Assembly (NCBI GenBank): GCA_000996245.1
Contig: LBYP01000002.1
Location: 5,352 to 69,351, forward strand
Length of the DNA stretch: 64,000 nucleotides
Source of the DNA: Parcubacteria group bacterium GW2011_GWA2_40_23
Lineage (GTDB): Bacteria > Patescibacteriota > Patescibacteriia > UBA11705 > JABHMO01
Direction: 5' to 3'
Part shown: piece by piece, positions 1-64,000 of the stretch
How the letters are laid out: each line of letters begins with the position of its first letter
Numbering within the stretch: position 1 is the stretch's first letter
The notes under the pieces: generated by a model
The model's input: the letters and a program-made list of their open reading frames with translations, nothing else
Databases searched by the model: none
Told to the model about the DNA's origin: nothing
Translations under genes and position numbers: made by a program

Positions 1-186
1 ATTTGTAAGATCGCAAAAAAACTTTGCTTTGATTAAAGCATTCTCTTGAAAAGCTGTCCCTGTTTCCTCCACATCATCAGTAATACTTAGATCTTCCAAG
101 GATACGGCCTCAATGTTCCAAAGAGCTAAAAACTTTTTGAGTTCTTGAGCTTTTCCGACATTATGTGTTGCGATTACGAGTTTCAT
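1..186 (-). CDS. rdgB: Non-canonical purine NTP pyrophosphatase RdgB/Ham1, N-terminal 62 aa only; the gene runs off the window edge
   Basis: Minus-strand ATG at 186..184. The translation MKLVIATHNVGKAQELKKFL... matches the Ham1/RdgB N-terminal signature (xxTxNxGK). Confidence 0.7.
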   Translation of the reverse strand, partial: MKLVIATHNVGKAQELKKFLALWNIEAVSLEDLSITDDVEETGTAFQENALIKAKFFCDLTN

Positions 187-298
187 ATATAAATATTCTA
201 CAAACAAACAAATCAACCCTGCACTATAAAGTGTGCCCTTTAAGTACAGGGCAAGCAAAGCAAACAATTATGCAAAAAGTCCTTTGACCATTCTTAGC

Positions 299-343
299 TA
301 ATCATAGTAATCACTTGGTAATCATGCTAATTATAGTCAATCA
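299..343. repeat. Array of five TAATCAT-like direct repeats (TAATCAT, TAATCAC, TAATCAT, TAATTAT, TCAATCA) at 9-11 bp phasing; iteron-like
   Basis: Read directly from the sequence. A near-identical array occurs at 18662-18696. Both abut a GC-rich minus-strand terminator. Confidence 0.4.
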
Positions 344-345
344 GA

Positions 346-985
346 GTAAAAAAAGGAGGGTCGACGCACTGTAGCATCGACCCTCGTGAACATGTCTTTA
401 CCACCGCGACCTTGACGGGCTTGCGATCAGAACAGCCCCGATCTTGGTCCGGCATGGATCCTCGGGGAACCGGCGTCCCATAGATACTGGGACGCGATGG
501 AGCTACGTGAACCAGCTCGGATACCGCTTGCACATGGCAAGTTCTCCTTCTGCTGTGGCCGCGAGCGTGGTGCTCGTTCTTCGGCCTCGTTCTTGCTCCA
601 GAACCGAGTTCGTGTGGCACGTCGCGAGTTGAGCTCTCGCAGCGTGCCGTCAGAAGCCGAAGATGAGCGTACCGGAGTGGAGCCGCATGAAGCCTCCGTC
701 TGCGGAATTCTCGCATCCAATTTCGAACTTCGAACCGTGTTGATCTCTTGTTGCTTGGTGAACAGCCTGTTGCACTCGGTGTTCCGCGGACTTGCTCGAT
801 GAACACAGTCTACAACAAATGAGTTCTGCGGACTTGTCCTACACGGGCGGGGGACGTGCTCTGAGCATGCGCACCTCCATGTTGTGGAACCTTGAGAACC
901 AACGTGGTGTTGATGGCCAGAAGCCGATATTCGAACGAACGCGGCTTCTTTCTCGCTAACACCACAAAAGCGAGACGATAAAAAT
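346..985 (-). other. GC-rich non-coding island A1, with no protein-like ORF in any frame
   Basis: Composition shifts abruptly. All six-frame ORFs are Arg/Ser-rich low-complexity and read through a terminator. The island ends (minus strand) in a 9-bp GC hairpin followed by a T7 tract. Confidence 0.4.
348..385 (-). terminator. Intrinsic terminator, minus strand (GAGGGTCGA-loop-TCGACCCTC followed by a T tract)
   Basis: Perfect 9-bp stem at 356-364/377-385, preceded on the plus strand by A7, which reads as U7 on the minus strand. Confidence 0.6.
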
Positions 986-1025
986 ATCCTATACTATTTA
1001 TAAACTAATGTCAAGTTTTTGGCAA

Positions 1026-1056
1026 AGGAAAAAGCGGTCGAGATGAGTCGAACCGC
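1026..1056 (-). terminator. Intrinsic terminator, minus strand, closing GC-rich island A2
   Basis: Stem GCGGTCG/CGAACCGC with an A-run on the plus-strand 5' side, which gives a U-run on the minus strand. Confidence 0.45.
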
Positions 1057-1270
1057 TTCTGGATTACTTGCTCGCCACGCCGTGGCACGCCGCTTCGAGG
1101 GAATCCAACCCCGGAAAAGCCTGTCTGTGGTAAACACTAAGGGGCCTTTCGACCTTAGTGCTCTGGACACTCTTCCATAGATCCTCCATGGTGTTTGTGC
1201 GTGCGCGAATCGTGACCGAACAGGATCTCTGCGTTGCTTCGCCGTTGATACGGCTTGGCAGTCCAGCATG
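1031..1270 (-). other. GC-rich non-coding island A2, multi-hairpin and possibly a structured RNA
   Basis: GC-rich block separated from A1 by about 45 nt of AT-rich sequence. Several perfect 7-8 bp stems are visible, for example ACTAAGG...CCTTAGT. No SD-led ORF is present. Confidence 0.3.
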
Positions 1271-1342
1271 TATATAATAGCACAATAATAAAATTATGTC
1301 AATAGCAGTTTTACTTATTTTTGAAAATAGTCTAATTTAAGC

Positions 1343-1379
1343 AAAAAAAGAAGGGGTACCGCGTGAGCAAATACCCCTT
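1343..1379 (-). terminator. Intrinsic terminator, minus strand (AAGGGGTA-loop-TACCCCTT followed by a T7 tract)
   Basis: 8-bp stem with A7 on the plus-strand 5' side. Confidence 0.55.
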
Positions 1380-1443
1380 AGAACCGTGCCACCATTACAG
1401 TGGCGAGATCATGGTGTCCTCCAGTAATGGGGAAGACTAAAGT
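1345..1443 (-). ncRNA. Candidate ~100-nt small RNA, divergent from rsmI
   Basis: Minus-strand TTGACA (plus 1473-1478), a 16-17 nt spacer, then an A/T-rich -10 (plus ~1450-1456). Nested hairpins follow (CCATTAC...GTAATGG, GTGGC, GGGGTA), ending in the terminator. The only internal ORF is 5 codons. Confidence 0.25.
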
Positions 1444-1533
1444 GACTACATTATTACATAAAACAGCTTATATGTCAATAGTTAAGCCTGAGAAATAGAC
1501 AAAATCGTCTGATTTTAGTATAATTTACATAAT

Positions 1534-2175
1534 ATGCTTTACATTGTAGCCACACCTATTGGAAACCTCGAAGACATTACTTTTAGAGCTTTAAGAACGC
1601 TTAAGGAGGTGGATGTCATCTTGTGTGAAGATACAAGACAGACCATGAAGCTTTTGTCCCATTTTCAGTTTTCAAAGCATCTGATTTCTTTGCATCAGCA
1701 CACCTCGGACGAAAAGATGTTAGCTCTCTTAAAACAGTATGAAAATATTGCTTATGTAAGTGATGCAGGCACCCCAGGAATTTCTGACCCAGGAAATAAG
1801 TTAGTCGCTAAAGCGGTTGAATTGAATCTTCCGGTTTGTCCAATTCCAGGAGTTGCTGCCGTGACGACTGCACTTAGCATTTCTGGTTTTCAAACAGATC
1901 ATTTTATGTTTTTGGGTTTTATGCCCCTGCGCGGGCGAACCAAAATATTTAATTTAATCAAAGATTCTGATGTGACTATCGCATTTTACGAATCACCACA
2001 TCGAATAATCAAAACACTCGAAGCATTAAAGCCAATCGTGGGGAATCGCTTATTCTGCGTTTGTCGAGAACTGACTAAAAAGTTCGAAACTATTTACCGC
2101 GGAACTGTCGACGAGGTGCTTCCCGAAATATCTAAAAAAGTAAAAGGTGAATTTACAATTATTATAAGTAAATAA
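1534..2175 (+). CDS. rsmI: 16S rRNA (cytidine1402-2'-O)-methyltransferase RsmI
   Basis: MLYIVATPIGNLEDITFRALRTL...VILCEDTR, characteristic of the RsmI/tetrapyrrole-methylase fold. TATAAT at 1519-1524 lies 9 nt before the ATG. Confidence 0.85.
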   Translation: MLYIVATPIGNLEDITFRALRTLKEVDVILCEDTRQTMKLLSHFQFSKHLISLHQHTSDEKMLALLKQYENIAYVSDAGTPGISDPGNKLVAKAVELNLPVCPIPGVAAVTTALSISGFQTDHFMFLGFMPLRGRTKIFNLIKDSDVTIAFYESPHRIIKTLEALKPIVGNRLFCVCRELTKKFETIYRGTVDEVLPEISKKVKGEFTIIISK

Positions 2176-2179
2176 GCTC

Positions 2180-2230
2180 GTAAGCCCCGCACCACAAACT
2201 GCCTTTGGGTGCAGGGTAAACGAGATAAGT
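2180..2230 (-). repeat. 51-nt structured intergenic element, copy 1, in reverse orientation relative to copy 2
   Basis: Exact reverse complement of 6066-6116. Contains the hairpin CCCCGCACC...GGTGCAGGG. The flanking motif gtgaaataagc..caagg (2229-2249) is also shared. Confidence 0.65.
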
Positions 2231-2295
2231 GAAATAAGCTAATTCAAGGTTTACTTAGCACTTAACTTGCTTAAAACTTATCTCGCTAGAAAAAT

Positions 2296-3807
2296 ATGGA
2301 AAAATATTACATAACAACACCTATTTATTACGCTAATAGCAAGCCACATATTGGTCATGCTTATACGACGATAGTGGCCGATATTTTAGCGCGATATTAT
2401 CGTTTAAAATTAGGACAAGAAAATGTTTGGTTTTTAACGGGGACAGATGAACATGGTTCAAAAATTGCGCAGGTTGCAGAAAAAGAAGGCAAAGATCCTC
2501 AAACTTTTGTTGATGATGTTTCAGCTCTTTTTCAGTTGTCTTGGAAAAATTTGAATATTAGTAATAACGATTATATTCGCACGACAGAAAAAAGACATGA
2601 AGACGTCGTCACTGAGATCCTCACGAAATTGAAATCAGCTAAAACTCCACTTGGCAATGACTTTATTTATTCTGGTGATTATGAGGGTTTATATTGTGTC
2701 GGTTGTGAATCATACAAAAAGCCTGAAGATTTGGTAGACGATAAATGTCCAGATCATAACAAAGAACCAGAATTGCTTAAAGAAAGTAATTGGTATATTC
2801 GTTTGTCAGATTATGCCGAGATACTCAAAAATAAAATTCAAAACGATGAAATAAAAGTTTTGCCAGCCGATCGTAAAACAGAAGTTTTGTCATTTATCGA
2901 ACAAGGTTTGGAGGATGTGGCCATTAGTCGTCAACAAGTTAAATGGGGCATACCGGTACCATTCGACAAAGATCAAACTATATACGTTTGGGTCGATGCT
3001 CTTCTAAACTATATCTCAGCACTTGGTTATCCAAATGACGAAAAGTTTAAAAAATTTTGGCCAGCAAACACTCAACTCTTGGCAAAAGATATTTTAAAGT
3101 TTCATGCCATCATTTGGCCAGCGATGCTCATTGCGGCCGGCATCGAGGCACCCAAAGAACTTTTTATCCATGGTTATTTCACTATTGATGGTAAGAAAAT
3201 GAGTAAAACTATTGGTAATGTTATTGATCCAAATGATTTAGTCTCTGAGTTCGGAGTTGACGCCGCACGCTATTTAATCGTTTCACAATTTCCATTTGGA
3301 CAAGACGGTGACGTCAAAGCTGATGAATTTAAAGTAAAATATAATTCTGATCTTGCTAATGGTATCGGTAATTTAGTTAGTCGTGTAATTACGATGGCTG
3401 AAAAGTATTGCGATAATAAAATTCCAGCATTGAAATATACTGGCACTTTTAATTTAACCGCACTTTGGAAAAGAGTGGAACAAAATTATGTAGATTATAA
3501 GATTTTTGAGAACCTTAGAGAAATTCAAGAATTAATTAGCTGGGCTGACAATCATATTGCCGAAACTACGCCTTGGGCCAAGGCTAAAGAAGGGAAGGCA
3601 GCAGAAGTAAACCAAATCCTTTATAATTTAATTGAAGTCCTGAAACAACTTGCGGGGTTATTACTTCCGATACTTCCACAAACCGGAGCAGAGATTCTTA
3701 AACGTATAAATTTTGCTTCTACTGATATAGAATCAATTAAAACACTGAATAATCTCGACTCAAAAAAAACATTAGATAAAGGTGAGCCTTTATTCCTTAG
3801 AAAGTAG
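2296..3807 (+). CDS. metG: Methionyl-tRNA synthetase (short form)
   Basis: HIGH motif (PHIGHAYT), KMSKS variant (KKMSKT), and a Cys-containing CP knuckle (CVGCESYKK...CPDH). Confidence 0.9.
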   Translation: MEKYYITTPIYYANSKPHIGHAYTTIVADILARYYRLKLGQENVWFLTGTDEHGSKIAQVAEKEGKDPQTFVDDVSALFQLSWKNLNISNNDYIRTTEKRHEDVVTEILTKLKSAKTPLGNDFIYSGDYEGLYCVGCESYKKPEDLVDDKCPDHNKEPELLKESNWYIRLSDYAEILKNKIQNDEIKVLPADRKTEVLSFIEQGLEDVAISRQQVKWGIPVPFDKDQTIYVWVDALLNYISALGYPNDEKFKKFWPANTQLLAKDILKFHAIIWPAMLIAAGIEAPKELFIHGYFTIDGKKMSKTIGNVIDPNDLVSEFGVDAARYLIVSQFPFGQDGDVKADEFKVKYNSDLANGIGNLVSRVITMAEKYCDNKIPALKYTGTFNLTALWKRVEQNYVDYKIFENLREIQELISWADNHIAETTPWAKAKEGKAAEVNQILYNLIEVLKQLAGLLLPILPQTGAEILKRINFASTDIESIKTLNNLDSKKTLDKGEPLFLRK

Positions 3808-3815
3808 TAATTTGC

Positions 3816-3843
3816 TTTTTTGTTTTCTTGCTTTTTTGATTAT
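3816..3843 (+). repeat. 28-nt exact repeat (ttttttgttttcttgcttttttgattat). The second copy, at 12733-12760, encodes a lipoprotein signal peptide.
   Basis: Identical strings verified by eye. The intergenic copy would translate to LLFCFLAFLII-stop, which looks like a signal-peptide remnant. Confidence 0.55.
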
Positions 3844-3863
3844 CGTTAAATAATTTTCTAAAT

Positions 3864-4706
3864 ATGATAGACACTCATGCCCATGTTAATTTTAGCACCT
3901 TTAAAGATGATGCTGATGCAGTAATTCAATCAGCTTTAGATAAAAAAATTGCTATTATTAATGTTGGGTCGCAAATCAGCACTAGTCGTCGTGCCGTCGA
4001 GTTGGCCGCTAAGTATCCTCGTGTGTTTGCAGCTATTGGTTTACATCCGATTCAATTACAGGATGAAGAAGTAATTGAGGAGGGAATCACTTTCACTACA
4101 CGGAAAGAAGAGTTTAACTACTCAACATACAAAGAGTTGGCTAAACAGAAACATGTCATCGCTATTGGTGAGACTGGTTTGGATTATTACCATATTCAAG
4201 AAAGGCCTGAATTTAAAGAGATTGTTGAAGATCAGAAGAAAGTTTTTCATCAACATATAGATTTGGCAAATGAAATGAAATTGCCCATGATCATTCATAC
4301 CCGAAGTGGTAAAAATAATAGTGATGCGGCGTGCATCGATATTCTCTCGGAGTTAAGAAAAAATAAACCTAAATATGGTGGAGTTATGCATTGCTATGCT
4401 GGTCCGCCTGAATTGATTAAGGATTTTGTGGCCCTGGATATGTATATTAGTTTTAACGGTATTTTAACTTTTGATAAAACGGGACTCATCGAAAAAATCT
4501 TGTTCTCAACACCCGAAGATCGAATTCTAACTGAAACCGATTGTCCTTATCTAACTCCTGCGCCATATAGAGGCAAACGTAATGAACCGGCCTATGTGGA
4601 TTTTGTAGTTTCTAAAATCGCTGAACTAAAAAATCGTGAATTTGCTGAAATTGATCTTTTAACGACCAGAAACGCAGAACGACTTTTTCATATCGCTTTA
4701 CAATAG
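3864..4706 (+). CDS. tatD: TatD-family metal-dependent DNase/hydrolase
   Basis: N-terminal MIDTHAHVNF (HxH metal motif) and a TIM-barrel-sized ORF. Confidence 0.85.
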   Translation: MIDTHAHVNFSTFKDDADAVIQSALDKKIAIINVGSQISTSRRAVELAAKYPRVFAAIGLHPIQLQDEEVIEEGITFTTRKEEFNYSTYKELAKQKHVIAIGETGLDYYHIQERPEFKEIVEDQKKVFHQHIDLANEMKLPMIIHTRSGKNNSDAACIDILSELRKNKPKYGGVMHCYAGPPELIKDFVALDMYISFNGILTFDKTGLIEKILFSTPEDRILTETDCPYLTPAPYRGKRNEPAYVDFVVSKIAELKNREFAEIDLLTTRNAERLFHIALQ

Positions 4707-4770
4707 GATTTTATGATCAAGCTTCGTATTGTGACTTATAAACAAGAATGCTTGATTTTTTTTTATTTTC

Positions 4771-5097
4771 ATGATAGATTGTAGGTGCTTTTCTATACCT
4801 ATGCAAAATTCTAAGAATGAGAAAGTTTGGTGGCAACCGGCCATCGAAATCTTTGTTCAAGTCTCTGGATGGATTGTATTCCCGCTACTCATCGGTATTT
4901 ATTTAGGCCGATGGTTACAGGAAAAATGGGGACATGAACCGTGGATATATATAGGTTGTGTTGCGGCTGCTTTCATTATTACAAATGTGGGTTTAATACT
5001 GATTGTTTTAAAGGCGGCCAAGAAAATGCAAAAAGTCATCGACGAATCCGAAAAACAAGTTCAGAATCACAAAGAGACTGAGCAAGTAAAAAAATAA
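4771..5097 (+). CDS. Small membrane protein preceding atpB, probably AtpZ/AtpI-like. An alternative ATG at 4801 has AGGTG upstream.
   Basis: Two TM segments, its position immediately 5' of atpB, and a Gly-rich C-terminal TM segment (GIYLGRWLQEKWG). Confidence 0.4.
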   Translation: MIDCRCFSIPMQNSKNEKVWWQPAIEIFVQVSGWIVFPLLIGIYLGRWLQEKWGHEPWIYIGCVAAAFIITNVGLILIVLKAAKKMQKVIDESEKQVQNHKETEQVKK

Positions 5098-5100
5098 TAT

Positions 5101-6006
5101 ATGGCTCAAAGTGGTCACGCGACAACTGAAGTGCAAGAAATAGAAACTGCTCAAACAGAAGAGGCAGTTACGCTTGGTCACAATTCTACGGATGCAAAAA
5201 CAGAAGTTTCGCACGAAGCTACTTTAGCGGCAGAACCAATTGCTCATTTTGGTGCTTTCCCAATTACAAATTCTTTATTAAATACCTGGATAGTTGTCGC
5301 TATCCTTTTTGTTTTTGCCATTGTTTTACGATCTAAATTGAAAATAATTCCAAAGGGTTTGCAGAATCTATTTGAAATTGTAGTTGATGGTGCCTTGAAT
5401 CTGTGCGACTCAGTAACTAATGACCGCAAAAAAACCTTAAAAGTTTTTCCAATCGTTTTTAGTTTCTTTATATTCATTTTAATTGCTAATTGGATGGGTT
5501 TAGTCCCGGGAATTGGTTCAATCGGATTTATTGAAACTGAAGGAGCTCATAGTATTTTTGTCCCATATTTTCGTGGTGGTACGGCCGATTTAAATACAAC
5601 ATTAGCTTTAGCTTTGATTGCAGTTATTGGTTCGAATATTTTCGGTATTATAGCAGTGGGCGGCTGGAAGTATTTTAATAAATTTGTAAATCTAAAAATT
5701 TTGGCTCGAATCCCATTTACGATAAAAAAGGATCCAAGTGTCATCATTGTTAACCCTATTAAGTTTTTTGTGGGTATTATAGAAATTATCGGTGAAGTGG
5801 CAAAAATTGCTTCGCTCTCTTTTCGGCTTTTTGGAAATGTTTTTGCTGGCGAGGTTCTACTTTCATCATTAGCTGTTATTTTGGCCTTTGGATTACCAAT
5901 ACCTTTTATGTTTTTGGAAGTTATAGTAGGTGTTATTCAGGCATTAATATTTGGCATGTTGACTTTGGTTTATTTCAGCATTGCCATGACTGAAGAAGAA
6001 CATTAA
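5101..6006 (+). CDS. atpB: F0 ATP synthase subunit a, carrying an unusual ~55-aa hydrophilic N-terminal extension
   Basis: Conserved Arg region LSFRLFGNVFAGE and multiple TM helices. Confidence 0.85.
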   Translation: MAQSGHATTEVQEIETAQTEEAVTLGHNSTDAKTEVSHEATLAAEPIAHFGAFPITNSLLNTWIVVAILFVFAIVLRSKLKIIPKGLQNLFEIVVDGALNLCDSVTNDRKKTLKVFPIVFSFFIFILIANWMGLVPGIGSIGFIETEGAHSIFVPYFRGGTADLNTTLALALIAVIGSNIFGIIAVGGWKYFNKFVNLKILARIPFTIKKDPSVIIVNPIKFFVGIIEIIGEVAKIASLSFRLFGNVFAGEVLLSSLAVILAFGLPIPFMFLEVIVGVIQALIFGMLTLVYFSIAMTEEEH

Positions 6007-6065
6007 TAAAGTGAGTAAGCTTGTAAGCTAGTAAGTGAAATAAGCAAGTCAAGGACTCGCTTGAA

Positions 6066-6116
6066 ACTTATCTCGTTTACCCTGCACCCAAAGGCAGTTT
6101 GTGGTGCGGGGCTTAC
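6066..6116 (+). repeat. 51-nt structured intergenic element, copy 2
   Basis: acttatctcgtttaccctgcacccaaaggcagtttgtggtgcggggcttac. Flanked by cttatctcg direct repeats at 6067-6075 and 6123-6131. Confidence 0.65.
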
Positions 6117-6163
6117 GGCTTATCTCGCTATAAAATAAGAGTGATAAACCAAGCAGACGTTAA

Positions 6164-6418
<255 letters not shown>

Positions 6419-6488
6419 TTTGTTCTTAGATTACTCTGCTCATTTGAGCAGGGTAGTAAAGAGTAAATTATAAAATATAAATATTTAT

Positions 6489-7004
6489 ATGGATGATTTA
6501 ATAAAAACATTTCACATCGATTGGAAATTACTTATTGCGCAAATAATTAATTTTGGCATTGTGGTGGTTGTTTTGGGCGTATTTGCTTTGAAGCCATTAA
6601 TTAAAATGATGAAAGAGAGGGAAGAAAAGATTTCTGATGGGATAAAACATGCCGAAGAAATGGAAGAAAAGATTAAGGAAGTTGCTAAACTTAAAGAAGA
6701 AGAAATAAAACAAGGGAGAAAAGAAGCTCAAGTTTTAATTGCACAGGCAGAAAAGAAAGCGGAAGATTTACGACAAGAAAAAATTAAAAAAACTATCACT
6801 GAAATTGAAAAAATGGCCATAGATGCTCGTGGTCGTATCCGTGAAGAACGTGACGAGATGATTAAGAGTGTCAAGGATGAACTCGGAGCTTTAATTGCAA
6901 CCGCTTTAAACCGGGTTATGAGTAATGTTATTTCAGAAAAAACACATACACAGGTAATTGATGATGTTATTAAAGATCTTGAAAAAGAAGCCATTACCAA
7001 ATAA
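6489..7004 (+). CDS. atpF: F0 ATP synthase subunit b
   Basis: N-terminal TM segment followed by a long charged coiled coil; position in the operon. Confidence 0.75.
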   Translation: MDDLIKTFHIDWKLLIAQIINFGIVVVVLGVFALKPLIKMMKEREEKISDGIKHAEEMEEKIKEVAKLKEEEIKQGRKEAQVLIAQAEKKAEDLRQEKIKKTITEIEKMAIDARGRIREERDEMIKSVKDELGALIATALNRVMSNVISEKTHTQVIDDVIKDLEKEAITK

Positions 7005-7006
7005 TT

Positions 7007-7549
7007 ATGTCCCAGACTTCTACAATTAAACATTATGCTACTGCCTTGGTGGAACTTGGTATTGAAAACCAATGTTATGAAGCTTTAGTGGCTGACTTAG
7101 TAGATGTTGATTCTAAGATCAATGAGAATTTAGAATTTAAAAAGTATTTAACCGACAAGCATGTAACTTTTACTAAAAAACAAGAAGCTTTAAAAAACAC
7201 TTTTCAGGATTTTATCAGCGATAAAACATATAATTTTTTATATTTATTGATTAAAGATGGAAAGCTTCTGGATTTATCATCAATATTAAAGATTGCCGCT
7301 AAAACACATTTAGAATCGCAGGATTTGTTTGAGGTTATGGTGGAATCAGTTATTCCTTTGACTGTAGCTCAGGAAAAGAAGATTCAAGAAAAATTGTCAC
7401 AAACGATTAAGCAAAAATTAATTACCAAAAATATAATTAATCCCGAAATTATCGGCGGTTTAAAAATTTTCTTAGGCGACACTGAGATAGATGGCAGTAT
7501 TCGCGGAAAAATTTTGCGACTAAAGAAAAAGATTGAGGATTACGAATAA
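7007..7549 (+). CDS. atpH: F1 ATP synthase subunit delta (OSCP)
   Basis: Operon position, size, and an OSCP-like helical N-terminal domain. Confidence 0.7.
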
Positions 7550-7565
7550 ATTATCAAATAACAAT

Positions 7566-9104
7566 ATGGTACAAAAAAAAGACGATTACGTAATAGAAGC
7601 CTTAAAGAAACAAATTAATGAGTTCAAAGAACATGTATCAGTTGATACTGTTGGACGTGTTTTGGAAGTGGGCGATGGTATTGCCAAAATATCAGGACTT
7701 TCGAATGTTATGTATTCAGAAATGCTAGATTTTGGTTCTGGTGTCTTCGGTGTTGCTTTAAATCTTGAAGAGGATGCAGTCGGTGCCATGATTTTGGGTG
7801 ACTGGTTAAAGATTAAAGAAGGTGATGTCGTTAAAAGTACTGGACGTGTGTTGGAAGTTCCAGTGGGCGAGAATTTAATTGGACGTGTGGTTAACCCCTT
7901 GGGTGAAGCTATGGATGGCAAAGGAAAAATTGATTCAAAAATATTTTATCCAGTAGAAAAAATAGCGCCGGGTGTTATTACTCGAAAATCTGTAAATGTC
8001 CCAGTGCAAACTGGTATTAAAGCAGTTGATTCCATGATTCCAATCGGACGTGGTCAACGCGAACTTATTATTGGTGATCGTCAAACAGGCAAGACTGCCA
8101 TTGCTATTGATACAATTATCAACCAAAAAGGAAAAGATTTAATTTGTGTTTACGTTGCGATTGCTCAAAAGGAATCAAAGATTGCTAAGATTGTAGCCAA
8201 GCTCGAAGAAGCCGGTGCTATGGATCACACGATTATTGTTTTGGCGGGTGCTTCTGCTCCAACATCATTAAATTATATTGCGCCTTTTGCTGGTTGTGCC
8301 ATGGCAGAATATTTTATGGATAAGGGCAAGGATGTTTTAATAGTTTATGATGATTTATCAAAACATGCTGTAGCTTATCGCGAAATTTCATTGTTATTAC
8401 GCCGACCACCAGGACGTGAAGCTTATCCTGGAGATGTTTTCTATTTACATTCCAGATTATTAGAAAGATCCGCTCGCTTAGACAAGGAATATGGTGGTGG
8501 TTCTATTACTGCTTTGCCAATTATTGAAACTCAAGCAGGGGACATCTCTGCCTATATTCCCACAAATGTAATTTCAATTACTGATGGACAAATTTTCTTG
8601 GAAAGTGATTTGTTTTATCAGGGTATTCGTCCAGCGATTAATGTGGGTTTATCTGTTTCTCGTGTCGGTTCAAGCGCCCAAATTAAAGCTATGAAAAAAG
8701 TAGCTGGTAAATTACGTTTGGAGGTAGCGCAATATCGAGAATTGGCAGCCTTCGCTCAATTCGGTTCAGATTTAGATGAATCAACTAAGAATCAACTCGA
8801 ACGTGGTAAACGTATTGTTGAAATTTTGAAACAGGGTCAATACGTTCCAATGGCAGTTGAAAAACAAGTTGTGATTCTTTTTGCAGCAATTAAGGGATTA
8901 CTCGATAATGTTGATGTCAGCAAATTAAATGAATTTGAAATTGGTTTACATAATTATTTGGAAACTACAGTTCCAGAGATTTTGAAAGAAATTTTAGAGA
9001 AAAAAGAAATTGATGAAATGCTAGAAGCCAAAATCATTAAAACTATTAATGAATACAAGTCAACGGTAGAAGAACTATTGGTAAAAGCTGAGGCTGATGT
9101 TTAG
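7566..9104 (+). CDS. atpA: F1 ATP synthase subunit alpha
   Basis: Walker A GDRQTGKT. The ATG at 7566 (MVQKK) is preferred over the TTG-extended ORF at 7533, which overlaps atpH. Confidence 0.9.
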
Positions 9105-9216
9105 GGTTTGTCATGCATCATACATCATGTAACACTTTGATACAGGTTACATGATACATGCCGGAGTTAAGCAGTAATTCGTAACATCATTATAAATGTA
9201 CTATTCGTAAAACAAT

Positions 9217-10170
9217 ATGGCTGGTGGAACAAGAGAATTAAAACGTCGTATCAAATCTGTTGCTAGTACTCAAAAGGTAACTAAGGCAATGGAAATGGTC
9301 GCTGCATCAAAAATGCGTCGCGCCATTAATTCGGTTTTGGCTACACGCGATTACTCTAATCTTGCTTGGGCGACTATTATGAACTTGGCACAAAGAACAG
9401 ACTCGGCTTTGCATCCATTATTAGCCAAAAAAGATAAAGTCGAAAGTGTTTGCTTGATTCTAATCAGTTCAAACCGTGGACTTTGCGGTGGATTTAATAT
9501 GCAAGTTGTTCAAAAGGCTATTAACTCAATCAAAAAACACGAAGAGAATGTTAAAGTTACAGATGTAATTACCATGGGAACAAAGGGCCGAGACATTATT
9601 CGTGGTTTTAAATTTAATGTTGCAGCTGATTTTAAAAAACAAGATTTAACTTTAAGAGTTTCCGATGTTTACGCAGTAGCTCATTTGATCATAAAAGATT
9701 TTACTTCTGGGAAATACGATAAAGTTTTTGTGGCTTTTACAGATTTTGTTTCAACTTTAAAGCAAGAACCGCGCGTTAAACAATTATTACCGATCGATCA
9801 AGAACCAGATGAATATCTTGGTGTAGTTGGAAAGAGTGCAGGCGTTGGTACTACAAAAAAGTTTATTCAAGCCAAAGCTGAAAAATATTTGAAAAAAGGC
9901 GAATATTCTTATGAATATGTTTTCGAACCTAATGCTAAAACTGTTTTAGAAGAAATGTTGCCACGTTTAATCGAAACTCAGATCTATCAGGCTGTTTTGG
10001 AATCTGAAGCATCCGAACACAGTGCCAGAATGTTCTCTATGCGCAATGCTTCTGAAGCTGCTTCGGACATGATTAGCGATTTATCATTATCATATAACCG
10101 TGCTCGTCAAGCTGGTATTACGCAGGAAATTGCGGAAATCAGTTCTGCGGCTGAATCTTTAAAAAAATAA
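9217..10170 (+). CDS. atpG: F1 ATP synthase subunit gamma
   Basis: Operon position, and conserved N-terminal (IKSV..TQKVTKAMEMVAASK) and C-terminal helices. Confidence 0.85.
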   Translation: MAGGTRELKRRIKSVASTQKVTKAMEMVAASKMRRAINSVLATRDYSNLAWATIMNLAQRTDSALHPLLAKKDKVESVCLILISSNRGLCGGFNMQVVQKAINSIKKHEENVKVTDVITMGTKGRDIIRGFKFNVAADFKKQDLTLRVSDVYAVAHLIIKDFTSGKYDKVFVAFTDFVSTLKQEPRVKQLLPIDQEPDEYLGVVGKSAGVGTTKKFIQAKAEKYLKKGEYSYEYVFEPNAKTVLEEMLPRLIETQIYQAVLESEASEHSARMFSMRNASEAASDMISDLSLSYNRARQAGITQEIAEISSAAESLKK

Positions 10171-10189
10171 TTCAATTTAAAAATAGTAA

Positions 10190-11563
<1,374 letters not shown>

Positions 11564-11568
11564 ACATT

Positions 11569-12024
11569 ATGGAAAAAATGAATTTTAAAATTGCGACTCC
11601 CGAACGTGTCGTCTTCAAAGAAGACATTGATTCAGTTACTTTGCCAACAAGAGCTGGTGAAATTACGGTTTTACCAAATCACGTCCCACTGATTTCAGTT
11701 TTGCAACCAGGGGAAATAAGAATTCAAAATGAGGGCAAGGAAACAGTTCTGGCCATCTCGGGTGGTTTTGTTGAAGTTTTATCAACCAAGGTTGTTGTCT
11801 TGGCTGACACTGCTGAACGTTCAGAAGAAATTGATGTGGCTCGAGCCGAAGCCGCGATTCGCAAAGCGCAAGAATTGCGTGAACAAAGAGCGGGGGATAG
11901 TCGCGAGTTTGCAGCTCTTTCAGCACAAATTGAAAAAGAATTGGCACGTGTGAAAGTCGGTCGTAAAATGGCGCATCGGGTTCAAATGCAAGGCGCGCAA
12001 AGAAGTCAGCTAGAAAAAGAATAG
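11569..12024 (+). CDS. atpC: F1 ATP synthase subunit epsilon
   Basis: Last gene in the operon; N-terminal beta-sandwich followed by a helical hairpin. Confidence 0.8.
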   Translation: MEKMNFKIATPERVVFKEDIDSVTLPTRAGEITVLPNHVPLISVLQPGEIRIQNEGKETVLAISGGFVEVLSTKVVVLADTAERSEEIDVARAEAAIRKAQELREQRAGDSREFAALSAQIEKELARVKVGRKMAHRVQMQGAQRSQLEKE

Positions 12025-12040
12025 TATAAAGTTATAATAG

Positions 12041-12076
12041 AAGGTCAGAGTTTAATGCTCATGACCTTTTATATTT
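12041..12076 (+). terminator. Intrinsic terminator of the atp operon
   Basis: AAGGTCA-loop-TGACCTT followed by TTTTATATTT. Confidence 0.6.
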
Positions 12077-12118
12077 ATCATGATTTTGCTATAATTCCAT
12101 TGAATAAAAATAAAAAAT

Positions 12119-12616
12119 ATGGTGATTCTAGATTACATTTTGCTTGGTATCATTATCCTCTTGGGAATCTTAGGATTAAGAAGGGGACTAATTCAATCAG
12201 TTGGATCAATCATCGGCATTATTGTGGGAACGCTTGTGGCGAGTCGTTTTTATCCGCTGGTTGCAGATTGGTTTGGCGGATCTAATTTAACAACTTTGCT
12301 AACATTTATTGTAATTTTTAGCATAACTGTTAAACTGGTCAGTATCTTGTTTTGGCTCCTTGGCAAGATCTTTAAGATAATAACCATTCTACCTATAATA
12401 TCGCATTTTGACAGGTTTTTAGGCCTAATTTTAGGGCTTGTAGAAGGGCTGCTAGTCCTCGCAGTGATTCTAAGCTTTTTACTGAAATATCCATTTAACT
12501 ATTGGATAGTAACTCAAATGGGTGCTTCAGTTGTCGCAAAAGTTTTGTTGAAAATCGGGTTTGTGTTTATTCCACTTTTCCCAGATGCTTTGAAGAAAAT
12601 TAAATCATTCATGTAA
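12119..12616 (+). CDS. cvpA: CvpA-family membrane protein (colicin V production protein-like)
   Basis: MVILDYILLGIIILLGILGLRRGLI... four TM helices; typical CvpA N-terminus. Confidence 0.7.
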   Translation: MVILDYILLGIIILLGILGLRRGLIQSVGSIIGIIVGTLVASRFYPLVADWFGGSNLTTLLTFIVIFSITVKLVSILFWLLGKIFKIITILPIISHFDRFLGLILGLVEGLLVLAVILSFLLKYPFNYWIVTQMGASVVAKVLLKIGFVFIPLFPDALKKIKSFM

Positions 12617-12707
12617 TATGTCAAATGTAAAACAGTATAAAAGAAGGGAAAAGGGAAAAGGGATATGGGGTATGGGAGTTAGATCTTCCCTTATACCTTA
12701 CCCCATA

Positions 12708-13490
12708 ATGCTTACCCCAAATAAATTGTTTTTTTGTTTTCTTGCTTTTTTGATTATGCTTACAGGTTGTACTAAAGTAGGTGATTATTCTTTCGTCAAT
12801 TATGGACTTAACACCAAGACCAATGAAATAGTAAAATCCGCAGATGGTCAATCCGTTTCTTGGGTATCACAAGATGTAAGTGGCGAAAAAGTAATGAACA
12901 GAATTTTTTCCGCAACAAACACCGGTAAAAACAAAACAGAACTTTTGAGTATGGAATTAGAGAAGGAACGTTCTTTACGTATTTTAGGTTTTTATCCAGA
13001 GAATAGCGTTTTCGTTTATGCTATCGAATATCAAAATCCAAACTTTGGAGTTGCTGTACAACGAGAAACTTTTTATAAATTTTTTAATGAAGATAATTCA
13101 CACAGTATTGGTAAAGATTATTTACGATTTTTCAAAACAGATCGTGGTGTCATGGGCTTAAGAGTCGGTGATGTCTTAGCTTACTATCAACTATCAATGA
13201 ACAATGCCTATGCGGTTGATTCTAAAAGTAATTACATCCAAGATAGTAAGGTAAAAGCATTATTTACAGATGCACAATTAACTCCTGATCTTAAAAAAAT
13301 TGTCTATACTTTTGAATATGAACCAGCAACTCAAGGCTATAATCAGAATAAGCTAATGGTCAGCGATTTTTATGGGGAGAATCGCAAGGAACTTGTCGCC
13401 TCAGACAAAAGTATTGATATTCTTGAAATGATTGGCAATGATAAAGTTAAGGTCAAAGTCGGGGATGAAGAAAAAGAGTTTTCCTTTTAA
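12708..13490 (+). CDS. Lipoprotein of unknown function
   Basis: Signal peptide with lipobox LTGC (MLTPNKLFFCFLAFLIMLTGC). The internal ATG at 12708 is preferred over 12618. Confidence 0.55.
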   Translation: MLTPNKLFFCFLAFLIMLTGCTKVGDYSFVNYGLNTKTNEIVKSADGQSVSWVSQDVSGEKVMNRIFSATNTGKNKTELLSMELEKERSLRILGFYPENSVFVYAIEYQNPNFGVAVQRETFYKFFNEDNSHSIGKDYLRFFKTDRGVMGLRVGDVLAYYQLSMNNAYAVDSKSNYIQDSKVKALFTDAQLTPDLKKIVYTFEYEPATQGYNQNKLMVSDFYGENRKELVASDKSIDILEMIGNDKVKVKVGDEEKEFSF

Positions 13491-13500
13491 GTAAATTATG

Positions 13501-13532
13501 AAGAGGCGAGCTAGGCTCGTCTCTTTTTGTTT
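13501..13532 (+). terminator. Intrinsic terminator (GAGGCGAGC-tagg-GCTCGTCTC followed by TTTTTGTTTT)
   Basis: 9-bp stem with one G.U pair, plus a U tract. Its two halves recur as direct repeats at 14270-14280 and 14325-14341. Confidence 0.6.
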
Positions 13533-13705
13533 TCATATAAATATCAATTGTCTAGTAGAGGAGAATATGGATAATTTGTAATTCGTAAAATAATGTTTAA
13601 ATTTAGCTAAAATAAGTAAGTGTCCATATGATTCCTGTTGACAAACATAAGAAAGTATGTTATTGTTATGGCAATTGAACCTGTGCTACAACGATGGAGG
13701 AATCC

Positions 13706-13990
13706 ATGGATCTGATCGGATTGGACATGAAGGCTCGTCAGGCTCGGGAGAAGTTCACGGTCGTGACCAAGCTGGGTGATGCGGTCTGGACGCCGGCGGA
13801 GATCAACCGACTGGTGCACCAGTACAGAACCATCATCAGCACGCTTCCCAGGATGCCCTCCGTCGCGATTCTCGCGGGAGAGTACTCCAAGGACCAGCTC
13901 GTCGCGTTCCTCGGGACGGACAACTTCACCGTCGAGCTGATGGTCGGTCGCCAGAACCCCAAGCTGCCGTTCAGCGCTCCGATGCTCTGA
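13706..13990 (+). CDS. Small GC-rich protein, paralogue 1 (94 aa), unknown family
   Basis: GGAGGA SD 5 nt upstream. Shares KFTVVT..G..VW...RL...PR.SVAI.AGE.SK...LGTD.F.VEL.V with the next ORF. Confidence 0.5.
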   Translation: MDLIGLDMKARQAREKFTVVTKLGDAVWTPAEINRLVHQYRTIISTLPRMPSVAILAGEYSKDQLVAFLGTDNFTVELMVGRQNPKLPFSAPML

Positions 13991-14020
13991 GCGCGGCAAG
14001 TTCGAAAGAGAGGAACGGAC

Positions 14021-14248
14021 ATGCTGGTTCTGTTGACTCCTGCCAAGTTCACCGTCGTGACCTTGTTCGGTTTTGGGGTGTGGCATAAGGACGAGGTTCA
14101 ACGTCTGGCGAACAGGCTGAGAGCCTGCGTCTACACGTATCCAAGGAGGCTTTCGGTCGCGATCATCGCGGGAGAGCACTCCAAGGCTTCGATCGTGGAC
14201 GTCCTCGGTACGGACGACTTCGGCGTCGAGCTGAAGGTCAAGTGCTAG
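14021..14248 (+). CDS. Small GC-rich protein, paralogue 2 (75 aa)
   Basis: AGAGAGGAA SD. About 45% identical to paralogue 1 over the shared core. Confidence 0.5.
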   Translation: MLVLLTPAKFTVVTLFGFGVWHKDEVQRLANRLRACVYTYPRRLSVAIIAGEHSKASIVDVLGTDDFGVELKVKC

Positions 14249-14269
14249 AAACCAGTCACTCAAGGTTTC

Positions 14270-14341
14270 AAGAGGCGAGCAGCTTCGTAGTTGCTCGCCT
14301 TTTAAATTTTAGGAAATGAGACAACTCGTCTCTTTTTGTTT
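14270..14341 (+). terminator. Composite terminator: GAGGCGAGC...GCTCGCC+TTTT, then GAGAC-loop-GTCTC+TTTTTGTTT
   Basis: Two hairpins with U tracts. The outer 11 and 17 nt duplicate the 13501-13532 terminator. Confidence 0.5.
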
Positions 14342-14364
14342 ATTATGCTAATATTTACTTGAAT

Positions 14365-17337
14365 ATGAGCTTATTAGAATCATCAAACAAAGAGCAGCTT
14401 TCAGCTATTATGCATGAGGCTGGGCCTCAGCTGATCGTTGCCGGAGCGGGGACGGGCAAGACGCGAGTAATTACAGCCCGTATAGCTTATTTAATTACAG
14501 AAAAAAACATAAATGTCGACGAAATTCTGGCTTTGACTTTTACTGACAAAGCAGCCGAAGAAATGGAAGAACGTGTAGATAAAATGTTGCCTTATGGCTA
14601 TGTCGACTTGTGGATTTCAACTTTTCACTCCTTTTGTGACAAACTATTAAAACGCCACGCTCTCGATATTGGACTCTCTAACAATTATAAACTTATAAAC
14701 GAAACTGAGGCTTGGTTACTGATTAAAAAGAATTTAGCGCGTTTTGATTTGGATTATTACCGTCCGCTTGGTAATCCAACCAAATTTATTCATGCTTTGC
14801 TAAAACATTTTTCGCGTTGTAAAGATGAGGGCATTTCGGCCGAAGAATATTTGGAATTTGCTGATGGTTTAAAATTGGACTTGGATGTAACTGATTATGT
14901 AAAAAAATTAGATTTGCCAGAAGACTTTGCGGAACTGAAGAAAGAAGAAAAACAAGCGTTGCTCAAACAGGAAATTATTCGAATTAATGAAATCGCTAAG
15001 GCATATCACACATATCAACAAATATTAATCGAAAATGATTGCTTGGATTTTGGCGATTTGCACAATTACGCCATTAAACTTTTTAAAGATCGTCCCTTGA
15101 TTTTAGATAAATATCGACGTCAATTTAAATATATACTTGTCGATGAATTTCAGGACACAAATTTTGTTCAATATGAACTCATCAAGCTTTTAGCAGCTCC
15201 CAAAAATAATTTGACAGTGGTGGGGGATGATGACCAGTCAATTTATAAATTCCGAGGAGCTTCTATTAGTAATATCATGCAATTTAAAGAAGATTACCCA
15301 AACGCGCAGGAAGTTGTCTTAACGGAAAACTATCGATCGGCGCAGGAAATTTTAGATTTGTCATATAATTTTATTAAGCAAAATGATCCTAATCGGTTGG
15401 AAGCGAAGTTGAATATCAATAAAAAATTAAAATCGAATAAAACTGAGCAGGGAGTTATCGATCACAAACATTTTGAAACTATCGATGCTGAAGCGCAGTT
15501 TGTTATAAGTCAGATTCGAGAAATACAAAAAGTAACTCAGTGCGAGTGGAAACAATTTGCCATATTGGTACGTGCCAATGAAAGCGCTAATATTTTTATT
15601 AGTTATTTAGATTCCGCAAATATTCCATATCAGTTCTTAGCATTACGTGGATTGTATACGAAGCCAGTCATTGTTGATTTGCTCAACTACCTAAAGTTGT
15701 TAGATGATTATCATGAGGGAGCTTCGGTTTATCGATTGTTAAATTTCCCATGTTTCAAATTAAAAACTGATCAAATCATCAAAATTGTTCATTATGCAAA
15801 GCAAAAAAGTTTTTCATTGTACGACACGTTGAAGAAGATTGTTATAATTCCTGGTATTGAAATGGAAACAATAACTCAGGTTGGGAAAATATATGCTCAG
15901 GTTGAAGCTGATACTGCTTTGGCACAAAAGAAACGTCCGACCGAAGTCTTGCTAAATTTTTTATACACTTCCGGTTATTTAGAACACGTAAAAAATTTGG
16001 ACGAAAAAATTGCTAAAGAAAATTTAGATTATATCCAACAGTTTTTTCAAAAAGTTAAAGAGATAGAAACCACTTACGAAGATGCGCGCATTAAAGATAT
16101 AGTCGAGGTTTTTGATTTAGAATTGCAATCTGGCGAAGCTGGGCGATTGGCTTTTGATGTTGAAACAGGTCCAGACATGGTAAAGGTCATGACAGTGCAT
16201 GGATCAAAAGGTTTGGAGTTTGACTATGTTTTCTTGCCAAATCTTGTCGACCGTAAATTCCCAACAGACGAACGCAAAGAGGCTATCGAGATTCCAGCAG
16301 CCTTGATTGAAGAAAAACTGCCCGAAGGTAATTTCCATTTAGAAGAAGAACGCCGACTTTTTTATGTGGCGATGACTCGAGCGCGACGTGGTTTATTTTT
16401 TACATCGGCAGAGGATTATGGCGGAGTACGCAAAAAAAGGTTATCGAGATTTTTAATAGAAATGGGTTATAAAAAAGATTATGACATCCAATCGACTGAA
16501 ACTATTTTAATCAAGCCAAGTAAATCATCAGCAGTTGATAAATTTGTTTATGAATTACCAAAAAGATTTAGCTTTTCGCAAATTGCAACTTACGAAAAAT
16601 GTCCTTTACAATACAAATACGGAAATATTTTAAAAATCCCAGCTTTTGGCAGTCATTATTTTACTTTTGGTACAATTATCCACTCAACTTTGCAGAAATT
16701 TCTAGAAGAATCGTATCAAGTTAATAATAATGTTCAAGAAGATTTATTTAGCAATATAAAAAAGACGATTAAAAAGGGAACTTTGCCCTTGGATCGATTG
16801 TATCAAGTTTATGATGATGTTTGGTTTGATGATTGGTTCCAAGATCCTAAGCAGAAAGAAGAATATTATAAAAAAGGAAAAGCTTTGCTGAAAAGTTTTC
16901 ATGCTGATTTTAATTCAGAGTTACCAGAAGTAAGAAATCTCGAAATATCATTTAAATTGCCAGTCGGCCCATATTTCTTTTCTGGTAGAATTGATCGAGT
17001 CGATAATTTAGAGTCTGGTTTAGTGCAGATCATTGATTATAAAACCGGGCAAGCCAAGGATGATAAATTAACAACAGATGACAAACGTCAACTTTTATTT
17101 TATCAGATTGCGGCCGAGGAAGCCTTAAAGTTGAAAGTTGAAAAGATGACATACCATTATTTAGAAGAAAATAAGAAAATATCTTTTATGGGTAAAGAAA
17201 AAGACAAGGAAGAATTAAAGAAAAGATTTATTGAAGATATTGAATTGATCAAGGCACAGAAATTCGAAGCCACGCCAAGTCCTTATGTTTGTGGTAGTTG
17301 CGATTATCGAAATATTTGTGAGCATAAAAAATTGTAA
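14365..17337 (+). CDS. UvrD/PcrA-family ATP-dependent DNA helicase with a C-terminal PD-(D/E)XK Cas4/RecB-like nuclease domain
   Basis: Walker A AGAGTGKT, DEFQD (motif II), and a C-terminal Cys cluster (CPLQYKYG ... CGSCDYRNIC). The ATG at 14365 is preferred over TTG at 14359. Confidence 0.85.
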   Translation: MSLLESSNKEQLSAIMHEAGPQLIVAGAGTGKTRVITARIAYLITEKNINVDEILALTFTDKAAEEMEERVDKMLPYGYVDLWISTFHSFCDKLLKRHALDIGLSNNYKLINETEAWLLIKKNLARFDLDYYRPLGNPTKFIHALLKHFSRCKDEGISAEEYLEFADGLKLDLDVTDYVKKLDLPEDFAELKKEEKQALLKQEIIRINEIAKAYHTYQQILIENDCLDFGDLHNYAIKLFKDRPLILDKYRRQFKYILVDEFQDTNFVQYELIKLLAAPKNNLTVVGDDDQSIYKFRGASISNIMQFKEDYPNAQEVVLTENYRSAQEILDLSYNFIKQNDPNRLEAKLNINKKLKSNKTEQGVIDHKHFETIDAEAQFVISQIREIQKVTQCEWKQFAILVRANESANIFISYLDSANIPYQFLALRGLYTKPVIVDLLNYLKLLDDYHEGASVYRLLNFPCFKLKTDQIIKIVHYAKQKSFSLYDTLKKIVIIPGIEMETITQVGKIYAQVEADTALAQKKRPTEVLLNFLYTSGYLEHVKNLDEKIAKENLDYIQQFFQKVKEIETTYEDARIKDIVEVFDLELQSGEAGRLAFDVETGPDMVKVMTVHGSKGLEFDYVFLPNLVDRKFPTDERKEAIEIPAALIEEKLPEGNFHLEEERRLFYVAMTRARRGLFFTSAEDYGGVRKKRLSRFLIEMGYKKDYDIQSTETILIKPSKSSAVDKFVYELPKRFSFSQIATYEKCPLQYKYGNILKIPAFGSHYFTFGTIIHSTLQKFLEESYQVNNNVQEDLFSNIKKTIKKGTLPLDRLYQVYDDVWFDDWFQDPKQKEEYYKKGKALLKSFHADFNSELPEVRNLEISFKLPVGPYFFSGRIDRVDNLESGLVQIIDYKTGQAKDDKLTTDDKRQLLFYQIAAEEALKLKVEKMTYHYLEENKKISFMGKEKDKEELKKRFIEDIELIKAQKFEATPSPYVCGSCDYRNICEHKKL

Positions 17338-17370
17338 AAAAAGGGCCACGCAAACTTGTGTCTGCGTGGC
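17336..17370 (-). terminator. Intrinsic terminator, minus strand, of the GC-rich secreted-protein gene
   Basis: GCCACGCA-loop-TGCGTGGC with an A-run on the plus-strand 5' side. Confidence 0.6.
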
Positions 17371-17396
17371 TCCTTGCGACGAGTTGTGACTCGGCG

Positions 17397-18377
17397 CTAG
17401 TTGGTGAGCACGTGGCTGATGTCCATGTCCGGACTGACGATCAGCTTCTGTGCCGTGTTCTCGCCGATGACCTCGATCGCCTCGTTCGGACCCGTACCCA
17501 GGTTCGGGATGAACCCGATCTGGATGTACGAGTACTGCTCGAGGGGATCGACGTCGCAGCGCACGTCGAAGGCCGTCGTGGTGCCCTTGGGTAGGAAGAT
17601 GTCCGTCAGGTCATGGAAGACGAGCTGCGCGTTCCATCCCTCGGTGTTTACGTAGGGTTGACCCTGGTAGGCCAGGGTGTGGCCACCCGAGATCAGGCTG
17701 CAGTTGCGCACCTTCTCGAAGTGGTCCCCGGTCATCATCATCGACAGCGTGACCTCGGTGAGAACGCCGTCCTCGGCGTAGGCCGTGTCTTCGGCGTCGA
17801 CCATCAGGTAGAACGTGAACAAGTGGACCTGCGAACCTTCGACGAGCAGGTTGCTGGTTTCCTTCTTCCAGACCATGACGGTCGAGAATTGCGGCTCCAT
17901 GTACGGCGCGCAGACTTCTTCGACGGAGCAGTAGAACGTACGGTTGCCCCTGGCGATGGCGTCGTAGAAGGCTTGGAAGTTGCTGTGCCAGACGTTCATC
18001 ATCGCGATCTGCTTCTGCGCCGCGATCCGTCGCAGCTTGTAGGTCGGGATCATGGCGATGGGGTATTTGGGGTCTCCCGCCAAGGCCAGCTTGATCTTCC
18101 AGGTGTTGGTCGTCGCGTTCTGCGTCGCCTTGGCCAGGAACTGGCCCTCGTACTGGAAGTAGTAGCTGATGTTGTCGGTGAAGTTGGTCCACCCGACGCA
18201 GTCGGTGCCGTACCAGTCCGGCAACTGGCCGGTCAGGTTGAAGTAGTCGATGCTTTCCTGGTTGTACGTCTCGGCGACGTACTTGAGGTCGGCGAAGGTC
18301 TGGGGCGGACCGCCCCCGGCGTACGCGGCACTCGAGAAGCACAGGACGGCGAGCAGGGCGATGAGGGTCTTCTTCAT
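17397..18377 (-). CDS. GC-rich secreted protein of unknown function (326 aa)
   Basis: Signal peptide MKKTLIALLAVLCFSSAAYA. GAAGGAGGAA SD. Consensus promoter upstream. Natural amino-acid composition, unlike the overlapping frames. Confidence 0.6.
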   Translation of the reverse strand: MKKTLIALLAVLCFSSAAYAGGGPPQTFADLKYVAETYNQESIDYFNLTGQLPDWYGTDCVGWTNFTDNISYYFQYEGQFLAKATQNATTNTWKIKLALAGDPKYPIAMIPTYKLRRIAAQKQIAMMNVWHSNFQAFYDAIARGNRTFYCSVEEVCAPYMEPQFSTVMVWKKETSNLLVEGSQVHLFTFYLMVDAEDTAYAEDGVLTEVTLSMMMTGDHFEKVRNCSLISGGHTLAYQGQPYVNTEGWNAQLVFHDLTDIFLPKGTTTAFDVRCDVDPLEQYSYIQIGFIPNLGTGPNEAIEVIGENTAQKLIVSPDMDISHVLTN

Positions 18378-18447
18378 CTCGGATTCCTCCTTCGGACGTT
18401 TCGAACCTTAGATCGATGGTGTACATCACCAATCTCTCTTTGGCACC

Positions 18448-18476
18448 ATTCTAGCATGTTTTTAATAAATTGTCAA
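18448..18476 (-). promoter_or_regulatory. Consensus sigma-70-like promoter (TTGACA-N17-TAGAAT) for the secreted-protein gene
   Basis: Minus-strand -35 at plus 18471-18476 and -10 at 18448-18453. Confidence 0.5.
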
Positions 18477-18661
18477 ACCTATTTTCATCGTTTTGCGAGC
18501 CTGCCTGCCGGCCAGGCAGGGAGCACTTTCGTTAAAAAGCGACGTGGCAATCTCTAATTCGATTTCTAATTAATCAAATCAATAGGTTATACATTTTTAT
18601 TCGTAAATTTAGCAAAATACTAGATACTGTCTAAGCGAACCTAACTGCAAATCGAGGATAC

Positions 18662-18696
18662 TAATCATGATAATCATGAAAATCATAGTTAATCAT
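18662..18696. repeat. Array of four (T/A)AATCAT direct repeats at 9-10 bp phasing
   Basis: TAATCAT at 18662, 18671 and 18690; AAATCAT at 18680. Same motif and phasing as 299-343. Confidence 0.4.
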
Positions 18697-18699
18697 GGC

Positions 18700-18735
18700 A
18701 AAAAAGAGCCCCACCGTTCGCGACGAACGGTGGGG
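18700..18735 (-). terminator. Intrinsic terminator, minus strand (perfect 12-bp stem CCCCACCGTTCG/CGAACGGTGGGG)
   Basis: Stem at 18709-18720/18724-18735 with A6 on the plus-strand 5' side. Confidence 0.7.
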
Positions 18736-18740
18736 CAGGG

Positions 18741-19364
18741 CTAGAAGTTCCAGACCAGGCGCAGGTACAGCACGTGGTCACCCGCGATCTCCGGCGTGAA
18801 GTCGTAGGCGACCCAGATTCGGCCCGCGCCGAGCAAGATCGAGGGGCCGATGGCCGCCTCGTCGAACGTCTTCTCGGAGAAGAAGTTCTCCTGGACGATG
18901 CCGAACCCAGCGATGTTGCCTGGCTTCATCCAGTCGAGGGTGGTCAGCGTGTAGTAGTTCCGCTGCACGTGCCCCTTGTCGCCGTCGACAGGGAAGTAGA
19001 CGTCGCCCTCGACGCACAGGAGCAGGTCGCTTGGCAAGGGCTGCGTGAGCCAGATGCTCGCGAGAGCGGACATGCCGCCGTCGTTGGTCATCCAGAGACC
19101 TCCCAGGAGCTTGAGGTTCGTCTTCGTCGACAGGACGCTCATCTCCGGCCCGAAGTAGCCGAAGATCATGGAGTTGCCGCGCATTGACACCAGGCCGGTG
19201 GCGTGGGCGTAGATGCCGCCCGTGATGTTCTCGCTGAGCGTGAACGGGGAGAAGGTTCGGCCCAGGGTGACCAGGAACTGGCCGTTGGACTCGACCTTGG
19301 CCTCGGCGGCCGTGGGGATGATCATCGCACACAGCAACAGGATCACGAGCAGGAAGCGCTTCAT
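18741..19364 (-). CDS. GC-rich small outer-membrane beta-barrel-like protein (208 aa)
   Basis: Signal peptide MKRFLLVILLLCAMIIPTAAEA. C-terminus ...YLRLVWNF (alternating hydrophobics ending in Phe). GGAGG SD. TTGACT promoter-like sequence upstream. Confidence 0.5.
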   Translation of the reverse strand: MKRFLLVILLLCAMIIPTAAEAKVESNGQFLVTLGRTFSPFTLSENITGGIYAHATGLVSMRGNSMIFGYFGPEMSVLSTKTNLKLLGGLWMTNDGGMSALASIWLTQPLPSDLLLCVEGDVYFPVDGDKGHVQRNYYTLTTLDWMKPGNIAGFGIVQENFFSEKTFDEAAIGPSILLGAGRIWVAYDFTPEIAGDHVLYLRLVWNF

Positions 19365-19438
19365 CGAAGCCTCCAAAGTGGTGTGACGTCCCGTGAAACA
19401 GGACATTCTAATTTATCATAAATAATAAAAAAGTCAAG

Positions 19439-19762
19439 ATGCAAGGCATTAGTGGTATACTAAAATCAACTTTCAATAAAAGAAGTGTCCTCAGCAAACA
19501 AGTGCAATCTGGGATGATTGTTGAGTTTGTTAATGAACTAATTCATGAATACTGGGGCAAAAAGGGCGCTGAACAGGCAAAGGCTAAATTTATAAAAAAT
19601 AAAATTTTAACTATATTTACTGTAAATGCAGGCATGTCGCAGGAAATTAAATTTAAACAAAATAAAATATTAGAAACAGTTAACACTAGGTTTGATGAGC
19701 GGGTACTTAATCAATTAAAAATCGTTGCCGGCGGAATTGACAAAGGCGATGATATACCGTAA
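19439..19762 (+). CDS. DUF721/DciA-like small protein (tentative)
   Basis: 107 aa; pattern ...W...G...A..T.P..L..G.L.V.V.s..w..EL... judged by eye to fit the DUF721 core. Confidence 0.35.
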   Translation: MQGISGILKSTFNKRSVLSKQVQSGMIVEFVNELIHEYWGKKGAEQAKAKFIKNKILTIFTVNAGMSQEIKFKQNKILETVNTRFDERVLNQLKIVAGGIDKGDDIP

Positions 19763-19797
19763 AACGAAGTGATGGCCTTTCCATCAAGGAGGTTCCC

Positions 19798-20115
19798 ATG
19801 GATGCACGACAAAAGGTCGTGGCAGTGTTCGATCTTCCGCACGGTGAAGGTCAGGTCGATCTGATGGTCGACATGGCACTTGAGTCCAGCTGGACTGGCC
19901 AAGGAATCGATACTTCGTACTTCATGTTCCACAAGCCGCACTGCGGCGGTCCCATGCGGCCGATCAAGGTGGCGGACAAGAAGATGGTTCTGTACTGCAG
20001 CGGTTGCGTGTTGCGTCTTCAGCTTCTGATCATGAAACTGCCTACGAACCTGGGCGAACTCGGTGAAGCGATCAACGAGACCTGCACGCATTCGGATCTG
20101 CCCTCACGTTTCTAA
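19798..20115 (+). CDS. GC-rich Zn-ribbon-like small protein (105 aa), unknown function
   Basis: AAGGAGGT SD. HKPHCGG...YCSGC Cys/His cluster. Strong terminator follows. Confidence 0.5.
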   Translation: MDARQKVVAVFDLPHGEGQVDLMVDMALESSWTGQGIDTSYFMFHKPHCGGPMRPIKVADKKMVLYCSGCVLRLQLLIMKLPTNLGELGEAINETCTHSDLPSRF

Positions 20116-20127
20116 TCGAGATAATAT

Positions 20128-20161
20128 CAGGCCTTCCTAGCACTAGGAGGCCTGGTTTTTT
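20128..20161 (+). terminator. Intrinsic terminator (CAGGCCTTCCTAG/CTAGGAGGCCTG followed by a T6 tract)
   Basis: About 12-bp stem with one bulge, plus a U tract. Confidence 0.65.
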
Positions 20162-20201
20162 ATGTTGAAAAGCTCTAGCTTCTGTGATAGAATATCTGCA
20201 T

Positions 20202-20585
20202 ATGAGTATAGGGCGTTTTTTCCTAGTTTTAGGTCTGGCTACAGGTCTGTGTTGGTTGGCCTGGATTGCTGTTTTATTTTTTATGAATCCAGCAGAAAAT
20301 AGTCCCGTGGCTCTAATCTTATTTTATTTAAGTCTTTGTTTGTCCTTAATTGGTACCTTTTTATTCATCGGGTATCTTGTTAGAGGTTTAACTAACCAAA
20401 CCGAAATGCCGTATAAGCATGTTAAAGCAGCTTCAAGGCAGGCAGTCTTATTTACCGTACTCATTGTTCTAGCCTTGATGCTACAAAGTTATCGTTTTTT
20501 AACTTGGTGGAATTTGTTAATTTTGGTGGCCTTACTTGGGTTCGTAGAATTATTCTTTATTTCATACAAAAAATATAATAAATAA
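20202..20585 (+). CDS. Integral membrane protein (4 TM), unknown function
   Basis: Hydrophobic helices. The ATG at 20202 lies 7 nt after TAGAAT, a leaderless-like arrangement. Confidence 0.5.
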   Translation: MSIGRFFLVLGLATGLCWLAWIAVLFFMNPAENSPVALILFYLSLCLSLIGTFLFIGYLVRGLTNQTEMPYKHVKAASRQAVLFTVLIVLALMLQSYRFLTWWNLLILVALLGFVELFFISYKKYNK

Positions 20586-20588
20586 AAT

Positions 20589-22274
20589 ATGAGACAGTCA
20601 AAGTTATTTGGTAAAACACAAAAAGAAACACCATCTGATGCTGTAGCCGAAAGTCAGAAGCTTCTACATCGAGCAGGTTATGTGCGCGATTCTGTGGCCG
20701 GTAGATATTATTTTTTACCATTGGGAATGCGCGTACATGAAAAAATAGAAAAAATTATCCGTGAAGAAATGGATCGCACCGGCGCGGAACAAATATTAAC
20801 ACCAACCTTACATCAACTAGAATTATGGAAAGAAACAAATCGTACAGACACCGCTGGCTTTGAGTTGATGAAAGTAAAAGATAGAAATGGGGCGGAGTTC
20901 GCTTTGGGTGGAACGGCCGAGGAAATGATTGTTGATGTGGTGCGAAAGTTTAATATCAGTTACAAAGATTTACCTTTTAATATTTATCAATTCTCAAATA
21001 AGTTTAGAGATGAAATGCGTGCTCGCGGTGGCCTTTTGCGAACTCGAGAATTCATCATGAAAGACGCTTACTCTTTTCATGAAACAGAAGCTGATTTTAA
21101 AAAAGAATATGAAAAGATGTGGAAGGCATACGAAACAATTTTTGCTCGTATGGGGCTAAAAACTGTTGCGATTGAATCTGATAATGGTTACATTGGTGGT
21201 GAATATTGTCACGAATTTATTGTTGAATCTGCCAGTGGAGAAAGTAAAGCTTTGACTACAGAGGATGGAACTTATGCTGCACACGAAGAAGTGGCAAAAT
21301 TCAAACGAGATAATAAAAATTTAGATGAGTCTCTGGGTGGAATGATTGAAGTCGAGGCCAAGAGAGAAAACACCATGCAAGCTGGTGTGGAATTGCATAA
21401 GTTACCTTTATGGCAACAAATTAAGAATGTTTTATTTGTGACAGAAAAAGGGAGATTTATTTTGGCTGTGATCCGTGGTGATTTAGCCGTCAATGAGTTA
21501 AAGCTTGTGCACGCAGTTGGTGCGTTGATATTAAGAGCAGCAACGGATGAAGAAATTCGATCAATCGGAACAGAACCTGGCTTTATTGGTCCTGTAGGGC
21601 TTGATCATAAAAAAGTCACAGTTGTTGGTGATTTATCGTTACGAACAGCTGTTAACTTTTGTACTGGTGCTAATAAACAATATTGTGACTTACAAAACGT
21701 AAATATTGATCGTGACTTTAATGTAGACAAAGAAGCTGACATCGCCTTGGCGGAAGCAGGCTTTTTAAGTGAATCCGGCAAAGAGTTACGAGAGATCAAA
21801 GGTATTGAGGTTGGAAATATTTTTCAACTTGGTTATCATTATTCCAAATTAATGAATGCAACTTTTACAGGTAAAGATGGTAAAGAAGAATTTTACTATA
21901 TGGGCTGTTATGGAATAGGTTTGGGGCGAACTATGGCCACAATTGTAGAAATGCATAATGATGAAAAAGGTATAATTTGGCCAGAAGCTGTCGCACCTTT
22001 TCAAGTACATTTACTGACATTGGGCGAAGACGAGAAGGTGATGAAAGCATCCGAACAATTATATGAGGAGTTGTTGGCGGCAGGTATTGAGGTGTTGTTT
22101 GATGATCGCGATCTAAGCGCTGGAATCAAATTAAAAGATAGTGATCTTATTGGTTTGCCAAAGCGTATTGTCGTAAGCACTAAAACCCTGGAGCAAAATA
22201 AAGTTGAATTGAAATTACGATCAGAGGACGAAATAGAACTGGTTGACATTAGTTCAATCGCAAAAAAGGTGTAA
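20589..22274 (+). CDS. proS: Prolyl-tRNA synthetase (bacterial type)
   Basis: Class II motifs; N-terminal MRQSKLFGKTQKETPSDAVAESQKLLHRAGYVR.... Confidence 0.9.
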   Translation: MRQSKLFGKTQKETPSDAVAESQKLLHRAGYVRDSVAGRYYFLPLGMRVHEKIEKIIREEMDRTGAEQILTPTLHQLELWKETNRTDTAGFELMKVKDRNGAEFALGGTAEEMIVDVVRKFNISYKDLPFNIYQFSNKFRDEMRARGGLLRTREFIMKDAYSFHETEADFKKEYEKMWKAYETIFARMGLKTVAIESDNGYIGGEYCHEFIVESASGESKALTTEDGTYAAHEEVAKFKRDNKNLDESLGGMIEVEAKRENTMQAGVELHKLPLWQQIKNVLFVTEKGRFILAVIRGDLAVNELKLVHAVGALILRAATDEEIRSIGTEPGFIGPVGLDHKKVTVVGDLSLRTAVNFCTGANKQYCDLQNVNIDRDFNVDKEADIALAEAGFLSESGKELREIKGIEVGNIFQLGYHYSKLMNATFTGKDGKEEFYYMGCYGIGLGRTMATIVEMHNDEKGIIWPEAVAPFQVHLLTLGEDEKVMKASEQLYEELLAAGIEVLFDDRDLSAGIKLKDSDLIGLPKRIVVSTKTLEQNKVELKLRSEDEIELVDISSIAKKV

Positions 22275-22367
22275 AACCCCGCACCAGAAAGTATTCTCTT
22301 TCGGTTCGGGGCAAGTAAAAACAAAAATCAAAGTAATAATTTATTATTGATTTTTATTTTAAATAGT

Positions 22368-23423
22368 ATGTTAAGAAGATTGTTAAATAGATTCTCCAAG
22401 AAAATCGGTATTGATCTTGGAACATCAAATACAACTATCGCCTTGCAGGACAAGGGGATTGTTATTCGTGAGCCATCGGTTGTGGCCATTAATAATCGTT
22501 TAGATCAAATTATTGCCGTGGGCGAAGAGGCTAGTAAGATGATTGGTAAGAATCCAAAATATATTACCTTGGCTTATCCTTTGGTTAATGGTGTTATCTC
22601 TGATTTTGAGGTAACTGAAAAGATGTTCAAGTATTTTTTTGATAAGATATTTCAGGAAAACTTTAATTTTACAGCTAGACCCTCGGTAATTATTAGTATT
22701 CCGCTTGATGTTACAGAAGTTGAAAAGAAAGCTGTTGAAGATGCTGCCCTGGGTGCAGGTGCTGGGAAAGTTTTTTTGGTTGAAGAAGTTATGGCTGCAG
22801 CTATTGGCGCGCGCTTACCGATTAACGATGCTTCTGGTAGCATGATTATTAATTTGGGTGGTGGCAAGACCGAAATTGCAGTTATTTCTTTGCATGGTGT
22901 TGTAATTTCGAAGTCTTTGAAATTAGCTGGCGAAGAATTAAATAAAAATATTATTCAATACGCTCGTGATCGTTTTAACCTACTTATTGGAGAAAAAAAT
23001 GCTGAAGATATAAAAATTAAAATTGGTTCAGCATTCGAACAGGGTGAGTCTATGTCTGTAGAAATGCGTGGACGTGATTTAATCAGTGGTTTGCCACGAG
23101 AAATTATTATCACTGATTATCAAGTTAGGGAAGCGATCGCCAGTTCTATCCACAATATAATTGATGCTATAAAAAGTGTGCTTGAAGTAACCCCGCCGGA
23201 GTTGGTAGCTGATATTTTCGAACGAGGTATTGTACTTTGCGGCGGTGCAGCGCAATTGCGTGGCATGGAAAAAATTATTTCGAAGGAAACTGAAATTCCA
23301 GTCAGAGTTGCAGATGATCCAACGACTTGTACTATACGCGGCGTAATGGTTTTGTTGGATGATGACAATTTACTCAAAGATATTTTATTGCCTTCTGCTA
23401 ACGAAGAAAAAGTAGTTAGATAA
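22368..23423 (+). CDS. mreB: Rod-shape protein MreB
   Basis: IGIDLGTSNTTIAL actin-fold phosphate-1 motif. The ATG at 22368 is preferred over the TTG extension. Confidence 0.85.
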   Translation: MLRRLLNRFSKKIGIDLGTSNTTIALQDKGIVIREPSVVAINNRLDQIIAVGEEASKMIGKNPKYITLAYPLVNGVISDFEVTEKMFKYFFDKIFQENFNFTARPSVIISIPLDVTEVEKKAVEDAALGAGAGKVFLVEEVMAAAIGARLPINDASGSMIINLGGGKTEIAVISLHGVVISKSLKLAGEELNKNIIQYARDRFNLLIGEKNAEDIKIKIGSAFEQGESMSVEMRGRDLISGLPREIIITDYQVREAIASSIHNIIDAIKSVLEVTPPELVADIFERGIVLCGGAAQLRGMEKIISKETEIPVRVADDPTTCTIRGVMVLLDDDNLLKDILLPSANEEKVVR

Positions 23424-23424
23424 T

Positions 23425-24231
23425 ATGCCCTTAACACCAAAACCAACAAAGCTGATTATTCTAACAGTAGTAATTATTTTGCTACTGGTTTTTTTACATT
23501 ATACGCACATTCTTTCTCCACTAGAGCGAGCTGTAACTGGAATGACAAAAATGATTATGAGAATTTCTTATAATTTTTCTAATAATATTGGGGCAAACTA
23601 TTTGGAATTCAAGTTAAAGAGAGAGTTGTTGAATGAAAATAAAGAATTGAAGGATCAACTGGCCATACTGTTTAAGGAAAAGAGTCGTTATTTAAATGAA
23701 AAGGAAGAAAACGATTTTCTGCGTGAACAGTTGAAGTTTTCACAAACATTGAATTACGAATTTATAATTGCCAATGTGGTCGGAAAAAATGTTGCAGGCG
23801 TACAAAATATTTTATTATTAGATGTTGGTGCTCAAAACGGGTTGCTTGTTGGTCAGCCAGTTCTTGGTGAACAAGGAGTGGTAATTGGTAAAATTAGCAA
23901 AGTCGAAAAAAATCGAGCTTTCATGTTACTTATAAATGATGATCTATCGCGCCTGGCCGTAAAAGTTCAAGGTTCTGATAAAACCATGGGAATTATTGAG
24001 GGTGAATTTGGACTTGGTATAAAGATGCGTCTCATACCGCAAAACGAAACAATAAGTGAGGGCGATTTGGTGGTTACTTCCGGATTGGAGGAATTAGTTC
24101 CAGCAAATTTAATTATTGGAACCATAGAGAAAATAACCAGAGCCCCCGAAGATCTTTTTCAAGAAGCTGCGATTAAGTCGCCGATTGATTTTAGTAAAAT
24201 TACTCTGGTTAATATTATAAAAAATAAATGA
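23425..24231 (+). CDS. mreC: Rod-shape protein MreC
   Basis: N-terminal TM segment, coiled coil, and beta-rich C-terminal domain; follows mreB. Confidence 0.7.
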   Translation: MPLTPKPTKLIILTVVIILLLVFLHYTHILSPLERAVTGMTKMIMRISYNFSNNIGANYLEFKLKRELLNENKELKDQLAILFKEKSRYLNEKEENDFLREQLKFSQTLNYEFIIANVVGKNVAGVQNILLLDVGAQNGLLVGQPVLGEQGVVIGKISKVEKNRAFMLLINDDLSRLAVKVQGSDKTMGIIEGEFGLGIKMRLIPQNETISEGDLVVTSGLEELVPANLIIGTIEKITRAPEDLFQEAAIKSPIDFSKITLVNIIKNK

Positions 24232-24770
24232 TAAAATCAACATTAAAACATTTTTTCATTATAATAATAGTCGCTTTATTACAGGTGGCTATTTTGCCCA
24301 ATTTATCAAGTAAAATGGGTAATTTAGATCTTGTCTTGGTTGTTTTAATCTTCATAGCAGTTGTTTATAAGTTTTATCTAGGGGTGATTTATGGTTTAAT
24401 ACTTGGATTTTTCCTTGACCTCTATTCTGCTTTGCCCTTTGGCATGATTATTCTGTGCTATATGTTGGTTTTGTATTTTGTCTATTTGATATTTCAAAAG
24501 TTATTAACAAATAAATCATTTTATTCATTACTCGGAGTGACATTTATCGGGACTATAATTTATAGCATTTTGATATATATTTCGAAAATTAGTTATTATT
24601 TCATAAATACTAAGGATTACTTATTAATAAAAAATTATTCAATAATAAGTTTTCAAAATATAGGTTGGCAGGTTTCACTAAATATATCATTAGCTATAAT
24701 TTTGTTCATGTGTTTCCATTTTGGCAGCCGTCAGTTTAACGCCGGTTTTATTGATACAACAAAAAAGTAA
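24228..24770 (+). CDS. mreD: Rod-shape protein MreD-like polytopic membrane protein
   Basis: ATGA overlap with mreC; five TM helices. Confidence 0.55.
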   Translation: MIKSTLKHFFIIIIVALLQVAILPNLSSKMGNLDLVLVVLIFIAVVYKFYLGVIYGLILGFFLDLYSALPFGMIILCYMLVLYFVYLIFQKLLTNKSFYSLLGVTFIGTIIYSILIYISKISYYFINTKDYLLIKNYSIISFQNIGWQVSLNISLAIILFMCFHFGSRQFNAGFIDTTKK

Positions 24771-24771
24771 T

Positions 24772-26808
24772 ATGTGGTCTTACCTTAAATACAAATTCAC
24801 AAATAAGCTCAAAAAAAAATATCAAGATGATAGTGCAATTTTTGCCGGCAGCAAAACACACATTGAAAGTTCTGGCATTAAATCTAGAAATAAAAGCGCG
24901 TGGGTAGAAGAAGCTTTTGTCAATTATACGGAAGAAGACTTAGTTAGCACAAAACAAAATTATTTGGGAACAGTTTTACCAGCCAAACGAATGATAATTT
25001 TTTGGTTTTGTCTTATGCTCGGCGTTGTTTTGCTACTCGCTCGAGCCCTACAATTGCAGGTCATTAAAGGACCATATTATCGTTCAGTAGCTGAAAAAAA
25101 TCGTATTCGTGTTTATAATTTACCAGCTCCTCGAGGCATAATTTATGACATTAATAATATCCCACTCGTGCGCAATGTGCCGACTTTTGCTCTTTACATA
25201 ATTCCCAACGATTTATCATCTAGCTTAGAAAATAAAGATGAGGTTTTAACTTGGCTTAATAAAAATTTGAAGATGGATTCCAATAATGAAGATCTGCAAA
25301 AAATACTTAAAATTAAATCTTCACAAAAAGAATATTACGAACCTGTTTTACTAGTCGAAGATATTGATTATGAGGCTGCGCTTAAAATGCATATTGAAAG
25401 CGCAATTTATAACGGAGTTGACGTAGAAATTCAATCAAGACGTGAGTATTTAAATACCAATAATCAACAACTTGTTAGCAGTTTAGCCCATGTTTTAGGG
25501 TATGAAGGAAAGATAAGTCAAGAGGAATATGAAAATCGGGTAAATGATGGTTATTTATTTAATGATTTTATTGGAAAAACCGGATTAGAAGAAAGTCTTG
25601 AAAAGACTTTACGCGGTGTTTATGGAAAAGAACAAGTTGAAGTTGATTCTAGTGGCAAGGCTATTAAAATTCTAGCACAGGAAGATGTTAAAAAGGGCGA
25701 TAATGTTATTTTAAATATTGATTTTGAAATGCAAAAAAAGCTTGAATCTATAACTCAGGCATATTTGAATAAATATAATAAGCAGAAATCGGCCATCGTT
25801 GTTTTGAATCCGCAAAACGGAGCCGTCATGGTGTTGCTTAGTTTGCCGGGATATGACAATAACGCATTTTCAAAGGGCATATCTGGGACTGAGTATAATA
25901 AATTGATGGAAGACAAAAATAAGCCACTGTTCAATCGAGTCATTAGTGGTGAGTATCCTTCGGGTTCAACAATTAAACCCGTGATGGCCGCGTCAGCTCT
26001 AGAGGAAGGAATTATAACGGCTTCAACTTCATTTTTGAGCACCGGTGGAATTCGCATTGGTCAGTGGTTCTTCCCCGATTGGTTGGCTGGGGGACATGGC
26101 ATTACTGATGTCAAAAAAGCGCTGGCGCAATCAGTTAATACCTTCTTCTATATTATTGGTGGGGGCTATGGTGAACAACCGGGCTTAGGCGTTTATAAAA
26201 TAAAAGAGTATTTAGAAAAATTTGGTTTGTATAAAGTTAGTGGTATTGAATTACCCAACGAACACGCTGGTTTCTTGCCCACTCCCGAATGGAAAGAAAA
26301 AGCAAAAAATGAACCATGGTACATTGGAGATACTTATCATTTATCTATCGGACAAGGTGATTTATTGGTCACGCCATTACAAATTGCCAATTATACCGGT
26401 GTTTTTGCAAATAAAGGAACTCTTTATAAACCACATTTAGTCAACCATTATTTTGATCAAAACACACAACAAACATTGATGATTGAGCCGGAAGTAATCA
26501 ATTCAAATTTTATTAAGGAAAATAATATTGAGATTGTTCGTCAGGGAATGCAACAAGGCGTCAAAAACGGTAGCTCACGCATTTTAAATTCCTTGCCCGT
26601 AACTTCGGGCGCTAAAACTGGCACAGCTCAATGGAATTTGGAAAAAGACCCGCATGCTTGGTTTACAGCCTTTGCTCCTTACAATGATGCTGAAATTGTT
26701 ATAACGGTCTTGGTTGAAGAAGGTAAGGAGGGAAGTCAAATTTCAGCTTATATTGCCAATGATTTTTTAAATTGGTATTTTCGTGAGTATCATAAATTGT
26801 CGCGCTAG
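24772..26808 (+). CDS. mrdA: Penicillin-binding protein 2 (transpeptidase)
   Basis: SxxK motif STIK, SGN-like and KTG motifs (KTGTA). The ATG at 24772 is preferred over the TTG ORF that overlaps mreD. Confidence 0.8.
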   Translation: MWSYLKYKFTNKLKKKYQDDSAIFAGSKTHIESSGIKSRNKSAWVEEAFVNYTEEDLVSTKQNYLGTVLPAKRMIIFWFCLMLGVVLLLARALQLQVIKGPYYRSVAEKNRIRVYNLPAPRGIIYDINNIPLVRNVPTFALYIIPNDLSSSLENKDEVLTWLNKNLKMDSNNEDLQKILKIKSSQKEYYEPVLLVEDIDYEAALKMHIESAIYNGVDVEIQSRREYLNTNNQQLVSSLAHVLGYEGKISQEEYENRVNDGYLFNDFIGKTGLEESLEKTLRGVYGKEQVEVDSSGKAIKILAQEDVKKGDNVILNIDFEMQKKLESITQAYLNKYNKQKSAIVVLNPQNGAVMVLLSLPGYDNNAFSKGISGTEYNKLMEDKNKPLFNRVISGEYPSGSTIKPVMAASALEEGIITASTSFLSTGGIRIGQWFFPDWLAGGHGITDVKKALAQSVNTFFYIIGGGYGEQPGLGVYKIKEYLEKFGLYKVSGIELPNEHAGFLPTPEWKEKAKNEPWYIGDTYHLSIGQGDLLVTPLQIANYTGVFANKGTLYKPHLVNHYFDQNTQQTLMIEPEVINSNFIKENNIEIVRQGMQQGVKNGSSRILNSLPVTSGAKTGTAQWNLEKDPHAWFTAFAPYNDAEIVITVLVEEGKEGSQISAYIANDFLNWYFREYHKLSR

Positions 26809-26925
26809 AAAATATATTTTGTTTGTTTGTTTGTGGATAACTTGACTTTAAGCCCATATTTGTTATATTTAAATCATAAGGAATAAAACCAGGTCTAAAC
26901 GACCTGTATTTAATTTAGTAGTATT

Positions 26926-27390
26926 ATGTCAGCTCCAATTATTTTAACAGCCGAAGGACGAAGTAAGCTCGAGATAGAATTAAAAAATTTAAAAGAAGTT
27001 AGACGACCAGAAATTATCGAGAAAATTGAACAAGCTAAGGAATTGGGTGATCTTTCTGAAAATGCTGAATACCATGACGCTAAAGATCAACAGGGTCGCA
27101 TCGAATTGCGTATTCGTGAAATTGAAGAAATTTTTAGAAAAGCCATTGTTAGTGAGCAAACTAAAACTAAAGACAAAATTACTCTAGGCTCAAAGTTTAT
27201 TGTTAAAGACGCAGCAGGGAACAAAAAAGAGTTTTTCATAGTTGGTTTTAACGAAGCCGCACCCGCAGAAGGTAAGATTTCTATAGATTCTCCTATAGGG
27301 CAGGCCTTTATGAATGCTAAAAGGGGGGAGGAGGTAGAATTTATAGCGCCTCGTGGTAAAGTCGTTTATCAGGTTGTAGAAATATTGTAA
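26926..27390 (+). CDS. greA: Transcription elongation factor GreA
   Basis: N-terminal coiled coil with acidic tip (DLSENAEY) plus an FKBP-like C-terminal domain. Confidence 0.85.
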   Translation: MSAPIILTAEGRSKLEIELKNLKEVRRPEIIEKIEQAKELGDLSENAEYHDAKDQQGRIELRIREIEEIFRKAIVSEQTKTKDKITLGSKFIVKDAAGNKKEFFIVGFNEAAPAEGKISIDSPIGQAFMNAKRGEEVEFIAPRGKVVYQVVEIL

Positions 27391-27402
27391 GATCAAATAA
27401 GG

Positions 27403-27436
27403 GAGGCGCTTAGATCAAGCGCCTCTTTGCGTTTTT
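27403..27436 (+). terminator. Intrinsic terminator of greA
   Basis: GAGGCGCTT-agatc-AAGCGCCTC followed by TTTGCGTTTTT. Confidence 0.65.
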
Positions 27437-27469
27437 ACTTAAAATAAGCTATAATTTCACTATAAATAT

Positions 27470-28048
27470 ATGCAAACAGGAATATCTATTGCTGATGCGC
27501 GAGAACTCCTTAAAAAGTACATCAAGCAAACAAACACATTAAATCATTGCCGCGAATCAGAAGTTGTTATGGCAGCTTTGGCTGAACGCTTAGGCGAAGA
27601 TCAAGAATCATGGGCCATTGCAGGCTTATTACACGATTTAGATTGGGAATTGGTTCAAGATGATGTTAATGAACATGGTGTTAAAGTCCAAGAACTTTTG
27701 CGGTCCGAGGGTGTTTCCGAGGAATTGATTTCGGTCATTGTTTCTCATGTTGGCGGTTTAACTAGTCATTATCCAGAGAGTAAGCGAGAATCCAAGATTG
27801 AACACGCTCTCGCTGCAGGGGAAACTGTTACCGGCTTAATTTTCGCCTCAGCTTTGGTCAATCCAGAGAAAAAGTTTGAGTTCGTCAAAGTTAGTTCCTT
27901 GCGCAAAAAGATGAAGGACAAAGGCTTTGCGGCTAAGGTTAATCGTGATGTTATTATGGAATGTGAAAAGATTGGACTTACTATTGATGAGTTTTTAGAA
28001 ATTAGTTTAAAAGCGATGCAGGCGATTGCAAAGGAAATCGGATTATAA
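27470..28048 (+). CDS. HD-domain metal-dependent phosphohydrolase
   Basis: H...HD motif (LNHCRE ... AGLLHDLD). Confidence 0.55.
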   Translation: MQTGISIADARELLKKYIKQTNTLNHCRESEVVMAALAERLGEDQESWAIAGLLHDLDWELVQDDVNEHGVKVQELLRSEGVSEELISVIVSHVGGLTSHYPESKRESKIEHALAAGETVTGLIFASALVNPEKKFEFVKVSSLRKKMKDKGFAAKVNRDVIMECEKIGLTIDEFLEISLKAMQAIAKEIGL

Positions 28049-28062
28049 ATATAATTTGAAAT

Positions 28063-29547
28063 ATGTCTGAAACAACTGAAGAACAAATTCGTCTACAAAA
28101 ACTAAGTCAATTAGCTGATTTAGGCATGCAAGCCTATCCTGAGAAGTTTGATAAAAAACAATCATTAGCTGAATGTATTGAGTTGAAAGAGGGCAAAAAA
28201 GTTCAAACTGCTGGCCGTTTGATTATGTTTAGAGATATGGGCAAGCTAACCTTTGCTCATATCCAGGATTTTTCTGGCAAAATGCAAATTGCTTTCAAAC
28301 AAGACGATTTGGGCAAAGATAATTATAAGGCTTTGTTAAAGCTGATTGATTTGGGTGATTTTATCGGTGTAGAAGGGGAAACATTTGTTACTCATAAAGG
28401 TGAATTAACGATATTAGTTTCAAAATGGACTTTTTTAGGTAAGGCCTTACGTCCTTTACCAGAAAAATGGCATGGCTTAAAAGACAGGGAGGTCGCTTAT
28501 CGACAACGATATTTAGATCTTATTTCCAATCCCGAAGCGATGTCTAGATTCCAGTTCCGCAGCAATTTTGTTAAAGCTTTACGTGAATTTTATTGGTCCA
28601 AAGGTTTTTCTGAAGTAGAAACTCAAACCCTGTGCCATAAGGCAACTGGTGCGCACGCTCAGCCTTATAAGACACATAATAATGCACTTGATATGGATGT
28701 CTATTTGAGAATTTCGCATGAATTACCATTAAAAGAACTTATAGTCGGTGGATTTGAAAAAATATTCGAGCTTGGAAAAGCTTTTAGAAATGAAGGTCAT
28801 GATCCTTCTCATTTGCCAGAGCATACTCATCTTGAGCATTATTGCGCATATTGGAATTATGAGGATAATATGAAGTTTTTGGAGGAAATGTTTGATTATT
28901 TATTTGAAAAATTAAATTTACCAAAGAAGATTAAGATTAAAGATAAAGAGGGTAATGAACGTGATGTTGATTTTACCACACCATTTGAACGTATTAATTT
29001 TGTCGAATTGATAAAAAAGGATTCAGGTATTGATATTGCTGAAGTTAGAGACAGTAAGGAGCTTATTAAGCAAATTAAAGCAAAAAATATTAAGATCGAG
29101 GGTATGGACGAAATGGGCTATGCTACATTGGTTGATAATCTTTATAAAAAGGTTTCTAGACCTAAAATTACTGGCCCAGCCTTCCTTTATCATTATCCGA
29201 TAGAATTGCAGCCTTTAGCTCGTAGAAATGATGAAGACAAGAGTATCGTCGATCAATTCCAAATTGTTGTAAACGGTTGGGAGGTTGGTAAGGCTTATTC
29301 TGAGTTAGTTGATCCAATTGATCAGGAACAGCGCTTTGCTGAACAATCTAGTTTAAAAGAAACAGGGGATGATGAAACTATGGAAGGTGATCCAGAATAT
29401 ATTACTGCCATGAAAACTGGTATGCCACCAATTTCTGGTTGGGGCATGGGAGTTGATAGAATAATTACACTTTTGACAGGACAAGAAAATCTTCGCGATG
29501 TTGTACTCTTCCCCTTAATGAAACCAAAAGATGGAGAAGATGAATAA
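28063..29547 (+). CDS. lysS: Lysyl-tRNA synthetase, class II
   Basis: N-terminal OB fold anticodon-binding domain plus class II motifs 1-3 (e.g. GGFEKIFELGKAFRNE). Confidence 0.9.
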   Translation: MSETTEEQIRLQKLSQLADLGMQAYPEKFDKKQSLAECIELKEGKKVQTAGRLIMFRDMGKLTFAHIQDFSGKMQIAFKQDDLGKDNYKALLKLIDLGDFIGVEGETFVTHKGELTILVSKWTFLGKALRPLPEKWHGLKDREVAYRQRYLDLISNPEAMSRFQFRSNFVKALREFYWSKGFSEVETQTLCHKATGAHAQPYKTHNNALDMDVYLRISHELPLKELIVGGFEKIFELGKAFRNEGHDPSHLPEHTHLEHYCAYWNYEDNMKFLEEMFDYLFEKLNLPKKIKIKDKEGNERDVDFTTPFERINFVELIKKDSGIDIAEVRDSKELIKQIKAKNIKIEGMDEMGYATLVDNLYKKVSRPKITGPAFLYHYPIELQPLARRNDEDKSIVDQFQIVVNGWEVGKAYSELVDPIDQEQRFAEQSSLKETGDDETMEGDPEYITAMKTGMPPISGWGMGVDRIITLLTGQENLRDVVLFPLMKPKDGEDE

Positions 29548-29566
29548 ATAATGTGTTCACATTCTT

Positions 29567-29638
29567 GTCACCATGAGTTTACTTGCCCAGCACCCAAACG
29601 TAGTGAGTGGTGCTGGGCCGAAGGGTGACATTTTGTTT
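29567..29638 (+). terminator. Compound intrinsic terminator after lysS: nested stems GTCACC...GGTGAC around a 10-bp GCCCAGCACC/GGTGCTGGGC stem, then ATTTTGTTT
   Basis: Read directly from the sequence. Confidence 0.5.
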
Positions 29639-29686
29639 CACAAAATAAACAGCGAGAAATCATTTGAGACGTCCCGCTGAGTTGGA

Positions 29687-29878
29687 CTAGGCGCGTTGCT
29701 TGACCTTGAGTTGCATGTACAAGGCGATAGGAAAGAAGATCAGCCCGAAGAGTCGGTAGATCAGGAAGTCGCCAGCAGGAACCCCTGAACGTAAGGTTGG
29801 ATCATCTCTGACGAGACTCGCAGCGAAATAACCCCAGAGCAAATTGAGCAGGACGACGGCTACTGCGATAGAAAGCAT
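29687..29878 (-). CDS. GC-rich small membrane protein (63 aa, two TM)
   Basis: GGGGGAGG SD 3 nt upstream. TTGACA-N17-TAATAT promoter-like sequence upstream (minus strand). Hydrophobic helices. Confidence 0.45.
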   Translation of the reverse strand: MLSIAVAVVLLNLLWGYFAASLVRDDPTLRSGVPAGDFLIYRLFGLIFFPIALYMQLKVKQRA

Positions 29879-30120
29879 TCAAGCCTCCCCCAAAAGATTT
29901 GCGCACCCGAAAGCATATATTAGTTTTATTATACCTGTTTGTCAATAATTTGAAAAAAACAGTGATTTGCTGTAAAATTATGTTGTTATATGATTTATAC
30001 ATTAATTAATCAAATAAAAATCTCCCCGGTGGGGGAATAACCTTGTCTCCTCAACGTTTGTGTTGCTGTAATTCTTCCATGATCCATGTCCTATGTATAA
30101 CTAAACAATTCTTAAAATAT

Positions 30121-31392
30121 ATGTTAGATATAAAATTTATCCGTGAAAATAAAGAGCTCCTGCAAACAGTCGCAGGTCAAAAGAATATTAAGGTCGACTT
30201 CGAAAAGCTTATTAAGCTTGACGATAAGCGTCGCACTTTGAATCAGAAAATTGACGAACTCAGGACTCAAAAGAATCAAACATCTAAAGAGATTCCACAA
30301 ATGTCATCCAAGGATAGAGAAATTGCCCTAGAAAAGATGAAAGTGGTCGATACGGAACAAGATAAGCTTGAAGAGCAATTAAAACCATTATTAATTGAAA
30401 TTAACGATTTGATGTTGCAAGTCCCCATGTATGTTCATAAAGATACACCTGTCGCGCTTGATGAAGGCGGCAATGTCTCAATTAAAGAGGTTGGAGAGAT
30501 TCGAAAATTTGATTTTACAATTAAAGATCATGTTCAACTTGGTAAAGACTTAGATATTATTGATGGCGAACGTGGTGTCAAAATTGGTGGATCTCGAGCT
30601 TATGTCCTAAAAGGTGATGGAGCACGACTTGAACAATCTCTTTTGAAATATGCTCAGGACTTCATTTCACGTAAAGGTTATACTTTAATGTATGTGCCAG
30701 TGATAGTCGATCGTTTCGCTTTGGAAGGCACCGGTTTTTTCCCTGGTTCAGAAGATCAAATTTATCATTTGGGAAAAGATGATAAGTATTTGGTCGGTAC
30801 GTCCGAAGTTGCTTTAGGCGCATATTATTCAAACGAGGTGTTAGATATTAAGAATATTCCGTGTAAAATGGCGGGGATTTCAACCTGTTTTAGACGCGAA
30901 GCTGGTACTTATGGTAAAGATACGTCTGGGGTTTATCGTGTCCACCAATTTAACAAAGTCGAACAATTTATTCTTTGTGAAGGTAGTGAAGAAAAAAGCC
31001 AAGCTATGTTTGATGAGTTAGCCAAGAATGTTGAAGAATTTTTAGCATCATTAAAACTGCCTTATAGAATATTGAATATCTGTACAGGCGACATGGGGCG
31101 TGGCAAATATCAAATGTATGATTTTGAATGTTGGATGCCAAGCAGAAAAAATTATGGAGAAACTCATTCTTGCTCAAATCTTCATGATTTCCAGGCGCGA
31201 CGACTTAATCTACGTTACAAAGACGCCGATGGTAAGATAAGTTATTGCCATACTCTGAATAATACTTTGGTCGCGACACCAAGAATACTTATTCCAATTC
31301 TTGAATTGAACCAAAATGAGGATGGCAGCATCAATATACCTGAAGTTTTACGACCATACATGGATAATCAAGAGAAAATAGTCAAAAAATAG
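30121..31392 (+). CDS. serS: Seryl-tRNA synthetase
   Basis: MLDIKFIRENKELL canonical start, N-terminal coiled coil, class II core. The TTG-extended ORF from 30043 is rejected. Confidence 0.9.
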   Translation: MLDIKFIRENKELLQTVAGQKNIKVDFEKLIKLDDKRRTLNQKIDELRTQKNQTSKEIPQMSSKDREIALEKMKVVDTEQDKLEEQLKPLLIEINDLMLQVPMYVHKDTPVALDEGGNVSIKEVGEIRKFDFTIKDHVQLGKDLDIIDGERGVKIGGSRAYVLKGDGARLEQSLLKYAQDFISRKGYTLMYVPVIVDRFALEGTGFFPGSEDQIYHLGKDDKYLVGTSEVALGAYYSNEVLDIKNIPCKMAGISTCFRREAGTYGKDTSGVYRVHQFNKVEQFILCEGSEEKSQAMFDELAKNVEEFLASLKLPYRILNICTGDMGRGKYQMYDFECWMPSRKNYGETHSCSNLHDFQARRLNLRYKDADGKISYCHTLNNTLVATPRILIPILELNQNEDGSINIPEVLRPYMDNQEKIVKK

Positions 31393-31401
31393 AGATCTAG
31401 A

Positions 31402-31434
31402 AGAAGCTCCGCAGTTGTGGGGCTTCTTTGTTTT
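31402..31434 (+). terminator. Intrinsic terminator of serS
   Basis: AGAAGC-loop-GCTTCT followed by TTGTTTT. Confidence 0.5.
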
Positions 31435-31454
31435 ATAAAACACCTAAAATCTGC

Positions 31455-31467
31455 TATAATTTAGCAT
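31455..31467 (+). promoter_or_regulatory. -10 element TATAAT placed 7 nt before the alr ATG (leaderless-type promoter)
   Basis: The string TATAATTTAGCATATG is identical at 51573-51588. Confidence 0.4.
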
Positions 31468-32601
31468 ATGAATAACGAAAAAACCTGGGTCGAAATTGAT
31501 CAAGGAAAAATTTTAAATAATTTCAGTCAATTCCGTAAAAGAGTGGGGAAGGGGGTTAAAATTGCTGCAGTTCTTAAGGCTAATGCATATGGTCATGGCC
31601 TTGAAAATGTAACTGAGATCCTTAAAAATAAAACTGATTATTTTGCAGTTGATTCGATTCGCGAAGCGTTGATAGTTAGAAAAATTTCTAAACTTCCAGT
31701 AGTTATTTTTGGTTATACTTCGGAAGGGGAGTATCCAAAACTGCTGAACAATAATTTTGAACAAACTATTTTTGATTTTTCTAATTTAAGCCAATTAAAC
31801 GTTGTGGCGAGTCGATTGCACAGGGTTGCACAAATTCATTTAGAAATTGAAACTGGTACTTCTCGTAATGGGATTTTATTGAAGGATTTGCCTATGTATC
31901 TTGGGTTCATAAAAAAGAACAAGTCCTTGAGTTTGGCAGGTTTGTTTACACATTTTGCCAATATTGAGGACACAACTAATCATGCATATGCAGAAAAGCA
32001 ATTAAAGATATATAAAGAGGCAGTTAAGTTGGTAAATGAATTTGGTTTTAAAGATTTTATTAAACATACGGCCTGCACGGCTGCGAGCATTCTCTTTGAT
32101 AAAACTTATTTTGATATGATACGTTTAGGTATTGGTCTTTATGGTATGTGGCCGTCAGAAGAAACAAAAATTAGTGCGCAGAACGATAGGATTGATCTTA
32201 AGTTGAAACCAGCATTAACCTGGAAAACAAGAATTGCACATATCAACGATTTACCAACAAAAACATATGTCAGTTATGGTTGTACTGAACGTTTAATGCG
32301 TGACAGTAAGGTTGCAGTCATCCCTGTGGGTTATTATGATGGCTTTGATAGAGGGCTCTCAAATATAGGTGAAGTCCTGGTTGGAGGCCTACGTTGCCCA
32401 GTTTTAGGTCGAATTTGTATGAATATGAGTATGATTGATGTTACTAACGTTAAAAACGTAAAGATTGATGATGAAGTTGTCCTTCTTGGCCGTCAAAAAC
32501 AAGAAGAAATCACAGCGGAAACAACGGCACAAAAAATAAATACGATTAATTACGAGGTTACGACGCGCATCAACCCCCTAATAAAGAGATTTACAATTTA
32601 A
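31468..32601 (+). CDS. alr: Alanine racemase
   Basis: PLP-lysine motif AVLKANAYGHG. Confidence 0.85.
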   Translation: MNNEKTWVEIDQGKILNNFSQFRKRVGKGVKIAAVLKANAYGHGLENVTEILKNKTDYFAVDSIREALIVRKISKLPVVIFGYTSEGEYPKLLNNNFEQTIFDFSNLSQLNVVASRLHRVAQIHLEIETGTSRNGILLKDLPMYLGFIKKNKSLSLAGLFTHFANIEDTTNHAYAEKQLKIYKEAVKLVNEFGFKDFIKHTACTAASILFDKTYFDMIRLGIGLYGMWPSEETKISAQNDRIDLKLKPALTWKTRIAHINDLPTKTYVSYGCTERLMRDSKVAVIPVGYYDGFDRGLSNIGEVLVGGLRCPVLGRICMNMSMIDVTNVKNVKIDDEVVLLGRQKQEEITAETTAQKINTINYEVTTRINPLIKRFTI

Positions 32602-32603
32602 AT

Positions 32604-33425
32604 ATGGGCATTAGCAGTAAATATCAACGTGATTATTCAAATGTCAGCTTCGATAATCCACGTTTATTAAAAAAGCGTGAAAATCGTAAGCTTTTTTTAG
32701 CGCGTACTATATCAATAATAAGCGGCGTTATTATAATTGCTTTATTTTACTTTATATTTTATTCAAGTTTTTTTAGAGTTACGACTTATGAAGTCAATGG
32801 CTTACAAAAGATAAAGCAGGAAAACATAGACAATATTATCAATAATTACTTGAATAAACGTAGGTTATTGATTTTTTCTCATCATAATTTTTGGTTGTTA
32901 GATAAGAATGGTTTAAAGACAGAAATCAATAAATATTATTATTTTGAGCAATTAGAAATAAAACGAAAGCTACCAAACCGATTGATTATCAATATCTCCG
33001 AAAAACAGCCTATGATTAATTGGGTTTCAAATGAATTGTGTTTTCACGTTGACTTGAGTGGAAATGCAATTGGTTATTGTGAAAATGATAGTGGATTAGT
33101 GACTATACGTGATTTACAACAAAAAGAAGTCAAAATTGGGTCATTGGTAGCCAGCCCAGAGACCTTAAACTACATCATTAATTTGCATCAGCAAGCCACG
33201 AATATATTAAAAGAGCGATATAAACCTCTTTATTATGAACTAAATGATAAGTTACTCACGGCACATAGTGATTCGGGTCCTGAGATTCGATATAATTTAG
33301 ATATTGCGATAGGGGAACAAGTGGGGCGATTAGATCTTGTCTGTAGGCAGAAAGAGGTTAAAGACAATTATCAAAATCTTAAGTATATTGATTTGCGCTT
33401 TGGAGAAAAAGTTTTCTATCAATAA
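32604..33425 (+). CDS. FtsQ/DivIB-like cell-division protein (TM segment plus POTRA-like domain)
   Basis: N-terminal TM helix followed by FRVTTYEVNGLQKI...LPNRLIINISEKQP, a POTRA-like pattern. Confidence 0.5.
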   Translation: MGISSKYQRDYSNVSFDNPRLLKKRENRKLFLARTISIISGVIIIALFYFIFYSSFFRVTTYEVNGLQKIKQENIDNIINNYLNKRRLLIFSHHNFWLLDKNGLKTEINKYYYFEQLEIKRKLPNRLIINISEKQPMINWVSNELCFHVDLSGNAIGYCENDSGLVTIRDLQQKEVKIGSLVASPETLNYIINLHQQATNILKERYKPLYYELNDKLLTAHSDSGPEIRYNLDIAIGEQVGRLDLVCRQKEVKDNYQNLKYIDLRFGEKVFYQ

Positions 33426-33697
33426 TAATTCTCTTAATTCCCCCTTGTTATATTTTACGACACTCAACATAGCGAGTATGAATAGTGGGCGATATTAAAT
33501 AATGCAGAAAGAACTGGTATTGCTAGACTTATTGATAGAGGAGCTAAAGACTACCGCGAAAATTTTTTAAAAAATTTTGGCGGCGTACCATCAGTAATTT
33601 GGTTTAAAAAGTCTTTTTAAATGATTATCCACACGCGCCGCTTGTTCTAAGCTTTAAAAGCCCTATACTTAGTATAGTACAACTCTTAATTAGCATT

Positions 33698-34678
33698 ATG
33701 CGACGTATGTATAATTCAGATAAGCCTATAATTAAACATATCCCCGACTTCCTCGACTACCTCGAGATTGAAAAAGGTCTGGGAAATAAAACGCAAGAAA
33801 ACTACGCGCGTTTTTTACATCGTTTCTCGGAATGGTTGCAGCAGAACAATCAAGAGAAGCTTCTCCCCCACGAATTAAGCCCGGAGCTCGTTTGGGCTTA
33901 TCGTGTATATTTGTCGCGCGAAACAAAATCTAGAAGAAAGAACGAGGACTTTTTGAAAAAATCAACCCAGAATTATTATTTGATTGCCTTGCGCGGATTA
34001 TTGAATTTTTTCACAGAAAGAGATATTAATGCGATTCCTGGTGAAAAAGTTAAACTGGCTAAAAACTTAAAGGAACATAGCATTCATTTTTTAAATCTTG
34101 ATCAAATTAAACAATTATTAGAAGCTCCTGATATTAAACATACTCCTGGTTTAAGAGATCGAGCCATTCTCGAAAGCCTCTTTTCAACTGGATTACGCGT
34201 AGCTGAGCTGGCTAAATTAAATCGAGAAGATTTTAAAGTAAAAGATGGTGTTGTTTTTTTAGAACTTAATGTCATGGGTAAAGGAAGTCATCCTCGAGTA
34301 GTTTATTTTTCCGAGCGAGCTTTAAACTGGATAAAAGCATATTTAGCAAAGCGTGCAGATATTGACCCTGCCCTCTTTATTAATTATAAGCCAGGAAAAA
34401 ATGAAGTTAATGATCGGCGTTTAACGGTTCGTTCGATTGAAGTAATTGTAAAAAAATATGTAAAAATAGCCGGACTACCACTAACAACAACTCCACATAC
34501 GTTGCGACATTCATATGCCACGGACTTGTTGACACAGGGTGTCGATTTGAGGCTTGTTCAGGAGTTTTTGGGTCATCGAAGTATTTCGACGACTCAAATA
34601 TATACTCACGTGACTAACAAGAATCTGCGTGATGTTTACTTGAAATATCATAGTGGCGCACAAGATAAAAAATATTAA
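33698..34678 (+). CDS. Tyrosine recombinase XerC/XerD family
   Basis: C-terminal R..HxxR..Y catalytic motifs (LRHSYATDLL, GHRSISTTQIYTHV). Confidence 0.8.
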   Translation: MRRMYNSDKPIIKHIPDFLDYLEIEKGLGNKTQENYARFLHRFSEWLQQNNQEKLLPHELSPELVWAYRVYLSRETKSRRKNEDFLKKSTQNYYLIALRGLLNFFTERDINAIPGEKVKLAKNLKEHSIHFLNLDQIKQLLEAPDIKHTPGLRDRAILESLFSTGLRVAELAKLNREDFKVKDGVVFLELNVMGKGSHPRVVYFSERALNWIKAYLAKRADIDPALFINYKPGKNEVNDRRLTVRSIEVIVKKYVKIAGLPLTTTPHTLRHSYATDLLTQGVDLRLVQEFLGHRSISTTQIYTHVTNKNLRDVYLKYHSGAQDKKY

Positions 34679-34689
34679 TTTATATTTTT

Positions 34690-34959
34690 ATGATGAGAAA
34701 ATTTTGGCAAATTATGGGAGGAACTTATCTCTTCTTATTCAAAAGAAGAAAAGTGATTTTGGGTCTAGTTATTACTGTTTTGGTTGTTGGTCAGCTTTTT
34801 TTGTTAATTTGGTTGGTTGTGGGACAAGTTAAAATTAAAAAAGACATGAAGAAAAATCAGGACGCGGTCGTAAAGCTTCTCAATAAAACCTATAGTCAAG
34901 CTTGGCAGTTAAATACCAAGTTTAATCAAAGAGAAGCTGCAGCCAACCCCAAAAAATGA
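34690..34959 (+). CDS. Small single-TM protein
   Basis: 89 aa with a hydrophobic helix. Confidence 0.35.
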   Translation: MMRKFWQIMGGTYLFLFKRRKVILGLVITVLVVGQLFLLIWLVVGQVKIKKDMKKNQDAVVKLLNKTYSQAWQLNTKFNQREAAANPKK

Positions 34960-35069
34960 TATCCACTACTTAATAGATGTAATTTTGAAGATATTTTGCT
35001 ATAATTTAAGTGTCAAACAGACAATGACGTTGATATATTTTAAATATTGTAAATTAAATTTATAAAGCT

Positions 35070-35315
35070 ATGTCAAAACTAGTTGATTTTTTGAAGTTTC
35101 CGTGGCTAATTAGAAGCATACGTGAAATAAAAATTTTGTATTTAATTGTTTTTGTGATGTTGGCGGTACAAACAATTTTGTCCGCTCTTTTATTTATGCG
35201 TCTCGAGAAGCTTGATAATAGCTTTATCGATTACCGCGAAACATCCATGAAACGAATTAACCAGATTTACGGTCAGGTCTATTCCCTATCGTCGAGAATT
35301 GAAAATAAAAAATAA
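35070..35315 (+). CDS. Small single-TM protein
   Basis: 81 aa; its stop overlaps the next start (ATAATG). Confidence 0.35.
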   Translation: MSKLVDFLKFPWLIRSIREIKILYLIVFVMLAVQTILSALLFMRLEKLDNSFIDYRETSMKRINQIYGQVYSLSSRIENKK

Positions 35316-38300
35316 TGTATTTATATAATATAAAAATAAAATTTAGTATGACAAAAACAATTTTCATGAATCGTGCTTTTGTCAGTATTATCGCCGTGGT
35401 TACTGTTTTTACCATGAGCGGTATTGCTGGCTTAATACAACCGGCTAACGCAGCTAATCCCCCGCTTGATCCACCGTTAACAACGGCACTAGTTTATTCT
35501 AATCTTGTTGAACCAACAAATTTGACTGTTGGCGTGGATGGAAGTGTTTTGATTGCTGATTTTGACCTTCAAGGAAATGATCAACCATTAAGTAGTTTTA
35601 TGGTTTATGTTGAACCTGTAGGAGATTTTGACCCAGCAACTGATTTGGGTGCAGAAGGTTTGGCAAGTTTCACTCTTGGAATTGTTGAATCACCACAGGG
35701 GCCAGATGACGTTTTATTAAGTTTTATTGGAAACACTCCCATGGTTGGTTCGGGATTCTTTACTGGTATGTATGCTTATCAACTAACTCCAACCGGTTCA
35801 GATCCTTTAATTTCCAGTACCCTTACCACGTACTACCTAAACGCCGTGTATACGGATACGGCCGTTGTTGGGCATTCATTTGTGGTAAAAATCACTTCCC
35901 TTTCTGTTGCTTCTGGTGAATCTGCTGCAGTTTTTACGAACGTAGTTGGAGGTGATCCTGCATTACTAACAACAGAAACAATGACTTTTGTTGAAGGCGA
36001 AGAACCACCACCGGGTGGGGATGGTTTTTCCTTGGTCGCCTACGGTCCGATGCAACAAATGACTATTCCTAAATACGCTCCTGTAGATTTTTTCTTCAAT
36101 GAAGATTTAAATAGCGCTGTGAGAGCAGATTTAGATAGTTATTTTCAAACAGACCCGGTAGTTGCTGGCAATTGGAATCTCTATGATGAATATTGGGGCG
36201 AAAATCATATTTATCATGTTGGGTTTTTTCCGGCTGATGGTTGGGAGACAGGTACGTCTTACAATGTTAAAGCAGCAAAAAGCATTACAAACACTGAGGA
36301 TGAAGCATTTTCATTGGATTTGGGTGGCGGTGATGGTTTTGAATATGGTGACATGGCTTCTGACGAACTTTTTTATTATTTTACTGTTGTCGGTAGTGAT
36401 CAAGAAGACAGTGGTTACTTCCCTCCCATGGCTTTCTTGGGTTATCCTAATAATGAAATGCATAATGTACCAACAAGTTTACAACAGATAGGTGTTGAAT
36501 TTGATCGTAATGATATGGATGCTACAACGTTTACTAACGAAAATATTTATTTAGTCAAAGTTTCACCTGGCGGTGGCGAAGAGACGGTTGATGATGTAGA
36601 ACTATCCCCTGCAAGCGGCTTATCTGGCTCTGTAAGTTTGTCTGGATTTACATTAGAGGCAAATACTAAATATAGGGTTTATGTAACTCGCGATGTCATG
36701 GATAGCCGCGGGAATCGACTAGCTGGACAATTTAGTCAAGGTAGTGAACCCGGTCCCTTTACGAGCAGTTTTTATACTGGTGGAGGTTCAGATCAGCTTA
36801 TAGCTAGGTACATGGGCACAAATTTGAATTTTTTTAGAAATGGTGCCGGACAAATTGTTAACGTCCCCACGGCTGAAAATGTTCGACTATCATTTGACAA
36901 TCCTTTAATGGCCTCATCATTAACGGGCAATATTACAATTGAACCAAGCTTGGGCTGCGGTGAAGGTGGAGATTTATCTTTGTCGTATGATGCCAACTCT
37001 TTTGAAGCAATTGTAATCCCAAACTGTCTTTTTACCGCTTCAACTTCTTATACCTTAAGCTTTGAAGATTTAATGTCGGTTACGGGAACGGAGGTTAACG
37101 CTGGTAGTCTTGTTTTCACGACAGGACTAGCAGATGCCGCACAACCAACAATAAATTCTGTTATGGCCGACAATTATGGTTTGATAATTGAATTTAACGA
37201 GCCAATGGACACTACTCTTGCAGAAAACAAAGGAAACTATGCCTTAAAAGTGCGGAATGATGCTACAGACTGGGCAGAAGTTACAGCCACTCCACTTTCA
37301 AATGCTGTTGTCAGATATGAAAGTGATAATAAAACCGTGTTCATAGATATCTCATTGACTGCTGGGTCTGAATATCAAGTAACTGTCAGCAGCAATTTAA
37401 CAGATTTATCTGACAATCCCCTTTTGACTGATGGCGGTGTTAATGTTCGTACCGGTTATGTTATGGACGCGTCAAAATTTGCGGGCGGTCAAGGAAACCA
37501 AGGCATGGGTGGTAGTACTTTCGACATGGGAAACATGGGAGAAATGCCAATTGCTGTACGACCTATGTCAAAATTAGTTGGAGTTACAACAAAATATTTT
37601 GTTGATTTACCGATAAGTCAACAAATTAATGCTGGTGGCAAAATTGAATTTTGGTTCCCACAGGGATTTATAACGAGTGCTGCGATTCGTGATGCGCAAA
37701 GTCCAGTAAATGGTGACTTTAATCAACCAGCACCAGGTAAACCAAGTTTTGCGAATACAGATCCTGCCGGCACAACCAGTAATGGTGTTGCCAATGATGG
37801 TATTGGCATAATCGGCGAGCGAACTATTGTAATTAAGTTGAGCGAGGGTACTATGCCACAGGATTTTTTGCGTATCGACCTTGATGGCATTGTCAATTCT
37901 TCTACTGTGAAAAAAGAAGATACGGCAGGTTGGCAGGTCAGCATAATGACATATAATTCTTCAGGTGTAATGTTAGAAGGGCTTACATCAATGCCATTTT
38001 ATACGAGTGCTGGTGGTACAAATTCATTGACGGTTGACATTGATGGCGTTAGTGACGGTGACGATGGTTCTTTGGGAGTTTACCTATTCTCCCCCATGAC
38101 CGGTCAAATTATGCAAACAGCGACAATTACGGGCGATGAGTCAGAAGGGGTGGCCGATGGTAGTGTCACTTTCAATAATTTAGATGATGGACAATATGAG
38201 TTCTTCACAGATAAAAATGCACAACTAGATGGCAATATGTACTATGGGAATTCATTTATGGATAGTATTTCGCTGTCAGGCGGTGAGGATGAAACAAGAG

Positions 38301-41300
38301 AAATTATCTTTTCTGATCCTGCAACGCAAGACAATTTATACGCATTAGAAGTTACATTAATTGGAGATTTTACAACCGATGGCGAAAATGACAATGTTGA
38401 TATTTTTGCTGGTTCACCAAATGGATTTCGGGTTATCACGGCTTCACCGGGCAATACTGCTGGTTATCCTGTGACTCTATATTTACCTGATGGTGAATGG
38501 AATGTCGGTATGGGGCCGGCCATGTCTGCAACATCAACGATGGCTTCTCAAATAGATTGGATGCCACCACAAAATCAATTTGTTAAGGTTTGGAATAATG
38601 GATGGAATGCGAGCGTGCAAGAAGTAATATTGGATAGCAGTAATATAGAACAGTATTCAATCAGCGGATCAGTTGTTGATGAAAATGATGTTGGAATTGC
38701 TGATGTTGAAGTTTATGCCTATCAACCGCAAGCAAGTTTCGGAAAACAAAGTGTTAAAACGCAGTCAGATGGTTCTTTTGTCTTGAACGTAGGCTGGCCG
38801 GGTGTTTATACTCTTGGTACAAATAAAAATGGTTTTCCGGAGTCTTCACAGCAATCGATTGCGGTTAATGATGATGTCTCTGATGTTAGTTTTGTGTTGA
38901 AAAAACCAGCTTTTACAATTTCTGGCATGGTAAAAGATTATAATGGTAATGGCGTCCCTAACGCTCCTGTTTGGTCCTATCAAACAGCGGGTGGATTTGG
39001 CTGGTCTGGGACATCAACAGACGTAACAGGTTCATTTATTCTTTATGTTGATACGGGTACTTGGATGGTTGAATCAGACCCAAAAAGTGTCGGGTGGATG
39101 CAATACTCTGATGCAATTGAAATAACAGATGAATCTGTCAGTGGCATTACACTCCAACCAGATACTGATCTTGATTATGTAACCATAACAGGAAATGTAA
39201 GCATAGATGGTAATGCATATACGTACGGACCTATTCGGGCTGTAAAATACAATGCCAATGGGTCATTCGCTGGTCAGCAATATGGTGGTCAAACTGATAG
39301 TCAAGGAGATTATTCAATAACAGTACCAGAAGGAATTTATCGTGTAGATATTTGGGCTCCTGGTTATGGAGAGATTGAACGAACAGACTCTGATGATTAT
39401 CCAAATAACCCTGCAAACGTAAATGCAACCAGTGGCAATGTTGACGGAGTTGATATTACTGTCGGTGCGGATGACTTAATTGATGTCAGCGTTAATTTTA
39501 CAAATCTCGATAGCGGCGAATATGACGGTGTGTCAGCTTTTGTAACACTTAGTGCTGTTAACTTGGGGACAGGAATCCCTACCGGATACAAAAACAATAT
39601 CATGATCAAAAACATTGCTGACCCAACTTTTGATAATATTGTTAAGGTCAAGGAAGGAAATTATTTTGCCTTTGTTCAAGTGCCAGGGTATGGTGAATTT
39701 ATTCCGTTAGAGGGCCAACTAAATGCGGCCACAACACCAGGATACATTGATGTAGGCGCTGGAAGTACCGATAGTAATACACTCACTATTGATCTTCCGG
39801 ATGTAGATAATTTAATTACAGTCACTGGCTCTGTAATTGATGCAGAAGAAAGTCCAGTAGAAAATGCTTGGGTGACAATCAATAACATGGAAAAAGGTTT
39901 TAATCGCGGAGTTAATACTGATAGTAGCGGTGAATTTTCGATTAATTTACCGGTTCTTCAATCAGGAAATTATAATATTGCTGTTGGTAAACCAGGTTAT
40001 ATGGCTGTGACGCCAGAAGCTGTTGATTTAACTGATGTAAATCTAAATGGTATTGCTGATGCATTATATGAATTTACACTTCAACAGCAAACAGCACTTA
40101 TTACAGGTAATATATTTGCTGATAAAGATGGAGGCACAAATAATGTTCTTGATGTGGGAGAAGGTCTCGCTTATGGTTGGATCTTTGCTCAAGAAACAAT
40201 TACAGGTCTAGTAAGTAATACACCTGTTGATGGCAAAGGATATTATCAACTTGGAGTTGTTAATGGTACCTGGGAAGTTTTTGGTAATGCGGATGGATAT
40301 GAACAAACACAGTATAAATCGGGCGGAGTACCTGCAACGATTGTTGTCAACAATGGAAACCAAACCAACAAAAATATTGAACTTGGTTTGCGTGCAGATT
40401 GGAACAAAAAAACCAAAAAGAGCCCCATGACTTTGAATCAAGGTGGTACTATTGATGATTCAGCTTCAACCGGAACTGGTGTTAAATTGGTTGTTCCAGC
40501 GAATGCCATGGGGACATCAAGTTCTTCTGGGTCATTCAATATATCGAACACAACATCAGTTGGTTCATCTAATACGTCTAGACCCTTTGGTATGGAAGGA
40601 AAAGTTGTTAGTGCTGTTGATGCAGATGGTCAACCAATCACGACATTAAGCGATTACATTGACATTGAAATGGTTGTTTGGAAATCAGAAGTTGATGCTG
40701 AAATTGCAGCTGAAAGAATGACTGAAATGTCTGATCTTTTATCCGCTCAACTTGGGTATTATGACAATTCAACAGATAATTGGGTCGCATTAGAAACAAC
40801 GCGTGTCGCCTACTATCAAGAAAATGAAGATGATGCAGAATGGAAAACTTACATTAGCGATGATGAAACATTAAATGATTATGAAGCTTTTATTACGGAT
40901 GCTTTGATTGACGAAACCTTCACTGCTTATTTCGACTATAAGCTTGTTTTCACAGCCAAAACAAACCACTTAACGACTTTTGGGGTAACAACCGCGCTCG
41001 GTGTTGCCGGTGGCGAGGAATCAGCTAATGATGCACCAAGAAGCACTAGCGGCGCCGGTTCAGCTGTTATTCTTGTAACTGAAACAATTGTAGACAAAGC
41101 TATTACAGTTCCCCTTTCAACTTCATCATCAACAGTAGTTTTATCAAAGGCAGGGACTATGAATTTTACAAGCTCCGGTTTAGCTCATAGTTTAACGCTC
41201 AAAAATGTTGATGTGACTGGTCAGTCAGCAATTTTAGTAGTAGCGAGTACCCCCTTCGAAGTAACGGCTAAATTGAACAAGGCGGAATTAGTAGACATAA

Positions 41301-42001
41301 ATAAAGATGGTGTTAATGACATGGAAGTCTTGTTAACAGCGATAAATTCAGCAAATGATGTGAAATTAACAGTGAAGTTATTAGTTGGGGCGAGTATAGT
41401 CCCTCCAGGAGCCGTTGTGACACCAACTCCTGTAGCTGAAACACCCGCAACCACAGCTGTTACCACAGAGTATATGCCTCGTAAAGCTGCTGTGATTAAT
41501 CTTATGAGTGAACAGCAGGCCTTAACTGACTTCATTGCTTTGACAAAACTCGTACCAAACACGCAAGCCGACAACTGGGTAGTAGATTACCTTGCTTATG
41601 GTAATTCAACTCGTACCTTGGCAATGTCAGCTCGAGAAAGAAAGGGCATCTTGGAAGATTTTATCTCAATTTATGGCAACTTACCTAAGACTGAAAGTGA
41701 TTGGAAGGCTCTAGCTGAAATAGCGGCCGGTAAAGTCACTCCTAAGCGTGTTATTGCTCAGGAAGTTAAAGCGATCAAGGAATTCTTTAAAATCTTTAAG
41801 AAGACTGTTAATTTTAAAGATAAAACCAACGAATCCTTTGTTCACAAATTGTCTTATAGAATGCGAGTTGATCAGCGGAATTTAGCTAAGGAGCAAACAG
41901 CTTTAACTAAATTTATAAAAGTGTATCAAAAGAAGCCTTGGGATGGATATGCTTGGTCGATTGTGAGAGCACTCGCCTATTCTGGGATATTAGACAAATA
42001 A
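35315..42001 (+). CDS. Giant secreted/surface protein (2228 aa) with tandem Ig-like and carboxypeptidase-regulatory-like beta-sandwich repeats
   Basis: Signal peptide (...GIAGLIQPANA). At least five repeats of the pattern hydrophobic-T/S-I-S/T-G-x-V-x-D...G-V-Y-T-L. Confidence 0.7.
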   Translation: MYLYNIKIKFSMTKTIFMNRAFVSIIAVVTVFTMSGIAGLIQPANAANPPLDPPLTTALVYSNLVEPTNLTVGVDGSVLIADFDLQGNDQPLSSFMVYVEPVGDFDPATDLGAEGLASFTLGIVESPQGPDDVLLSFIGNTPMVGSGFFTGMYAYQLTPTGSDPLISSTLTTYYLNAVYTDTAVVGHSFVVKITSLSVASGESAAVFTNVVGGDPALLTTETMTFVEGEEPPPGGDGFSLVAYGPMQQMTIPKYAPVDFFFNEDLNSAVRADLDSYFQTDPVVAGNWNLYDEYWGENHIYHVGFFPADGWETGTSYNVKAAKSITNTEDEAFSLDLGGGDGFEYGDMASDELFYYFTVVGSDQEDSGYFPPMAFLGYPNNEMHNVPTSLQQIGVEFDRNDMDATTFTNENIYLVKVSPGGGEETVDDVELSPASGLSGSVSLSGFTLEANTKYRVYVTRDVMDSRGNRLAGQFSQGSEPGPFTSSFYTGGGSDQLIARYMGTNLNFFRNGAGQIVNVPTAENVRLSFDNPLMASSLTGNITIEPSLGCGEGGDLSLSYDANSFEAIVIPNCLFTASTSYTLSFEDLMSVTGTEVNAGSLVFTTGLADAAQPTINSVMADNYGLIIEFNEPMDTTLAENKGNYALKVRNDATDWAEVTATPLSNAVVRYESDNKTVFIDISLTAGSEYQVTVSSNLTDLSDNPLLTDGGVNVRTGYVMDASKFAGGQGNQGMGGSTFDMGNMGEMPIAVRPMSKLVGVTTKYFVDLPISQQINAGGKIEFWFPQGFITSAAIRDAQSPVNGDFNQPAPGKPSFANTDPAGTTSNGVANDGIGIIGERTIVIKLSEGTMPQDFLRIDLDGIVNSSTVKKEDTAGWQVSIMTYNSSGVMLEGLTSMPFYTSAGGTNSLTVDIDGVSDGDDGSLGVYLFSPMTGQIMQTATITGDESEGVADGSVTFNNLDDGQYEFFTDKNAQLDGNMYYGNSFMDSISLSGGEDETREIIFSDPATQDNLYALEVTLIGDFTTDGENDNVDIFAGSPNGFRVITASPGNTAGYPVTLYLPDGEWNVGMGPAMSATSTMASQIDWMPPQNQFVKVWNNGWNASVQEVILDSSNIEQYSISGSVVDENDVGIADVEVYAYQPQASFGKQSVKTQSDGSFVLNVGWPGVYTLGTNKNGFPESSQQSIAVNDDVSDVSFVLKKPAFTISGMVKDYNGNGVPNAPVWSYQTAGGFGWSGTSTDVTGSFILYVDTGTWMVESDPKSVGWMQYSDAIEITDESVSGITLQPDTDLDYVTITGNVSIDGNAYTYGPIRAVKYNANGSFAGQQYGGQTDSQGDYSITVPEGIYRVDIWAPGYGEIERTDSDDYPNNPANVNATSGNVDGVDITVGADDLIDVSVNFTNLDSGEYDGVSAFVTLSAVNLGTGIPTGYKNNIMIKNIADPTFDNIVKVKEGNYFAFVQVPGYGEFIPLEGQLNAATTPGYIDVGAGSTDSNTLTIDLPDVDNLITVTGSVIDAEESPVENAWVTINNMEKGFNRGVNTDSSGEFSINLPVLQSGNYNIAVGKPGYMAVTPEAVDLTDVNLNGIADALYEFTLQQQTALITGNIFADKDGGTNNVLDVGEGLAYGWIFAQETITGLVSNTPVDGKGYYQLGVVNGTWEVFGNADGYEQTQYKSGGVPATIVVNNGNQTNKNIELGLRADWNKKTKKSPMTLNQGGTIDDSASTGTGVKLVVPANAMGTSSSSGSFNISNTTSVGSSNTSRPFGMEGKVVSAVDADGQPITTLSDYIDIEMVVWKSEVDAEIAAERMTEMSDLLSAQLGYYDNSTDNWVALETTRVAYYQENEDDAEWKTYISDDETLNDYEAFITDALIDETFTAYFDYKLVFTAKTNHLTTFGVTTALGVAGGEESANDAPRSTSGAGSAVILVTETIVDKAITVPLSTSSSTVVLSKAGTMNFTSSGLAHSLTLKNVDVTGQSAILVVASTPFEVTAKLNKAELVDINKDGVNDMEVLLTAINSANDVKLTVKLLVGASIVPPGAVVTPTPVAETPATTAVTTEYMPRKAAVINLMSEQQALTDFIALTKLVPNTQADNWVVDYLAYGNSTRTLAMSARERKGILEDFISIYGNLPKTESDWKALAEIAAGKVTPKRVIAQEVKAIKEFFKIFKKTVNFKDKTNESFVHKLSYRMRVDQRNLAKEQTALTKFIKVYQKKPWDGYAWSIVRALAYSGILDK

Positions 42002-42006
42002 CGGAT

Positions 42007-42072
42007 AAAAAAATATACGGGGGTAGGGAACAAAAATCTTTGTTCCCTACAAACACCCGTATATTTTTTTTG
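42007..42072. terminator. Bidirectional intrinsic terminator between the convergent giant-protein and M23-peptidase genes
   Basis: A7, then ATATACGGG, then the 12-bp stem GTAGGGAACAAA/TTTGTTCCCTAC, then CCCGTATAT, then T8. Confidence 0.7.
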
Positions 42073-42081
42073 TAATTCTAT

Positions 42082-43269
42082 TTAAGGCAAATAGTTTAAA
42101 GGATTAACCGGAATTCCATTCAACCTAACTTCAAAGTGCAAGTGTGGCCCAGTTGTCAGATTGCCGGCGCCTTGGGTTCCTGGCATACCGCCTGTATTCC
42201 CTATTATTTCTCCCTTGGCAACGAATTCATCATTTTGCACAAATATTTTACTGACGTGTCCATAAACCGTAGAAAGACCGTCGCTGTGAATCAAGGAAAT
42301 GTAACTGTATCCCATACCTGCATTTCTAACGTTTAGCACATAGCCATCGGCTGGAGCCCTGATTGAAGTCCCTTGTTTAACCGCAATATCGATGGCTGGG
42401 TGTTCAAATAAATAACGAAACGGATAGCCGGGGTCATGGAATGTAGTGGTGATTCGGCGTGAGCTAAGAGGCCAATCAAAATCTGAAGAAGTTAATTGTT
42501 GAGGTTTAGATTTAAGTTTACTGCGCAATGCCTTTTCCATCTGCGCAATTTGCGCACTAACTGCATCCTGATCACGTTTTGCTTGCTTGTATAATTCATT
42601 GTACTTTTTTTCAGACTGTTTGGTTGTTACTAAAAGGTTATCTTTGTAACTTACCTCTCCTGTTATTTCTGTCTTTTTAAGCTCAAGATCATCTTTTAAC
42701 TGAGCATATTCTTTTTGCTTAGCTTCGAGCTGGCTTTTTTTGTCAACTTGTTCCTTTTTTACTGTTTTTAAATCCCCAAGTGTTGTTTGTAGATTGACTT
42801 GAAGGTCGCGGGTGTATTCTATTTGATTGTAAAAGTCAGAAATTGTGTTGTTAAGTAAAAAAATATGGAGTTCATTCTTTTGATCATTCTCATGTATTTC
42901 TTGAAGCACTGCTGAAAGGTTCAGTTTTTGATTACTGATTCTGTCGTTAGTGTTAATTATTTGAAGTTCTAGCTTTCTTGATTCTAACTTGGCTGTGTTT
43001 ATTTCTTGCTCCGTAGCCTTGATATCAAGATTAGTTTTGGCTATTTGATTGTCGAGAATTGAAAGTTGATTAGCAAGTGAAGCAGATTCTTGTTGTTTTT
43101 TCTTGATATTTTCTTGATAAATGGACATTTGCTTTTTGAGATCATTAGCTGCATTCTTTTTTTGCTCAATTTGCAGTGTTAAGTCATCAGTTGTTTCTGC
43201 TTGAGTTAAAAAAGGTAAAAATAAAAACACTAAGCTAAGTGTTAATAAAATTTTTGTTTTTGATTTCAT
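42082..43269 (-). CDS. M23 family metallopeptidase with N-terminal coiled coil (EnvC-like)
   Basis: Signal peptide MKSKTKILLTLSLVFLFLPFLTQA, long coiled coil, and a C-terminal HxxxD...HxH region (GPHLHFEVR). Confidence 0.75.
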   Translation of the reverse strand: MKSKTKILLTLSLVFLFLPFLTQAETTDDLTLQIEQKKNAANDLKKQMSIYQENIKKKQQESASLANQLSILDNQIAKTNLDIKATEQEINTAKLESRKLELQIINTNDRISNQKLNLSAVLQEIHENDQKNELHIFLLNNTISDFYNQIEYTRDLQVNLQTTLGDLKTVKKEQVDKKSQLEAKQKEYAQLKDDLELKKTEITGEVSYKDNLLVTTKQSEKKYNELYKQAKRDQDAVSAQIAQMEKALRSKLKSKPQQLTSSDFDWPLSSRRITTTFHDPGYPFRYLFEHPAIDIAVKQGTSIRAPADGYVLNVRNAGMGYSYISLIHSDGLSTVYGHVSKIFVQNDEFVAKGEIIGNTGGMPGTQGAGNLTTGPHLHFEVRLNGIPVNPLNYLP

Positions 43270-43302
43270 TTGTTGTAAATGTTGAAAATGTTTATCCCGC
43301 AT

Positions 43303-43380
43303 TTTAAGGGCTTGTCATGTAGTTAAAGAGTATACTTTATACTACATGGAACACTTTATAGTGCGGGATTCTAAATGTTC
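43303..43380. promoter_or_regulatory. Nested inverted repeats in the gltX / M23-peptidase intergenic region
   Basis: ATCCCGCA (43303) paired with TGCGGGAT (43373); CATGTAGT (43325) paired with ACTACATG (43350); AGTATA paired with TATACT at the centre. Confidence 0.35.
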
Positions 43381-43420
43381 AAATTCTTCCATTACATTGT
43401 AACACAACTGAGCCTAGAAC

Positions 43421-44956
43421 TTAAGATAAGAAGTCGAGGGCTTTTTGAATCCGAGCTAATGTTTTATCTTTCCCTAGCGCAGAAGCTAGTTCAAACGGTC
43501 CTGGTGATTTGTCTCGACCAGAAAGAGCATAGCGCAAAGGCCACAGAATTGAACCAGTATCAAGGTTGTTTTGTTGAATCAAGGCCTTGAGATCAACCTC
43601 TATTTTTTCTGAGTTGAATGATTCGTCTTTTAAATCTTGAAAATATTGTAAGAGAAGTTTTAAATTCACTTTTGTTTGTTCTTTGTCGGATTTCTTCCAG
43701 ATCAAATTCTCTGCAGGATATCCAAGATTGTTACTAAGCATAAAGCCAATCGCCTCTGGTAAGTCACTTAACTTTTTAATGCGACTCTTTTCGAGGGCTA
43801 AAATGCGGTTCAATTCAGTTGGTTTAATGCTCTCCCCTGTTTCGTTAATAACAATTTTATTGTCAGAAAAAGTCAAAAGTTCAGCTTTTTCTAAATATGG
43901 TTTGGCCAGTTCTAGGAATTTTGCTTCTGAAGATTCGCGAATATAAATGCCATTAATCCAATCTAATTTATCGACGTCGAAAACAGCACCTGCTTTATGA
44001 ACATTATCAAGTGAAAATTGATTAATAAGTTCATCGAAAGTATAAACTTCTTGTTCTGTGCCGGCGTTCCAGCCGAGTAAGGCAATAAAGTTCAAAAGAG
44101 CTTCTTTTAAATAACCAGATTCAACAAAATCAGAAACACTTGAATCTCCGTCGCGTTTGCTAAGCTTTTTGCGTTGTTTGTTTAATAATTGTGGTAAATG
44201 TGCGAATTGGGGCATTTGCCAACCAAAAGCTTCATACAATAAAACATGTTTGGGTGTGCTGGCAATCCATTCGTCTCCACGCATAACTTGAGTTATTTTC
44301 ATCAAATGATCATCAACAATATTGGCAAAGTGATAAGTTGGGAAATTATCTGCTTTCATTAAAACATAGTCATCGAGGTTCTTGGTATTAAAAATAATTT
44401 CGCCACGAATTAAATCATCACAAATTACATCTTTATTTTCGGGCATGCGGAAACGAATAACATGCGGTGCCCCCTGTTTTAAAAGCGTTTGAACTTCATC
44501 TTTAGATAAATCTCGACATAAATTATCGTATTTGGGTGCCAGTTTATTTTTAACCTGATCTTCGCGTAAAGTTTCCAGTCTTTCTTTACTGCAAAAACAA
44601 TAATAGGCTTTATTTTTGTCTAATAAATCTTGTATATGTTGTTGATAGATGTCTAGTCGCTGTGATTGCGTATAAGGTCCAAAATCACCTTTTTCCTTGA
44701 CCTTGCCATCTTTTGTGAGGTATGGACCTTCATCACCCGAAATATTAGCCCATTCAAGGACTTTAAGTAAATTTTCTACTGCTCCTGGCACTTTTCTTGT
44801 TTGGTCTGTGTCTTCGATTCTAATTAAAAAATTACCTTTATAATGTTTAGCAAAAAGAAAGTTATAAAGAATGGTTCTTAGGTTGCCAATATGAACAAGT
44901 CCTGTTGGGCTTGGAGCAATACGAACGCGTACATTTTGAGTATTAAGTTTTTCCAT
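43421..44956 (-). CDS. gltX: Glutamyl-tRNA synthetase
   Basis: RVRIAPSPTGLVHIGNLRT (HIGH-class motif) and a KLSKR-type KMSKS region. Confidence 0.9.
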   Translation of the reverse strand: MEKLNTQNVRVRIAPSPTGLVHIGNLRTILYNFLFAKHYKGNFLIRIEDTDQTRKVPGAVENLLKVLEWANISGDEGPYLTKDGKVKEKGDFGPYTQSQRLDIYQQHIQDLLDKNKAYYCFCSKERLETLREDQVKNKLAPKYDNLCRDLSKDEVQTLLKQGAPHVIRFRMPENKDVICDDLIRGEIIFNTKNLDDYVLMKADNFPTYHFANIVDDHLMKITQVMRGDEWIASTPKHVLLYEAFGWQMPQFAHLPQLLNKQRKKLSKRDGDSSVSDFVESGYLKEALLNFIALLGWNAGTEQEVYTFDELINQFSLDNVHKAGAVFDVDKLDWINGIYIRESSEAKFLELAKPYLEKAELLTFSDNKIVINETGESIKPTELNRILALEKSRIKKLSDLPEAIGFMLSNNLGYPAENLIWKKSDKEQTKVNLKLLLQYFQDLKDESFNSEKIEVDLKALIQQNNLDTGSILWPLRYALSGRDKSPGPFELASALGKDKTLARIQKALDFLS

Positions 44957-45220
44957 AATTTATGTAAATTTCATCAACATTATAGTCTATTTTGAGCAAC
45001 AAGTAAATGACAGTCAAGGTCAACGAATATATTGGCTAAATTTATTTAAAATATTGACATATCGTTTGAAGGGGTTGACAAAATTGTAATTATTTGCTAT
45101 TATTACCTGTTATTCAAGTGTTTACCTTAGCTTTTTGAGGCTGAGTTAATTTCCGCCTTTTAAAGGTGTAGTGAACACCACAAGTGATCTGTTCCCCAAC
45201 CATCCGTGAGGAGGTGCCTG

Positions 45221-46735
45221 ATGCTGTACCAGAAACTGCTCGATGCGAAGATCGGAGTCGGTCCGGCCACCATCACCAAGCTCGACGAGGCGGGTCTCAA
45301 GACCGCCGAGGCCATCCTGGCCGCCGGGCTCGACGGGCTGCGCGCCATCAAGGTCTTCCCGCCGATCGCGGGCAAGATCCTCGAGGTCGCGCTCGCCAAC
45401 CCGACGCCCGCCACCGAGATCGAGGCCGCGTCGGCCCCGATCATCCTCCACCCCGACGACGCGGCCAAGGTGGCCGAGGTCGCCCCCACCACCACGAAAA
45501 ACGAGACCCCCGCGGTCCTGGTCAAGCGGCAGACGGTGTTCGCCGCCAAGCTCGAGGAGGCCGCCAAGGCCAACGGTACGACGGTGGAGGAGCTCCGCGC
45601 CGCCGCCAAGGCCAACGTGCCGGCCGAGAAGCCGGTCGTGGTGACCCACAAGACCCTGGCCAAGCCCGAGAACGAGCACGTGAACTTCATCGACGTCGGG
45701 ATCGAAACCCCGACCGAGTTCACGAGCCCCGTGCGTCTGCGCGACTTCTTCGACAAGCTGCCCAAGGGGCAGGTGCCGGACAGCGCGCGCTACATCAAGA
45801 ACCTCTTCCCCGTCTGCGCGATGTGTCGCGCCGCGGGCAGCACGAAGACCCTCCAGATCGACCACGTGCACGTGCTCGTGGTCACCCGTCTCGACGGCAG
45901 CGTCAACAGCGGTTTGTTCTGCGACGACCACATCACGGTGGCGTACGGACAGGCCAAGGACCTGGTCAAGGACGGGAAGCTGAAGGAGGTCAAGATCATC
46001 TGGCTGCGCGAGGCGTGGGCCAACCTGACCCGCGCGTACAGGGCGCAGGTCGACGAGGCGCGCGAAGAGCGCTACCGCAAGGAGCGCGCCGACCGCCGCA
46101 CGGCCGCCCTCCGGGCCGTGATGGAGGATCTCGGCTCGGTGACCAGCGAGCACTGGATGACCGACGAGCAGCTCGGCAGCTACGTGTCGCCCATGGACGT
46201 CCCGGTCTTCACGTGCGGACTCGAGGCGAAGCAGGCCCGTGAGCTGCACCTCCTGCCCAACGACAAGGAGAAGGGTACGTTCAAGGGGCGCTGGGGGCGG
46301 TTCTACGACGAGTACGGCATCCGGCTCGTCATGCGGCCCCCGCAGGACCTGACCCAGCACAACACGCTCGTCCAGCACTTGCGGGACGACGCCAAGGCCG
46401 CCCAGGCCACGCCGTTCTTCCCCGTCGTCCTGGTCCGCCGTTACTTCGGTGACGACCTGGGCTGGCGCTACCTGGCGATCCACGAACTGGTCATCGAGGA
46501 GTTCGTGGCGACCTACGAGCAGGCGCACAACTTCAAGGTGCGCACCGGGGCCATGGCCTACGAGTGGCTGACCCGTCGCTGGGAGGTCCAGCGCGAAGAA
46601 GCCGCCAAGGCCGCGGCGCAGGCGTTCGCCAAGAGCGACGAAGGCAAGGCGCTGAACGCCTTCCTCAACGCCGCCCCGGACGACGAGGCCGCCGCCGACA
46701 GCGCCCTGTTGGCCGGCAGCGCCCACAAGAAGTAA
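45221..46735 (+). CDS. GC-rich 504-aa protein with N-terminal tandem helix-hairpin-helix motifs and a central HNH-like nuclease motif
   Basis: GAGGAGGTG SD. HhH motif LLDAKIGVGPATITKL. HNH-like motif CAMC..LQIDHVHV..(12)..NSGLFCDDH. Confidence 0.5.
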   Translation: MLYQKLLDAKIGVGPATITKLDEAGLKTAEAILAAGLDGLRAIKVFPPIAGKILEVALANPTPATEIEAASAPIILHPDDAAKVAEVAPTTTKNETPAVLVKRQTVFAAKLEEAAKANGTTVEELRAAAKANVPAEKPVVVTHKTLAKPENEHVNFIDVGIETPTEFTSPVRLRDFFDKLPKGQVPDSARYIKNLFPVCAMCRAAGSTKTLQIDHVHVLVVTRLDGSVNSGLFCDDHITVAYGQAKDLVKDGKLKEVKIIWLREAWANLTRAYRAQVDEAREERYRKERADRRTAALRAVMEDLGSVTSEHWMTDEQLGSYVSPMDVPVFTCGLEAKQARELHLLPNDKEKGTFKGRWGRFYDEYGIRLVMRPPQDLTQHNTLVQHLRDDAKAAQATPFFPVVLVRRYFGDDLGWRYLAIHELVIEEFVATYEQAHNFKVRTGAMAYEWLTRRWEVQREEAAKAAAQAFAKSDEGKALNAFLNAAPDDEAAADSALLAGSAHKK

Positions 46736-46755
46736 CGTTCAACAACGTTCGTAGC

Positions 46756-46799
46756 CGCCTCCCGAGGACTCATTTCTCGGGGGGCGCTTTTTTTTGACA
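46756..46799 (+). terminator. Intrinsic terminator (11-bp stem CGCCTCCCGAG/CTCGGGGGGCG followed by a T9 tract)
   Basis: Read directly from the sequence. Confidence 0.65.
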
Positions 46800-46855
46800 A
46801 ATATACACCTGAACTCTATGATTGTACTAAGTGGTACTGTTCTAAGGAGCGTGGC

Positions 46856-47473
46856 ATGAATGCGAAACATCTTCCTCCGCCCACTCCCACGACGCTCTCC
46901 GAAGCGTTTTGGCCCCTGTTCATGACGAACAAAGTGATGGTGCGTTTTGTCGGTGCGTATATCTGCTTCGGCGTGGCAGATGACAGCAACCGACTACTCG
47001 TAGTGTATGCACACGACACTGCCAGCCGATTGCATCTTCCTACACAGGAAGCAATTGCTCGAGCGTTCCCTCTGCGGAATGCCAAACAACAAGAATACAC
47101 CGGACCACATGATCTGCCAGTGTCGTACAGTGACATTCAACGAGTTCGCAACGTGATGCGTTATGAGTTTCTTCAGGAAAACCGGCGCGTCTTACTGCTT
47201 GTTTCGACTCCTGAGGAGTCGGTAGTTGAAAACCAGGAACAACTCATGTTCATCCAATGGAGTAGACCGAACCCACTTCAAATTGCTCGCATCGTCGAAA
47301 CTATTGGTGCGGATCGTGTCCACGTCGTACGAAAAAATGCGCTGGAAACGCGCCTCCTGGTGGAGTTGAAACCCAATGAACGATTGAAGTTCTCTGTGAC
47401 CGGTTGCCACTTCAGCAGCCCCTTTGCAACTGCGGCTCTGTTGCCGGTGCAGTGCGACACCTGCACTGCTTGA
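46856..47473 (+). CDS. Moderately GC-rich 205-aa protein, unknown function
   Basis: AAGGAG SD. Natural composition. Terminator follows. Confidence 0.45.
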   Translation: MNAKHLPPPTPTTLSEAFWPLFMTNKVMVRFVGAYICFGVADDSNRLLVVYAHDTASRLHLPTQEAIARAFPLRNAKQQEYTGPHDLPVSYSDIQRVRNVMRYEFLQENRRVLLLVSTPEESVVENQEQLMFIQWSRPNPLQIARIVETIGADRVHVVRKNALETRLLVELKPNERLKFSVTGCHFSSPFATAALLPVQCDTCTA

Positions 47474-47478
47474 AAATA

Positions 47479-47519
47479 AGCCAGCCTTGATCCTCGAATC
47501 TTGGCTGGCTTTCTTTTTA
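47479..47519 (+). terminator. Intrinsic terminator (AGCCAGCC-loop-GGCTGGCT followed by TTCTTTTT)
   Basis: 8-bp stem plus a U tract. Confidence 0.65.
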
Positions 47520-47529
47520 CAAAATAAAT

Positions 47530-48735
47530 CTAAATTTCATCAATAAATTTTTTGGTAAATTCTTGTCGAACCGGATGTAATAGTTTTAATAGTTCATCTT
47601 TTTTGACCCACTTGATGGCAGCGACTTCCCTATTTGGTCGGAATTGATTTGAGTCGATAGCCCCGCTATATTCTACTAAAAATGCAATTTGCTTTTGTCC
47701 TTTGTACCCATGAAGTAATTGATAATGTTTTGGTGAGATATAGGCATGTTCTGCCTTAATTCTTTTAACTACTTTCATCTTATCTAATTCGAATCCGAGC
47801 TCTTCATTAATTTCACGCAGGATTGCAATCTCAATATTCTCGTTTTTATCAACGCCGCCTTGTGGAAATTGCCAGTGATTGGGAAGATGAGCATTTTCTT
47901 GAATTAAATATAGACCGTCTTTGTTTTTTATAACGCCGAGAACATTGGCACGATATTCTGTTTTAATTCTTTTAGCCCATTTATGACATTCTAAAAGAAA
48001 ATCTGCGGTGGCATGTTTAATGCGCATCAACCTTTTTGGTTCTTGATAAAGTCTAAAGAGCCATTCCATTCCCAGTTCTTGCATTAACTTTGGCGCGCGC
48101 TTTATCTTGCCTGATAAAAAATCAAAAGATCCCCCGACACCCAATGCTATTCTGACTGATGATCCATACCCCTTATCCCCTATCCCTTTTCCCAAATTGT
48201 TTTCAATCCACTCCTCTTGTTCTGGCGCACCCAAACAGACAAACAATACTTGAGTTTGATGCTTTTTGATTTTGTCCAAAAGAACTTTATCAGCGATTGG
48301 AGTTTTAGCGGATAAAGCACATCCAAGTTTAACTTGAGGATATGAATTATCGAAAAACTTTTTTAGGTCCTCAAGCGTTGTTAGCGAATCGTTTCGTAGA
48401 AGTACAAAAACACGAGCCGAGTTGTTTTGGCCTAATAGTTCGCGCGTGAAGTCAGCGCCTGTGACTCGGTTTTTTAAATCTGTTCCAAGTATTTTGGCAC
48501 CGAGTTTGAGCCCAAAGCCATCTGGCAAATTTAAGTCTGCCGAGTTCAATGTGTCTTTGTATTCTTCCGAGCTTGCAGCTTTTAAGCAGATTTCTGGGTT
48601 GGGCGTATAAACGCTATGGGGAGCATCCGAGGCCATGAACTCCCTGGTTTTTTCAAGAAAATATTCCAAAGGCTGGTCGTCTATTTTAACGCCAAGAATT
48701 ATCGCTTTGTTTTGTAGGTCTTTGGGGACGTTCAT
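47530..48735 (-). CDS. Fusion protein: WecG/TagA-family glycosyltransferase (N-terminal) plus NUDIX hydrolase (C-terminal)
   Basis: TagA-like C-terminal WLFRLYQEPKR motif, then Nudix box GGVDKNENIEIAILREINEELG. The ATG at 48735 is preferred over the TTG at 48816. Confidence 0.6.
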   Translation of the reverse strand: MNVPKDLQNKAIILGVKIDDQPLEYFLEKTREFMASDAPHSVYTPNPEICLKAASSEEYKDTLNSADLNLPDGFGLKLGAKILGTDLKNRVTGADFTRELLGQNNSARVFVLLRNDSLTTLEDLKKFFDNSYPQVKLGCALSAKTPIADKVLLDKIKKHQTQVLFVCLGAPEQEEWIENNLGKGIGDKGYGSSVRIALGVGGSFDFLSGKIKRAPKLMQELGMEWLFRLYQEPKRLMRIKHATADFLLECHKWAKRIKTEYRANVLGVIKNKDGLYLIQENAHLPNHWQFPQGGVDKNENIEIAILREINEELGFELDKMKVVKRIKAEHAYISPKHYQLLHGYKGQKQIAFLVEYSGAIDSNQFRPNREVAAIKWVKKDELLKLLHPVRQEFTKKFIDEI

Positions 48736-48809
48736 AATGTTTTGATACTTGTGGGTAAACAAGAACAATATAGCAGATTTTTGCTTAAATTTAAATAACA
48801 CCACTAGAT

Positions 48810-48837
48810 TTGACAAATTATGGCTATCCCCTATAAT
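48810..48837 (+). promoter_or_regulatory. clpB promoter-like sequence (TTGACA-N16/17-TATAAT)
   Basis: -35 at 48810-48815; -10 at 48832-48837. Confidence 0.45.
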
Positions 48838-48840
48838 TAA

Positions 48841-48867
48841 TTAGCAGTCCTAATGTTAGACTGCTAA
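48841..48867. promoter_or_regulatory. CIRCE-like HrcA operator (TTAGCAGTC-N9-GACTGCTAA)
   Basis: One mismatch per half-site against TTAGCACTC-N9-GAGTGCTAA, with the exact 9-nt spacer; sits immediately downstream of the -10. Confidence 0.6.
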
Positions 48868-48879
48868 TTAACAAAAAAT

Positions 48880-51519
48880 ATGGATATTAGAAAATTTACC
48901 ACAAATTCACAACAGGCCATGCAAGAAGCACAGGCTCTGGCTTTTGAATATAATCACCCGCAAATCGATACCTTGCACTTACTCTATGCCCTACTCCAAC
49001 AAGACGAGAGTATTGTTTTAACGGTCTTAAAAAAGATGGAAGCACCTGTTGAAAACATTATTCGAGATGTTGAAACAGCCTTGCGTCGCATGCCCAAGGG
49101 CGCAGTTAACAAACAGCCACAATCTGGTCAGGTTTTTATAACTGCTTACATGAATCATGCGTTGGTTTATTCAGAAAAAGAAGCTTTAAAGTTGGGGGAT
49201 GAGTTTGTCAGTACAGAACATCTTTTATTGGCTTTGCTGAAAGTTGATTCTGCTGCCAGCGAGATACTGAAACTTTACAATATTAATTACGATTTAGTTT
49301 CCAAAATTTTATTAGATGTACGCGGTGGTCAAAAAGTTGACTCAGCTGAACCAGAAAATAAAGTTAATATCTTGAGCAAACATACGGTTAATTTAACTGA
49401 AGAAGCCCGACAAGAAAAATTAGATCCAGTTATTGGTCGTAACGAAGAAATCCGTCGTGTACTTCAAGTCCTTTCTCGACGCACCAAAAATAATCCAGTA
49501 TTAATTGGCGAACCCGGCGTTGGTAAAACTGCTATTGCTGAAGGTTTGGCTCAACGAATTGTCTCGGGTGATGTTCCAGAAAATTTAAAAGACCGAGAAG
49601 TCTTATCTTTGGATATTGGTTCATTGGTTGCTGGTTCAAAATTCCGCGGTGAATTTGAGGAACGCATGAAAGCTATTTTAACTGAAATTAAAAAGAATAA
49701 AGATCGTTATATTATTTTTATTGATGAGTTACATACCATAGTCGGTGCTGGTTCAATTGAAGGCACACTCGATGCATCGAATATGTTAAAACCGGCCTTA
49801 GCGCGTGGCGATTTACATTGTGTTGGCGCTACTACTTTGAAAGAATATCAAAAGCATATTGAAAAAGATGCTGCTTTGGAACGTCGCTTCCAGCCAGTCT
49901 TTGTTAGCGAACCATCAGTTGATGATACGATCGCTATTCTACGTGGTATTAAAGAAAAATATGAAGTTCATCATGGTGTTCGTATTACTGACGATGCTTT
50001 AATTGCAGCGGCTAAACTTTCTCAAAAATATATTACTGATCGTTTCCTTCCAGATAAGGCAATTGATTTGGTTGATGAAGCCACCTCAGCTTTACGGATT
50101 GAATTAAATAGCATGCCTGTTGAATTAGATTTAATGAAGCGCGACATTATGCGTTTAGAAATTGAAAAGCAAGCTATTTCCAAAGAAAAAACTGTGACGA
50201 CCATTAAACGTCTCAGGGAAATCAATAAAAATCTGGCTGAACTTAAAGAAAAAGCACACCAATTAGAATTGCATTGGAAGAAAGAACGTGAACTCATTAA
50301 CGATATTCAAGAAGCCAAAAAAGAAATAGACAAAATGCGACAAGAAGCAGAAATTTTTGAACGCAAAGCTGAATATGAACGTGTCGCTGAAATCCGTTAT
50401 GGCCGCATTCCCGAAAGAGAAAAAGCGATCAAGAGTTTGCAAATGCGTATGAAAAAATTGCAGTCAGGCCCTGGTGGTAGAAAAATGTTGAAAGAAAAAG
50501 TTACTGAGGAAGATATCGCAGTTGTAGTTTCAAAATGGACGGGAATTCCAGTTTCCAAAATGCTGCAAAGTGAAATTGAAAAACTGGCTCATGCAGAAGA
50601 AGAATTAAGTAAGCGTGTTATTGGTCAAAAAAGAGCCATACAAGCCGTGTCAAATGCATTACGTCGTTCACGCGCCGGTTTATCTGAAGAAAATCAACCA
50701 ATTGGAACTTTTATGTTCCTTGGTCCAACTGGTGTTGGGAAAACAGAACTGGCGAAAGCGTTGGCAGAATTCATGTTTAATAGTGAAGAAGCCATTGTGC
50801 GTGTAGATATGTCGGAGCTGATGGAAAAACATGCTGTTTCAAAATTGATTGGTTCGCCCCCAGGATATATTGGTTACGAAGAAGGCGGACAACTTACAGA
50901 AAAAGTTAGACGACGCCCCTACTCTGTTGTTTTGTTTGATGAAATTGAAAAAGCCCATCCCGATATATTTAATGTTTTATTACAACTTTTAGACGACGGT
51001 CGTTTGACTGATGCCAAAGGGCGTATAGTCAATTTCAAAAATACTGTTATTATCATGACTTCAAATATCGGTAGTGATATGATTTTGCAAGCTTTGAATA
51101 AACGAGGCGATCTTGGTTTTCAAGGCAATGAAATCAATCAACATGATGATATTGAGTCAAAGGTAAAAGATCGTCTTAAAGAGTTCTTTAATCCAGAATT
51201 TTTGAATCGTGTAAATGAAATAATCGTTTTTGAAGCTTTACAAAAAGAAGATATAAGACAAATAGTCGATTTACAACTAAATTTAGTCGCAAAACGACTT
51301 GCAGATCATAATGATATTAAACTCACCTTTACCAAAGCCATTAAAGAGTTACTGGTAGAAAAAGGATTTGATCCTCAATTTGGCGCCCGGCCGCTAAAAA
51401 GACTGATACAAAATAAAATCTTGGATGAATTAGCCTTAAATATCATAGAGGGCAAGATCAAAAATAAAGTAACCATTGACTACAGTAATGAAAAGCAAAA
51501 AGTGATGATTAAGTGCTAA
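48880..51519 (+). CDS. clpB: Chaperone ClpB (two AAA+ modules with middle coiled coil)
   Basis: Walker A motifs GEPGVGKT and GPTGVGKT; long M-domain; 879 aa. Confidence 0.9.
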
Positions 51520-51572
51520 TATAGCGCAGCTCTGCTTACCGCAGGGCTGTTTACTTTGAGGCAGAATTTCTG

Positions 51573-51585
51573 TATAATTTAGCAT
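51573..51585 (+). promoter_or_regulatory. -10 element TATAAT placed 7 nt before the ATG (leaderless-type), identical to the alr promoter string
   Basis: TATAATTTAGCATATG. Confidence 0.4.
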
Positions 51586-52959
51586 ATGACAAAAACCAAA
51601 ATTTTATTTAATTTAATAGTAATTTGTGCTCTTTTGGTGCCTTTTATTCCCGCTGAAGCTGCCAGTTTTGACCCTGGTAATATCATTTCTGACGTGAACA
51701 TGACGAATTATGGGACCATGACGCAACAGGATATCCAAAATTTTTTAAATAAAAAAAGCGGCACTCTAAAGGCCTTGATATCTCCAGATGTAAATGGCAT
51801 TCCTAAGTTAGCCAGCGAAATTATTTATCAAGCAGCTATACAGAACCGGATCAATCCGATGTATTTGTTGGTCATGCTTCAGAAAGAAATGAGTTTAATT
51901 GAAGATTCTACTCCTAAAGCGTCTCAATACGATTGGGCAATGGGCTATGGTGTTTGTGATAATTGCAGCGTCGAAGATCCGAAAGTACTAGCGTTAAAAG
52001 GTTTTGGTGTGCAAGTTGATCGTGCGGCTGGTGTTCAAAGATGGTTTTACGATAATGCGCAGAATGGTTGGGTAAAACGAGCTGGTAAATCCTATACGAT
52101 TGATAATCAGGAAGTGTTTATGCAAAATCAGGCGACAGCTAATTTGTATAATTATACGCCGCATATCAGAGGGAATAATAATTTTTGGAAAATTTGGAAC
52201 AATTGGTTTTCACAAAAATATCCTGATGGAACCTTACTTCAAAAAGCCAATGATCCTGGTGTCTGGTTAATTCAAAACAGTATGCGTCGCGCATTCCAAT
52301 CTAAATCAGCCTTACTCTCACGCTTCGATTTAAAGAATATTATTATTGTTAGTGCTGATGAGTTAGATAAATATGAAATTGGTTCTGCCATTAAATATCC
52401 CAACTATTCATTGCTAACAACACCTGACGGAGCTGTATACATGATTGTTAATGACAAACTGAGAAAATTTGAATCAAAAGAAGTTATACGAACTTTAGGT
52501 TATAATCCAGAAGAGTTTGAAGATATCACTTTTGATGAATTGGCTACTTACGAACTTGGTGATTTAATAACTATTACAAGTTCATATCCAGCAGGAGCCT
52601 TGTTACAAGATAAAAAATCAGGTGGCGTGTATTTTGTAATGGATGGATATAAATATCCAATTATCGCCAGGGAAATCATGCAAATTAATTTTCCCAAGAT
52701 GAAAATAACAGCAATTTCAACAGAAGAATTAGATAAATTCCCACGTATGGATTCGGTGAAAATTAAGGACGGTACTCTAGTAAAATCAAAAGAGTATTCA
52801 TCGGTTTATGTAATTGCCAATGGACAAAAAATGCCAATTTCCGCAGGTACTGTTTTCGAAGGTTTAGGCTATAAATGGGCCAATATCAAAGTGGTTCCTG
52901 AAGTTGCTTTAAGCAATTTACCACAAGGCAATTATTTGGATCTTGATTATAAAAAATAG
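51586..52959 (+). CDS. Secreted protein with four C-terminal ~60-aa repeats; putative cell-wall-associated
   Basis: Signal peptide (...FIPAEAASF). Repeats GVWLIQNSMRRAF / GAVYMIVNDKLRKF / GGVYFVMDGYKYPI / SSVYVIANGQKMPI. Confidence 0.5.
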   Translation: MTKTKILFNLIVICALLVPFIPAEAASFDPGNIISDVNMTNYGTMTQQDIQNFLNKKSGTLKALISPDVNGIPKLASEIIYQAAIQNRINPMYLLVMLQKEMSLIEDSTPKASQYDWAMGYGVCDNCSVEDPKVLALKGFGVQVDRAAGVQRWFYDNAQNGWVKRAGKSYTIDNQEVFMQNQATANLYNYTPHIRGNNNFWKIWNNWFSQKYPDGTLLQKANDPGVWLIQNSMRRAFQSKSALLSRFDLKNIIIVSADELDKYEIGSAIKYPNYSLLTTPDGAVYMIVNDKLRKFESKEVIRTLGYNPEEFEDITFDELATYELGDLITITSSYPAGALLQDKKSGGVYFVMDGYKYPIIAREIMQINFPKMKITAISTEELDKFPRMDSVKIKDGTLVKSKEYSSVYVIANGQKMPISAGTVFEGLGYKWANIKVVPEVALSNLPQGNYLDLDYKK

Positions 52960-52960
52960 T

Positions 52961-53749
52961 ATGATTGTTTTTGCAGGCATAACCCCCCACTCACCTATCT
53001 TGATACCAACGATAGGCAAAGAGAATCAAGCAAAACTTAAAAAAACCTTGAAGGCTTTTGATATTTTAGAAGAAGAACTTTATAAGGCGGCACCAGATAC
53101 AATCATTGTTATTTCTCCGCACGGTGAGATTAATAATAATAATTTTATTGTAAACACACAAAGTGATTATAAAGCAAAGTTGCATGAATTTGGTGATTTT
53201 GGAACAGAATTACAATTTAAGTCTGATTTAATATTTATCAATCAACTGAAAAGTCAGAATGAAATGACTTTGCCTATTCAGTTGACATATAGCGATAACA
53301 TAGATCATGGTTTCTCTGTCCCTTTATATTTTTTAACGAGAAAGCATAAAAATTATCGGGTTGTCCCCATTAATTATTCTATGTTGAATTACGAAATGCA
53401 TCTTAAATTAGGCGAAGCTATAAAAGAAGCTTGTTTTTCTCTTGATAAACGTTTTGCCATTATTGCTTCCGGCGATTTATCGCATCGTCTATCGTATCAT
53501 GCGCCGGCTGGATTCTCTCCCCAAGCAAAAGAGTTTGATAAAAAAATGATTCAGCTTTTAAAAAAGAAAAATGTTGAGAATATTTTGAATCTAGACCCAG
53601 ATTTAATTGAAAATGCAGCTGAATGTGGTTTGCGTTCATTTCTTGTTTTGTTGGGTGCTATCAAAAAAATGGATTATGACTTTCAGGTTTTGAGTTATGA
53701 AGCACCTTTTGGCGTTGGTTATCTTGTGGGCGAAGCCAAATTTAAATAA
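52961..53749 (+). CDS. LigB-family (class III extradiol dioxygenase / Memo-like) protein
   Basis: IVISPHGE and ASGDLSHRL motifs resemble the LigB-family His ligand regions. Confidence 0.4.
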   Translation: MIVFAGITPHSPILIPTIGKENQAKLKKTLKAFDILEEELYKAAPDTIIVISPHGEINNNNFIVNTQSDYKAKLHEFGDFGTELQFKSDLIFINQLKSQNEMTLPIQLTYSDNIDHGFSVPLYFLTRKHKNYRVVPINYSMLNYEMHLKLGEAIKEACFSLDKRFAIIASGDLSHRLSYHAPAGFSPQAKEFDKKMIQLLKKKNVENILNLDPDLIENAAECGLRSFLVLLGAIKKMDYDFQVLSYEAPFGVGYLVGEAKFK

Positions 53750-53753
53750 ACTT

Positions 53754-55661
53754 ATGATGACTATAGGACAATTTATTCCACTCACAAAACTACCAAGAAA
53801 TCTTGGTTGTTTTGATTATCAAATAAAACCAGAATTAATATCTCAAATAAAAGTTGGTCAAGTAATTAAGATCCCATTCGGCAAAAGAGAGGTTTGGGGT
53901 TGTTTCGTAGGTTTAATTGAGAAAAGTACTTTTGAAAACATAAAAGCTATCGATAAAATCGAGACGCTAACAGAACTTGATAGCTTTCAATTAGAGTTTT
54001 TGAAATGGTTCTCAAAATATTATTATTATTCTTTAGGGTCAACCTTCAAGCTTATGCAACCCGAGCGCCCCTTAAAGAAACAAGGTCTTCGCGAAAGCCA
54101 TGATGCAAATGATTACATTGCTATTGAGTTTAAACCCGAGACACAAATAAAGAAAATAGCACAAACAATTTTAAACAATAAAGAAGAAAAGTATTGGCTG
54201 GCTGATTTTGACAAAAATGTTAAATGGTCTTTATATCTAGAGTTAGTCAAAAACTCCCAGCTTCACTCACTGAGTTCGGATGCTGGGCAAGCAAAGAAAC
54301 AAATCTTCATTTTATTTCCAGAAGTTTCTCTTGCACAAAGCTTTTATCAATCGCTCCCACGTGATATTCAAAATGAATCACGCTTAGCAATTGGCGACAA
54401 CATGAAAACCAAGAACAAGGCTTATCAAATTTGGTCCGATATAAAAGATAATAAATGTAAGTTGATTGTTGGGACTCGCTCAACCTGTTTTTATTTGACG
54501 CAAAACATTGGAACAATTGTTGTTGATAGCGCCGAGTCTGGCGATTACAAACAATGGGATCAATCGCCATATTATGATTCTATTGAAATTTTAAGAAAGG
54601 CTCAATCTTTTTTAAAAAATAAGTTAATTTTGACAACAACAAAACCACGAATCGAAGACACTTTTGTTTTTAAACAAGAAAATTATCAATACATTGCTTT
54701 GGGCGACAAACAAAAACAAAACATTATCGTTGTCGACATGAAAAAGGAACAAAAACGAAAATTCTTTTTTCTTTCTTATCAAGCTGAAGCAGCTCTTGAT
54801 GATTGTATCGAAAACAATAAACAGGCTTTAATAATTATCAATAAGATGGGTTTATTCAGTAAATTAGTTTGTTCCGATTGCGGTTACGAGGCGCATTGTG
54901 AAAAATGTGAATTACCTATGATGGTTAATGAGCAAGGTGAATTAGAATGCCGTCATTGTAAACTAACAATAAAAGCTCCTACGGCTTGTCCTAAATGTGG
55001 TAACATTAAATTACAAGGACGTGGTGCTGGTTTAGCACAAATAAAAAAAGAATTGAGCCAGCAATATACTTGTTCCGAAAATTTAGCTGACAAAAAAGCA
55101 CAGGTTTTACTAAGTACGGGGCAGTATATGAATCCGGGTGAATTAAAAGATATTGACGTTGTAATATTCGCTTACTTTGACAGTTTAATTTATTTGACTG
55201 ATTTTAATTCTAATTTTAGACTTTACAACTTTGTTCAAAATATTATTGAAGGTTTGAACAAACCACAAAAGATTATTATTCAAACACATTTCCCAAATAA
55301 TGAAGTTTTTAAGTTTATCAATAATAATTATTCATTTTTATATAACAATGAAATTTCAGCTCGTAAAGAACATTACTATCCCCCATTTTGCACTTTGATT
55401 AAACTTTTTTTCCAACATCATGACAAAAAGATTTGTTCTGCAGAAGCAGCACGATTATACGCAGAGCTGTTGGTGCGAGTTAAAAACATTGGTGGTTCTA
55501 TTTCTGAACCATACCTTTATTACTTGAATAAAATACGTAAACGATATCGTTATATCTTGACGATTAAACTTCCGCCTTGTGACTTAAATAAAGAAAATGA
55601 GTTATTGTCAACTGTGCCAGATTTCTGGAGCATTGACAAGAATCCTAAAGACTTGTTATAA
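53754..55661 (+). CDS. priA: Primosomal protein N' (PriA) homologue with degenerate ATPase motifs
   Basis: N-terminal PriA 3'-binding-domain pattern. Cys cluster CSDCGYEAHCEKC...CRHC...CPKCG. Motif Ia-like FPEVSLAQ and IVGTRS retained. Walker A and DExH replaced by FDKNVKWS and DSAE. Confidence 0.7.
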   Translation: MMTIGQFIPLTKLPRNLGCFDYQIKPELISQIKVGQVIKIPFGKREVWGCFVGLIEKSTFENIKAIDKIETLTELDSFQLEFLKWFSKYYYYSLGSTFKLMQPERPLKKQGLRESHDANDYIAIEFKPETQIKKIAQTILNNKEEKYWLADFDKNVKWSLYLELVKNSQLHSLSSDAGQAKKQIFILFPEVSLAQSFYQSLPRDIQNESRLAIGDNMKTKNKAYQIWSDIKDNKCKLIVGTRSTCFYLTQNIGTIVVDSAESGDYKQWDQSPYYDSIEILRKAQSFLKNKLILTTTKPRIEDTFVFKQENYQYIALGDKQKQNIIVVDMKKEQKRKFFFLSYQAEAALDDCIENNKQALIIINKMGLFSKLVCSDCGYEAHCEKCELPMMVNEQGELECRHCKLTIKAPTACPKCGNIKLQGRGAGLAQIKKELSQQYTCSENLADKKAQVLLSTGQYMNPGELKDIDVVIFAYFDSLIYLTDFNSNFRLYNFVQNIIEGLNKPQKIIIQTHFPNNEVFKFINNNYSFLYNNEISARKEHYYPPFCTLIKLFFQHHDKKICSAEAARLYAELLVRVKNIGGSISEPYLYYLNKIRKRYRYILTIKLPPCDLNKENELLSTVPDFWSIDKNPKDLL

Positions 55662-55681
55662 TTCTCTTAATTTAAATAAAT

Positions 55682-56161
55682 ATGATATACAAAATTTTAA
55701 CACATCCGAATAAAGAATTGCGTAAAAAATCACAAAAAGTATTGGTGGCTGAAATTTGCACTCCAGAAAAGCAGAAGTTTTTGATTAACATGTCAAAAAC
55801 AATGATTACGAAGGATGGTATTGGTTTGGCAGCACCACAAATAGGTGTTTTAAAAAGAATTATTACAATTGCGTATAAAGATAAAGTGCTAGTCCTAATC
55901 AATCCAATATTAACAAAAAAATCATGGCTCAAAGAAGTTGAAGAAGAAGGCTGTTTAAGTGTCCCTGGGGTTTATGGATTAGTTAAAAGACATCATAAAT
56001 TATTTGTAACTGCTTATAACGAACAGGGCAAAAAAGTTGAGTTTGAAGCCAAGGGTTTACTGGCACGTATCATTCAGCATGAAGTTGATCATTTGGATGG
56101 GGTTTTATTTATTGATAAAGTTATAAAAATTACTCAAGGAGTAATGCCAGAAACACAATGA
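55682..56161 (+). CDS. def: Peptide deformylase
   Basis: GLAAPQIG, EGCLS and HEVDHL motifs. Confidence 0.9.
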   Translation: MIYKILTHPNKELRKKSQKVLVAEICTPEKQKFLINMSKTMITKDGIGLAAPQIGVLKRIITIAYKDKVLVLINPILTKKSWLKEVEEEGCLSVPGVYGLVKRHHKLFVTAYNEQGKKVEFEAKGLLARIIQHEVDHLDGVLFIDKVIKITQGVMPETQ

Positions 56162-57105
56162 ATAAAAAAGACATAAAAATAATATTTATTGGTTCAGCCA
56201 ATTTTTCAGTTCCGATTTTAGAAATGTTAATCAAAAATTATACAGTTCAACTTATTGTCACTGAAGAAGATAAGGCCGCTGGACGCGGTAAAAAAATTAC
56301 TGCACCACCGCCTAAGTCAATTGCCCAAGCAAGCAATATTTCCTGCGTGCAACCTCAAAGAGTAAAAGGAAATGTGGAGCTATTCGAACAAATAAAAAAA
56401 TTAGCACCAACGGTTTTGATTGTCGCAGCTTATGGCAAAATTTTACCTAATAAAATCTTAGAGATGACTGAATTTGGTTGTTTAAATGTGCATCCTTCAC
56501 TACTCCCAAAATATCGCGGTCCCTCACCTATTCAAACAGTTTTACTGAACGGAGAAAGTCAGACTGGAGTCTCGATCATGCTTTTAAATAGTGCCATGGA
56601 TGAGGGTGATATTTTAAAACAGGATGAAGTCGCTATTGAATCAAACGAAACTTATGAAGAACTAGAATCTAAACTAGCATTAAAGAGTACTAAGATGCTT
56701 GACGAGGTCTTGCCTCAATATATTAACGAAAAGATAGAATTAACCAAACAAAATGATAGCGAAGCAACCTATTGTTATAAAATTGATAAACTTGATGGTT
56801 GCATAGATTTCACCAATTCAGCCGAAACAATCTATAACCAATATCGAGCTTATCATTATTGGCCCGGGATTTATTGTTTTTATGGGAAACTAAAACTCGA
56901 TTTGATCGAAGTCAAGAATGAACCTATTGAAGACATTGATAATTACAAAGTTGGTAAAGTTTTCAAAAAAAATAAAGCCGTCTATGTGAAGTGTCAAAAT
57001 TCTGCCTTACAGTTAGTAAAAGTTAGATTAGAATCGAAAAAAGAAACGCTTGTACTTGATTTTTTGAATGGACATCAAGATTTTATTGGAACTGTTTTAG
57101 AGTAA
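56158..57105 (+). CDS. fmt: Methionyl-tRNA formyltransferase
   Basis: HPSLLPKYRG motif; ATGA overlap with def. Confidence 0.85.
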   Translation: MNKKDIKIIFIGSANFSVPILEMLIKNYTVQLIVTEEDKAAGRGKKITAPPPKSIAQASNISCVQPQRVKGNVELFEQIKKLAPTVLIVAAYGKILPNKILEMTEFGCLNVHPSLLPKYRGPSPIQTVLLNGESQTGVSIMLLNSAMDEGDILKQDEVAIESNETYEELESKLALKSTKMLDEVLPQYINEKIELTKQNDSEATYCYKIDKLDGCIDFTNSAETIYNQYRAYHYWPGIYCFYGKLKLDLIEVKNEPIEDIDNYKVGKVFKKNKAVYVKCQNSALQLVKVRLESKKETLVLDFLNGHQDFIGTVLE

Positions 57106-58616
57106 TTAAGACATTCGATAGTAGCCATCACTAAAATTATATAGCCGATTCCTAACGGATGATTTAAGTAAGGGCTAAAGACATGCGTGGCGACAAGTGC
57201 TACTAATCCCAAAAACAAGCCGATGAGAAGTGCATTGTTAGAATGTACTTCTTTATTTTTCAGTTGAATAAATAAATTACGTACAATTTGATAAATAAAT
57301 GCTAAATATATTAAAAGACCAATAACACCGATCTTCAGTATTATATCCAAGTAGCCCCACTCAAACGCGTATGTCGTGTATACTCCAGTCGGATTTTTAA
57401 TACTTGTGATGCGTGGATCGCGACTTTCATAAGTAATTGTAGTTCCCCATCCAGAACCTAAGATCGGATGTTTTGTGATGGCCTTAAAAAGATGTGGTAA
57501 TTGATTCCAACGACTGGCGCCGGCTTGATCCTGTATATCAAAACGAGAGTTTAAAGCTGAACTTGGATTTATTACTGTTTGTTGTGGTACAGGGAAAAAC
57601 AGCGCGATCGCTAAAACAATAAACGACAATAAAGCTAGGATTAATGCTTTTCCGGCTAGGCCTAAAATATTTGTAAATTTGTAACGATAATAAAATATTG
57701 CAAAACCTAATATTACTATTCCGGCGGCAAGTAGCCCGACCCAGAAGCTTCTAGACAAGGAAAGTAATACTGTTACGACACTTAAAGCGACTATGGCAGC
57801 ACAATACCACCAATCTTTTGTATTTGTTTTAGTTTTTTTTATCAAAAGAATATCGACAAGTAAAATCACTGCCCCAATCATAGTAAAGAGTTGGGCTTGA
57901 GAAAAAATGCGGAATAATCCCCCACTGACCAAAGTGAATTCACCCCAACGAGTGTCGCGACCCCAGTCGTATAAATAATTCTGGAGATTACTGAACTTGT
58001 GGGAAAAAGCGTAGAGAAAAAATAACGATTTTAATGAAACTGCCGTGACGCTAGCAAGTAAAATCGGCCATACTGGTGCAAGATACTTTTTTTCACGTAG
58101 GATATAAATCAGCGGAAGTAAATAAAGGAAATATAACCAAGCATTAAAATCATTAAAAATGTTTCCTAATGTGTTTCCCTTAATTAAGGCCATGAGTAAG
58201 CCCCAAAGACAAACTAGTCCTAATAATAAAAGGGATTTATTTTTAAAAATTACACTCAAAAATTGTTTTAATGTTTTCTGGCGGATAGTATGATAGAAAA
58301 AAGATAGCAAAACAATAACAAAAATAGCCATGCGAATCGAAATGGTTTGTCCGTTGATGACAAGATCAAAGTAATGACCTTGCGAACCAATAAATAGTTC
58401 AATTAAGGCAGTATAAACTCCATATTGTAATCGATAAATACTTATACAGGCAATAAAGAAACACAAAACAACAAAGACAAGGTTATTTATCGATAGAAAA
58501 GGATTTATCCAATGAGTGAAAAAGGAAAGTAACTCAATAAAAAAAATCAGCAGTAACGTAGTTTTAAACGCTCTGCCAAACCAAGTGAAGTTTAAAATGT
58601 GTGTATTGTCAGTCAT
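57075..58616 (-). CDS. Polytopic membrane protein of the O-antigen ligase/Wzy-like family (tentative)
   Basis: 513 aa with more than 10 TM helices and a large loop; adjacent to glycosyltransferases. Confidence 0.45.
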   Translation of the reverse strand: MTDNTHILNFTWFGRAFKTTLLLIFFIELLSFFTHWINPFLSINNLVFVVLCFFIACISIYRLQYGVYTALIELFIGSQGHYFDLVINGQTISIRMAIFVIVLLSFFYHTIRQKTLKQFLSVIFKNKSLLLLGLVCLWGLLMALIKGNTLGNIFNDFNAWLYFLYLLPLIYILREKKYLAPVWPILLASVTAVSLKSLFFLYAFSHKFSNLQNYLYDWGRDTRWGEFTLVSGGLFRIFSQAQLFTMIGAVILLVDILLIKKTKTNTKDWWYCAAIVALSVVTVLLSLSRSFWVGLLAAGIVILGFAIFYYRYKFTNILGLAGKALILALLSFIVLAIALFFPVPQQTVINPSSALNSRFDIQDQAGASRWNQLPHLFKAITKHPILGSGWGTTITYESRDPRITSIKNPTGVYTTYAFEWGYLDIILKIGVIGLLIYLAFIYQIVRNLFIQLKNKEVHSNNALLIGLFLGLVALVATHVFSPYLNHPLGIGYIILVMATIECLNYSKTVPIKS

Positions 58617-59043
58617 CCGTTTTTCGGTAGAGTTTATAAATTAAACTTTCAGAATTATTAGAGACATAACAATGCGTATCGAAAAATTGTCGTAAATAAG
58701 ATGGTGCACAGTTAGGGCAGTTTTCGAATTGCTTAATAGTTAAATCGATTAAGAGGTCGTTAATTTTTATCCAACAATGTTTTATTGGCGTTTCGCCAAA
58801 TTCACCTGATTCAACATTACAATCACATCGATTTGAGCGTAAATAGTTAGCCAACTCGTTGTGATGGTAATCTGCTAAGCCGCTGATATTCAAAACGTGC
58901 ACAGGTTGACCATCAATAATTGTTTTACGTGTTTTTTCGTGTATATACTCTTCAATTCTTTGTATAATATCATTGATGTTGATTTCTGGTTTTTGCAAAT
59001 CAATAAAAGGTTGAAATGAAAATGATTTTTCGATAATTAACAT
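58609..59043 (-). CDS. Cys-rich hypothetical protein (144 aa)
   Basis: ORF with an 8-nt overlap to the downstream gene. Contains CDC...HCW...CPNC...HC. Confidence 0.35.
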   Translation of the reverse strand: MLIIEKSFSFQPFIDLQKPEININDIIQRIEEYIHEKTRKTIIDGQPVHVLNISGLADYHHNELANYLRSNRCDCNVESGEFGETPIKHCWIKINDLLIDLTIKQFENCPNCAPSYLRQFFDTHCYVSNNSESLIYKLYRKTDD

Positions 59044-59047
59044 ATTG

Positions 59048-60013
59048 TTAAACCCGTGATTGAGGTCGAGCTTTTATTTTTAAAAATTGAACTAATAATG
59101 TTAAAGCCCAGCTAATTGGTTGCAAAGCGTAGAGTATCCAATATTCATAAGCCTTATGATGTTTCTTGAAATAACGTAACATACCCTGGTTAAAACGTTT
59201 TTGTTTTTTAAGACCAAAAGTTTGGGCAAAACTCTTGCCTTCATAATGAGTCACTTCAGCGAGTGGCGTAAAGTAAATTTTATATCCCTTAGCTAATATG
59301 TTTTGGCATAGTTCAACATCTTCCCACCAGAGCCAATAACTTTCGTCCCAGCCACCAATTTTATCCATAATTGATTTTCTGGTAAATATACAAGCACCCA
59401 TAGCTTGTTCTACTTCCCTTTCAGATAAATAGTTAAAATCTTTCATTAAATAATTCTTAATGCAAGGAAGCCAATTTAAAAAGTGATGTAGTTTTAGTAA
59501 AATTAATATTTGGCTGCAGAGATCAGGCAACTTTTTAACACTAGGCTGAATAGTCTTGTCAGCATAGATTAAACGACAAGTAACTATACCCGCATTTATT
59601 TTGGATTTAAAATAATCCTGTAGTTTTAAGACAACATTTTCTTTAATTTCCATATCAGGATTCATGAAAAAGATGTATTCACCTTTTGCAACCGTTAAAC
59701 CTTGGTTATTTGCTTTCGCAAAACCAGCGTTAAAATCGTTAGCTATTATAACTAAGCGTTTTTCATTTATTTCTGATCTGAAAATTTGTTGTAAATGTTC
59801 GACAGAACCATCTGAAGATTTATTGTCTATAAGAATGACTTCAAAACGAATATTTCTGGTGTATTTAAAAAGAGATTGAATCATTTTAGTAACAATCTCT
59901 TTTACGTTCCAGTTAACAATTATAATTGAAACATCAACTTGGTCACGAAGTTCAGAGTTCATGGCTTGAAGTTGTGTAACGAATTTATAGGTTTGATCTA
60001 AAAGCGTTTTCAT
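59048..60013 (-). CDS. Family 2 glycosyltransferase
   Basis: VSIIIVNWN...ILIDNKSSDGS...NNQG and an NPD (DxD-like) motif. Confidence 0.7.
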   Translation of the reverse strand: MKTLLDQTYKFVTQLQAMNSELRDQVDVSIIIVNWNVKEIVTKMIQSLFKYTRNIRFEVILIDNKSSDGSVEHLQQIFRSEINEKRLVIIANDFNAGFAKANNQGLTVAKGEYIFFMNPDMEIKENVVLKLQDYFKSKINAGIVTCRLIYADKTIQPSVKKLPDLCSQILILLKLHHFLNWLPCIKNYLMKDFNYLSEREVEQAMGACIFTRKSIMDKIGGWDESYWLWWEDVELCQNILAKGYKIYFTPLAEVTHYEGKSFAQTFGLKKQKRFNQGMLRYFKKHHKAYEYWILYALQPISWALTLLVQFLKIKARPQSRV

Positions 60014-61218
60014 GAGTGAAAAATTTTACTGTAAATAATCTTAGTCATCATGTCGGCGCGTTTTTCCCAGGTATGATCCTTAACTATTAATTGACGCTCT
60101 AGATGTTTTACATCCGAGTCTTCCTTGAGGGCACGGTCGATTAAATTCAAAAAGTCGTTTGAATCTTGAGCAATATAAATATCATTTTTAAACTTTTCTA
60201 CTCCAGCACCGTTTGTTGTCACGACCGGCAACCCACAAGCCAAATAGTCATAAAGTTTCATGGGGTTCATGGAGTTAACAAAATGATTCAATTTGTGTGG
60301 AATAATGGCAACATCAAAACGTTTTAAGTAACTTGGAGCATCATCATAAGCGACGCGGCCAAGCCAATGGACATTCTGAAAATGCTTTAATGCTCGCTCG
60401 GCCGCATTCCTTACTGATGGCCAAACAGGACCGCATAAGACTAATTCTTTGTCTGGATTTTTTTGAGCTATTTTTGCTAGCAATTCAAAATCAATGCGTT
60501 CTTCGATTGTGCCTAAATAACCAATAACTGGTTTAGTGATTTCCGAAATATCGTTTGTTTTATCAACTAAGTCTGGATTATTGAAATGATCATAATCAAC
60601 TCCATTCGGTACCCAATAAACATCTTCGGTTCTATCAAATTCTTTAAACATGTCCTTCATGTGTTCGGATACAGTAAAAACAACCTGAGCTTTTTCGCTA
60701 ATTGTTTTGTAGTTGTTGAGAATACGCTGCTTTGACATCAGTTTTGTATAACTTGGATGCTCGGACCAATCATCAACCGCATCAAATACAAAAAGATGCT
60801 CATTTAATTTTCCAATAAAATCTGTAAACAGCGGATTATAGGACCAAAAAACAACGTTTTTAAGATTAAGTATTTTTTCAATTCGTTTTAATTCGTTAGC
60901 AACAGTTTTGTGCGAGAAAAATGAATCAACCGTACTGTAAACATAAATCTTGTCGGTTTTCTGCCAACACGCACTCGTGAGGTCACCGTAAATCATTTCT
61001 GAACTTTTTTTCTCAAAAAGTATATTTTTAATAAAATGACCAATCGTTTTTTTAAATCCGATAGGCAAAAAATCTACAGCTACAATTTTTTCTATTTTAT
61101 CTTCTTCGGCTAAGGCTTGGAGAATATTATAGTTACGATTGACTATGCCGTGATCCCAATCAAAATAAGATGACATGTTAAACATGACTAGATTTATTTT
61201 TTCGTGGTGTGCAAGCAT
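60010..61218 (-). CDS. Family 4 (GT-B, group 1) glycosyltransferase
   Basis: C-terminal NPMKLYDYLACGLPVV-type motif. Confidence 0.65.
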   Translation of the reverse strand: MLAHHEKINLVMFNMSSYFDWDHGIVNRNYNILQALAEEDKIEKIVAVDFLPIGFKKTIGHFIKNILFEKKSSEMIYGDLTSACWQKTDKIYVYSTVDSFFSHKTVANELKRIEKILNLKNVVFWSYNPLFTDFIGKLNEHLFVFDAVDDWSEHPSYTKLMSKQRILNNYKTISEKAQVVFTVSEHMKDMFKEFDRTEDVYWVPNGVDYDHFNNPDLVDKTNDISEITKPVIGYLGTIEERIDFELLAKIAQKNPDKELVLCGPVWPSVRNAAERALKHFQNVHWLGRVAYDDAPSYLKRFDVAIIPHKLNHFVNSMNPMKLYDYLACGLPVVTTNGAGVEKFKNDIYIAQDSNDFLNLIDRALKEDSDVKHLERQLIVKDHTWEKRADMMTKIIYSKIFHS

Positions 61219-61219
61219 A

Positions 61220-62160
61220 TTAATTTAAAAATAATTTTGTATCAAGGGCAAAAATGCGATCGGAAAAATCTGCCGGAGAGCCTTGATTATCGAAGATAGC
61301 TTTATCAGCGACGTTAACCTTAGTAGATAGATCATCCAAATGATTTAGCGCAACTGCTTCGCGTGTTTGTGGTAAAACAGGGCTACCAAACTCTAAACGG
61401 CCATGATGACTGGCAATTAAATGTAGCACTTTTGTTTTTAATAAATCAGGAAAATCTTTTATACTCTCGATAGCTTTAGACACAGCAATTGTGCCTAACA
61501 TTAAATGACCAATGAGCGCCCCATCAACAGTACGAAAAATTGTATGATTTACATCCAATTCATCGAGTTTGCCAATGTCATGTAATAAAACTCCAGTCTT
61601 TAAAAGATCTTTATCTATTCTTGTAAAACTGGCACATAAACATTCTGCTAATGCAAGCATCTCGGATACATGTTCTACAAAACCACCAACGTAAGCATGA
61701 TGTATACGTTCTGCTGCCGGAGCTTTCTTGAACTTTTCGATAAATTTTTCATCTTTAAAAAAAGAATTTACGAGTTTCTTTAAATCATCATTCTCGATAC
61801 TATCGACTTGTTTTAAAATTGTTTTGAAGAGCGCTTCTAAATCCTTCTCTGATCCGGGTAGAAAATCGGCTGTTTCTTGATTTTGAGCTTTTTGTAAAAA
61901 TGAAATTATAAGTTGATTTTTTTCTTTAAATTCATTGACCTTGCCTCCAAGACTAATGATGTCACCAATCTCAAACTCATCACAATTGTTCAAATTATCT
62001 TCCCAAATTTTAGCTGTTATTTCACCGGTTCGATCAGCTAAAATAAGGTCAATAAAATCTTTATTTTGGCTGGTTTTCCCTTTTTTAATGTCTCGTACTA
62101 CTGCTAAAAAATTGGCGACTTGGTCTCCGGCTTGTAAATCCTTGATGAATTTATCTTTCA
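61220..62160 (-). CDS. YhaM-like 3'-5' exoribonuclease (OB fold plus HD domain)
   Basis: MKDKFIKDLQAGDQV... OB fold, then HHAYVGGFVEHV...LLHDIGK HD motifs. The ATG at 62160 is preferred; the longer ORF runs into the GC-rich island. Confidence 0.6.
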
Positions 62161-62274
62161 TATTTGATTGTTTTTTATGATTTGTGACCTCTTCTATAAA
62201 TGAAAGTTGAGTCATAATGCTGTGATTTATACTAAAATAGCGTAAGAGTATAAAATTATTATAGCATTTTTTGA

Positions 62275-62311
62275 GAAATATAAAAGGCGCACTGATCTTG
62301 AGACCAGGCGC
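62275..62311 (-). terminator. Intrinsic terminator, minus strand, of the receiver-domain gene
   Basis: GGCGC-loop-GCGCC with TTTTATATTT on the minus strand. Confidence 0.5.
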
Positions 62312-62318
62312 CAACGTT

Positions 62319-62660
62319 CTACGCAGCTGCAACGATTTTCTTGATTTTTCGACGCAGTTCAATCGCATCGAAAGGCTTGGTGACCACTTCGTCGGGTTGC
62401 TCGGCACAAGAGAAGTGTTCTGGCGGGGCGCTTGAAACCATGATGATGCGAGCATCAGGGCAAAGTCGTCGTGCGTAGACGATGAACTCGGCTCCCGTCA
62501 TTCCAGGCATGTCGTGGTCTGTGACAATGACCCGGGCTGAGCGACCGCTAAGGCATTTTAAGGCCTCGAATGGTGAATGATGCGTTCGGTGTGGCAAAGT
62601 ACCAGCAACAGCCTTGAATAGAGCTAGATTCTCTGGCAGATCATCAACGAAAAGCACCAT
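62319..62660 (-). CDS. GC-rich stand-alone CheY-like receiver (REC) domain protein (113 aa)
   Basis: AGGGAG SD. LFVDD, phospho-acceptor region VIVTDHDMPGMTG, and the conserved TKPF lysine. Confidence 0.6.
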   Translation of the reverse strand: MVLFVDDLPENLALFKAVAGTLPHRTHHSPFEALKCLSGRSARVIVTDHDMPGMTGAEFIVYARRLCPDARIIMVSSAPPEHFSCAEQPDEVVTKPFDAIELRRKIKKIVAAA

Positions 62661-62747
62661 AACATGACTCCCTATGTTGATAAGAGCTTCAATACTGTAT
62701 ACTAAAAAAAACTTCCTGTCAAGGATCGCTTTTGTGAATAAGTCGAT

Positions 62748-63779
62748 TTATTTAAAAAAACAAGCATCTCCAAAACTAAAAAACTTATATTTTTGTTTGA
62801 TAGCTTTTTGATATAGTTCAAGAGTAGTTTTTCGTCCAATAAGTGCGCTGACAAGCATTAAAAGTGATGATTTTGGTAAATGGAAATTAGAAATTAGTGC
62901 GTCAACAAATTTGAATTTGTAACCGGGATAAATAAATATGCTTGTATTTTGTTTAATTGCTTCGTTGCTTAATTGATTATTTGAAAATGCGGTTTCAAGA
63001 GTTCTAAGACTGGTTGTTCCGACTGCAATTATTCTCTTGCCTGCTTTTTTCGCCTTGATTAATTGATTAATTGTTTGTTTGTTTACTTCAATATATTCTG
63101 AATGAATTTGGTAGTCTTCAATCTTTTCAGTATTAACGGGATCGAACGTTCCAAGTCCTACATGCAAAGTGACAAATTCAATTTGACATCCGACTCTTTT
63201 GATTTGGGTCAGCAATTTTTTGGTAAAATGAAGTCCAGCGGTTGGTGCTGCGGCAGATCCTAGTTTTTTTGCATAAATAGTTTGATATTGTTTTTGAAGA
63301 ACACTTTCAGTCGATTTTGAATGAATATAAGGAGGTAATGGCATTTGACCAATTTTAAGTAAAATGCTGTTAAATTTTTTACCCTTAAAATTGAACTCTA
63401 CGAGCCACGTTTTCCCTTCATTTCTAGATATTACTTGAGCCTTTAAACCAGCCTTAAAAAGCAATTTTAGACCAACCTGGGGGTTCCGTAGTCCAAGTAA
63501 GACTTCCCATTTGTGGTCTTCGGTTTGATCTAGCAGCAAAACCTCTGCCCGACCACCACTTTCTTTGTTCCCCATTAAGCGGGCCGGCATAACTTTCGAA
63601 TCATTAAAAACTAAAACGTCGTTTTTAGTTAAATATTTAGGTAGATCATAAAAATGTTTATGCTCAATCTTTTTTGTTTTGCGATCATAAATCAAAAGAC
63701 GCGCACTGTCTCGTGGCGTCGCTGGTTTTTGAGCAATTAATTCTGATGGCAATTTGTAATCAAAAAGTTTTAAATTCAT
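62748..63779 (-). CDS. queA: S-adenosylmethionine:tRNA ribosyltransferase-isomerase
   Basis: MNLKLFDYKLPSELIAQKPATPRDSARLL, a canonical QueA N-terminus. Confidence 0.9.
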   Translation of the reverse strand: MNLKLFDYKLPSELIAQKPATPRDSARLLIYDRKTKKIEHKHFYDLPKYLTKNDVLVFNDSKVMPARLMGNKESGGRAEVLLLDQTEDHKWEVLLGLRNPQVGLKLLFKAGLKAQVISRNEGKTWLVEFNFKGKKFNSILLKIGQMPLPPYIHSKSTESVLQKQYQTIYAKKLGSAAAPTAGLHFTKKLLTQIKRVGCQIEFVTLHVGLGTFDPVNTEKIEDYQIHSEYIEVNKQTINQLIKAKKAGKRIIAVGTTSLRTLETAFSNNQLSNEAIKQNTSIFIYPGYKFKFVDALISNFHLPKSSLLMLVSALIGRKTTLELYQKAIKQKYKFFSFGDACFFK

Positions 63780-63781
63780 AT

Positions 63782-64000
63782 TTATAAGTTACTCAACTGT
63801 TTCAGCAATTCATTAGTTTCAATGCGATCGTCATATTCCTTCCCCACATAACGATAAAGCTCTGTTCCGTTGTTGTCGAAAAGCATAATAGCAGGTTTAG
63901 AAACTTCTTTGCCTTTATAAACAGTTCTGAAATTGAAAGAATCGATAACTTTATAATCGTTGTCAGAGAGGACTGGATAATCAAGCTTTAAAAATTCTTT
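63782..64000 (-). CDS. Peroxiredoxin (Bcp/AhpC-TSA family), C-terminal 72 aa only; the gene runs off the window edge
   Basis: DYPVLSDNDYKVIDSFNF...KPAIMLFDNNGTELYRYVG matches the thioredoxin-fold peroxiredoxin C-terminus. Confidence 0.55.
   Translation of the reverse strand, partial: KEFLKLDYPVLSDNDYKVIDSFNFRTVYKGKEVSKPAIMLFDNNGTELYRYVGKEYDDRIETNELLKQLSNL

What the first reader, a model, noticed from the sequence alone, without database searches (positions are those of the whole stretch)
18700..19430. Outer-membrane-type beta-barrel gene in a genome whose backbone shows no outer-membrane machinery
The 208-aa product has a signal peptide and ends ...DHVLYLRLVWNF, with alternating hydrophobic residues and a terminal Phe. 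This is the classic BamA-recognised beta-signal. The backbone in this window (MreBCD, PBP2, FtsQ-like, a giant S-layer-like protein, lipoprotein lipobox) looks monoderm-like. That makes an OMP an out-of-place, horizontally acquired or contaminant gene. It has its own TTGACT promoter, a GGAGG SD and a perfect 12-bp terminator stem.
Basis: partly seen in the sequence, partly recalled or inferred. Interest (0 to 1): 0.65.

Follow-up and report, generated by a model that had tools for sequence, protein, structure and literature searches.

The report
GC-recoded beta-barrel gene in Parcubacteria
A bacterium from a group thought to have no outer membrane carries an inherited gene for an outer-membrane-style barrel protein, and that gene is one of several in an AT-rich genome written almost entirely in G/C-ending codons, a pattern kept across related species that no known process readily explains.

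Summary
Window 18741-19364 (-) encodes a 207-aa protein with a signal peptide, an alternating hydrophobic C-terminus ending in Phe, its own promoter, a GGAGG ribosome-binding site and a 13-bp terminator. AlphaFold (pLDDT 93) gives an all-beta meander. Every strand has a hydrophobic, variable face and a polar, conserved face, and the best PDB matches are 12-strand outer-membrane barrels.

The window comes from the CPR MAG Parcubacteria GW2011_GWC2_39_14. The interpretation as a foreign or contaminant gene is not supported. An independent assembly reproduces the junctions exactly. Orthologs sit at the same dciA-addA locus in at least seven other related lineages. The roughly 200-aa family, which has no Pfam match, was seen only in Parcubacteria or CPR-like contigs wherever context could be read.

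The larger surprise is composition. The gene has GC3 0.94 against a backbone GC3 of about 0.28. At least six other single-gene units in the window share this. The bias persists (0.78-0.95) in species whose neighbouring genes are saturated at synonymous sites. It starts at the inferred transcription start, and these proteins evolve 5-10 times faster than the backbone. Active maintenance is shown; its cause is inferred, most likely selection on the transcript. Where the barrel resides is unknown.

The parts
18741..19364 (-). Coding sequence of the 207-aa beta-barrel protein. Residues 1-22 are the signal peptide and the mature part has 11 predicted strands. GC is 63% and GC3 is 0.94.
   Evidence: frame and codon usage; family; fold, dyad pattern, conservation by topology.
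19410..19437 (-). Sigma-70-like promoter TTGACT-16-TAAATT with a TG extension. It lies in the AT-rich spacer shared with the divergent dciA gene.
   Evidence: The same architecture (TTGACT/TTGACA ... TGnTAAAnT) is conserved in orthologs.
19365..19404 (-). Inferred 40-nt 5' leader. GC is 0.57, against 0.24 in the promoter region just upstream. It starts with the hairpin GTCCTGTTTCACGGGAC (19404->19388, -9.4 kcal/mol) and contains the GGAGG ribosome-binding site (19374->19370).
   Evidence: The transcription start is inferred from the -10 box, not measured. The hairpin is present in 4 of 7 ortholog groups with different stem sequences.
18708..18736 (-). Intrinsic terminator with a 13-bp stem, a 3-nt loop and a T-run, beginning 5 nt after the stop codon.
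   Evidence: Equivalent hairpins follow every ortholog.
17397..18377 (-). Neighbouring GC3-rich gene (GC3 0.91) encoding a 326-aa protein with a signal peptide and no family match. It has its own promoter (18476->18448, TTGACA-17-TAGAAT) and terminator (17370->17345).
   Evidence: It is present next to the barrel gene in some relatives and absent in others. It is 45% identical to the closest relative's copy.
19798..20115 (+). GC3-enriched gene (GC3 0.68) encoding a 105-aa protein with CxxC pairs. It sits on the other side of dciA.
   Evidence: The public annotation instead carries the antisense 126-aa ORF, KKR07567.
13694..14248 (+). Two tandem paralogous small GC3-rich genes (13694-13990, 98 aa, GC3 0.84; 14021-14248, 75 aa, GC3 0.79), upstream of addA.
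   Evidence: The public annotation carries the antisense 218-aa ORF, KKR07561.
45221..46735 (+). GC3-rich gene (GC3 0.95) encoding a 504-aa protein with no family match. It has its own TTGACA-17-TATTAT promoter and a terminator.
   Evidence: Orthologs are 67% identical (L020) and 35% identical (L024) and still have GC3 0.94-0.95.
46856..47473 (+). Intermediate-GC gene (GC3 0.54) encoding a 205-aa protein, with its own TTGACA-17-TATGAT promoter and terminator.
19439..19762 (+). dciA, an AT-rich backbone gene (GC3 0.29). Together with the addA-like helicase-nuclease gene (14359-17337) it is the conserved anchor that flanks the GC-rich genes in all relatives.

Best explanation
What it is. This is a vertically inherited Parcubacteria (CPR) gene for a Sec-exported protein of about 185 mature residues. 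The protein folds as a small transmembrane-type beta-barrel with a greasy, variable outside and a polar, conserved lumen, so it is probably a pore or channel. It founds a roughly 200-aa family that has no Pfam or NCBIfam model and is at most remotely related to the outer-membrane-barrel clan.

Where it sits (inferred). CPR cells imaged so far have no outer membrane. The barrel most likely sits in a lipid layer other than the cell's own cytoplasmic membrane. That could be the outer membrane of the Gram-negative host at the attachment site, or an unrecognised outer layer of the symbiont. The hypervariable loops on one side would then face the partner or the environment.

What it belongs to. The gene is one of at least seven self-contained single-gene units in the window. 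Each has a near-consensus promoter, a GGAGG site and a strong terminator. Their transcribed regions are GC-rich and their codons end almost only in G or C, in a genome that otherwise prefers A/T-ending codons.

Shown: this state is actively maintained. It is conserved in orthologs across species whose backbone synonymous sites are saturated, while the proteins themselves evolve fast.

Inferred: the maintenance most likely acts on the transcript. It would harden the mRNA against AU-directed decay, or otherwise set a special expression regime for fast-evolving genes, two of which encode exported proteins. It does not appear to reflect tRNA-matched translation or foreign origin.
For: Identity and inheritance:
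- Backbone proteins match KKR075xx of Parcubacteria GW2011_GWC2_39_14 exactly.
- Orthologs (46-67% aa identity) lie between dciA and addA in L002-L011 and L014-L019.
- Member P0021 is annotated as a Parcubacteria protein.
- The distant member P0055 sits in a 36% GC contig with CPR-like gene content.

Fold:
- AlphaFold with 40 sequences gives pLDDT 93.2 and pTM 0.82, and all five models agree.
- Foldseek's PDB list is dominated by outer-membrane barrels, best for the 12-strand intimin/EspP beta-domains, KdgM, NanC and COG4313.
- All 11 strands show a dyad pattern. The hydrophobic face has mean Kyte-Doolittle +0.6 to +2.1 (+1.5 to +2.1 in nine strands) and is generally less conserved. The polar face is -0.1 to -1.4 and more conserved in 9 of 11 strands.
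- Identity to orthologs ranks lumen (0.67-0.82) > lipid face (0.54-0.65) > one loop set (0.12-0.37).
- The best marginal Pfam hits among 40 members (E 0.002-0.005) are to outer-membrane-barrel families: DUF481, Phenol_MetA_deg and BBP2.

Composition:
- GC3 is 0.94 against a backbone of 0.24-0.38 (mostly about 0.28).
- TTC, ATC, AAC and TAC are used 100% of the time and AAG 95%, against 17-27% in the backbone.
- Orthologs keep GC3 0.78-0.95, while neighbouring dciA has GC3 0.20-0.36 and dS of 1.9 or more.
- Against the closest relative, backbone dN is 0.06 or less, but the GC3-rich genes have dN 0.25-0.53.
- A 504-aa ortholog at 35% identity still has GC3 0.95.
- The GC3 excess is also seen for family members in other Parcubacteria or CPR-like contigs: 0.85 vs about 0.42, 0.75 vs about 0.6, and 0.41 vs 0.32.
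- GC enrichment starts at the inferred transcription start. Leaders are 0.47-0.60 GC, against 0.22-0.32 just upstream, in seven orthologs with diverged leaders.
- A 5' hairpin is present in four ortholog groups.
- Each unit has its own promoter and terminator.

Envelope context: CPR lack an outer membrane and attach to Gram-negative hosts (PMC7906910, PMC6744442).
Against: - DSSP counts 11 strands, an odd number unknown among bacterial outer-membrane proteins.
- TM-scores to solved barrels are only 0.44-0.58 and no Foldseek E-value is at or below 0.001.
- I could not inspect coordinates, so barrel closure is unverified.
- No significant sequence match exists to any known outer-membrane family or PDB chain.
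- A monomeric barrel with a hydrophobic belt has no known insertion route in a monoderm. The rest of the genome could not be checked for Omp85/BamA.
- For the composition, transcript-level selection is inferred only from boundaries and leader GC. The transcription start is not measured. The 5' hairpin is absent in one subclade and RNAalifold found no consensus structure.
- Keeping GC3 near 0.94 against the backbone's AT bias needs a scaled selection (or conversion) coefficient of roughly 3.7 per site by my rough estimate. That is high for organisms expected to have weak codon selection.
- Only 2 of the 7 GC-rich genes have signal peptides, so they share no obvious function.
Confidence: 0.5

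Rival explanations
1. Foreign origin. The barrel gene and the other GC-rich genes were acquired from GC-rich donors, such as a diderm host, and have not yet drifted to the recipient's composition. A variant is that they are repeatedly replaced from a GC-rich gene pool.
For: The codon usage resembles that of a roughly 65-70% GC genome. The set of GC-rich genes between dciA and addA varies among relatives. There is an intragenic mosaic: W residues 23-60 are closer to distant orthologs than to the closest species. A 30-nt imperfect direct repeat brackets the 45-47.5 kb island.
Against: The gene holds the same locus in all relatives, and GC3 stays at 0.78-0.95 over divergence that saturates dciA synonymous sites. 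GC1 and GC2 (0.54/0.41) and the amino-acid make-up stay close to the AT-rich backbone. GC boundaries follow the transcription unit, with native AT-rich promoters. Family members were found only in Parcubacteria or CPR-like contigs, including one with near-normal GC3. There are no hits in viral, phage or plasmid collections. No mobility genes or tRNA genes are adjacent. The bracketing repeat is not conserved in L024.
Confidence: 0.08
2. A local GC-biased DNA process rather than selection. These loci recombine often among divergent alleles, perhaps because of diversifying selection on surface proteins, and GC-biased gene conversion or a GC-biased repair or mutation process tied to transcription drives them to high GC.
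For: All three codon positions and the untranslated leader are shifted toward GC, as expected for a nucleotide-level pressure. GC3 rises with protein divergence across genes: GC3 0.54 with dN 0.08, 0.68 with 0.12, and 0.91-0.95 with 0.25-0.53. Mosaic identity within the gene suggests recombination.
Against: The boundaries are too sharp. The adjacent conserved dciA and the promoter stay at GC3 0.29 and GC 0.24, although conversion tracts should spill into them. The 363-bp spacer between two GC-rich genes is AT-rich. The size of the effect (GC3 0.28 to 0.94) far exceeds, to my knowledge, what has been reported for gene conversion in bacteria. No repeated donor copies exist in the window.
Confidence: 0.17
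3. A codon-dialect regulon acting at translation. G/C-ending codons make these mRNAs depend on particular tRNAs or tRNA modifications. For example, C-ending NAC codons do not need queuosine, and queA lies in this window. The gene set would then be translated preferentially in one physiological state, for example when starved or unattached.
For: The use of NAC codons is total or nearly so (TAC and AAC 100%; CAC and GAC 95%) and AAG is 95%. The gene set shares strong promoters and ribosome-binding sites. queA is present at 62748-63779. Codon-biased translation programmes are known in mycobacteria (my own knowledge, not checked here).
Against: GC enrichment extends to the non-coding leader and to codon positions 1 and 2, which tRNA-based selection does not predict. 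Four-fold codon families are also driven to G/C without a clear single preferred codon. Backbone genes expected to be well expressed (ATP synthase, MreB, ClpB) show no such shift. The tRNA set could not be examined, because the window has no tRNA genes.
Confidence: 0.15
4. The protein is not membrane-embedded. It would be a soluble or wall/S-layer-associated beta-barrel or sandwich, such as a ligand binder. Its hydrophobic surface would pack against other protein subunits, so it says nothing about an outer membrane.
For: The strand count is odd at 11. TM-scores to true outer-membrane proteins are modest. There is no outer membrane in imaged CPR cells (PMC7906910). No sequence-level membership in a known outer-membrane family was found.
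Against: In soluble barrels the hydrophobic face is the conserved core. Here the hydrophobic face is generally the less conserved one, and the polar face carries the invariant residues. Strand lengths of 8-19 residues (most 10-14) and short turns fit a membrane span. Most of the better structural matches and the best marginal Pfam hits are membrane barrels.
Confidence: 0.2

Closest known systems
Small 12-stranded outer-membrane barrels: KdgM/NanC porins, COG4313 (Phenol_MetA_deg) channels and intimin/EspP beta-domains
   Same: Size (about 185 mature residues), an all-antiparallel meander, short turns, a hydrophobic exterior with a polar lumen, and an N-terminal signal peptide. They are the best Foldseek matches (TM 0.44-0.58).
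   Different: There is no significant sequence or profile match. The model has 11 DSSP strands. The organism belongs to a group without a known outer membrane or BAM machinery.
Pfam outer-membrane-barrel families DUF481 (YdiY-like), BBP2 and Phenol_MetA_deg
   Same: They give the best marginal Pfam hits when the 40 family members are scanned one by one (best E 0.002-0.005).
   Different: Only 1-2 of 40 members hit each family, and the window protein hits none. All hits are too weak to count as family membership.
Genomic islands of atypical composition (horizontal transfer)
   Same: There is a sharp local departure in GC and codon usage, and gene content is variable at the same locus in relatives.
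   Different: The atypical units are single transcription units with native AT-rich promoters. They are conserved and syntenic across deep divergence, show no amelioration, and have no mobility genes and no identifiable donor.
Gene classes with their own codon dialect: GC3-rich genes of grasses (PMC2895627) and codon-biased stress regulons in mycobacteria (my own knowledge)
   Same: A subset of genes within one genome is kept at a very different third-position composition.
   Different: This case is in a tiny bacterial genome and at an extreme contrast (0.94 vs 0.28). The bias is bounded by the transcript, it affects fast-evolving genes with no known family, and no mechanism is known.
E. coli ompA mRNA, where a 5' stem-loop confers long half-life (my own knowledge)
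   Same: It is an abundant barrel-protein mRNA with a hairpin at the very 5' end and a strong terminator. The window gene's leader begins with a -9.4 kcal/mol hairpin.
   Different: The hairpin here is found in only four of seven ortholog groups. Stability has not been measured. ompA is not recoded relative to its genome.

Membership tests
Classical BAM-assembled outer-membrane beta-barrel protein | N-terminal Sec signal peptide with a signal-peptidase I site | tested here: met
   Read from the sequence: K2 R3, hydrophobic residues 4-16, and A-E-A|K at 20-23. Residues 2-14 are modelled as a detached helix. No dedicated predictor was available.
Classical BAM-assembled outer-membrane beta-barrel protein | Closed antiparallel barrel with an even number of strands | tested here: inconclusive
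   AlphaFold gives pLDDT 93 and an all-beta meander, but DSSP reports 11 strands, the first of them 19 residues long. Coordinates could not be inspected. TM-scores to 12-strand barrels are 0.44-0.58.
Classical BAM-assembled outer-membrane beta-barrel protein | Alternating pattern in every strand, with a hydrophobic lipid-facing side and a polar lumen | tested here: met
   All 11 strands show it. The hydrophobic face is +0.6 to +2.1 and generally less conserved; the polar face is -0.1 to -1.4 and more conserved in 9 of 11 strands.
Classical BAM-assembled outer-membrane beta-barrel protein | C-terminal beta-signal with a terminal aromatic residue, conserved in the family | tested here: inconclusive
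   The window protein fits (LYLRLVWNF). Across 40 members, however, the last residue is F in 8 and L in about 18, and P, I, Q, H, E, K or N in the rest. Only R202 is invariant.
Classical BAM-assembled outer-membrane beta-barrel protein | Significant match to a described outer-membrane family or a solved outer-membrane protein | tested here: not met
   Pfam and NCBIfam give no hit. The profile against PDB sequences gives no hit at E up to 10. Only marginal hits appear for 1-2 of 40 members.
Classical BAM-assembled outer-membrane beta-barrel protein | The genome encodes Omp85/BamA and an outer membrane | not testable with these tools
   Only 64 kb is available. The window contains no such gene; its one POTRA hit is the FtsQ type. 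The literature reports no outer membrane in CPR (PMC6744442, PMC7906910).
Horizontally acquired genomic island | Atypical composition relative to the host genome | tested here: met
   GC is 63% against 35%, and GC3 is 0.94 against about 0.28.
Horizontally acquired genomic island | Patchy presence among close relatives, or homologs in a plausible donor | tested here: not met
   The gene is present at the same locus in every related contig recovered. Homologs were found only in Parcubacteria or CPR-like contigs. None was found in viral, phage or plasmid sets.
Horizontally acquired genomic island | Mobility signatures: an integrase, a tRNA target, or flanking repeats | tested here: not met
   There are no tRNA genes in the window and no integrase next to the gene. 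The XerC/D-like gene lies 14 kb away and sits in a conserved position in L024. No flanking repeats were found at this locus.
Translationally optimised highly expressed gene | The same codon preferences as other highly expressed genes of the genome | tested here: not met
   ATP synthase subunits, MreB and ClpB have GC3 0.25-0.29. The preferences are the opposite of those in the barrel gene.
Diversity-generating retroelement target | A template/variable repeat pair and a nearby reverse transcriptase | tested here: not met
   No repeat of any GC-rich gene segment exists in the window. No reverse-transcriptase domain appears among the scanned genes.

The most novel reading that the evidence does not exclude
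The GC-coded genes would be effector cassettes written in the codon dialect of a GC-rich Gram-negative host, and meant to be expressed there after transfer of DNA or mRNA at the attachment site. Each carries a near-consensus sigma-70 promoter, a perfect ribosome-binding site and its own terminator. The barrel's signal peptide and C-terminal motif would then route it through the host's Sec and BAM machinery into the host outer membrane as a feeding pore. The AT-adapted symbiont itself would translate it poorly. A bacterial symbiont would thus keep genes for use in another bacterium, much as Agrobacterium keeps T-DNA genes for use in plants.
Probability: 0.04. Interest if true: 0.97.

Novelty: new variant of a known kind. 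Interest (0 to 1): 0.8.

Why it matters
Two accepted pictures are touched.

First, CPR bacteria are treated as monoderms that lost the outer membrane. A conserved, vertically inherited family of transmembrane-type beta-barrels in Parcubacteria needs a membrane to sit in. Either these cells have an outer lipid compartment nobody has recognised, or they plant pores in their hosts. Either answer bears directly on how these obligate symbionts feed.

Second, bacterial genomes are taken to be compositionally uniform apart from recent imports that drift back to the genome's norm. Here, single transcription units hold GC3 near 0.95 in a GC3 0.28 genome. They do so through divergence that takes one of these proteins down to 35% identity. 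This is an actively maintained second codon dialect in a tiny genome, and it gives a tractable system for separating selection on mRNA composition, biased conversion and translation control.

There is also a practical consequence. Gene finders trained on the AT-rich backbone mis-frame these genes. NCBI records for this MAG and for GCA_964565345.1 carry antisense or out-of-frame ORFs. This class of proteins is therefore largely invisible in current CPR protein catalogues.

Tried and rejected
- Contamination or chimeric assembly was rejected. A Logan contig is 100% identical across the junctions, and orthologous mosaics come from many samples.
- Phage, plasmid or defence-system origin found no support. 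There were no PHROGs hits and no significant PADLOC hit, no tblastn hits in phages or plasmids, and no relatives in IMG/VR.
- A diversity-generating retroelement was rejected, because no template/variable repeats exist.
- A structured RNA in place of coding sequence was rejected. There is strong codon periodicity and no Rfam match.
- An insertion footprint was considered. A 30-nt direct repeat brackets the 45-47.5 kb island. It is not conserved in L024, where the island is nevertheless present, so I treat it as weak or chance.
- A conserved 5'-leader structure was tested. RNAalifold found none across eight leaders. Single-sequence folds show a terminal hairpin in four groups only, so it is used only as supporting evidence.
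- Hypermutation is not needed. The dN of 0.25-0.53 stays below the backbone dS of about 0.6-1.7, so relaxed constraint suffices.
- The 40-sequence alignment was too diverse for the metagenome scan, so a 12-sequence subset was used.
- Literature searches for GC3-rich genes or beta-barrels in CPR found nothing relevant.
Full report
**1. The observation**

Window 18741..19364 on the minus strand encodes 207 aa, from MKRFLLVILLLCAMIIPTAAEA|KVES... to ...DHVLYLRLVWNF.
- GGAGG lies 5 nt before the ATG.
- A TTGACT-16-TAAATT promoter with a TG extension lies at 19437->19410.
- A 13-bp-stem terminator with a T-run lies at 18736->18708. In that 3.1-kb region 7 promoter-like sites were found against 2.3 +/- 1.5 expected.
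- The N-terminus has the n/h/c layout of a Sec signal peptide with an A-E-A|K cleavage site. This is read from the sequence; no predictor was available.

GC-rich DNA gives long ORFs in several frames, and three overlap here, so I checked the frame. GC by codon position is 0.54/0.41/0.94. The product has a family of homologs. It also folds confidently.

**2. What the organism is**

Backbone proteins of the window match GenBank proteins KKR075xx exactly. These belong to 'Parcubacteria group bacterium GW2011_GWC2_39_14', a groundwater CPR MAG.

The window carries ordinary core genes:
- the ATP synthase operon and six aminoacyl-tRNA synthetases;
- mreBCD-pbp2, greA and an ftsQ-type POTRA protein;
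- xerC/D, clpB, priA, def-fmt and queA;
- glycosyltransferases and a 2228-aa surface protein.

Nothing in the window speaks for an outer membrane. CPR are reported to lack one, on two grounds. Their gene content has no PilQ and no TonB-ExbBD (PMC6744442). Cryo-TEM shows ultrasmall cells with a surface layer but no outer membrane, attached to hosts that have two lipid layers (PMC7906910). See also PMC10160955 and PMC8871954.

**3. What the protein is**

No Pfam, NCBIfam, PHROGs or PADLOC model matches it. No PDB sequence matches a 40-member profile at E up to 10.

An exhaustive profile search of 1.84 billion cluster representatives found 47 relatives at E <= 0.001. Nearly all are 185-225 aa and have signal peptides.

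With six sequences AlphaFold gave pLDDT 77. With 40 sequences it gave pLDDT 93.2 and pTM 0.82, and all five models agreed. The model is a signal helix followed by an uninterrupted up-and-down beta meander of 11 DSSP strands joined by short turns.

Foldseek against the PDB returned mostly outer-membrane barrels among its better matches. The best were the 12-strand intimin/invasin and EspP beta-domains, KdgM, NanC, COG4313 and PcoB. TM-scores were only 0.44-0.58 and no E-value was at or below 0.001.

From the family alignment, every strand has two faces.
- One face is hydrophobic (mean Kyte-Doolittle +0.6 to +2.1) and generally less conserved.
- The other face is polar (-0.1 to -1.4) and more conserved in 9 of 11 strands. 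It carries the invariant residues Q29, S103, W105, D121, Y123, E159, D188 and R202.

That pattern marks a lipid-embedded barrel with a functional lumen. It is the reverse of a soluble barrel, where the hydrophobic face is the conserved core.

Identity to orthologs ranks lumen (0.67-0.82) > lipid face (0.54-0.65) > one set of loops (0.12-0.37). The turns on the other side keep motifs such as DGG and DGxxGH.

Scanning the 40 members one by one against Pfam gave only marginal hits. The best three (E 0.002-0.005, 1-2 members each) were to the outer-membrane-barrel families DUF481, Phenol_MetA_deg and BBP2.

The C-terminal motif fits a beta-signal in this protein. The terminal Phe is present in only 8 of 40 members.

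I conclude that this is a new family with a transmembrane-barrel architecture, at most remotely related to known outer-membrane proteins. The odd strand count and the unverified barrel closure remain open.

**4. It is native, not foreign or contaminant**

- A Logan contig assembled independently from SRR3309152 is 100% identical over 1153 bp. It spans dciA, the AT-rich promoter, the GC-rich gene, the AT-rich spacer and the next GC-rich gene.
- Orthologs (46-67% identity) lie between dciA and an addA-like UvrD/PD-(D/E)XK helicase-nuclease. They occur in contigs from JGI, ENA, Logan and a GTDB representative genome.
- More distant members also sit in Parcubacteria or CPR-like contigs. P0021 is annotated as Parcubacteria and has the same dciA/addA neighbours. 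P0015 lies beside ruvB and efp. P0055 lies in a 36% GC contig with CarS-like, TrmB and VanW genes.
- Nothing related was found in viral, phage or plasmid collections.

**5. The composition anomaly**

The gene is 63% GC in a 35% GC backbone, and the step coincides with the gene.

By codon position, GC3 is 0.94 against 0.24-0.38 for some 45 backbone genes. GC1 and GC2 (0.54/0.41) and the amino-acid make-up stay near backbone values.

Codon choice is inverted. TTC, ATC, AAC and TAC are used 100% of the time, AAG 95% and CAG 92%, against 17-27% in the backbone.

The same holds for other genes in the window:
- 17397-18377 (326 aa with a signal peptide, GC3 0.91);
- 45221-46735 (504 aa, GC3 0.95);
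- 13694-13990 and 14021-14248 (tandem paralogs, GC3 0.84 and 0.79);
- more weakly, 19798-20115 (GC3 0.68) and 46856-47473 (GC3 0.54).

None of these has a family match. Each has its own near-consensus promoter, GGAGG site and terminator.

**6. The anomaly is conserved**

Every barrel ortholog has GC3 0.78-0.95. The adjacent dciA has GC3 0.20-0.36, and between the deeper lineages its dS is 1.9 or more, that is, saturated.

In a close relative (L014/L020) backbone proteins are 90-99% identical, with dN <= 0.06 and dN/dS <= 0.08. The GC3-rich genes there are far more diverged:
- the barrel is 67% identical;
- the 504-aa protein is 67% identical;
- the 326-aa protein is 45% identical.

Their dN is 0.25-0.53 and their apparent dN/dS is 0.55-0.85.

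In a more distant relative (L024; gltX 82%, clpB 92%) the 504-aa ortholog is 35% identical and still has GC3 0.95.

Across genes, GC3 rises with dN. The proteins therefore drift quickly while third positions are held at G/C. The apparent pS of 0.34-0.42 is about what saturation under a two-letter third position gives.

A recent import that has not yet ameliorated cannot explain this. By a rough equilibrium calculation of mine, holding GC3 at 0.94 against a backbone GC3 of 0.28 needs a scaled coefficient of about ln(15.7 x 2.6), or roughly 3.7 per site.

The family shows the same tendency in other Parcubacteria or CPR-like contigs: 0.85 vs about 0.42 in L022, 0.75 vs about 0.6 in L023, and 0.41 vs 0.32 in L012. 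The extreme state in this clade looks like an exaggeration of a trait of the gene itself, not a donor's signature.

**7. Where the pressure acts**

In seven orthologs whose leaders have diverged in sequence, the inferred 35-45-nt 5' leader is 47-60% GC (43-57% without the ribosome-binding site). The promoter region immediately upstream is 22-32% GC.

The 363-bp spacer between the two GC-rich genes is AT-rich and poorly conserved.

So the unit of enrichment looks like the transcript. It is not the codon alone, and it is not a broad DNA region.
- This argues against purely tRNA-based selection.
- It also argues against gene-conversion tracts, which should spill into the conserved, AT-rich dciA.
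- It fits selection on the mRNA. In four ortholog groups the leader begins with a stable hairpin (-7 to -9.4 kcal/mol) built from different stem sequences. Together with the strong terminator, this is the classic layout of a long-lived mRNA.

The inference is weak. The transcription start is not measured. The hairpin is missing in one subclade, and RNAalifold found no consensus structure.

The gene is also mosaic. Against the closest relative, the signal-peptide region and the last 57 residues are 76-89% identical. Residues 23-60 are only 42% identical, which is lower than against distant species at 58-66%. Allelic exchange or a burst of change in the exposed part therefore occurs as well.

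**8. How it most likely works**

Shown:
- It is an exported protein with a membrane-barrel architecture.
- It is native to Parcubacteria.
- It is expressed from its own strong-looking signals.
- It belongs to a conserved class of GC-recoded, fast-evolving single-gene units.

Inferred:
- It forms a small pore in a lipid layer outside the cytoplasmic membrane.
- CPR cells imaged so far lack an outer membrane and attach to Gram-negative hosts (PMC7906910). I therefore favour the host outer membrane at the contact zone, or an unrecognised outer compartment of the symbiont.
- The variable loop face would be exposed.

My confidence by sub-claim:

| Claim | Confidence |
|---|---|
| Native Parcubacteria gene | 0.9 |
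| Membrane-type barrel | 0.75 |
| GC3 actively maintained | 0.9 |
| Maintenance acts on the transcript | 0.4 |
| Resides in the host membrane | 0.25 |

**9. Comparison with what is known, and novelty**

The fold class is known, but the family is not, and its lineage is unexpected.

The compositional behaviour resembles none of the standard categories. Islands ameliorate and carry mobility marks. Translational optimisation follows the genome's own preferred codons. Reported effects of gene conversion in bacteria are, to my knowledge, small.

Six literature searches found no description of either feature in CPR.

I rate it a new variant of known kinds. The recoding phenomenon itself may deserve a stronger label once it is mapped genome-wide.

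**10. Caveats**

- Only 64 kb of the genome was visible.
- The dN/dS values are simple Nei-Gojobori estimates under extreme base bias.
- No expression data exist.

Noticed in passing
window 300-1250: This stretch is 55-61% GC with no codon periodicity and no clean ORF, inside an AT-rich genome. It has no Rfam match at the gathering threshold or at E <= 1 (only two weak sRNA hits), and no tRNA or tmRNA. It may be an undescribed structured RNA.
   Followed up: partly
window 13607-14263, 19711-20091; L024 5570-6889: Public annotation mis-frames the GC3-rich genes. GenBank proteins KKR07561 (218 aa) and KKR07567 (126 aa) are antisense ORFs over the true genes. In GCA_964565345.1 the 511-aa gene is called out of frame (GC1 0.95). 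The exact barrel, 326-aa, 105-aa and 504-aa products are on record only from Logan gene calls.
   Followed up: yes
L011 / L024 (CAZMEQ010000005.1): The GTDB representative genome that carries the ortholog is titled 'uncultured Gammaproteobacteria bacterium'. Its gltX and clpB products are 82% and 92% identical to the Parcubacteria window, and gene order is the same. The label looks wrong.
   Followed up: partly
window 2179-2230 and 6066-6117: A perfect 52-nt inverted repeat whose arms lie 3.8 kb apart. It brackets the block from metG to the start of the ATP synthase operon. It could be a repeated terminator-like element or the ends of an invertible segment.
   Followed up: no
window 44948-44977 and 47514-47543: A 30-nt direct repeat (83% identical) lies at both edges of the 45.0-47.5 kb two-gene GC-rich island. 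One copy is the 3' end of the wecG-NUDIX gene. It is present in the close relative L020 but not in L024, which still has the island. It is probably not an insertion footprint.
   Followed up: yes
window 18500-18521 and 18660-18705: The spacer after the barrel terminator holds four CATGATTA-like repeats and the GC-rich palindrome cctgcctgccggccaggcaggg. The spacer is not conserved in the closest relative.
   Followed up: no
L017 1915-2568; L018 5719-6372: In one subclade a second, very divergent member of the barrel family lies directly downstream of the first. It is 217 aa with GC3 0.65 and matches the family profile at E about 1e-6. Another GC3 0.86 gene of 359 aa follows it in L018.
   Followed up: partly
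window 35315-42001 vs L024 1962-2231: The 2228-aa surface protein (Big_5 and CarboxypepD_reg domains) between xerC/D and the M23 peptidase is present in the close relative L020. In L024 an 89-aa gene occupies that position.
   Followed up: no
window 13694-14248: The two small GC3-rich genes are tandem paralogs sharing the motif KFTVVT...VW...RL...SVAI(L/I)AGE(Y/H)SK...LGTD(N/D)F(T/G)VEL. They have no family match.
   Followed up: partly

Follow-up and report, generated by a model that had tools for sequence, protein, structure and literature searches.

According to amelioration theory, a resident gene drifts to the base composition of its genome. Type II toxin-antitoxin systems, in turn, consist of a pair of small genes that are transcribed together as one operon and usually overlap or closely abut. 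At the level of the transcript, 5'-terminal stem-loops act as mRNA stabilisers in the leaders of E. coli ompA and of B. subtilis aprE and ermC, and in Streptomyces TTA codons together with the bldA tRNA gate translation. The locus described here lies in a 64,000-nucleotide stretch of DNA (the window) from an AT-rich genome (~36% GC) of the Parcubacteria, a group within the candidate phyla radiation (CPR). It comprises two GC-rich genes, ORF1 and ORF2, which had initially been annotated as an island encoding an HNH nuclease and an accompanying protein.

Each of several known systems is matched by this locus in part. Like horizontally acquired islands, the block combines a sharp GC break with orphan genes and, in the window genome, with a flanking 30-nt imperfect repeat. 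Unlike such islands, however, the pair is inherited vertically in a fixed slot without mobility genes, its regulatory DNA is native and AT-rich, and its two stable GC levels show no amelioration at saturated sites. With T4 endonuclease VII and other HNH proteins, one sub-clade of the ORF1 family shares a CxxC...Cxx(H/C) knuckle bracketing a beta-hairpin which is followed by a helix. Yet, neither the catalytic Asp/His nor the metal-binding Asn/His is conserved in the ORF1 family, which can even dispense with the putative zinc ligands, and no significant sequence or structure match was obtained. In case of RadA/Rad51, residues ~5-59 of ORF1 match the (HhH)2 domain by profile, including the G-[IV]-G-P-x-T motif, whereas a RecA-type ATPase core is absent and no recombinase is related to the remaining 440 residues. 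The 5' leader of ORF1 carries a hairpin which, like the stabilisers of the ompA/aprE/ermC type, is located near the predicted transcription start and upstream of a strong Shine-Dalgarno (SD) sequence, lacks a U-tract and is conserved as structure rather than as sequence. As in TTA/bldA control, finally, ORF1 codons are systematically mismatched to genome usage. Here, however, nearly every codon instead of a single one is affected, and the direction is inverse, with G/C-ending codons in an AT-rich genome.

Organization of the locus

The window backbone has a GC content of 0.28-0.40, which jumps sharply to 0.58-0.76 between positions 45200 and 46750 and to 0.47-0.57 between 46850 and 47450, in agreement with the GC-rich island described initially. 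Junctions are identical in independent Logan, ENA, JGI and NCBI assemblies as well as in eight diverged lineages, which rules out an assembly artefact. ORF1 and ORF2 are both encoded on the plus strand, and for each of them the SD sequence and terminator of its own that had been proposed could be located. Transcription of ORF1 is predicted to start from a TTGACA-N17-TATTAT promoter with a TG extended -10 (11/12 consensus match). This promoter had been recognized correctly, but was placed at ~45121-45149 instead of its actual position, 45075..45103; TTGACAAA...TTTGCTAT(A/T)AT is unchanged in eight lineages. The long leader hairpin (45109..45189; MFE -23.9 kcal/mol, z -3.4) begins, in the window copy, at most a few nucleotides from the predicted transcription start and is not a terminator, because no U-tract follows. 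It precedes the SD sequence GAGGAGGTG at 45208..45216, of which GGAGG is conserved in orthologous leaders, and the coding sequence at 45221..46735 (ATG to stop; 504 aa, 68% GC, GC3 0.95). An intrinsic terminator at 46756..46796, composed of a 13-bp stem (46756-46786) with nine GC pairs and a subsequent T8, closes the unit and was found after ORF1 in six lineages with differing stem sequences.

ORF2 follows with a TTGACA-N17-TATGAT promoter at 46794..46822 (11/12 consensus match), whose position is conserved across lineages, the SD sequence AAGGAG, and a coding sequence at 46856..47473 (205 aa, 52% GC, GC3 0.54; GenBank UT32_C0009G0049). Between ORF2 and the convergent wecG-NUDIX, a hairpin with T-run at 47478..47519 (hairpin 47478-47511; AAGCCAGCC...GGCTGGCTT then TCTTTTT) is probably the terminator of both genes. 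With a near-consensus promoter, an SD sequence and a terminator each, ORF1 and ORF2 are predicted to be separate transcription units, and a promoter and terminator separate them in six lineages. The pair differs in this respect from a type II toxin-antitoxin system, and also by the 504 aa of ORF1; this assignment was rejected.

Reading frame of ORF1

In GenBank, ORF1 is annotated in the wrong frame. GC content by codon position (0.67/0.42/0.95) identifies the 504-aa frame, in which the orthologues align with in-frame indels. The deposited 352-aa ORF (UT32_C0009G0048, KKR07587.1; 45184..46242, plus strand), one base off and coding for an Arg/Gly/Pro-rich product, was rejected as a +2-frame shadow ORF of a gene with GC3 0.95. 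An exact-sequence look-up retrieved the 352-aa translation from NCBI and the 504-aa product only from Logan gene calls. A 526-aa antisense ORF (45146..46726, minus strand) was likewise dismissed as an artefact of the same GC3; its codons are in exact reverse-complement register with those of ORF1, and it is free of stop codons because its first codon position is 93% G/C. For the relative L003, a second public assembly, the gene call is in the wrong frame as well. As gene callers mis-frame genes of the ORF1 type, protein databases show hardly anything of the family. Similar mis-framed genes may hide elsewhere.

Domains of ORF1 and ORF2

From N- to C-terminus, ORF1 would consist of a RadA/Rad51-type (HhH)2 domain, a flexible linker, a short two-helix element and a beta-rich domain, which leads via a 43-residue helix into a conserved alpha/beta C-terminal domain. 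The tandem HhH motifs reported initially are borne out by profile comparison: at positions 5-59, the N-terminal domain of RadA/Rad51 (1pzn) is recovered with the family profile (E 8.7e-4), and Pfam HHH_5 is matched by five of the nine family members (best E 3.3e-5), the window ORF1 alone staying below threshold (E 0.035). Judged by these profiles, the N-terminus (45233..45397) is a real (HhH)2 domain, predicted to bind DNA; model confidence in this region is low (pLDDT 43-58). The low-complexity linker (residues 61-155; 45401..45685) has pLDDT values below 50, exceeded only by helices 106-117 and 122-131 of the two-helix element around GTTVEEL (residues 106-131), and shares 20-36% identity with relatives. 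It is Lys/Ala/Pro-rich in most orthologues and not basic in the window copy (pI 5.9).

Residues 155-500, in contrast to the linker, are modelled by AF2 with a pLDDT of ~90. Comparison of the model with PDB structures gave no enzyme fold and left this confident body of ~350 residues without a match. Its C-terminal alpha/beta domain (residues 305-504; 46133..46732) is among the best conserved parts and has no known relative. Neither the ORF1 nor the ORF2 family contains invariant polar residues suggesting a catalytic site, and searches of both proteins against Pfam, PHROGs, PADLOC and NCBIfam returned nothing above threshold, HHH_5 being the only family found in Pfam scans of the individual members. 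ORF2 is an orphan alpha/beta protein, unrelated to ORF1 in profile-to-profile comparison. Its C-terminal cysteines are present as described initially, but are no family trait, as they are not conserved among relatives.

The proposed HNH motifs are indeed located at CAMC 45815-45826, IDHVHV 45857-45874 and NSGLFCDDH 45905-45931. Based on these, ORF1 would be an HhH-tethered HNH/His-Me-finger nuclease and ORF2 its immunity protein, antitoxin or specificity factor, together forming a defence, toxin-immunity or homing module. In the window copy, CxxC, DH, N and H show HNH-compatible spacing, the motif region is predicted to form a beta-hairpin and a subsequent helix, and weak matches to endonuclease VII families exist (Pfam E 0.15, PHROG E 0.2-0.6); moreover, the pair always occurs together and evolves fast. 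The residues themselves, however, are not kept. Where the supposed 'DH' base should be, the nearest relatives have IDGTFV, IDTAFV, IDQAFV or IDEAMV; orthologues carry G, T, Q, E, D, K or N in place of H215, and His occurs in the window copy only. Likewise, the supposed structural Asn, N229, is unique to the window copy, and neither residue is conserved even at 67% identity. The whole CxxC...CxxH is missing in three family representatives (P0010-P0012). In the model, D214-H215 are placed before strand 216-223 and not at its end. The Endonuclease_7 match (PF02945; 12.5 bits against a cut-off of 23.6, residues 198-223) concerns one of nine members, the other eight being unmatched, and the ORF1 family profile returned no nuclease among PDB sequences. 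As for a defence module, PADLOC-DB 2.0 yielded short fragments at noise level for both proteins (best matches E 0.001, with 16.5 bits over 35 residues of PDC-M01B, and E 0.0099), and the fixed locus lacks mobility genes, co-transcription, and phage, plasmid or viral relatives. For the ORF1 family as a whole, the HNH reading is close to refuted, and the nuclease-based module is very unlikely. Instead, CxxC (C199, C202)...CxxH (C234, H237) around the beta-hairpin (45815..45931) is probably a structural zinc knuckle of one sub-clade. The four putative ligands are kept in the window copy, P0002, P0007, P0008 and P0009, and H237 is better read as the fourth zinc ligand, since it is retained only alongside the three cysteines. 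At most, the beta-rich domain could be a decayed endonuclease-VII-like scaffold.

Gene order and descent

Wherever flanking genes share its contig, the pair occupies the slot gltX<- / ORF1-> ORF2-> / <-wecG-NUDIX, one and the same across eight diverged lineages. Both flanks are readable in the window's own contigs, L001, L003 and L013/14, and one flank in L009, L010 and L015-17; in L018/19, whose contigs are devoid of any flanking gene, ORF2 comes after ORF1. Co-occurrence, proposed initially as a check on the pair, was found in all lineages examined. Distance matrices of gltX, wecG, ORF1 and ORF2 produce identical groups, namely (W,L001), (L003,L009,L015) and (L010,L013), with W denoting the window copy. 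An exhaustive HMMER search of 1.84e9 proteins delivered only eight representatives of the ORF1 family, all readable on contigs and none in another gene context. A metagenome scan gave no match to ORF1 patterns and, for ORF2 patterns, only two further copies, both from an L001-like lineage. No relatives of the pair were detected by tblastn in 50,697 phage and 72,556 plasmid records, nor in IMG/VR viral contigs scanned with alignments of both families. Neither an integrase nor a transposase gene adjoins the pair, and the window contains no tRNA gene. The nearest integrase-family ORF, XerC-like and with an annotated counterpart in L003, is found ~10 kb upstream (33698-34678).

The 30-nt imperfect direct repeat that brackets the block in the window genome scores above all 300 shuffles. 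It is limited to the W/L001 lineage and absent from L003 and L013, for which reason it was dropped as an att site or target duplication. A mobile genomic island or homing element was rejected in view of the fixed slot, the congruent trees and the missing mobility genes. ORF1 and ORF2 are best explained as an ancient, vertically inherited orphan pair confined to one Parcubacteria clade, and not as a recent island. ORF1 evolves very fast, with 67% protein identity compared to 94% for gltX and dN/dS values that are nominally 0.6-1.1. To conclude from a GC island on recent transfer, and from there on a defence or mobile element, is unsafe in CPR genomes.

Maintenance of base composition and RNA structure

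Across lineages, ORF1 has 61-70% GC, ORF2 47-57% and the flanks 30-38%. In lineages with readable host genes, GC3 amounts to 0.85-0.97 for ORF1, 0.45-0.63 for ORF2 and 0.17-0.33 for the host, and an ORF1 copy on a contig without flanking gene (L011) has 0.77. The shift in GC3 log-odds is stable for each gene, 3.3-4.4 for ORF1 and 0.8-1.4 for ORF2. GC-richness is confined to the two coding sequences and its borders match start and stop codons; promoters, leader and intergenic spacer are AT-rich and conserved. Between distant ORF1 copies, four-fold sites match like random G/C draws, with 3-15% A+T (~5% in five of seven copies). Between the window copy and L001, 64 of 189 four-fold sites of ORF1 have changed, 50 of these 64 by G<->C exchange, compared to 356 of 736 sites with only 14 G<->C exchanges in the flanks. 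Synonymous sites are saturated in the flanks and, within {G,C}, in ORF1, and its GC3 of ~0.95 has persisted through their complete turnover. Despite this saturation and vertical descent, the composition of ORF1 has not been ameliorated, for which no precedent was found in the literature on GC3 in CPR bacteria, amelioration of GC-rich genes, and Patescibacteria synonymous sites and mRNA stability. Translational selection for G/C-ending codons was rejected, as the window's genes for ATP synthase, ClpB and aminoacyl-tRNA synthetases have GC3 values of 0.25-0.32, and so was local hypermutation, the W-L001 four-fold divergence of ORF1 being comparable to that of the flanks.

At the RNA level, ORF1 folds more stably than dinucleotide-preserving synonymous shuffles in all seven lineages (z -1.5 to -4.0), whereas the flanking genes give z +0.45 and +1.96 in the same test. 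ORF2 shows such an excess in only three of five lineages. Overall, the excess RNA stability corresponds to only 3-8% of the folding energy, and modest excesses of this kind have been reported for many genes. Single-sequence folds and shuffles revealed equivalents of the leader hairpin in seven lineages (z -2.5 to -7.2) with differing sequences. At the DNA level, the hairpin shows higher conservation than synonymous sites in the flanks, and a search of the island, leader hairpin included, against Rfam gave no family match. The start region of ORF1 is open, and 17.5% of its first 15 codons end in A/T compared to ~5% elsewhere. By analogy, the leader hairpin could be a stabiliser, or equally a protein-binding operator or part of a riboswitch.

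Possible causes of the GC-richness

That the block is foreign, received recently from a high-GC donor or re-acquired repeatedly at one site from a high-GC reservoir, is suggested by a base composition and codon usage resembling those of a high-GC organism, by further GC-rich orphan genes in the window, one of them without any homologue, and by the flanking repeat. This explanation is highly improbable: slot and trees agree in eight lineages, no family member among the 1.84e9 representatives lies outside the slot context, and the residence time, as follows from the saturated synonymous sites, far exceeds the amelioration time. Furthermore, promoters, leader and spacer resemble host DNA, each of the two genes keeps a composition of its own, the borders lack integrase, transposase and tRNA, and the repeat is missing in L003 and L013. 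Biased conversion at a recombination hotspot would account for the very fast evolution of the ORF1 protein, for a G<->C turnover twice that of the flanks, and for the shift of GC1 and amino-acid composition besides GC3, as expected of a coding-blind process. A conversion tract, however, would ignore start and stop codons and the AT-rich spacer, a single hotspot would hardly yield two stable levels in adjacent genes, and the ORF1 tree equals the flank trees without a sign of rampant exchange. For bacteria, biased conversion is reported to change GC3 by a few percent, whereas a shift from 0.28 to 0.95 is needed here, and the excess RNA structure is not predicted; a hotspot is hence unlikely.

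Rather unlikely is also that the set of G/C-ending codons is itself selected, with ORF1 decoded by codon-anticodon pairs that are rare in the proteome. In that case, the supply or modification of tRNAs would act as a throttle or switch on translation, or ORF1 would be spared when A/U-decoding tRNAs or AU-rich mRNAs are attacked. The nearly complementary third positions (5% A+T in ORF1 versus ~70% in host genes) and the gene-specific, stable level fit such a function, and the strong promoter, together with SD and leader, suggests post-transcriptional control of output. According to established decoding rules, NNC and NNU are read by the same G34 tRNAs, so that only the NNG half would be orthogonal, and neither the shifted GC1 and amino acids nor the intermediate level of ORF2 are explained. 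An action of the block as DNA, for instance by not being covered by a nucleoid protein with AT preference, possibly ORF1, and thereby escaping compaction or silencing, would be in line with the predicted DNA-binding modules of ORF1, its H1-like basic linker in most lineages and several other small GC-rich genes scattered in the window. It is quite unlikely: the idea is purely conjectural, silencing would act at the promoters, which are AT-rich, and the linker of the window copy is not basic.

We tentatively suggest that a force at the level of the coding sequence itself maintains the deviant composition of ORF1 (GC3 ~0.95 versus ~0.28, scaled pressure ~4), and less so that of ORF2, although the chance of this is judged somewhat below even. 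Such a gene-specific force at synonymous sites would oppose the AT-biased mutation of the host and keep both genes GC-rich, and would most likely be selection for a heavily base-paired, long-lived mRNA, consistent with the 5' hairpin, open start region, structured body and strong terminator. The reading preferred here, likewise with less than even confidence, combines this selection for structured mRNA with an ancient vertical pair, in which ORF1 would most likely be an abundant, non-enzymatic DNA-binding protein and ORF2 its co-inherited, more constrained partner. Against it, DNA binding depends on one small domain of low model confidence, the excess of RNA stability is small and, in ORF2, seen in three of five lineages, and mRNA stability leaves both the shift in GC1 and amino-acid composition and the two different stable GC levels unexplained. 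In addition, CPR bacteria are usually assumed to have a small effective population size, which does not fit easily with selection of scaled strength ~4 across hundreds of synonymous sites.

If a coding-sequence force is indeed at work, ORF1 and ORF2 would represent a 'compositionally insulated' class of CPR genes, with an mRNA or codon set orthogonal to the rest of the genome, which standard annotation would miss systematically, as gene callers trained on an AT-rich background mis-frame it. ORF1 offers a clean natural test of what holds synonymous sites against mutation pressure in bacteria, be it RNA structure, codon-set orthogonality or biased conversion, a long-open question normally confounded by horizontal transfer. 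With its unmatched 350-residue body, the (HhH)2 protein is, like the 205-aa partner, a candidate for a role in DNA biology specific to CPR bacteria. Elsewhere in the window, a GC-rich gene of 326 aa (17397-18377) has no homologue besides itself. The initial remark that nothing in the backbone resembles the island does not hold for composition, as no fewer than six further segments of the window exceed 50% GC, among them two ORFs with GC3 values of 0.91-0.92.

Locus anatomy and descent

The window has an overall GC content of about 38%, but a sharp step takes GC from 0.28-0.38 to 0.6-0.76 at ~45200 to 46750; it amounts to ~0.47 in a 100-nt spacer and to 0.47-0.57 up to 47470, and then returns to 0.27-0.40. 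The GC-rich stretches coincide with two coding sequences on the plus strand, ORF1 (45221-46735, 504 aa, preceded by GAGGAGGTG) and ORF2 (46856-47473, 205 aa), with GC by codon position of 0.67/0.42/0.95 and 0.61/0.41/0.54, respectively, compared with a third-position GC (GC3) of 0.28-0.35 in the flanking genes of the window. The ORF2 protein is identical to UT32_C0009G0049 of Parcubacteria group bacterium GW2011_GWC2_39_14. A consensus scan placed promoters at 45075-45103 (+; TTGACA-17-TATTAT) and at 46794-46822 (+; TTGACA-17-TATGAT); a terminator with a 13-bp stem plus T8 lies at 46756-46786 (+), and a hairpin plus T-run follows 3' of ORF2. Hence, the GC-rich two-gene arrangement described in the initial annotation holds, as do the locations of its protein motifs, but the ORF1 promoter is found 46 nt upstream of the position assigned there.

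The junctions of the pair are real rather than artefactual, as two independent assemblies from Logan contain ORF1 and ORF2 in identical arrangement. Diverged copies of the pair occur in eight lineages (L001, L003, L009, L010, L011/12, L013/14, L015-17 and L018/19), including the 372-kb ENA contig L001 (67% identity to the window copy for ORF1, 85% for ORF2) and the NCBI MAG L003 (40 and 53%). Wherever the flanks are readable, the gene order is gltX (minus), ORF1, ORF2 and, again on the minus strand, a WecG/TagA-type glycosyltransferase fused to a NUDIX hydrolase domain (47530-48816 in the window), a fusion kept in every relative examined. Pairwise identity matrices of gltX, wecG, ORF1 and ORF2 all yield one grouping, namely (window, L001), (L003, L009, L015) and (L010, L013). 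An exhaustive HMMER pass recovered only eight ORF1 representatives among 1.84 billion representative proteins, none of which, when checked on their contigs, stands in another gene context, and no relatives of the pair were found in phage, plasmid and IMG/VR collections. With a fixed slot across lineages, a congruent grouping and no integrase, transposase or tRNA at its borders, the pair does not fit a recent island. It is bracketed by an imperfect 30-nt direct repeat (25/30 identical; 44948-44977 and 47514-47543), the left copy of which overlaps the first codons of gltX and the right one the last codons of the wecG-NUDIX gene. This repeat outscored all 300 shuffles in this genome; since only 13 nt of it are found in L001 and none in L003 and L013, it was not treated as an att site.

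Upstream of the pair, a secreted giant protein of 2228 aa (35315-42001, +) is encoded between XerC-like integrase and M23 peptidase genes; its 2219-aa counterpart in L001 has Big_5 and CarboxypepD_reg matches, and L003 has no counterpart at the same position. The contig of L003/L006 (CAZMEQ010000005.1; 30-38% GC) is titled 'uncultured Gammaproteobacteria bacterium', a label that looks wrong, and is collinear with the window over SerS, Alr, a POTRA protein, integrase, M23 peptidase, gltX, the pair, wecG-NUDIX and clpB.

Reading frame and protein domains

Due to its high GC3, ORF1 is overlapped by long out-of-frame shadow ORFs, one of 526 aa in antisense in the exact reverse-complement codon register and one of 352 aa in the +2 frame (45184-46242, +). 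The GenBank gene at this position is the 352-aa shadow product (KKR07587.1, UT32_C0009G0048), and the true 504-aa product is present only as Logan gene calls. Similarly, the gene called in L003 (8560-9879, GCA_964565345.1) is out of frame, with GC by position of 0.95/0.67/0.48, the correct frame giving 511 aa that align with ORF1, and in L001, 17 residues are spuriously added to the N-terminus of the called product. Four observations speak for the 504-aa frame: GC by codon position, indels among orthologues that stay in frame, the recognition of a helix-hairpin-helix (HhH) domain and the AF2 model, in which residues 155-500 reach pLDDT ~90.

ORF1 starts with an (HhH)2 domain of the RadA/Rad51 N-terminal type (residues ~5-59; profile matches to 1pzn, E 8.7e-4; HHH_5 in 5/9 members), the sole family membership that holds for the pair. 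It is followed by a poorly conserved, low-confidence linker (61-155) with two short helices around GTTVEEL, which is Lys/Ala/Pro-rich in most orthologues, a beta-rich region (156-261), a single long charged helix (262-304) and a conserved alpha/beta domain carrying GWRYL..HE and WLTRRW (305-504). The protein evolves very fast: compared with gltX, identities are 67% vs 94%, 42% vs 89% and 30% vs 72%. Its nominal dN/dS of 0.6-1.1 is unreliable because dS is compressed by a two-state constraint on third positions; ORF2 is under more constraint (dN/dS ~0.2). Comparison of the window copy of ORF1 with its closest relatives shows the linker to be least conserved, and conservation to be higher in the C-terminal domain, the long helix and the (HhH)2 domain.

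An HNH-like nuclease core, with a DH general base and a structural Asn, had been proposed for ORF1, and the pair had been likened to defence, toxin-immunity or homing modules. At the position of the window copy's IDHVHV, the aligned orthologue with 67% identity has IDGTFV and others have IDTAFV, IDQAFV, IDEAMV or IDDTMV, and the Asn of the motif is variable as well. CxxC...CxxH is common to one sub-clade only, and three family representatives (P0010, P0011 and P0012) lack all four ligands; this restricted distribution suggests that H237 behaves as the fourth predicted zinc ligand rather than as a catalytic residue. The AF2 model places D214-H215 ahead of strand 216-223 and not at its end. Endonuclease_7 was matched by one member only (E 0.15), and neither the ORF1 nor the ORF2 family alignment contains invariant polar residues marking an active site. 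Judged from these alignments, a conserved nuclease function is excluded. A His-Me finger, predicted by the initial annotation, was absent from the results of both structure searches; as a motif of 40 residues can be missed when whole chains are compared, distant descent from an endonuclease-VII-like scaffold may still apply. The pair also falls outside the defence systems defined by PADLOC and, on the criteria tested, was rejected as an operonic toxin-antitoxin module and as a mobile island. It is best to abandon the reading as a nuclease and defence module; the locus is of more interest for its composition. Within the DNA coding for 'IDHVHV', a near-perfect palindrome, CGACCACGTGCACGTGCTCG, is located at 45859-45878, which also pairs with 45672-45693 (82% complementary).

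Maintained GC-rich composition

Across the sequenced copies, of which L018/19 were profiled only in 150-nt windows, GC and GC3 are 61-70% and 0.77-0.97 for ORF1, 47-57% and 0.45-0.63 for ORF2, and 30-38% and 0.17-0.33 for the flanks. AT-rich sequence, conserved across lineages, makes up the promoter, the 110-nt leader and the spacer between the genes. Expressed as a log-odds change relative to host genes by the standard mutation-selection balance formula, the GC3 shift amounts to 3.3-4.4 for ORF1 (seven lineages) and 0.8-1.4 for ORF2 (six), and it follows the host where the latter is more AT-rich, as in L013. The flanking genes already show a dS of 0.9-1.7 between the window and L001 and are saturated against L003 and L013. 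At four-fold sites, 64/189 positions of ORF1 changed between the window and L001, 50 of them by G<->C exchange, compared with 14 such exchanges among 356/736 changed flank sites. Third-position A+T in ORF1 stays at 3-15% (~5% in 5/7 copies); hence, sites turn over, but only within {G,C}. Distant ORF1 copies agree at four-fold sites no better than random G/C draws (e.g. 0.33-0.54 observed vs 0.37-0.45 expected).

Several explanations can be discarded. Translational selection is excluded by the GC3 of 0.25-0.32 in ATP-synthase, ClpB and tRNA-synthetase genes, and hypermutation by a synonymous divergence of ORF1 that is comparable to that of the flanks; with eight representatives in the protein search, a donor reservoir is unsupported. 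No published precedent was found for a vertically inherited bacterial gene with GC3 ~0.95 in a genome of GC3 ~0.28, which is absence of evidence within a single literature library rather than proof.

Transcript structure and possible mechanism

Compared with synonymous shuffles preserving protein, codon usage and dinucleotide counts, ORF1 mRNA has a more stable predicted fold in 7/7 lineages (z -1.5 to -4.0) and ORF2 mRNA in 3/5; two further GC-rich genes of the window gave z -1.7 and -2.0, gltX and wecG +0.45 and +1.96. A simpler shuffle agrees with this result. Additionally, the ORF1 leader forms a predicted hairpin of 55-70 nt in all seven lineages tested (z -2.5 to -7.2; <=1/200 shuffles as stable), which in the window copy begins a few nucleotides past the predicted transcription start; its stems differ in sequence among lineages, and no U-tract follows. 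The start region of ORF1 is comparatively open (-5 to -17 vs ~-20 kcal/mol per 60 nt within the gene), and A/T-ending codons make up 17.5% of its first 15 codons. Reduced structure at start codons is a general trend (PMC2816680), and the match to it argues for native expression of ORF1. Near-consensus promoters and strong terminators are present in every lineage.

Tentatively, and with somewhat less than even confidence, we read ORF1 as a non-enzymatic DNA-binding protein with ORF2 as its partner, which would be expressed from structured, stable mRNA, selection acting on the coding RNA. Excess mRNA structure, the leader hairpin and the open start would, together with strong promoters and terminators, fit a long-lived, heavily structured ORF1 transcript, a mechanism that is conceivable yet slightly on the doubtful side. 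The excess stability is small (3-8%), and such a transcript leaves unaccounted for both the shift at first codon positions and the fact that the two genes differ in GC level. The main rivals to the structured-transcript reading are that the composition is maintained by biased gene conversion or by codon-set orthogonality.

Other GC-rich segments of the window

Two further ORFs on the minus strand, of 326 aa (17397-18377, GC3 0.91) and 221 aa (18741-19406, GC3 0.92), have signal-peptide-like N-terminal segments, AT-rich DNA in between and no Pfam match; a search of 5.8e9 clusters with the 326-aa protein returned only the protein itself. In the GC-rich stretches at 311-1290 (53%) and 13651-14330 (56%), neither a convincing ORF nor codon periodicity was seen, and searches for tRNAs and for Rfam families (gathering threshold as well as E<=1) gave nothing. 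Novel structured RNAs and genes called in the wrong frame are both conceivable here, and an ORF of 98 aa (13694-13990) has a protein-like sequence. Two small ORFs of ~53% GC resemble the ORF2 class, one at 19798-20115 (+) and one at 62319-62660 (-), the latter encoding a stand-alone CheY-like receiver domain (PF00072, E 3e-9) and overlapping the 5' end of an ORF called at 61220-62455.
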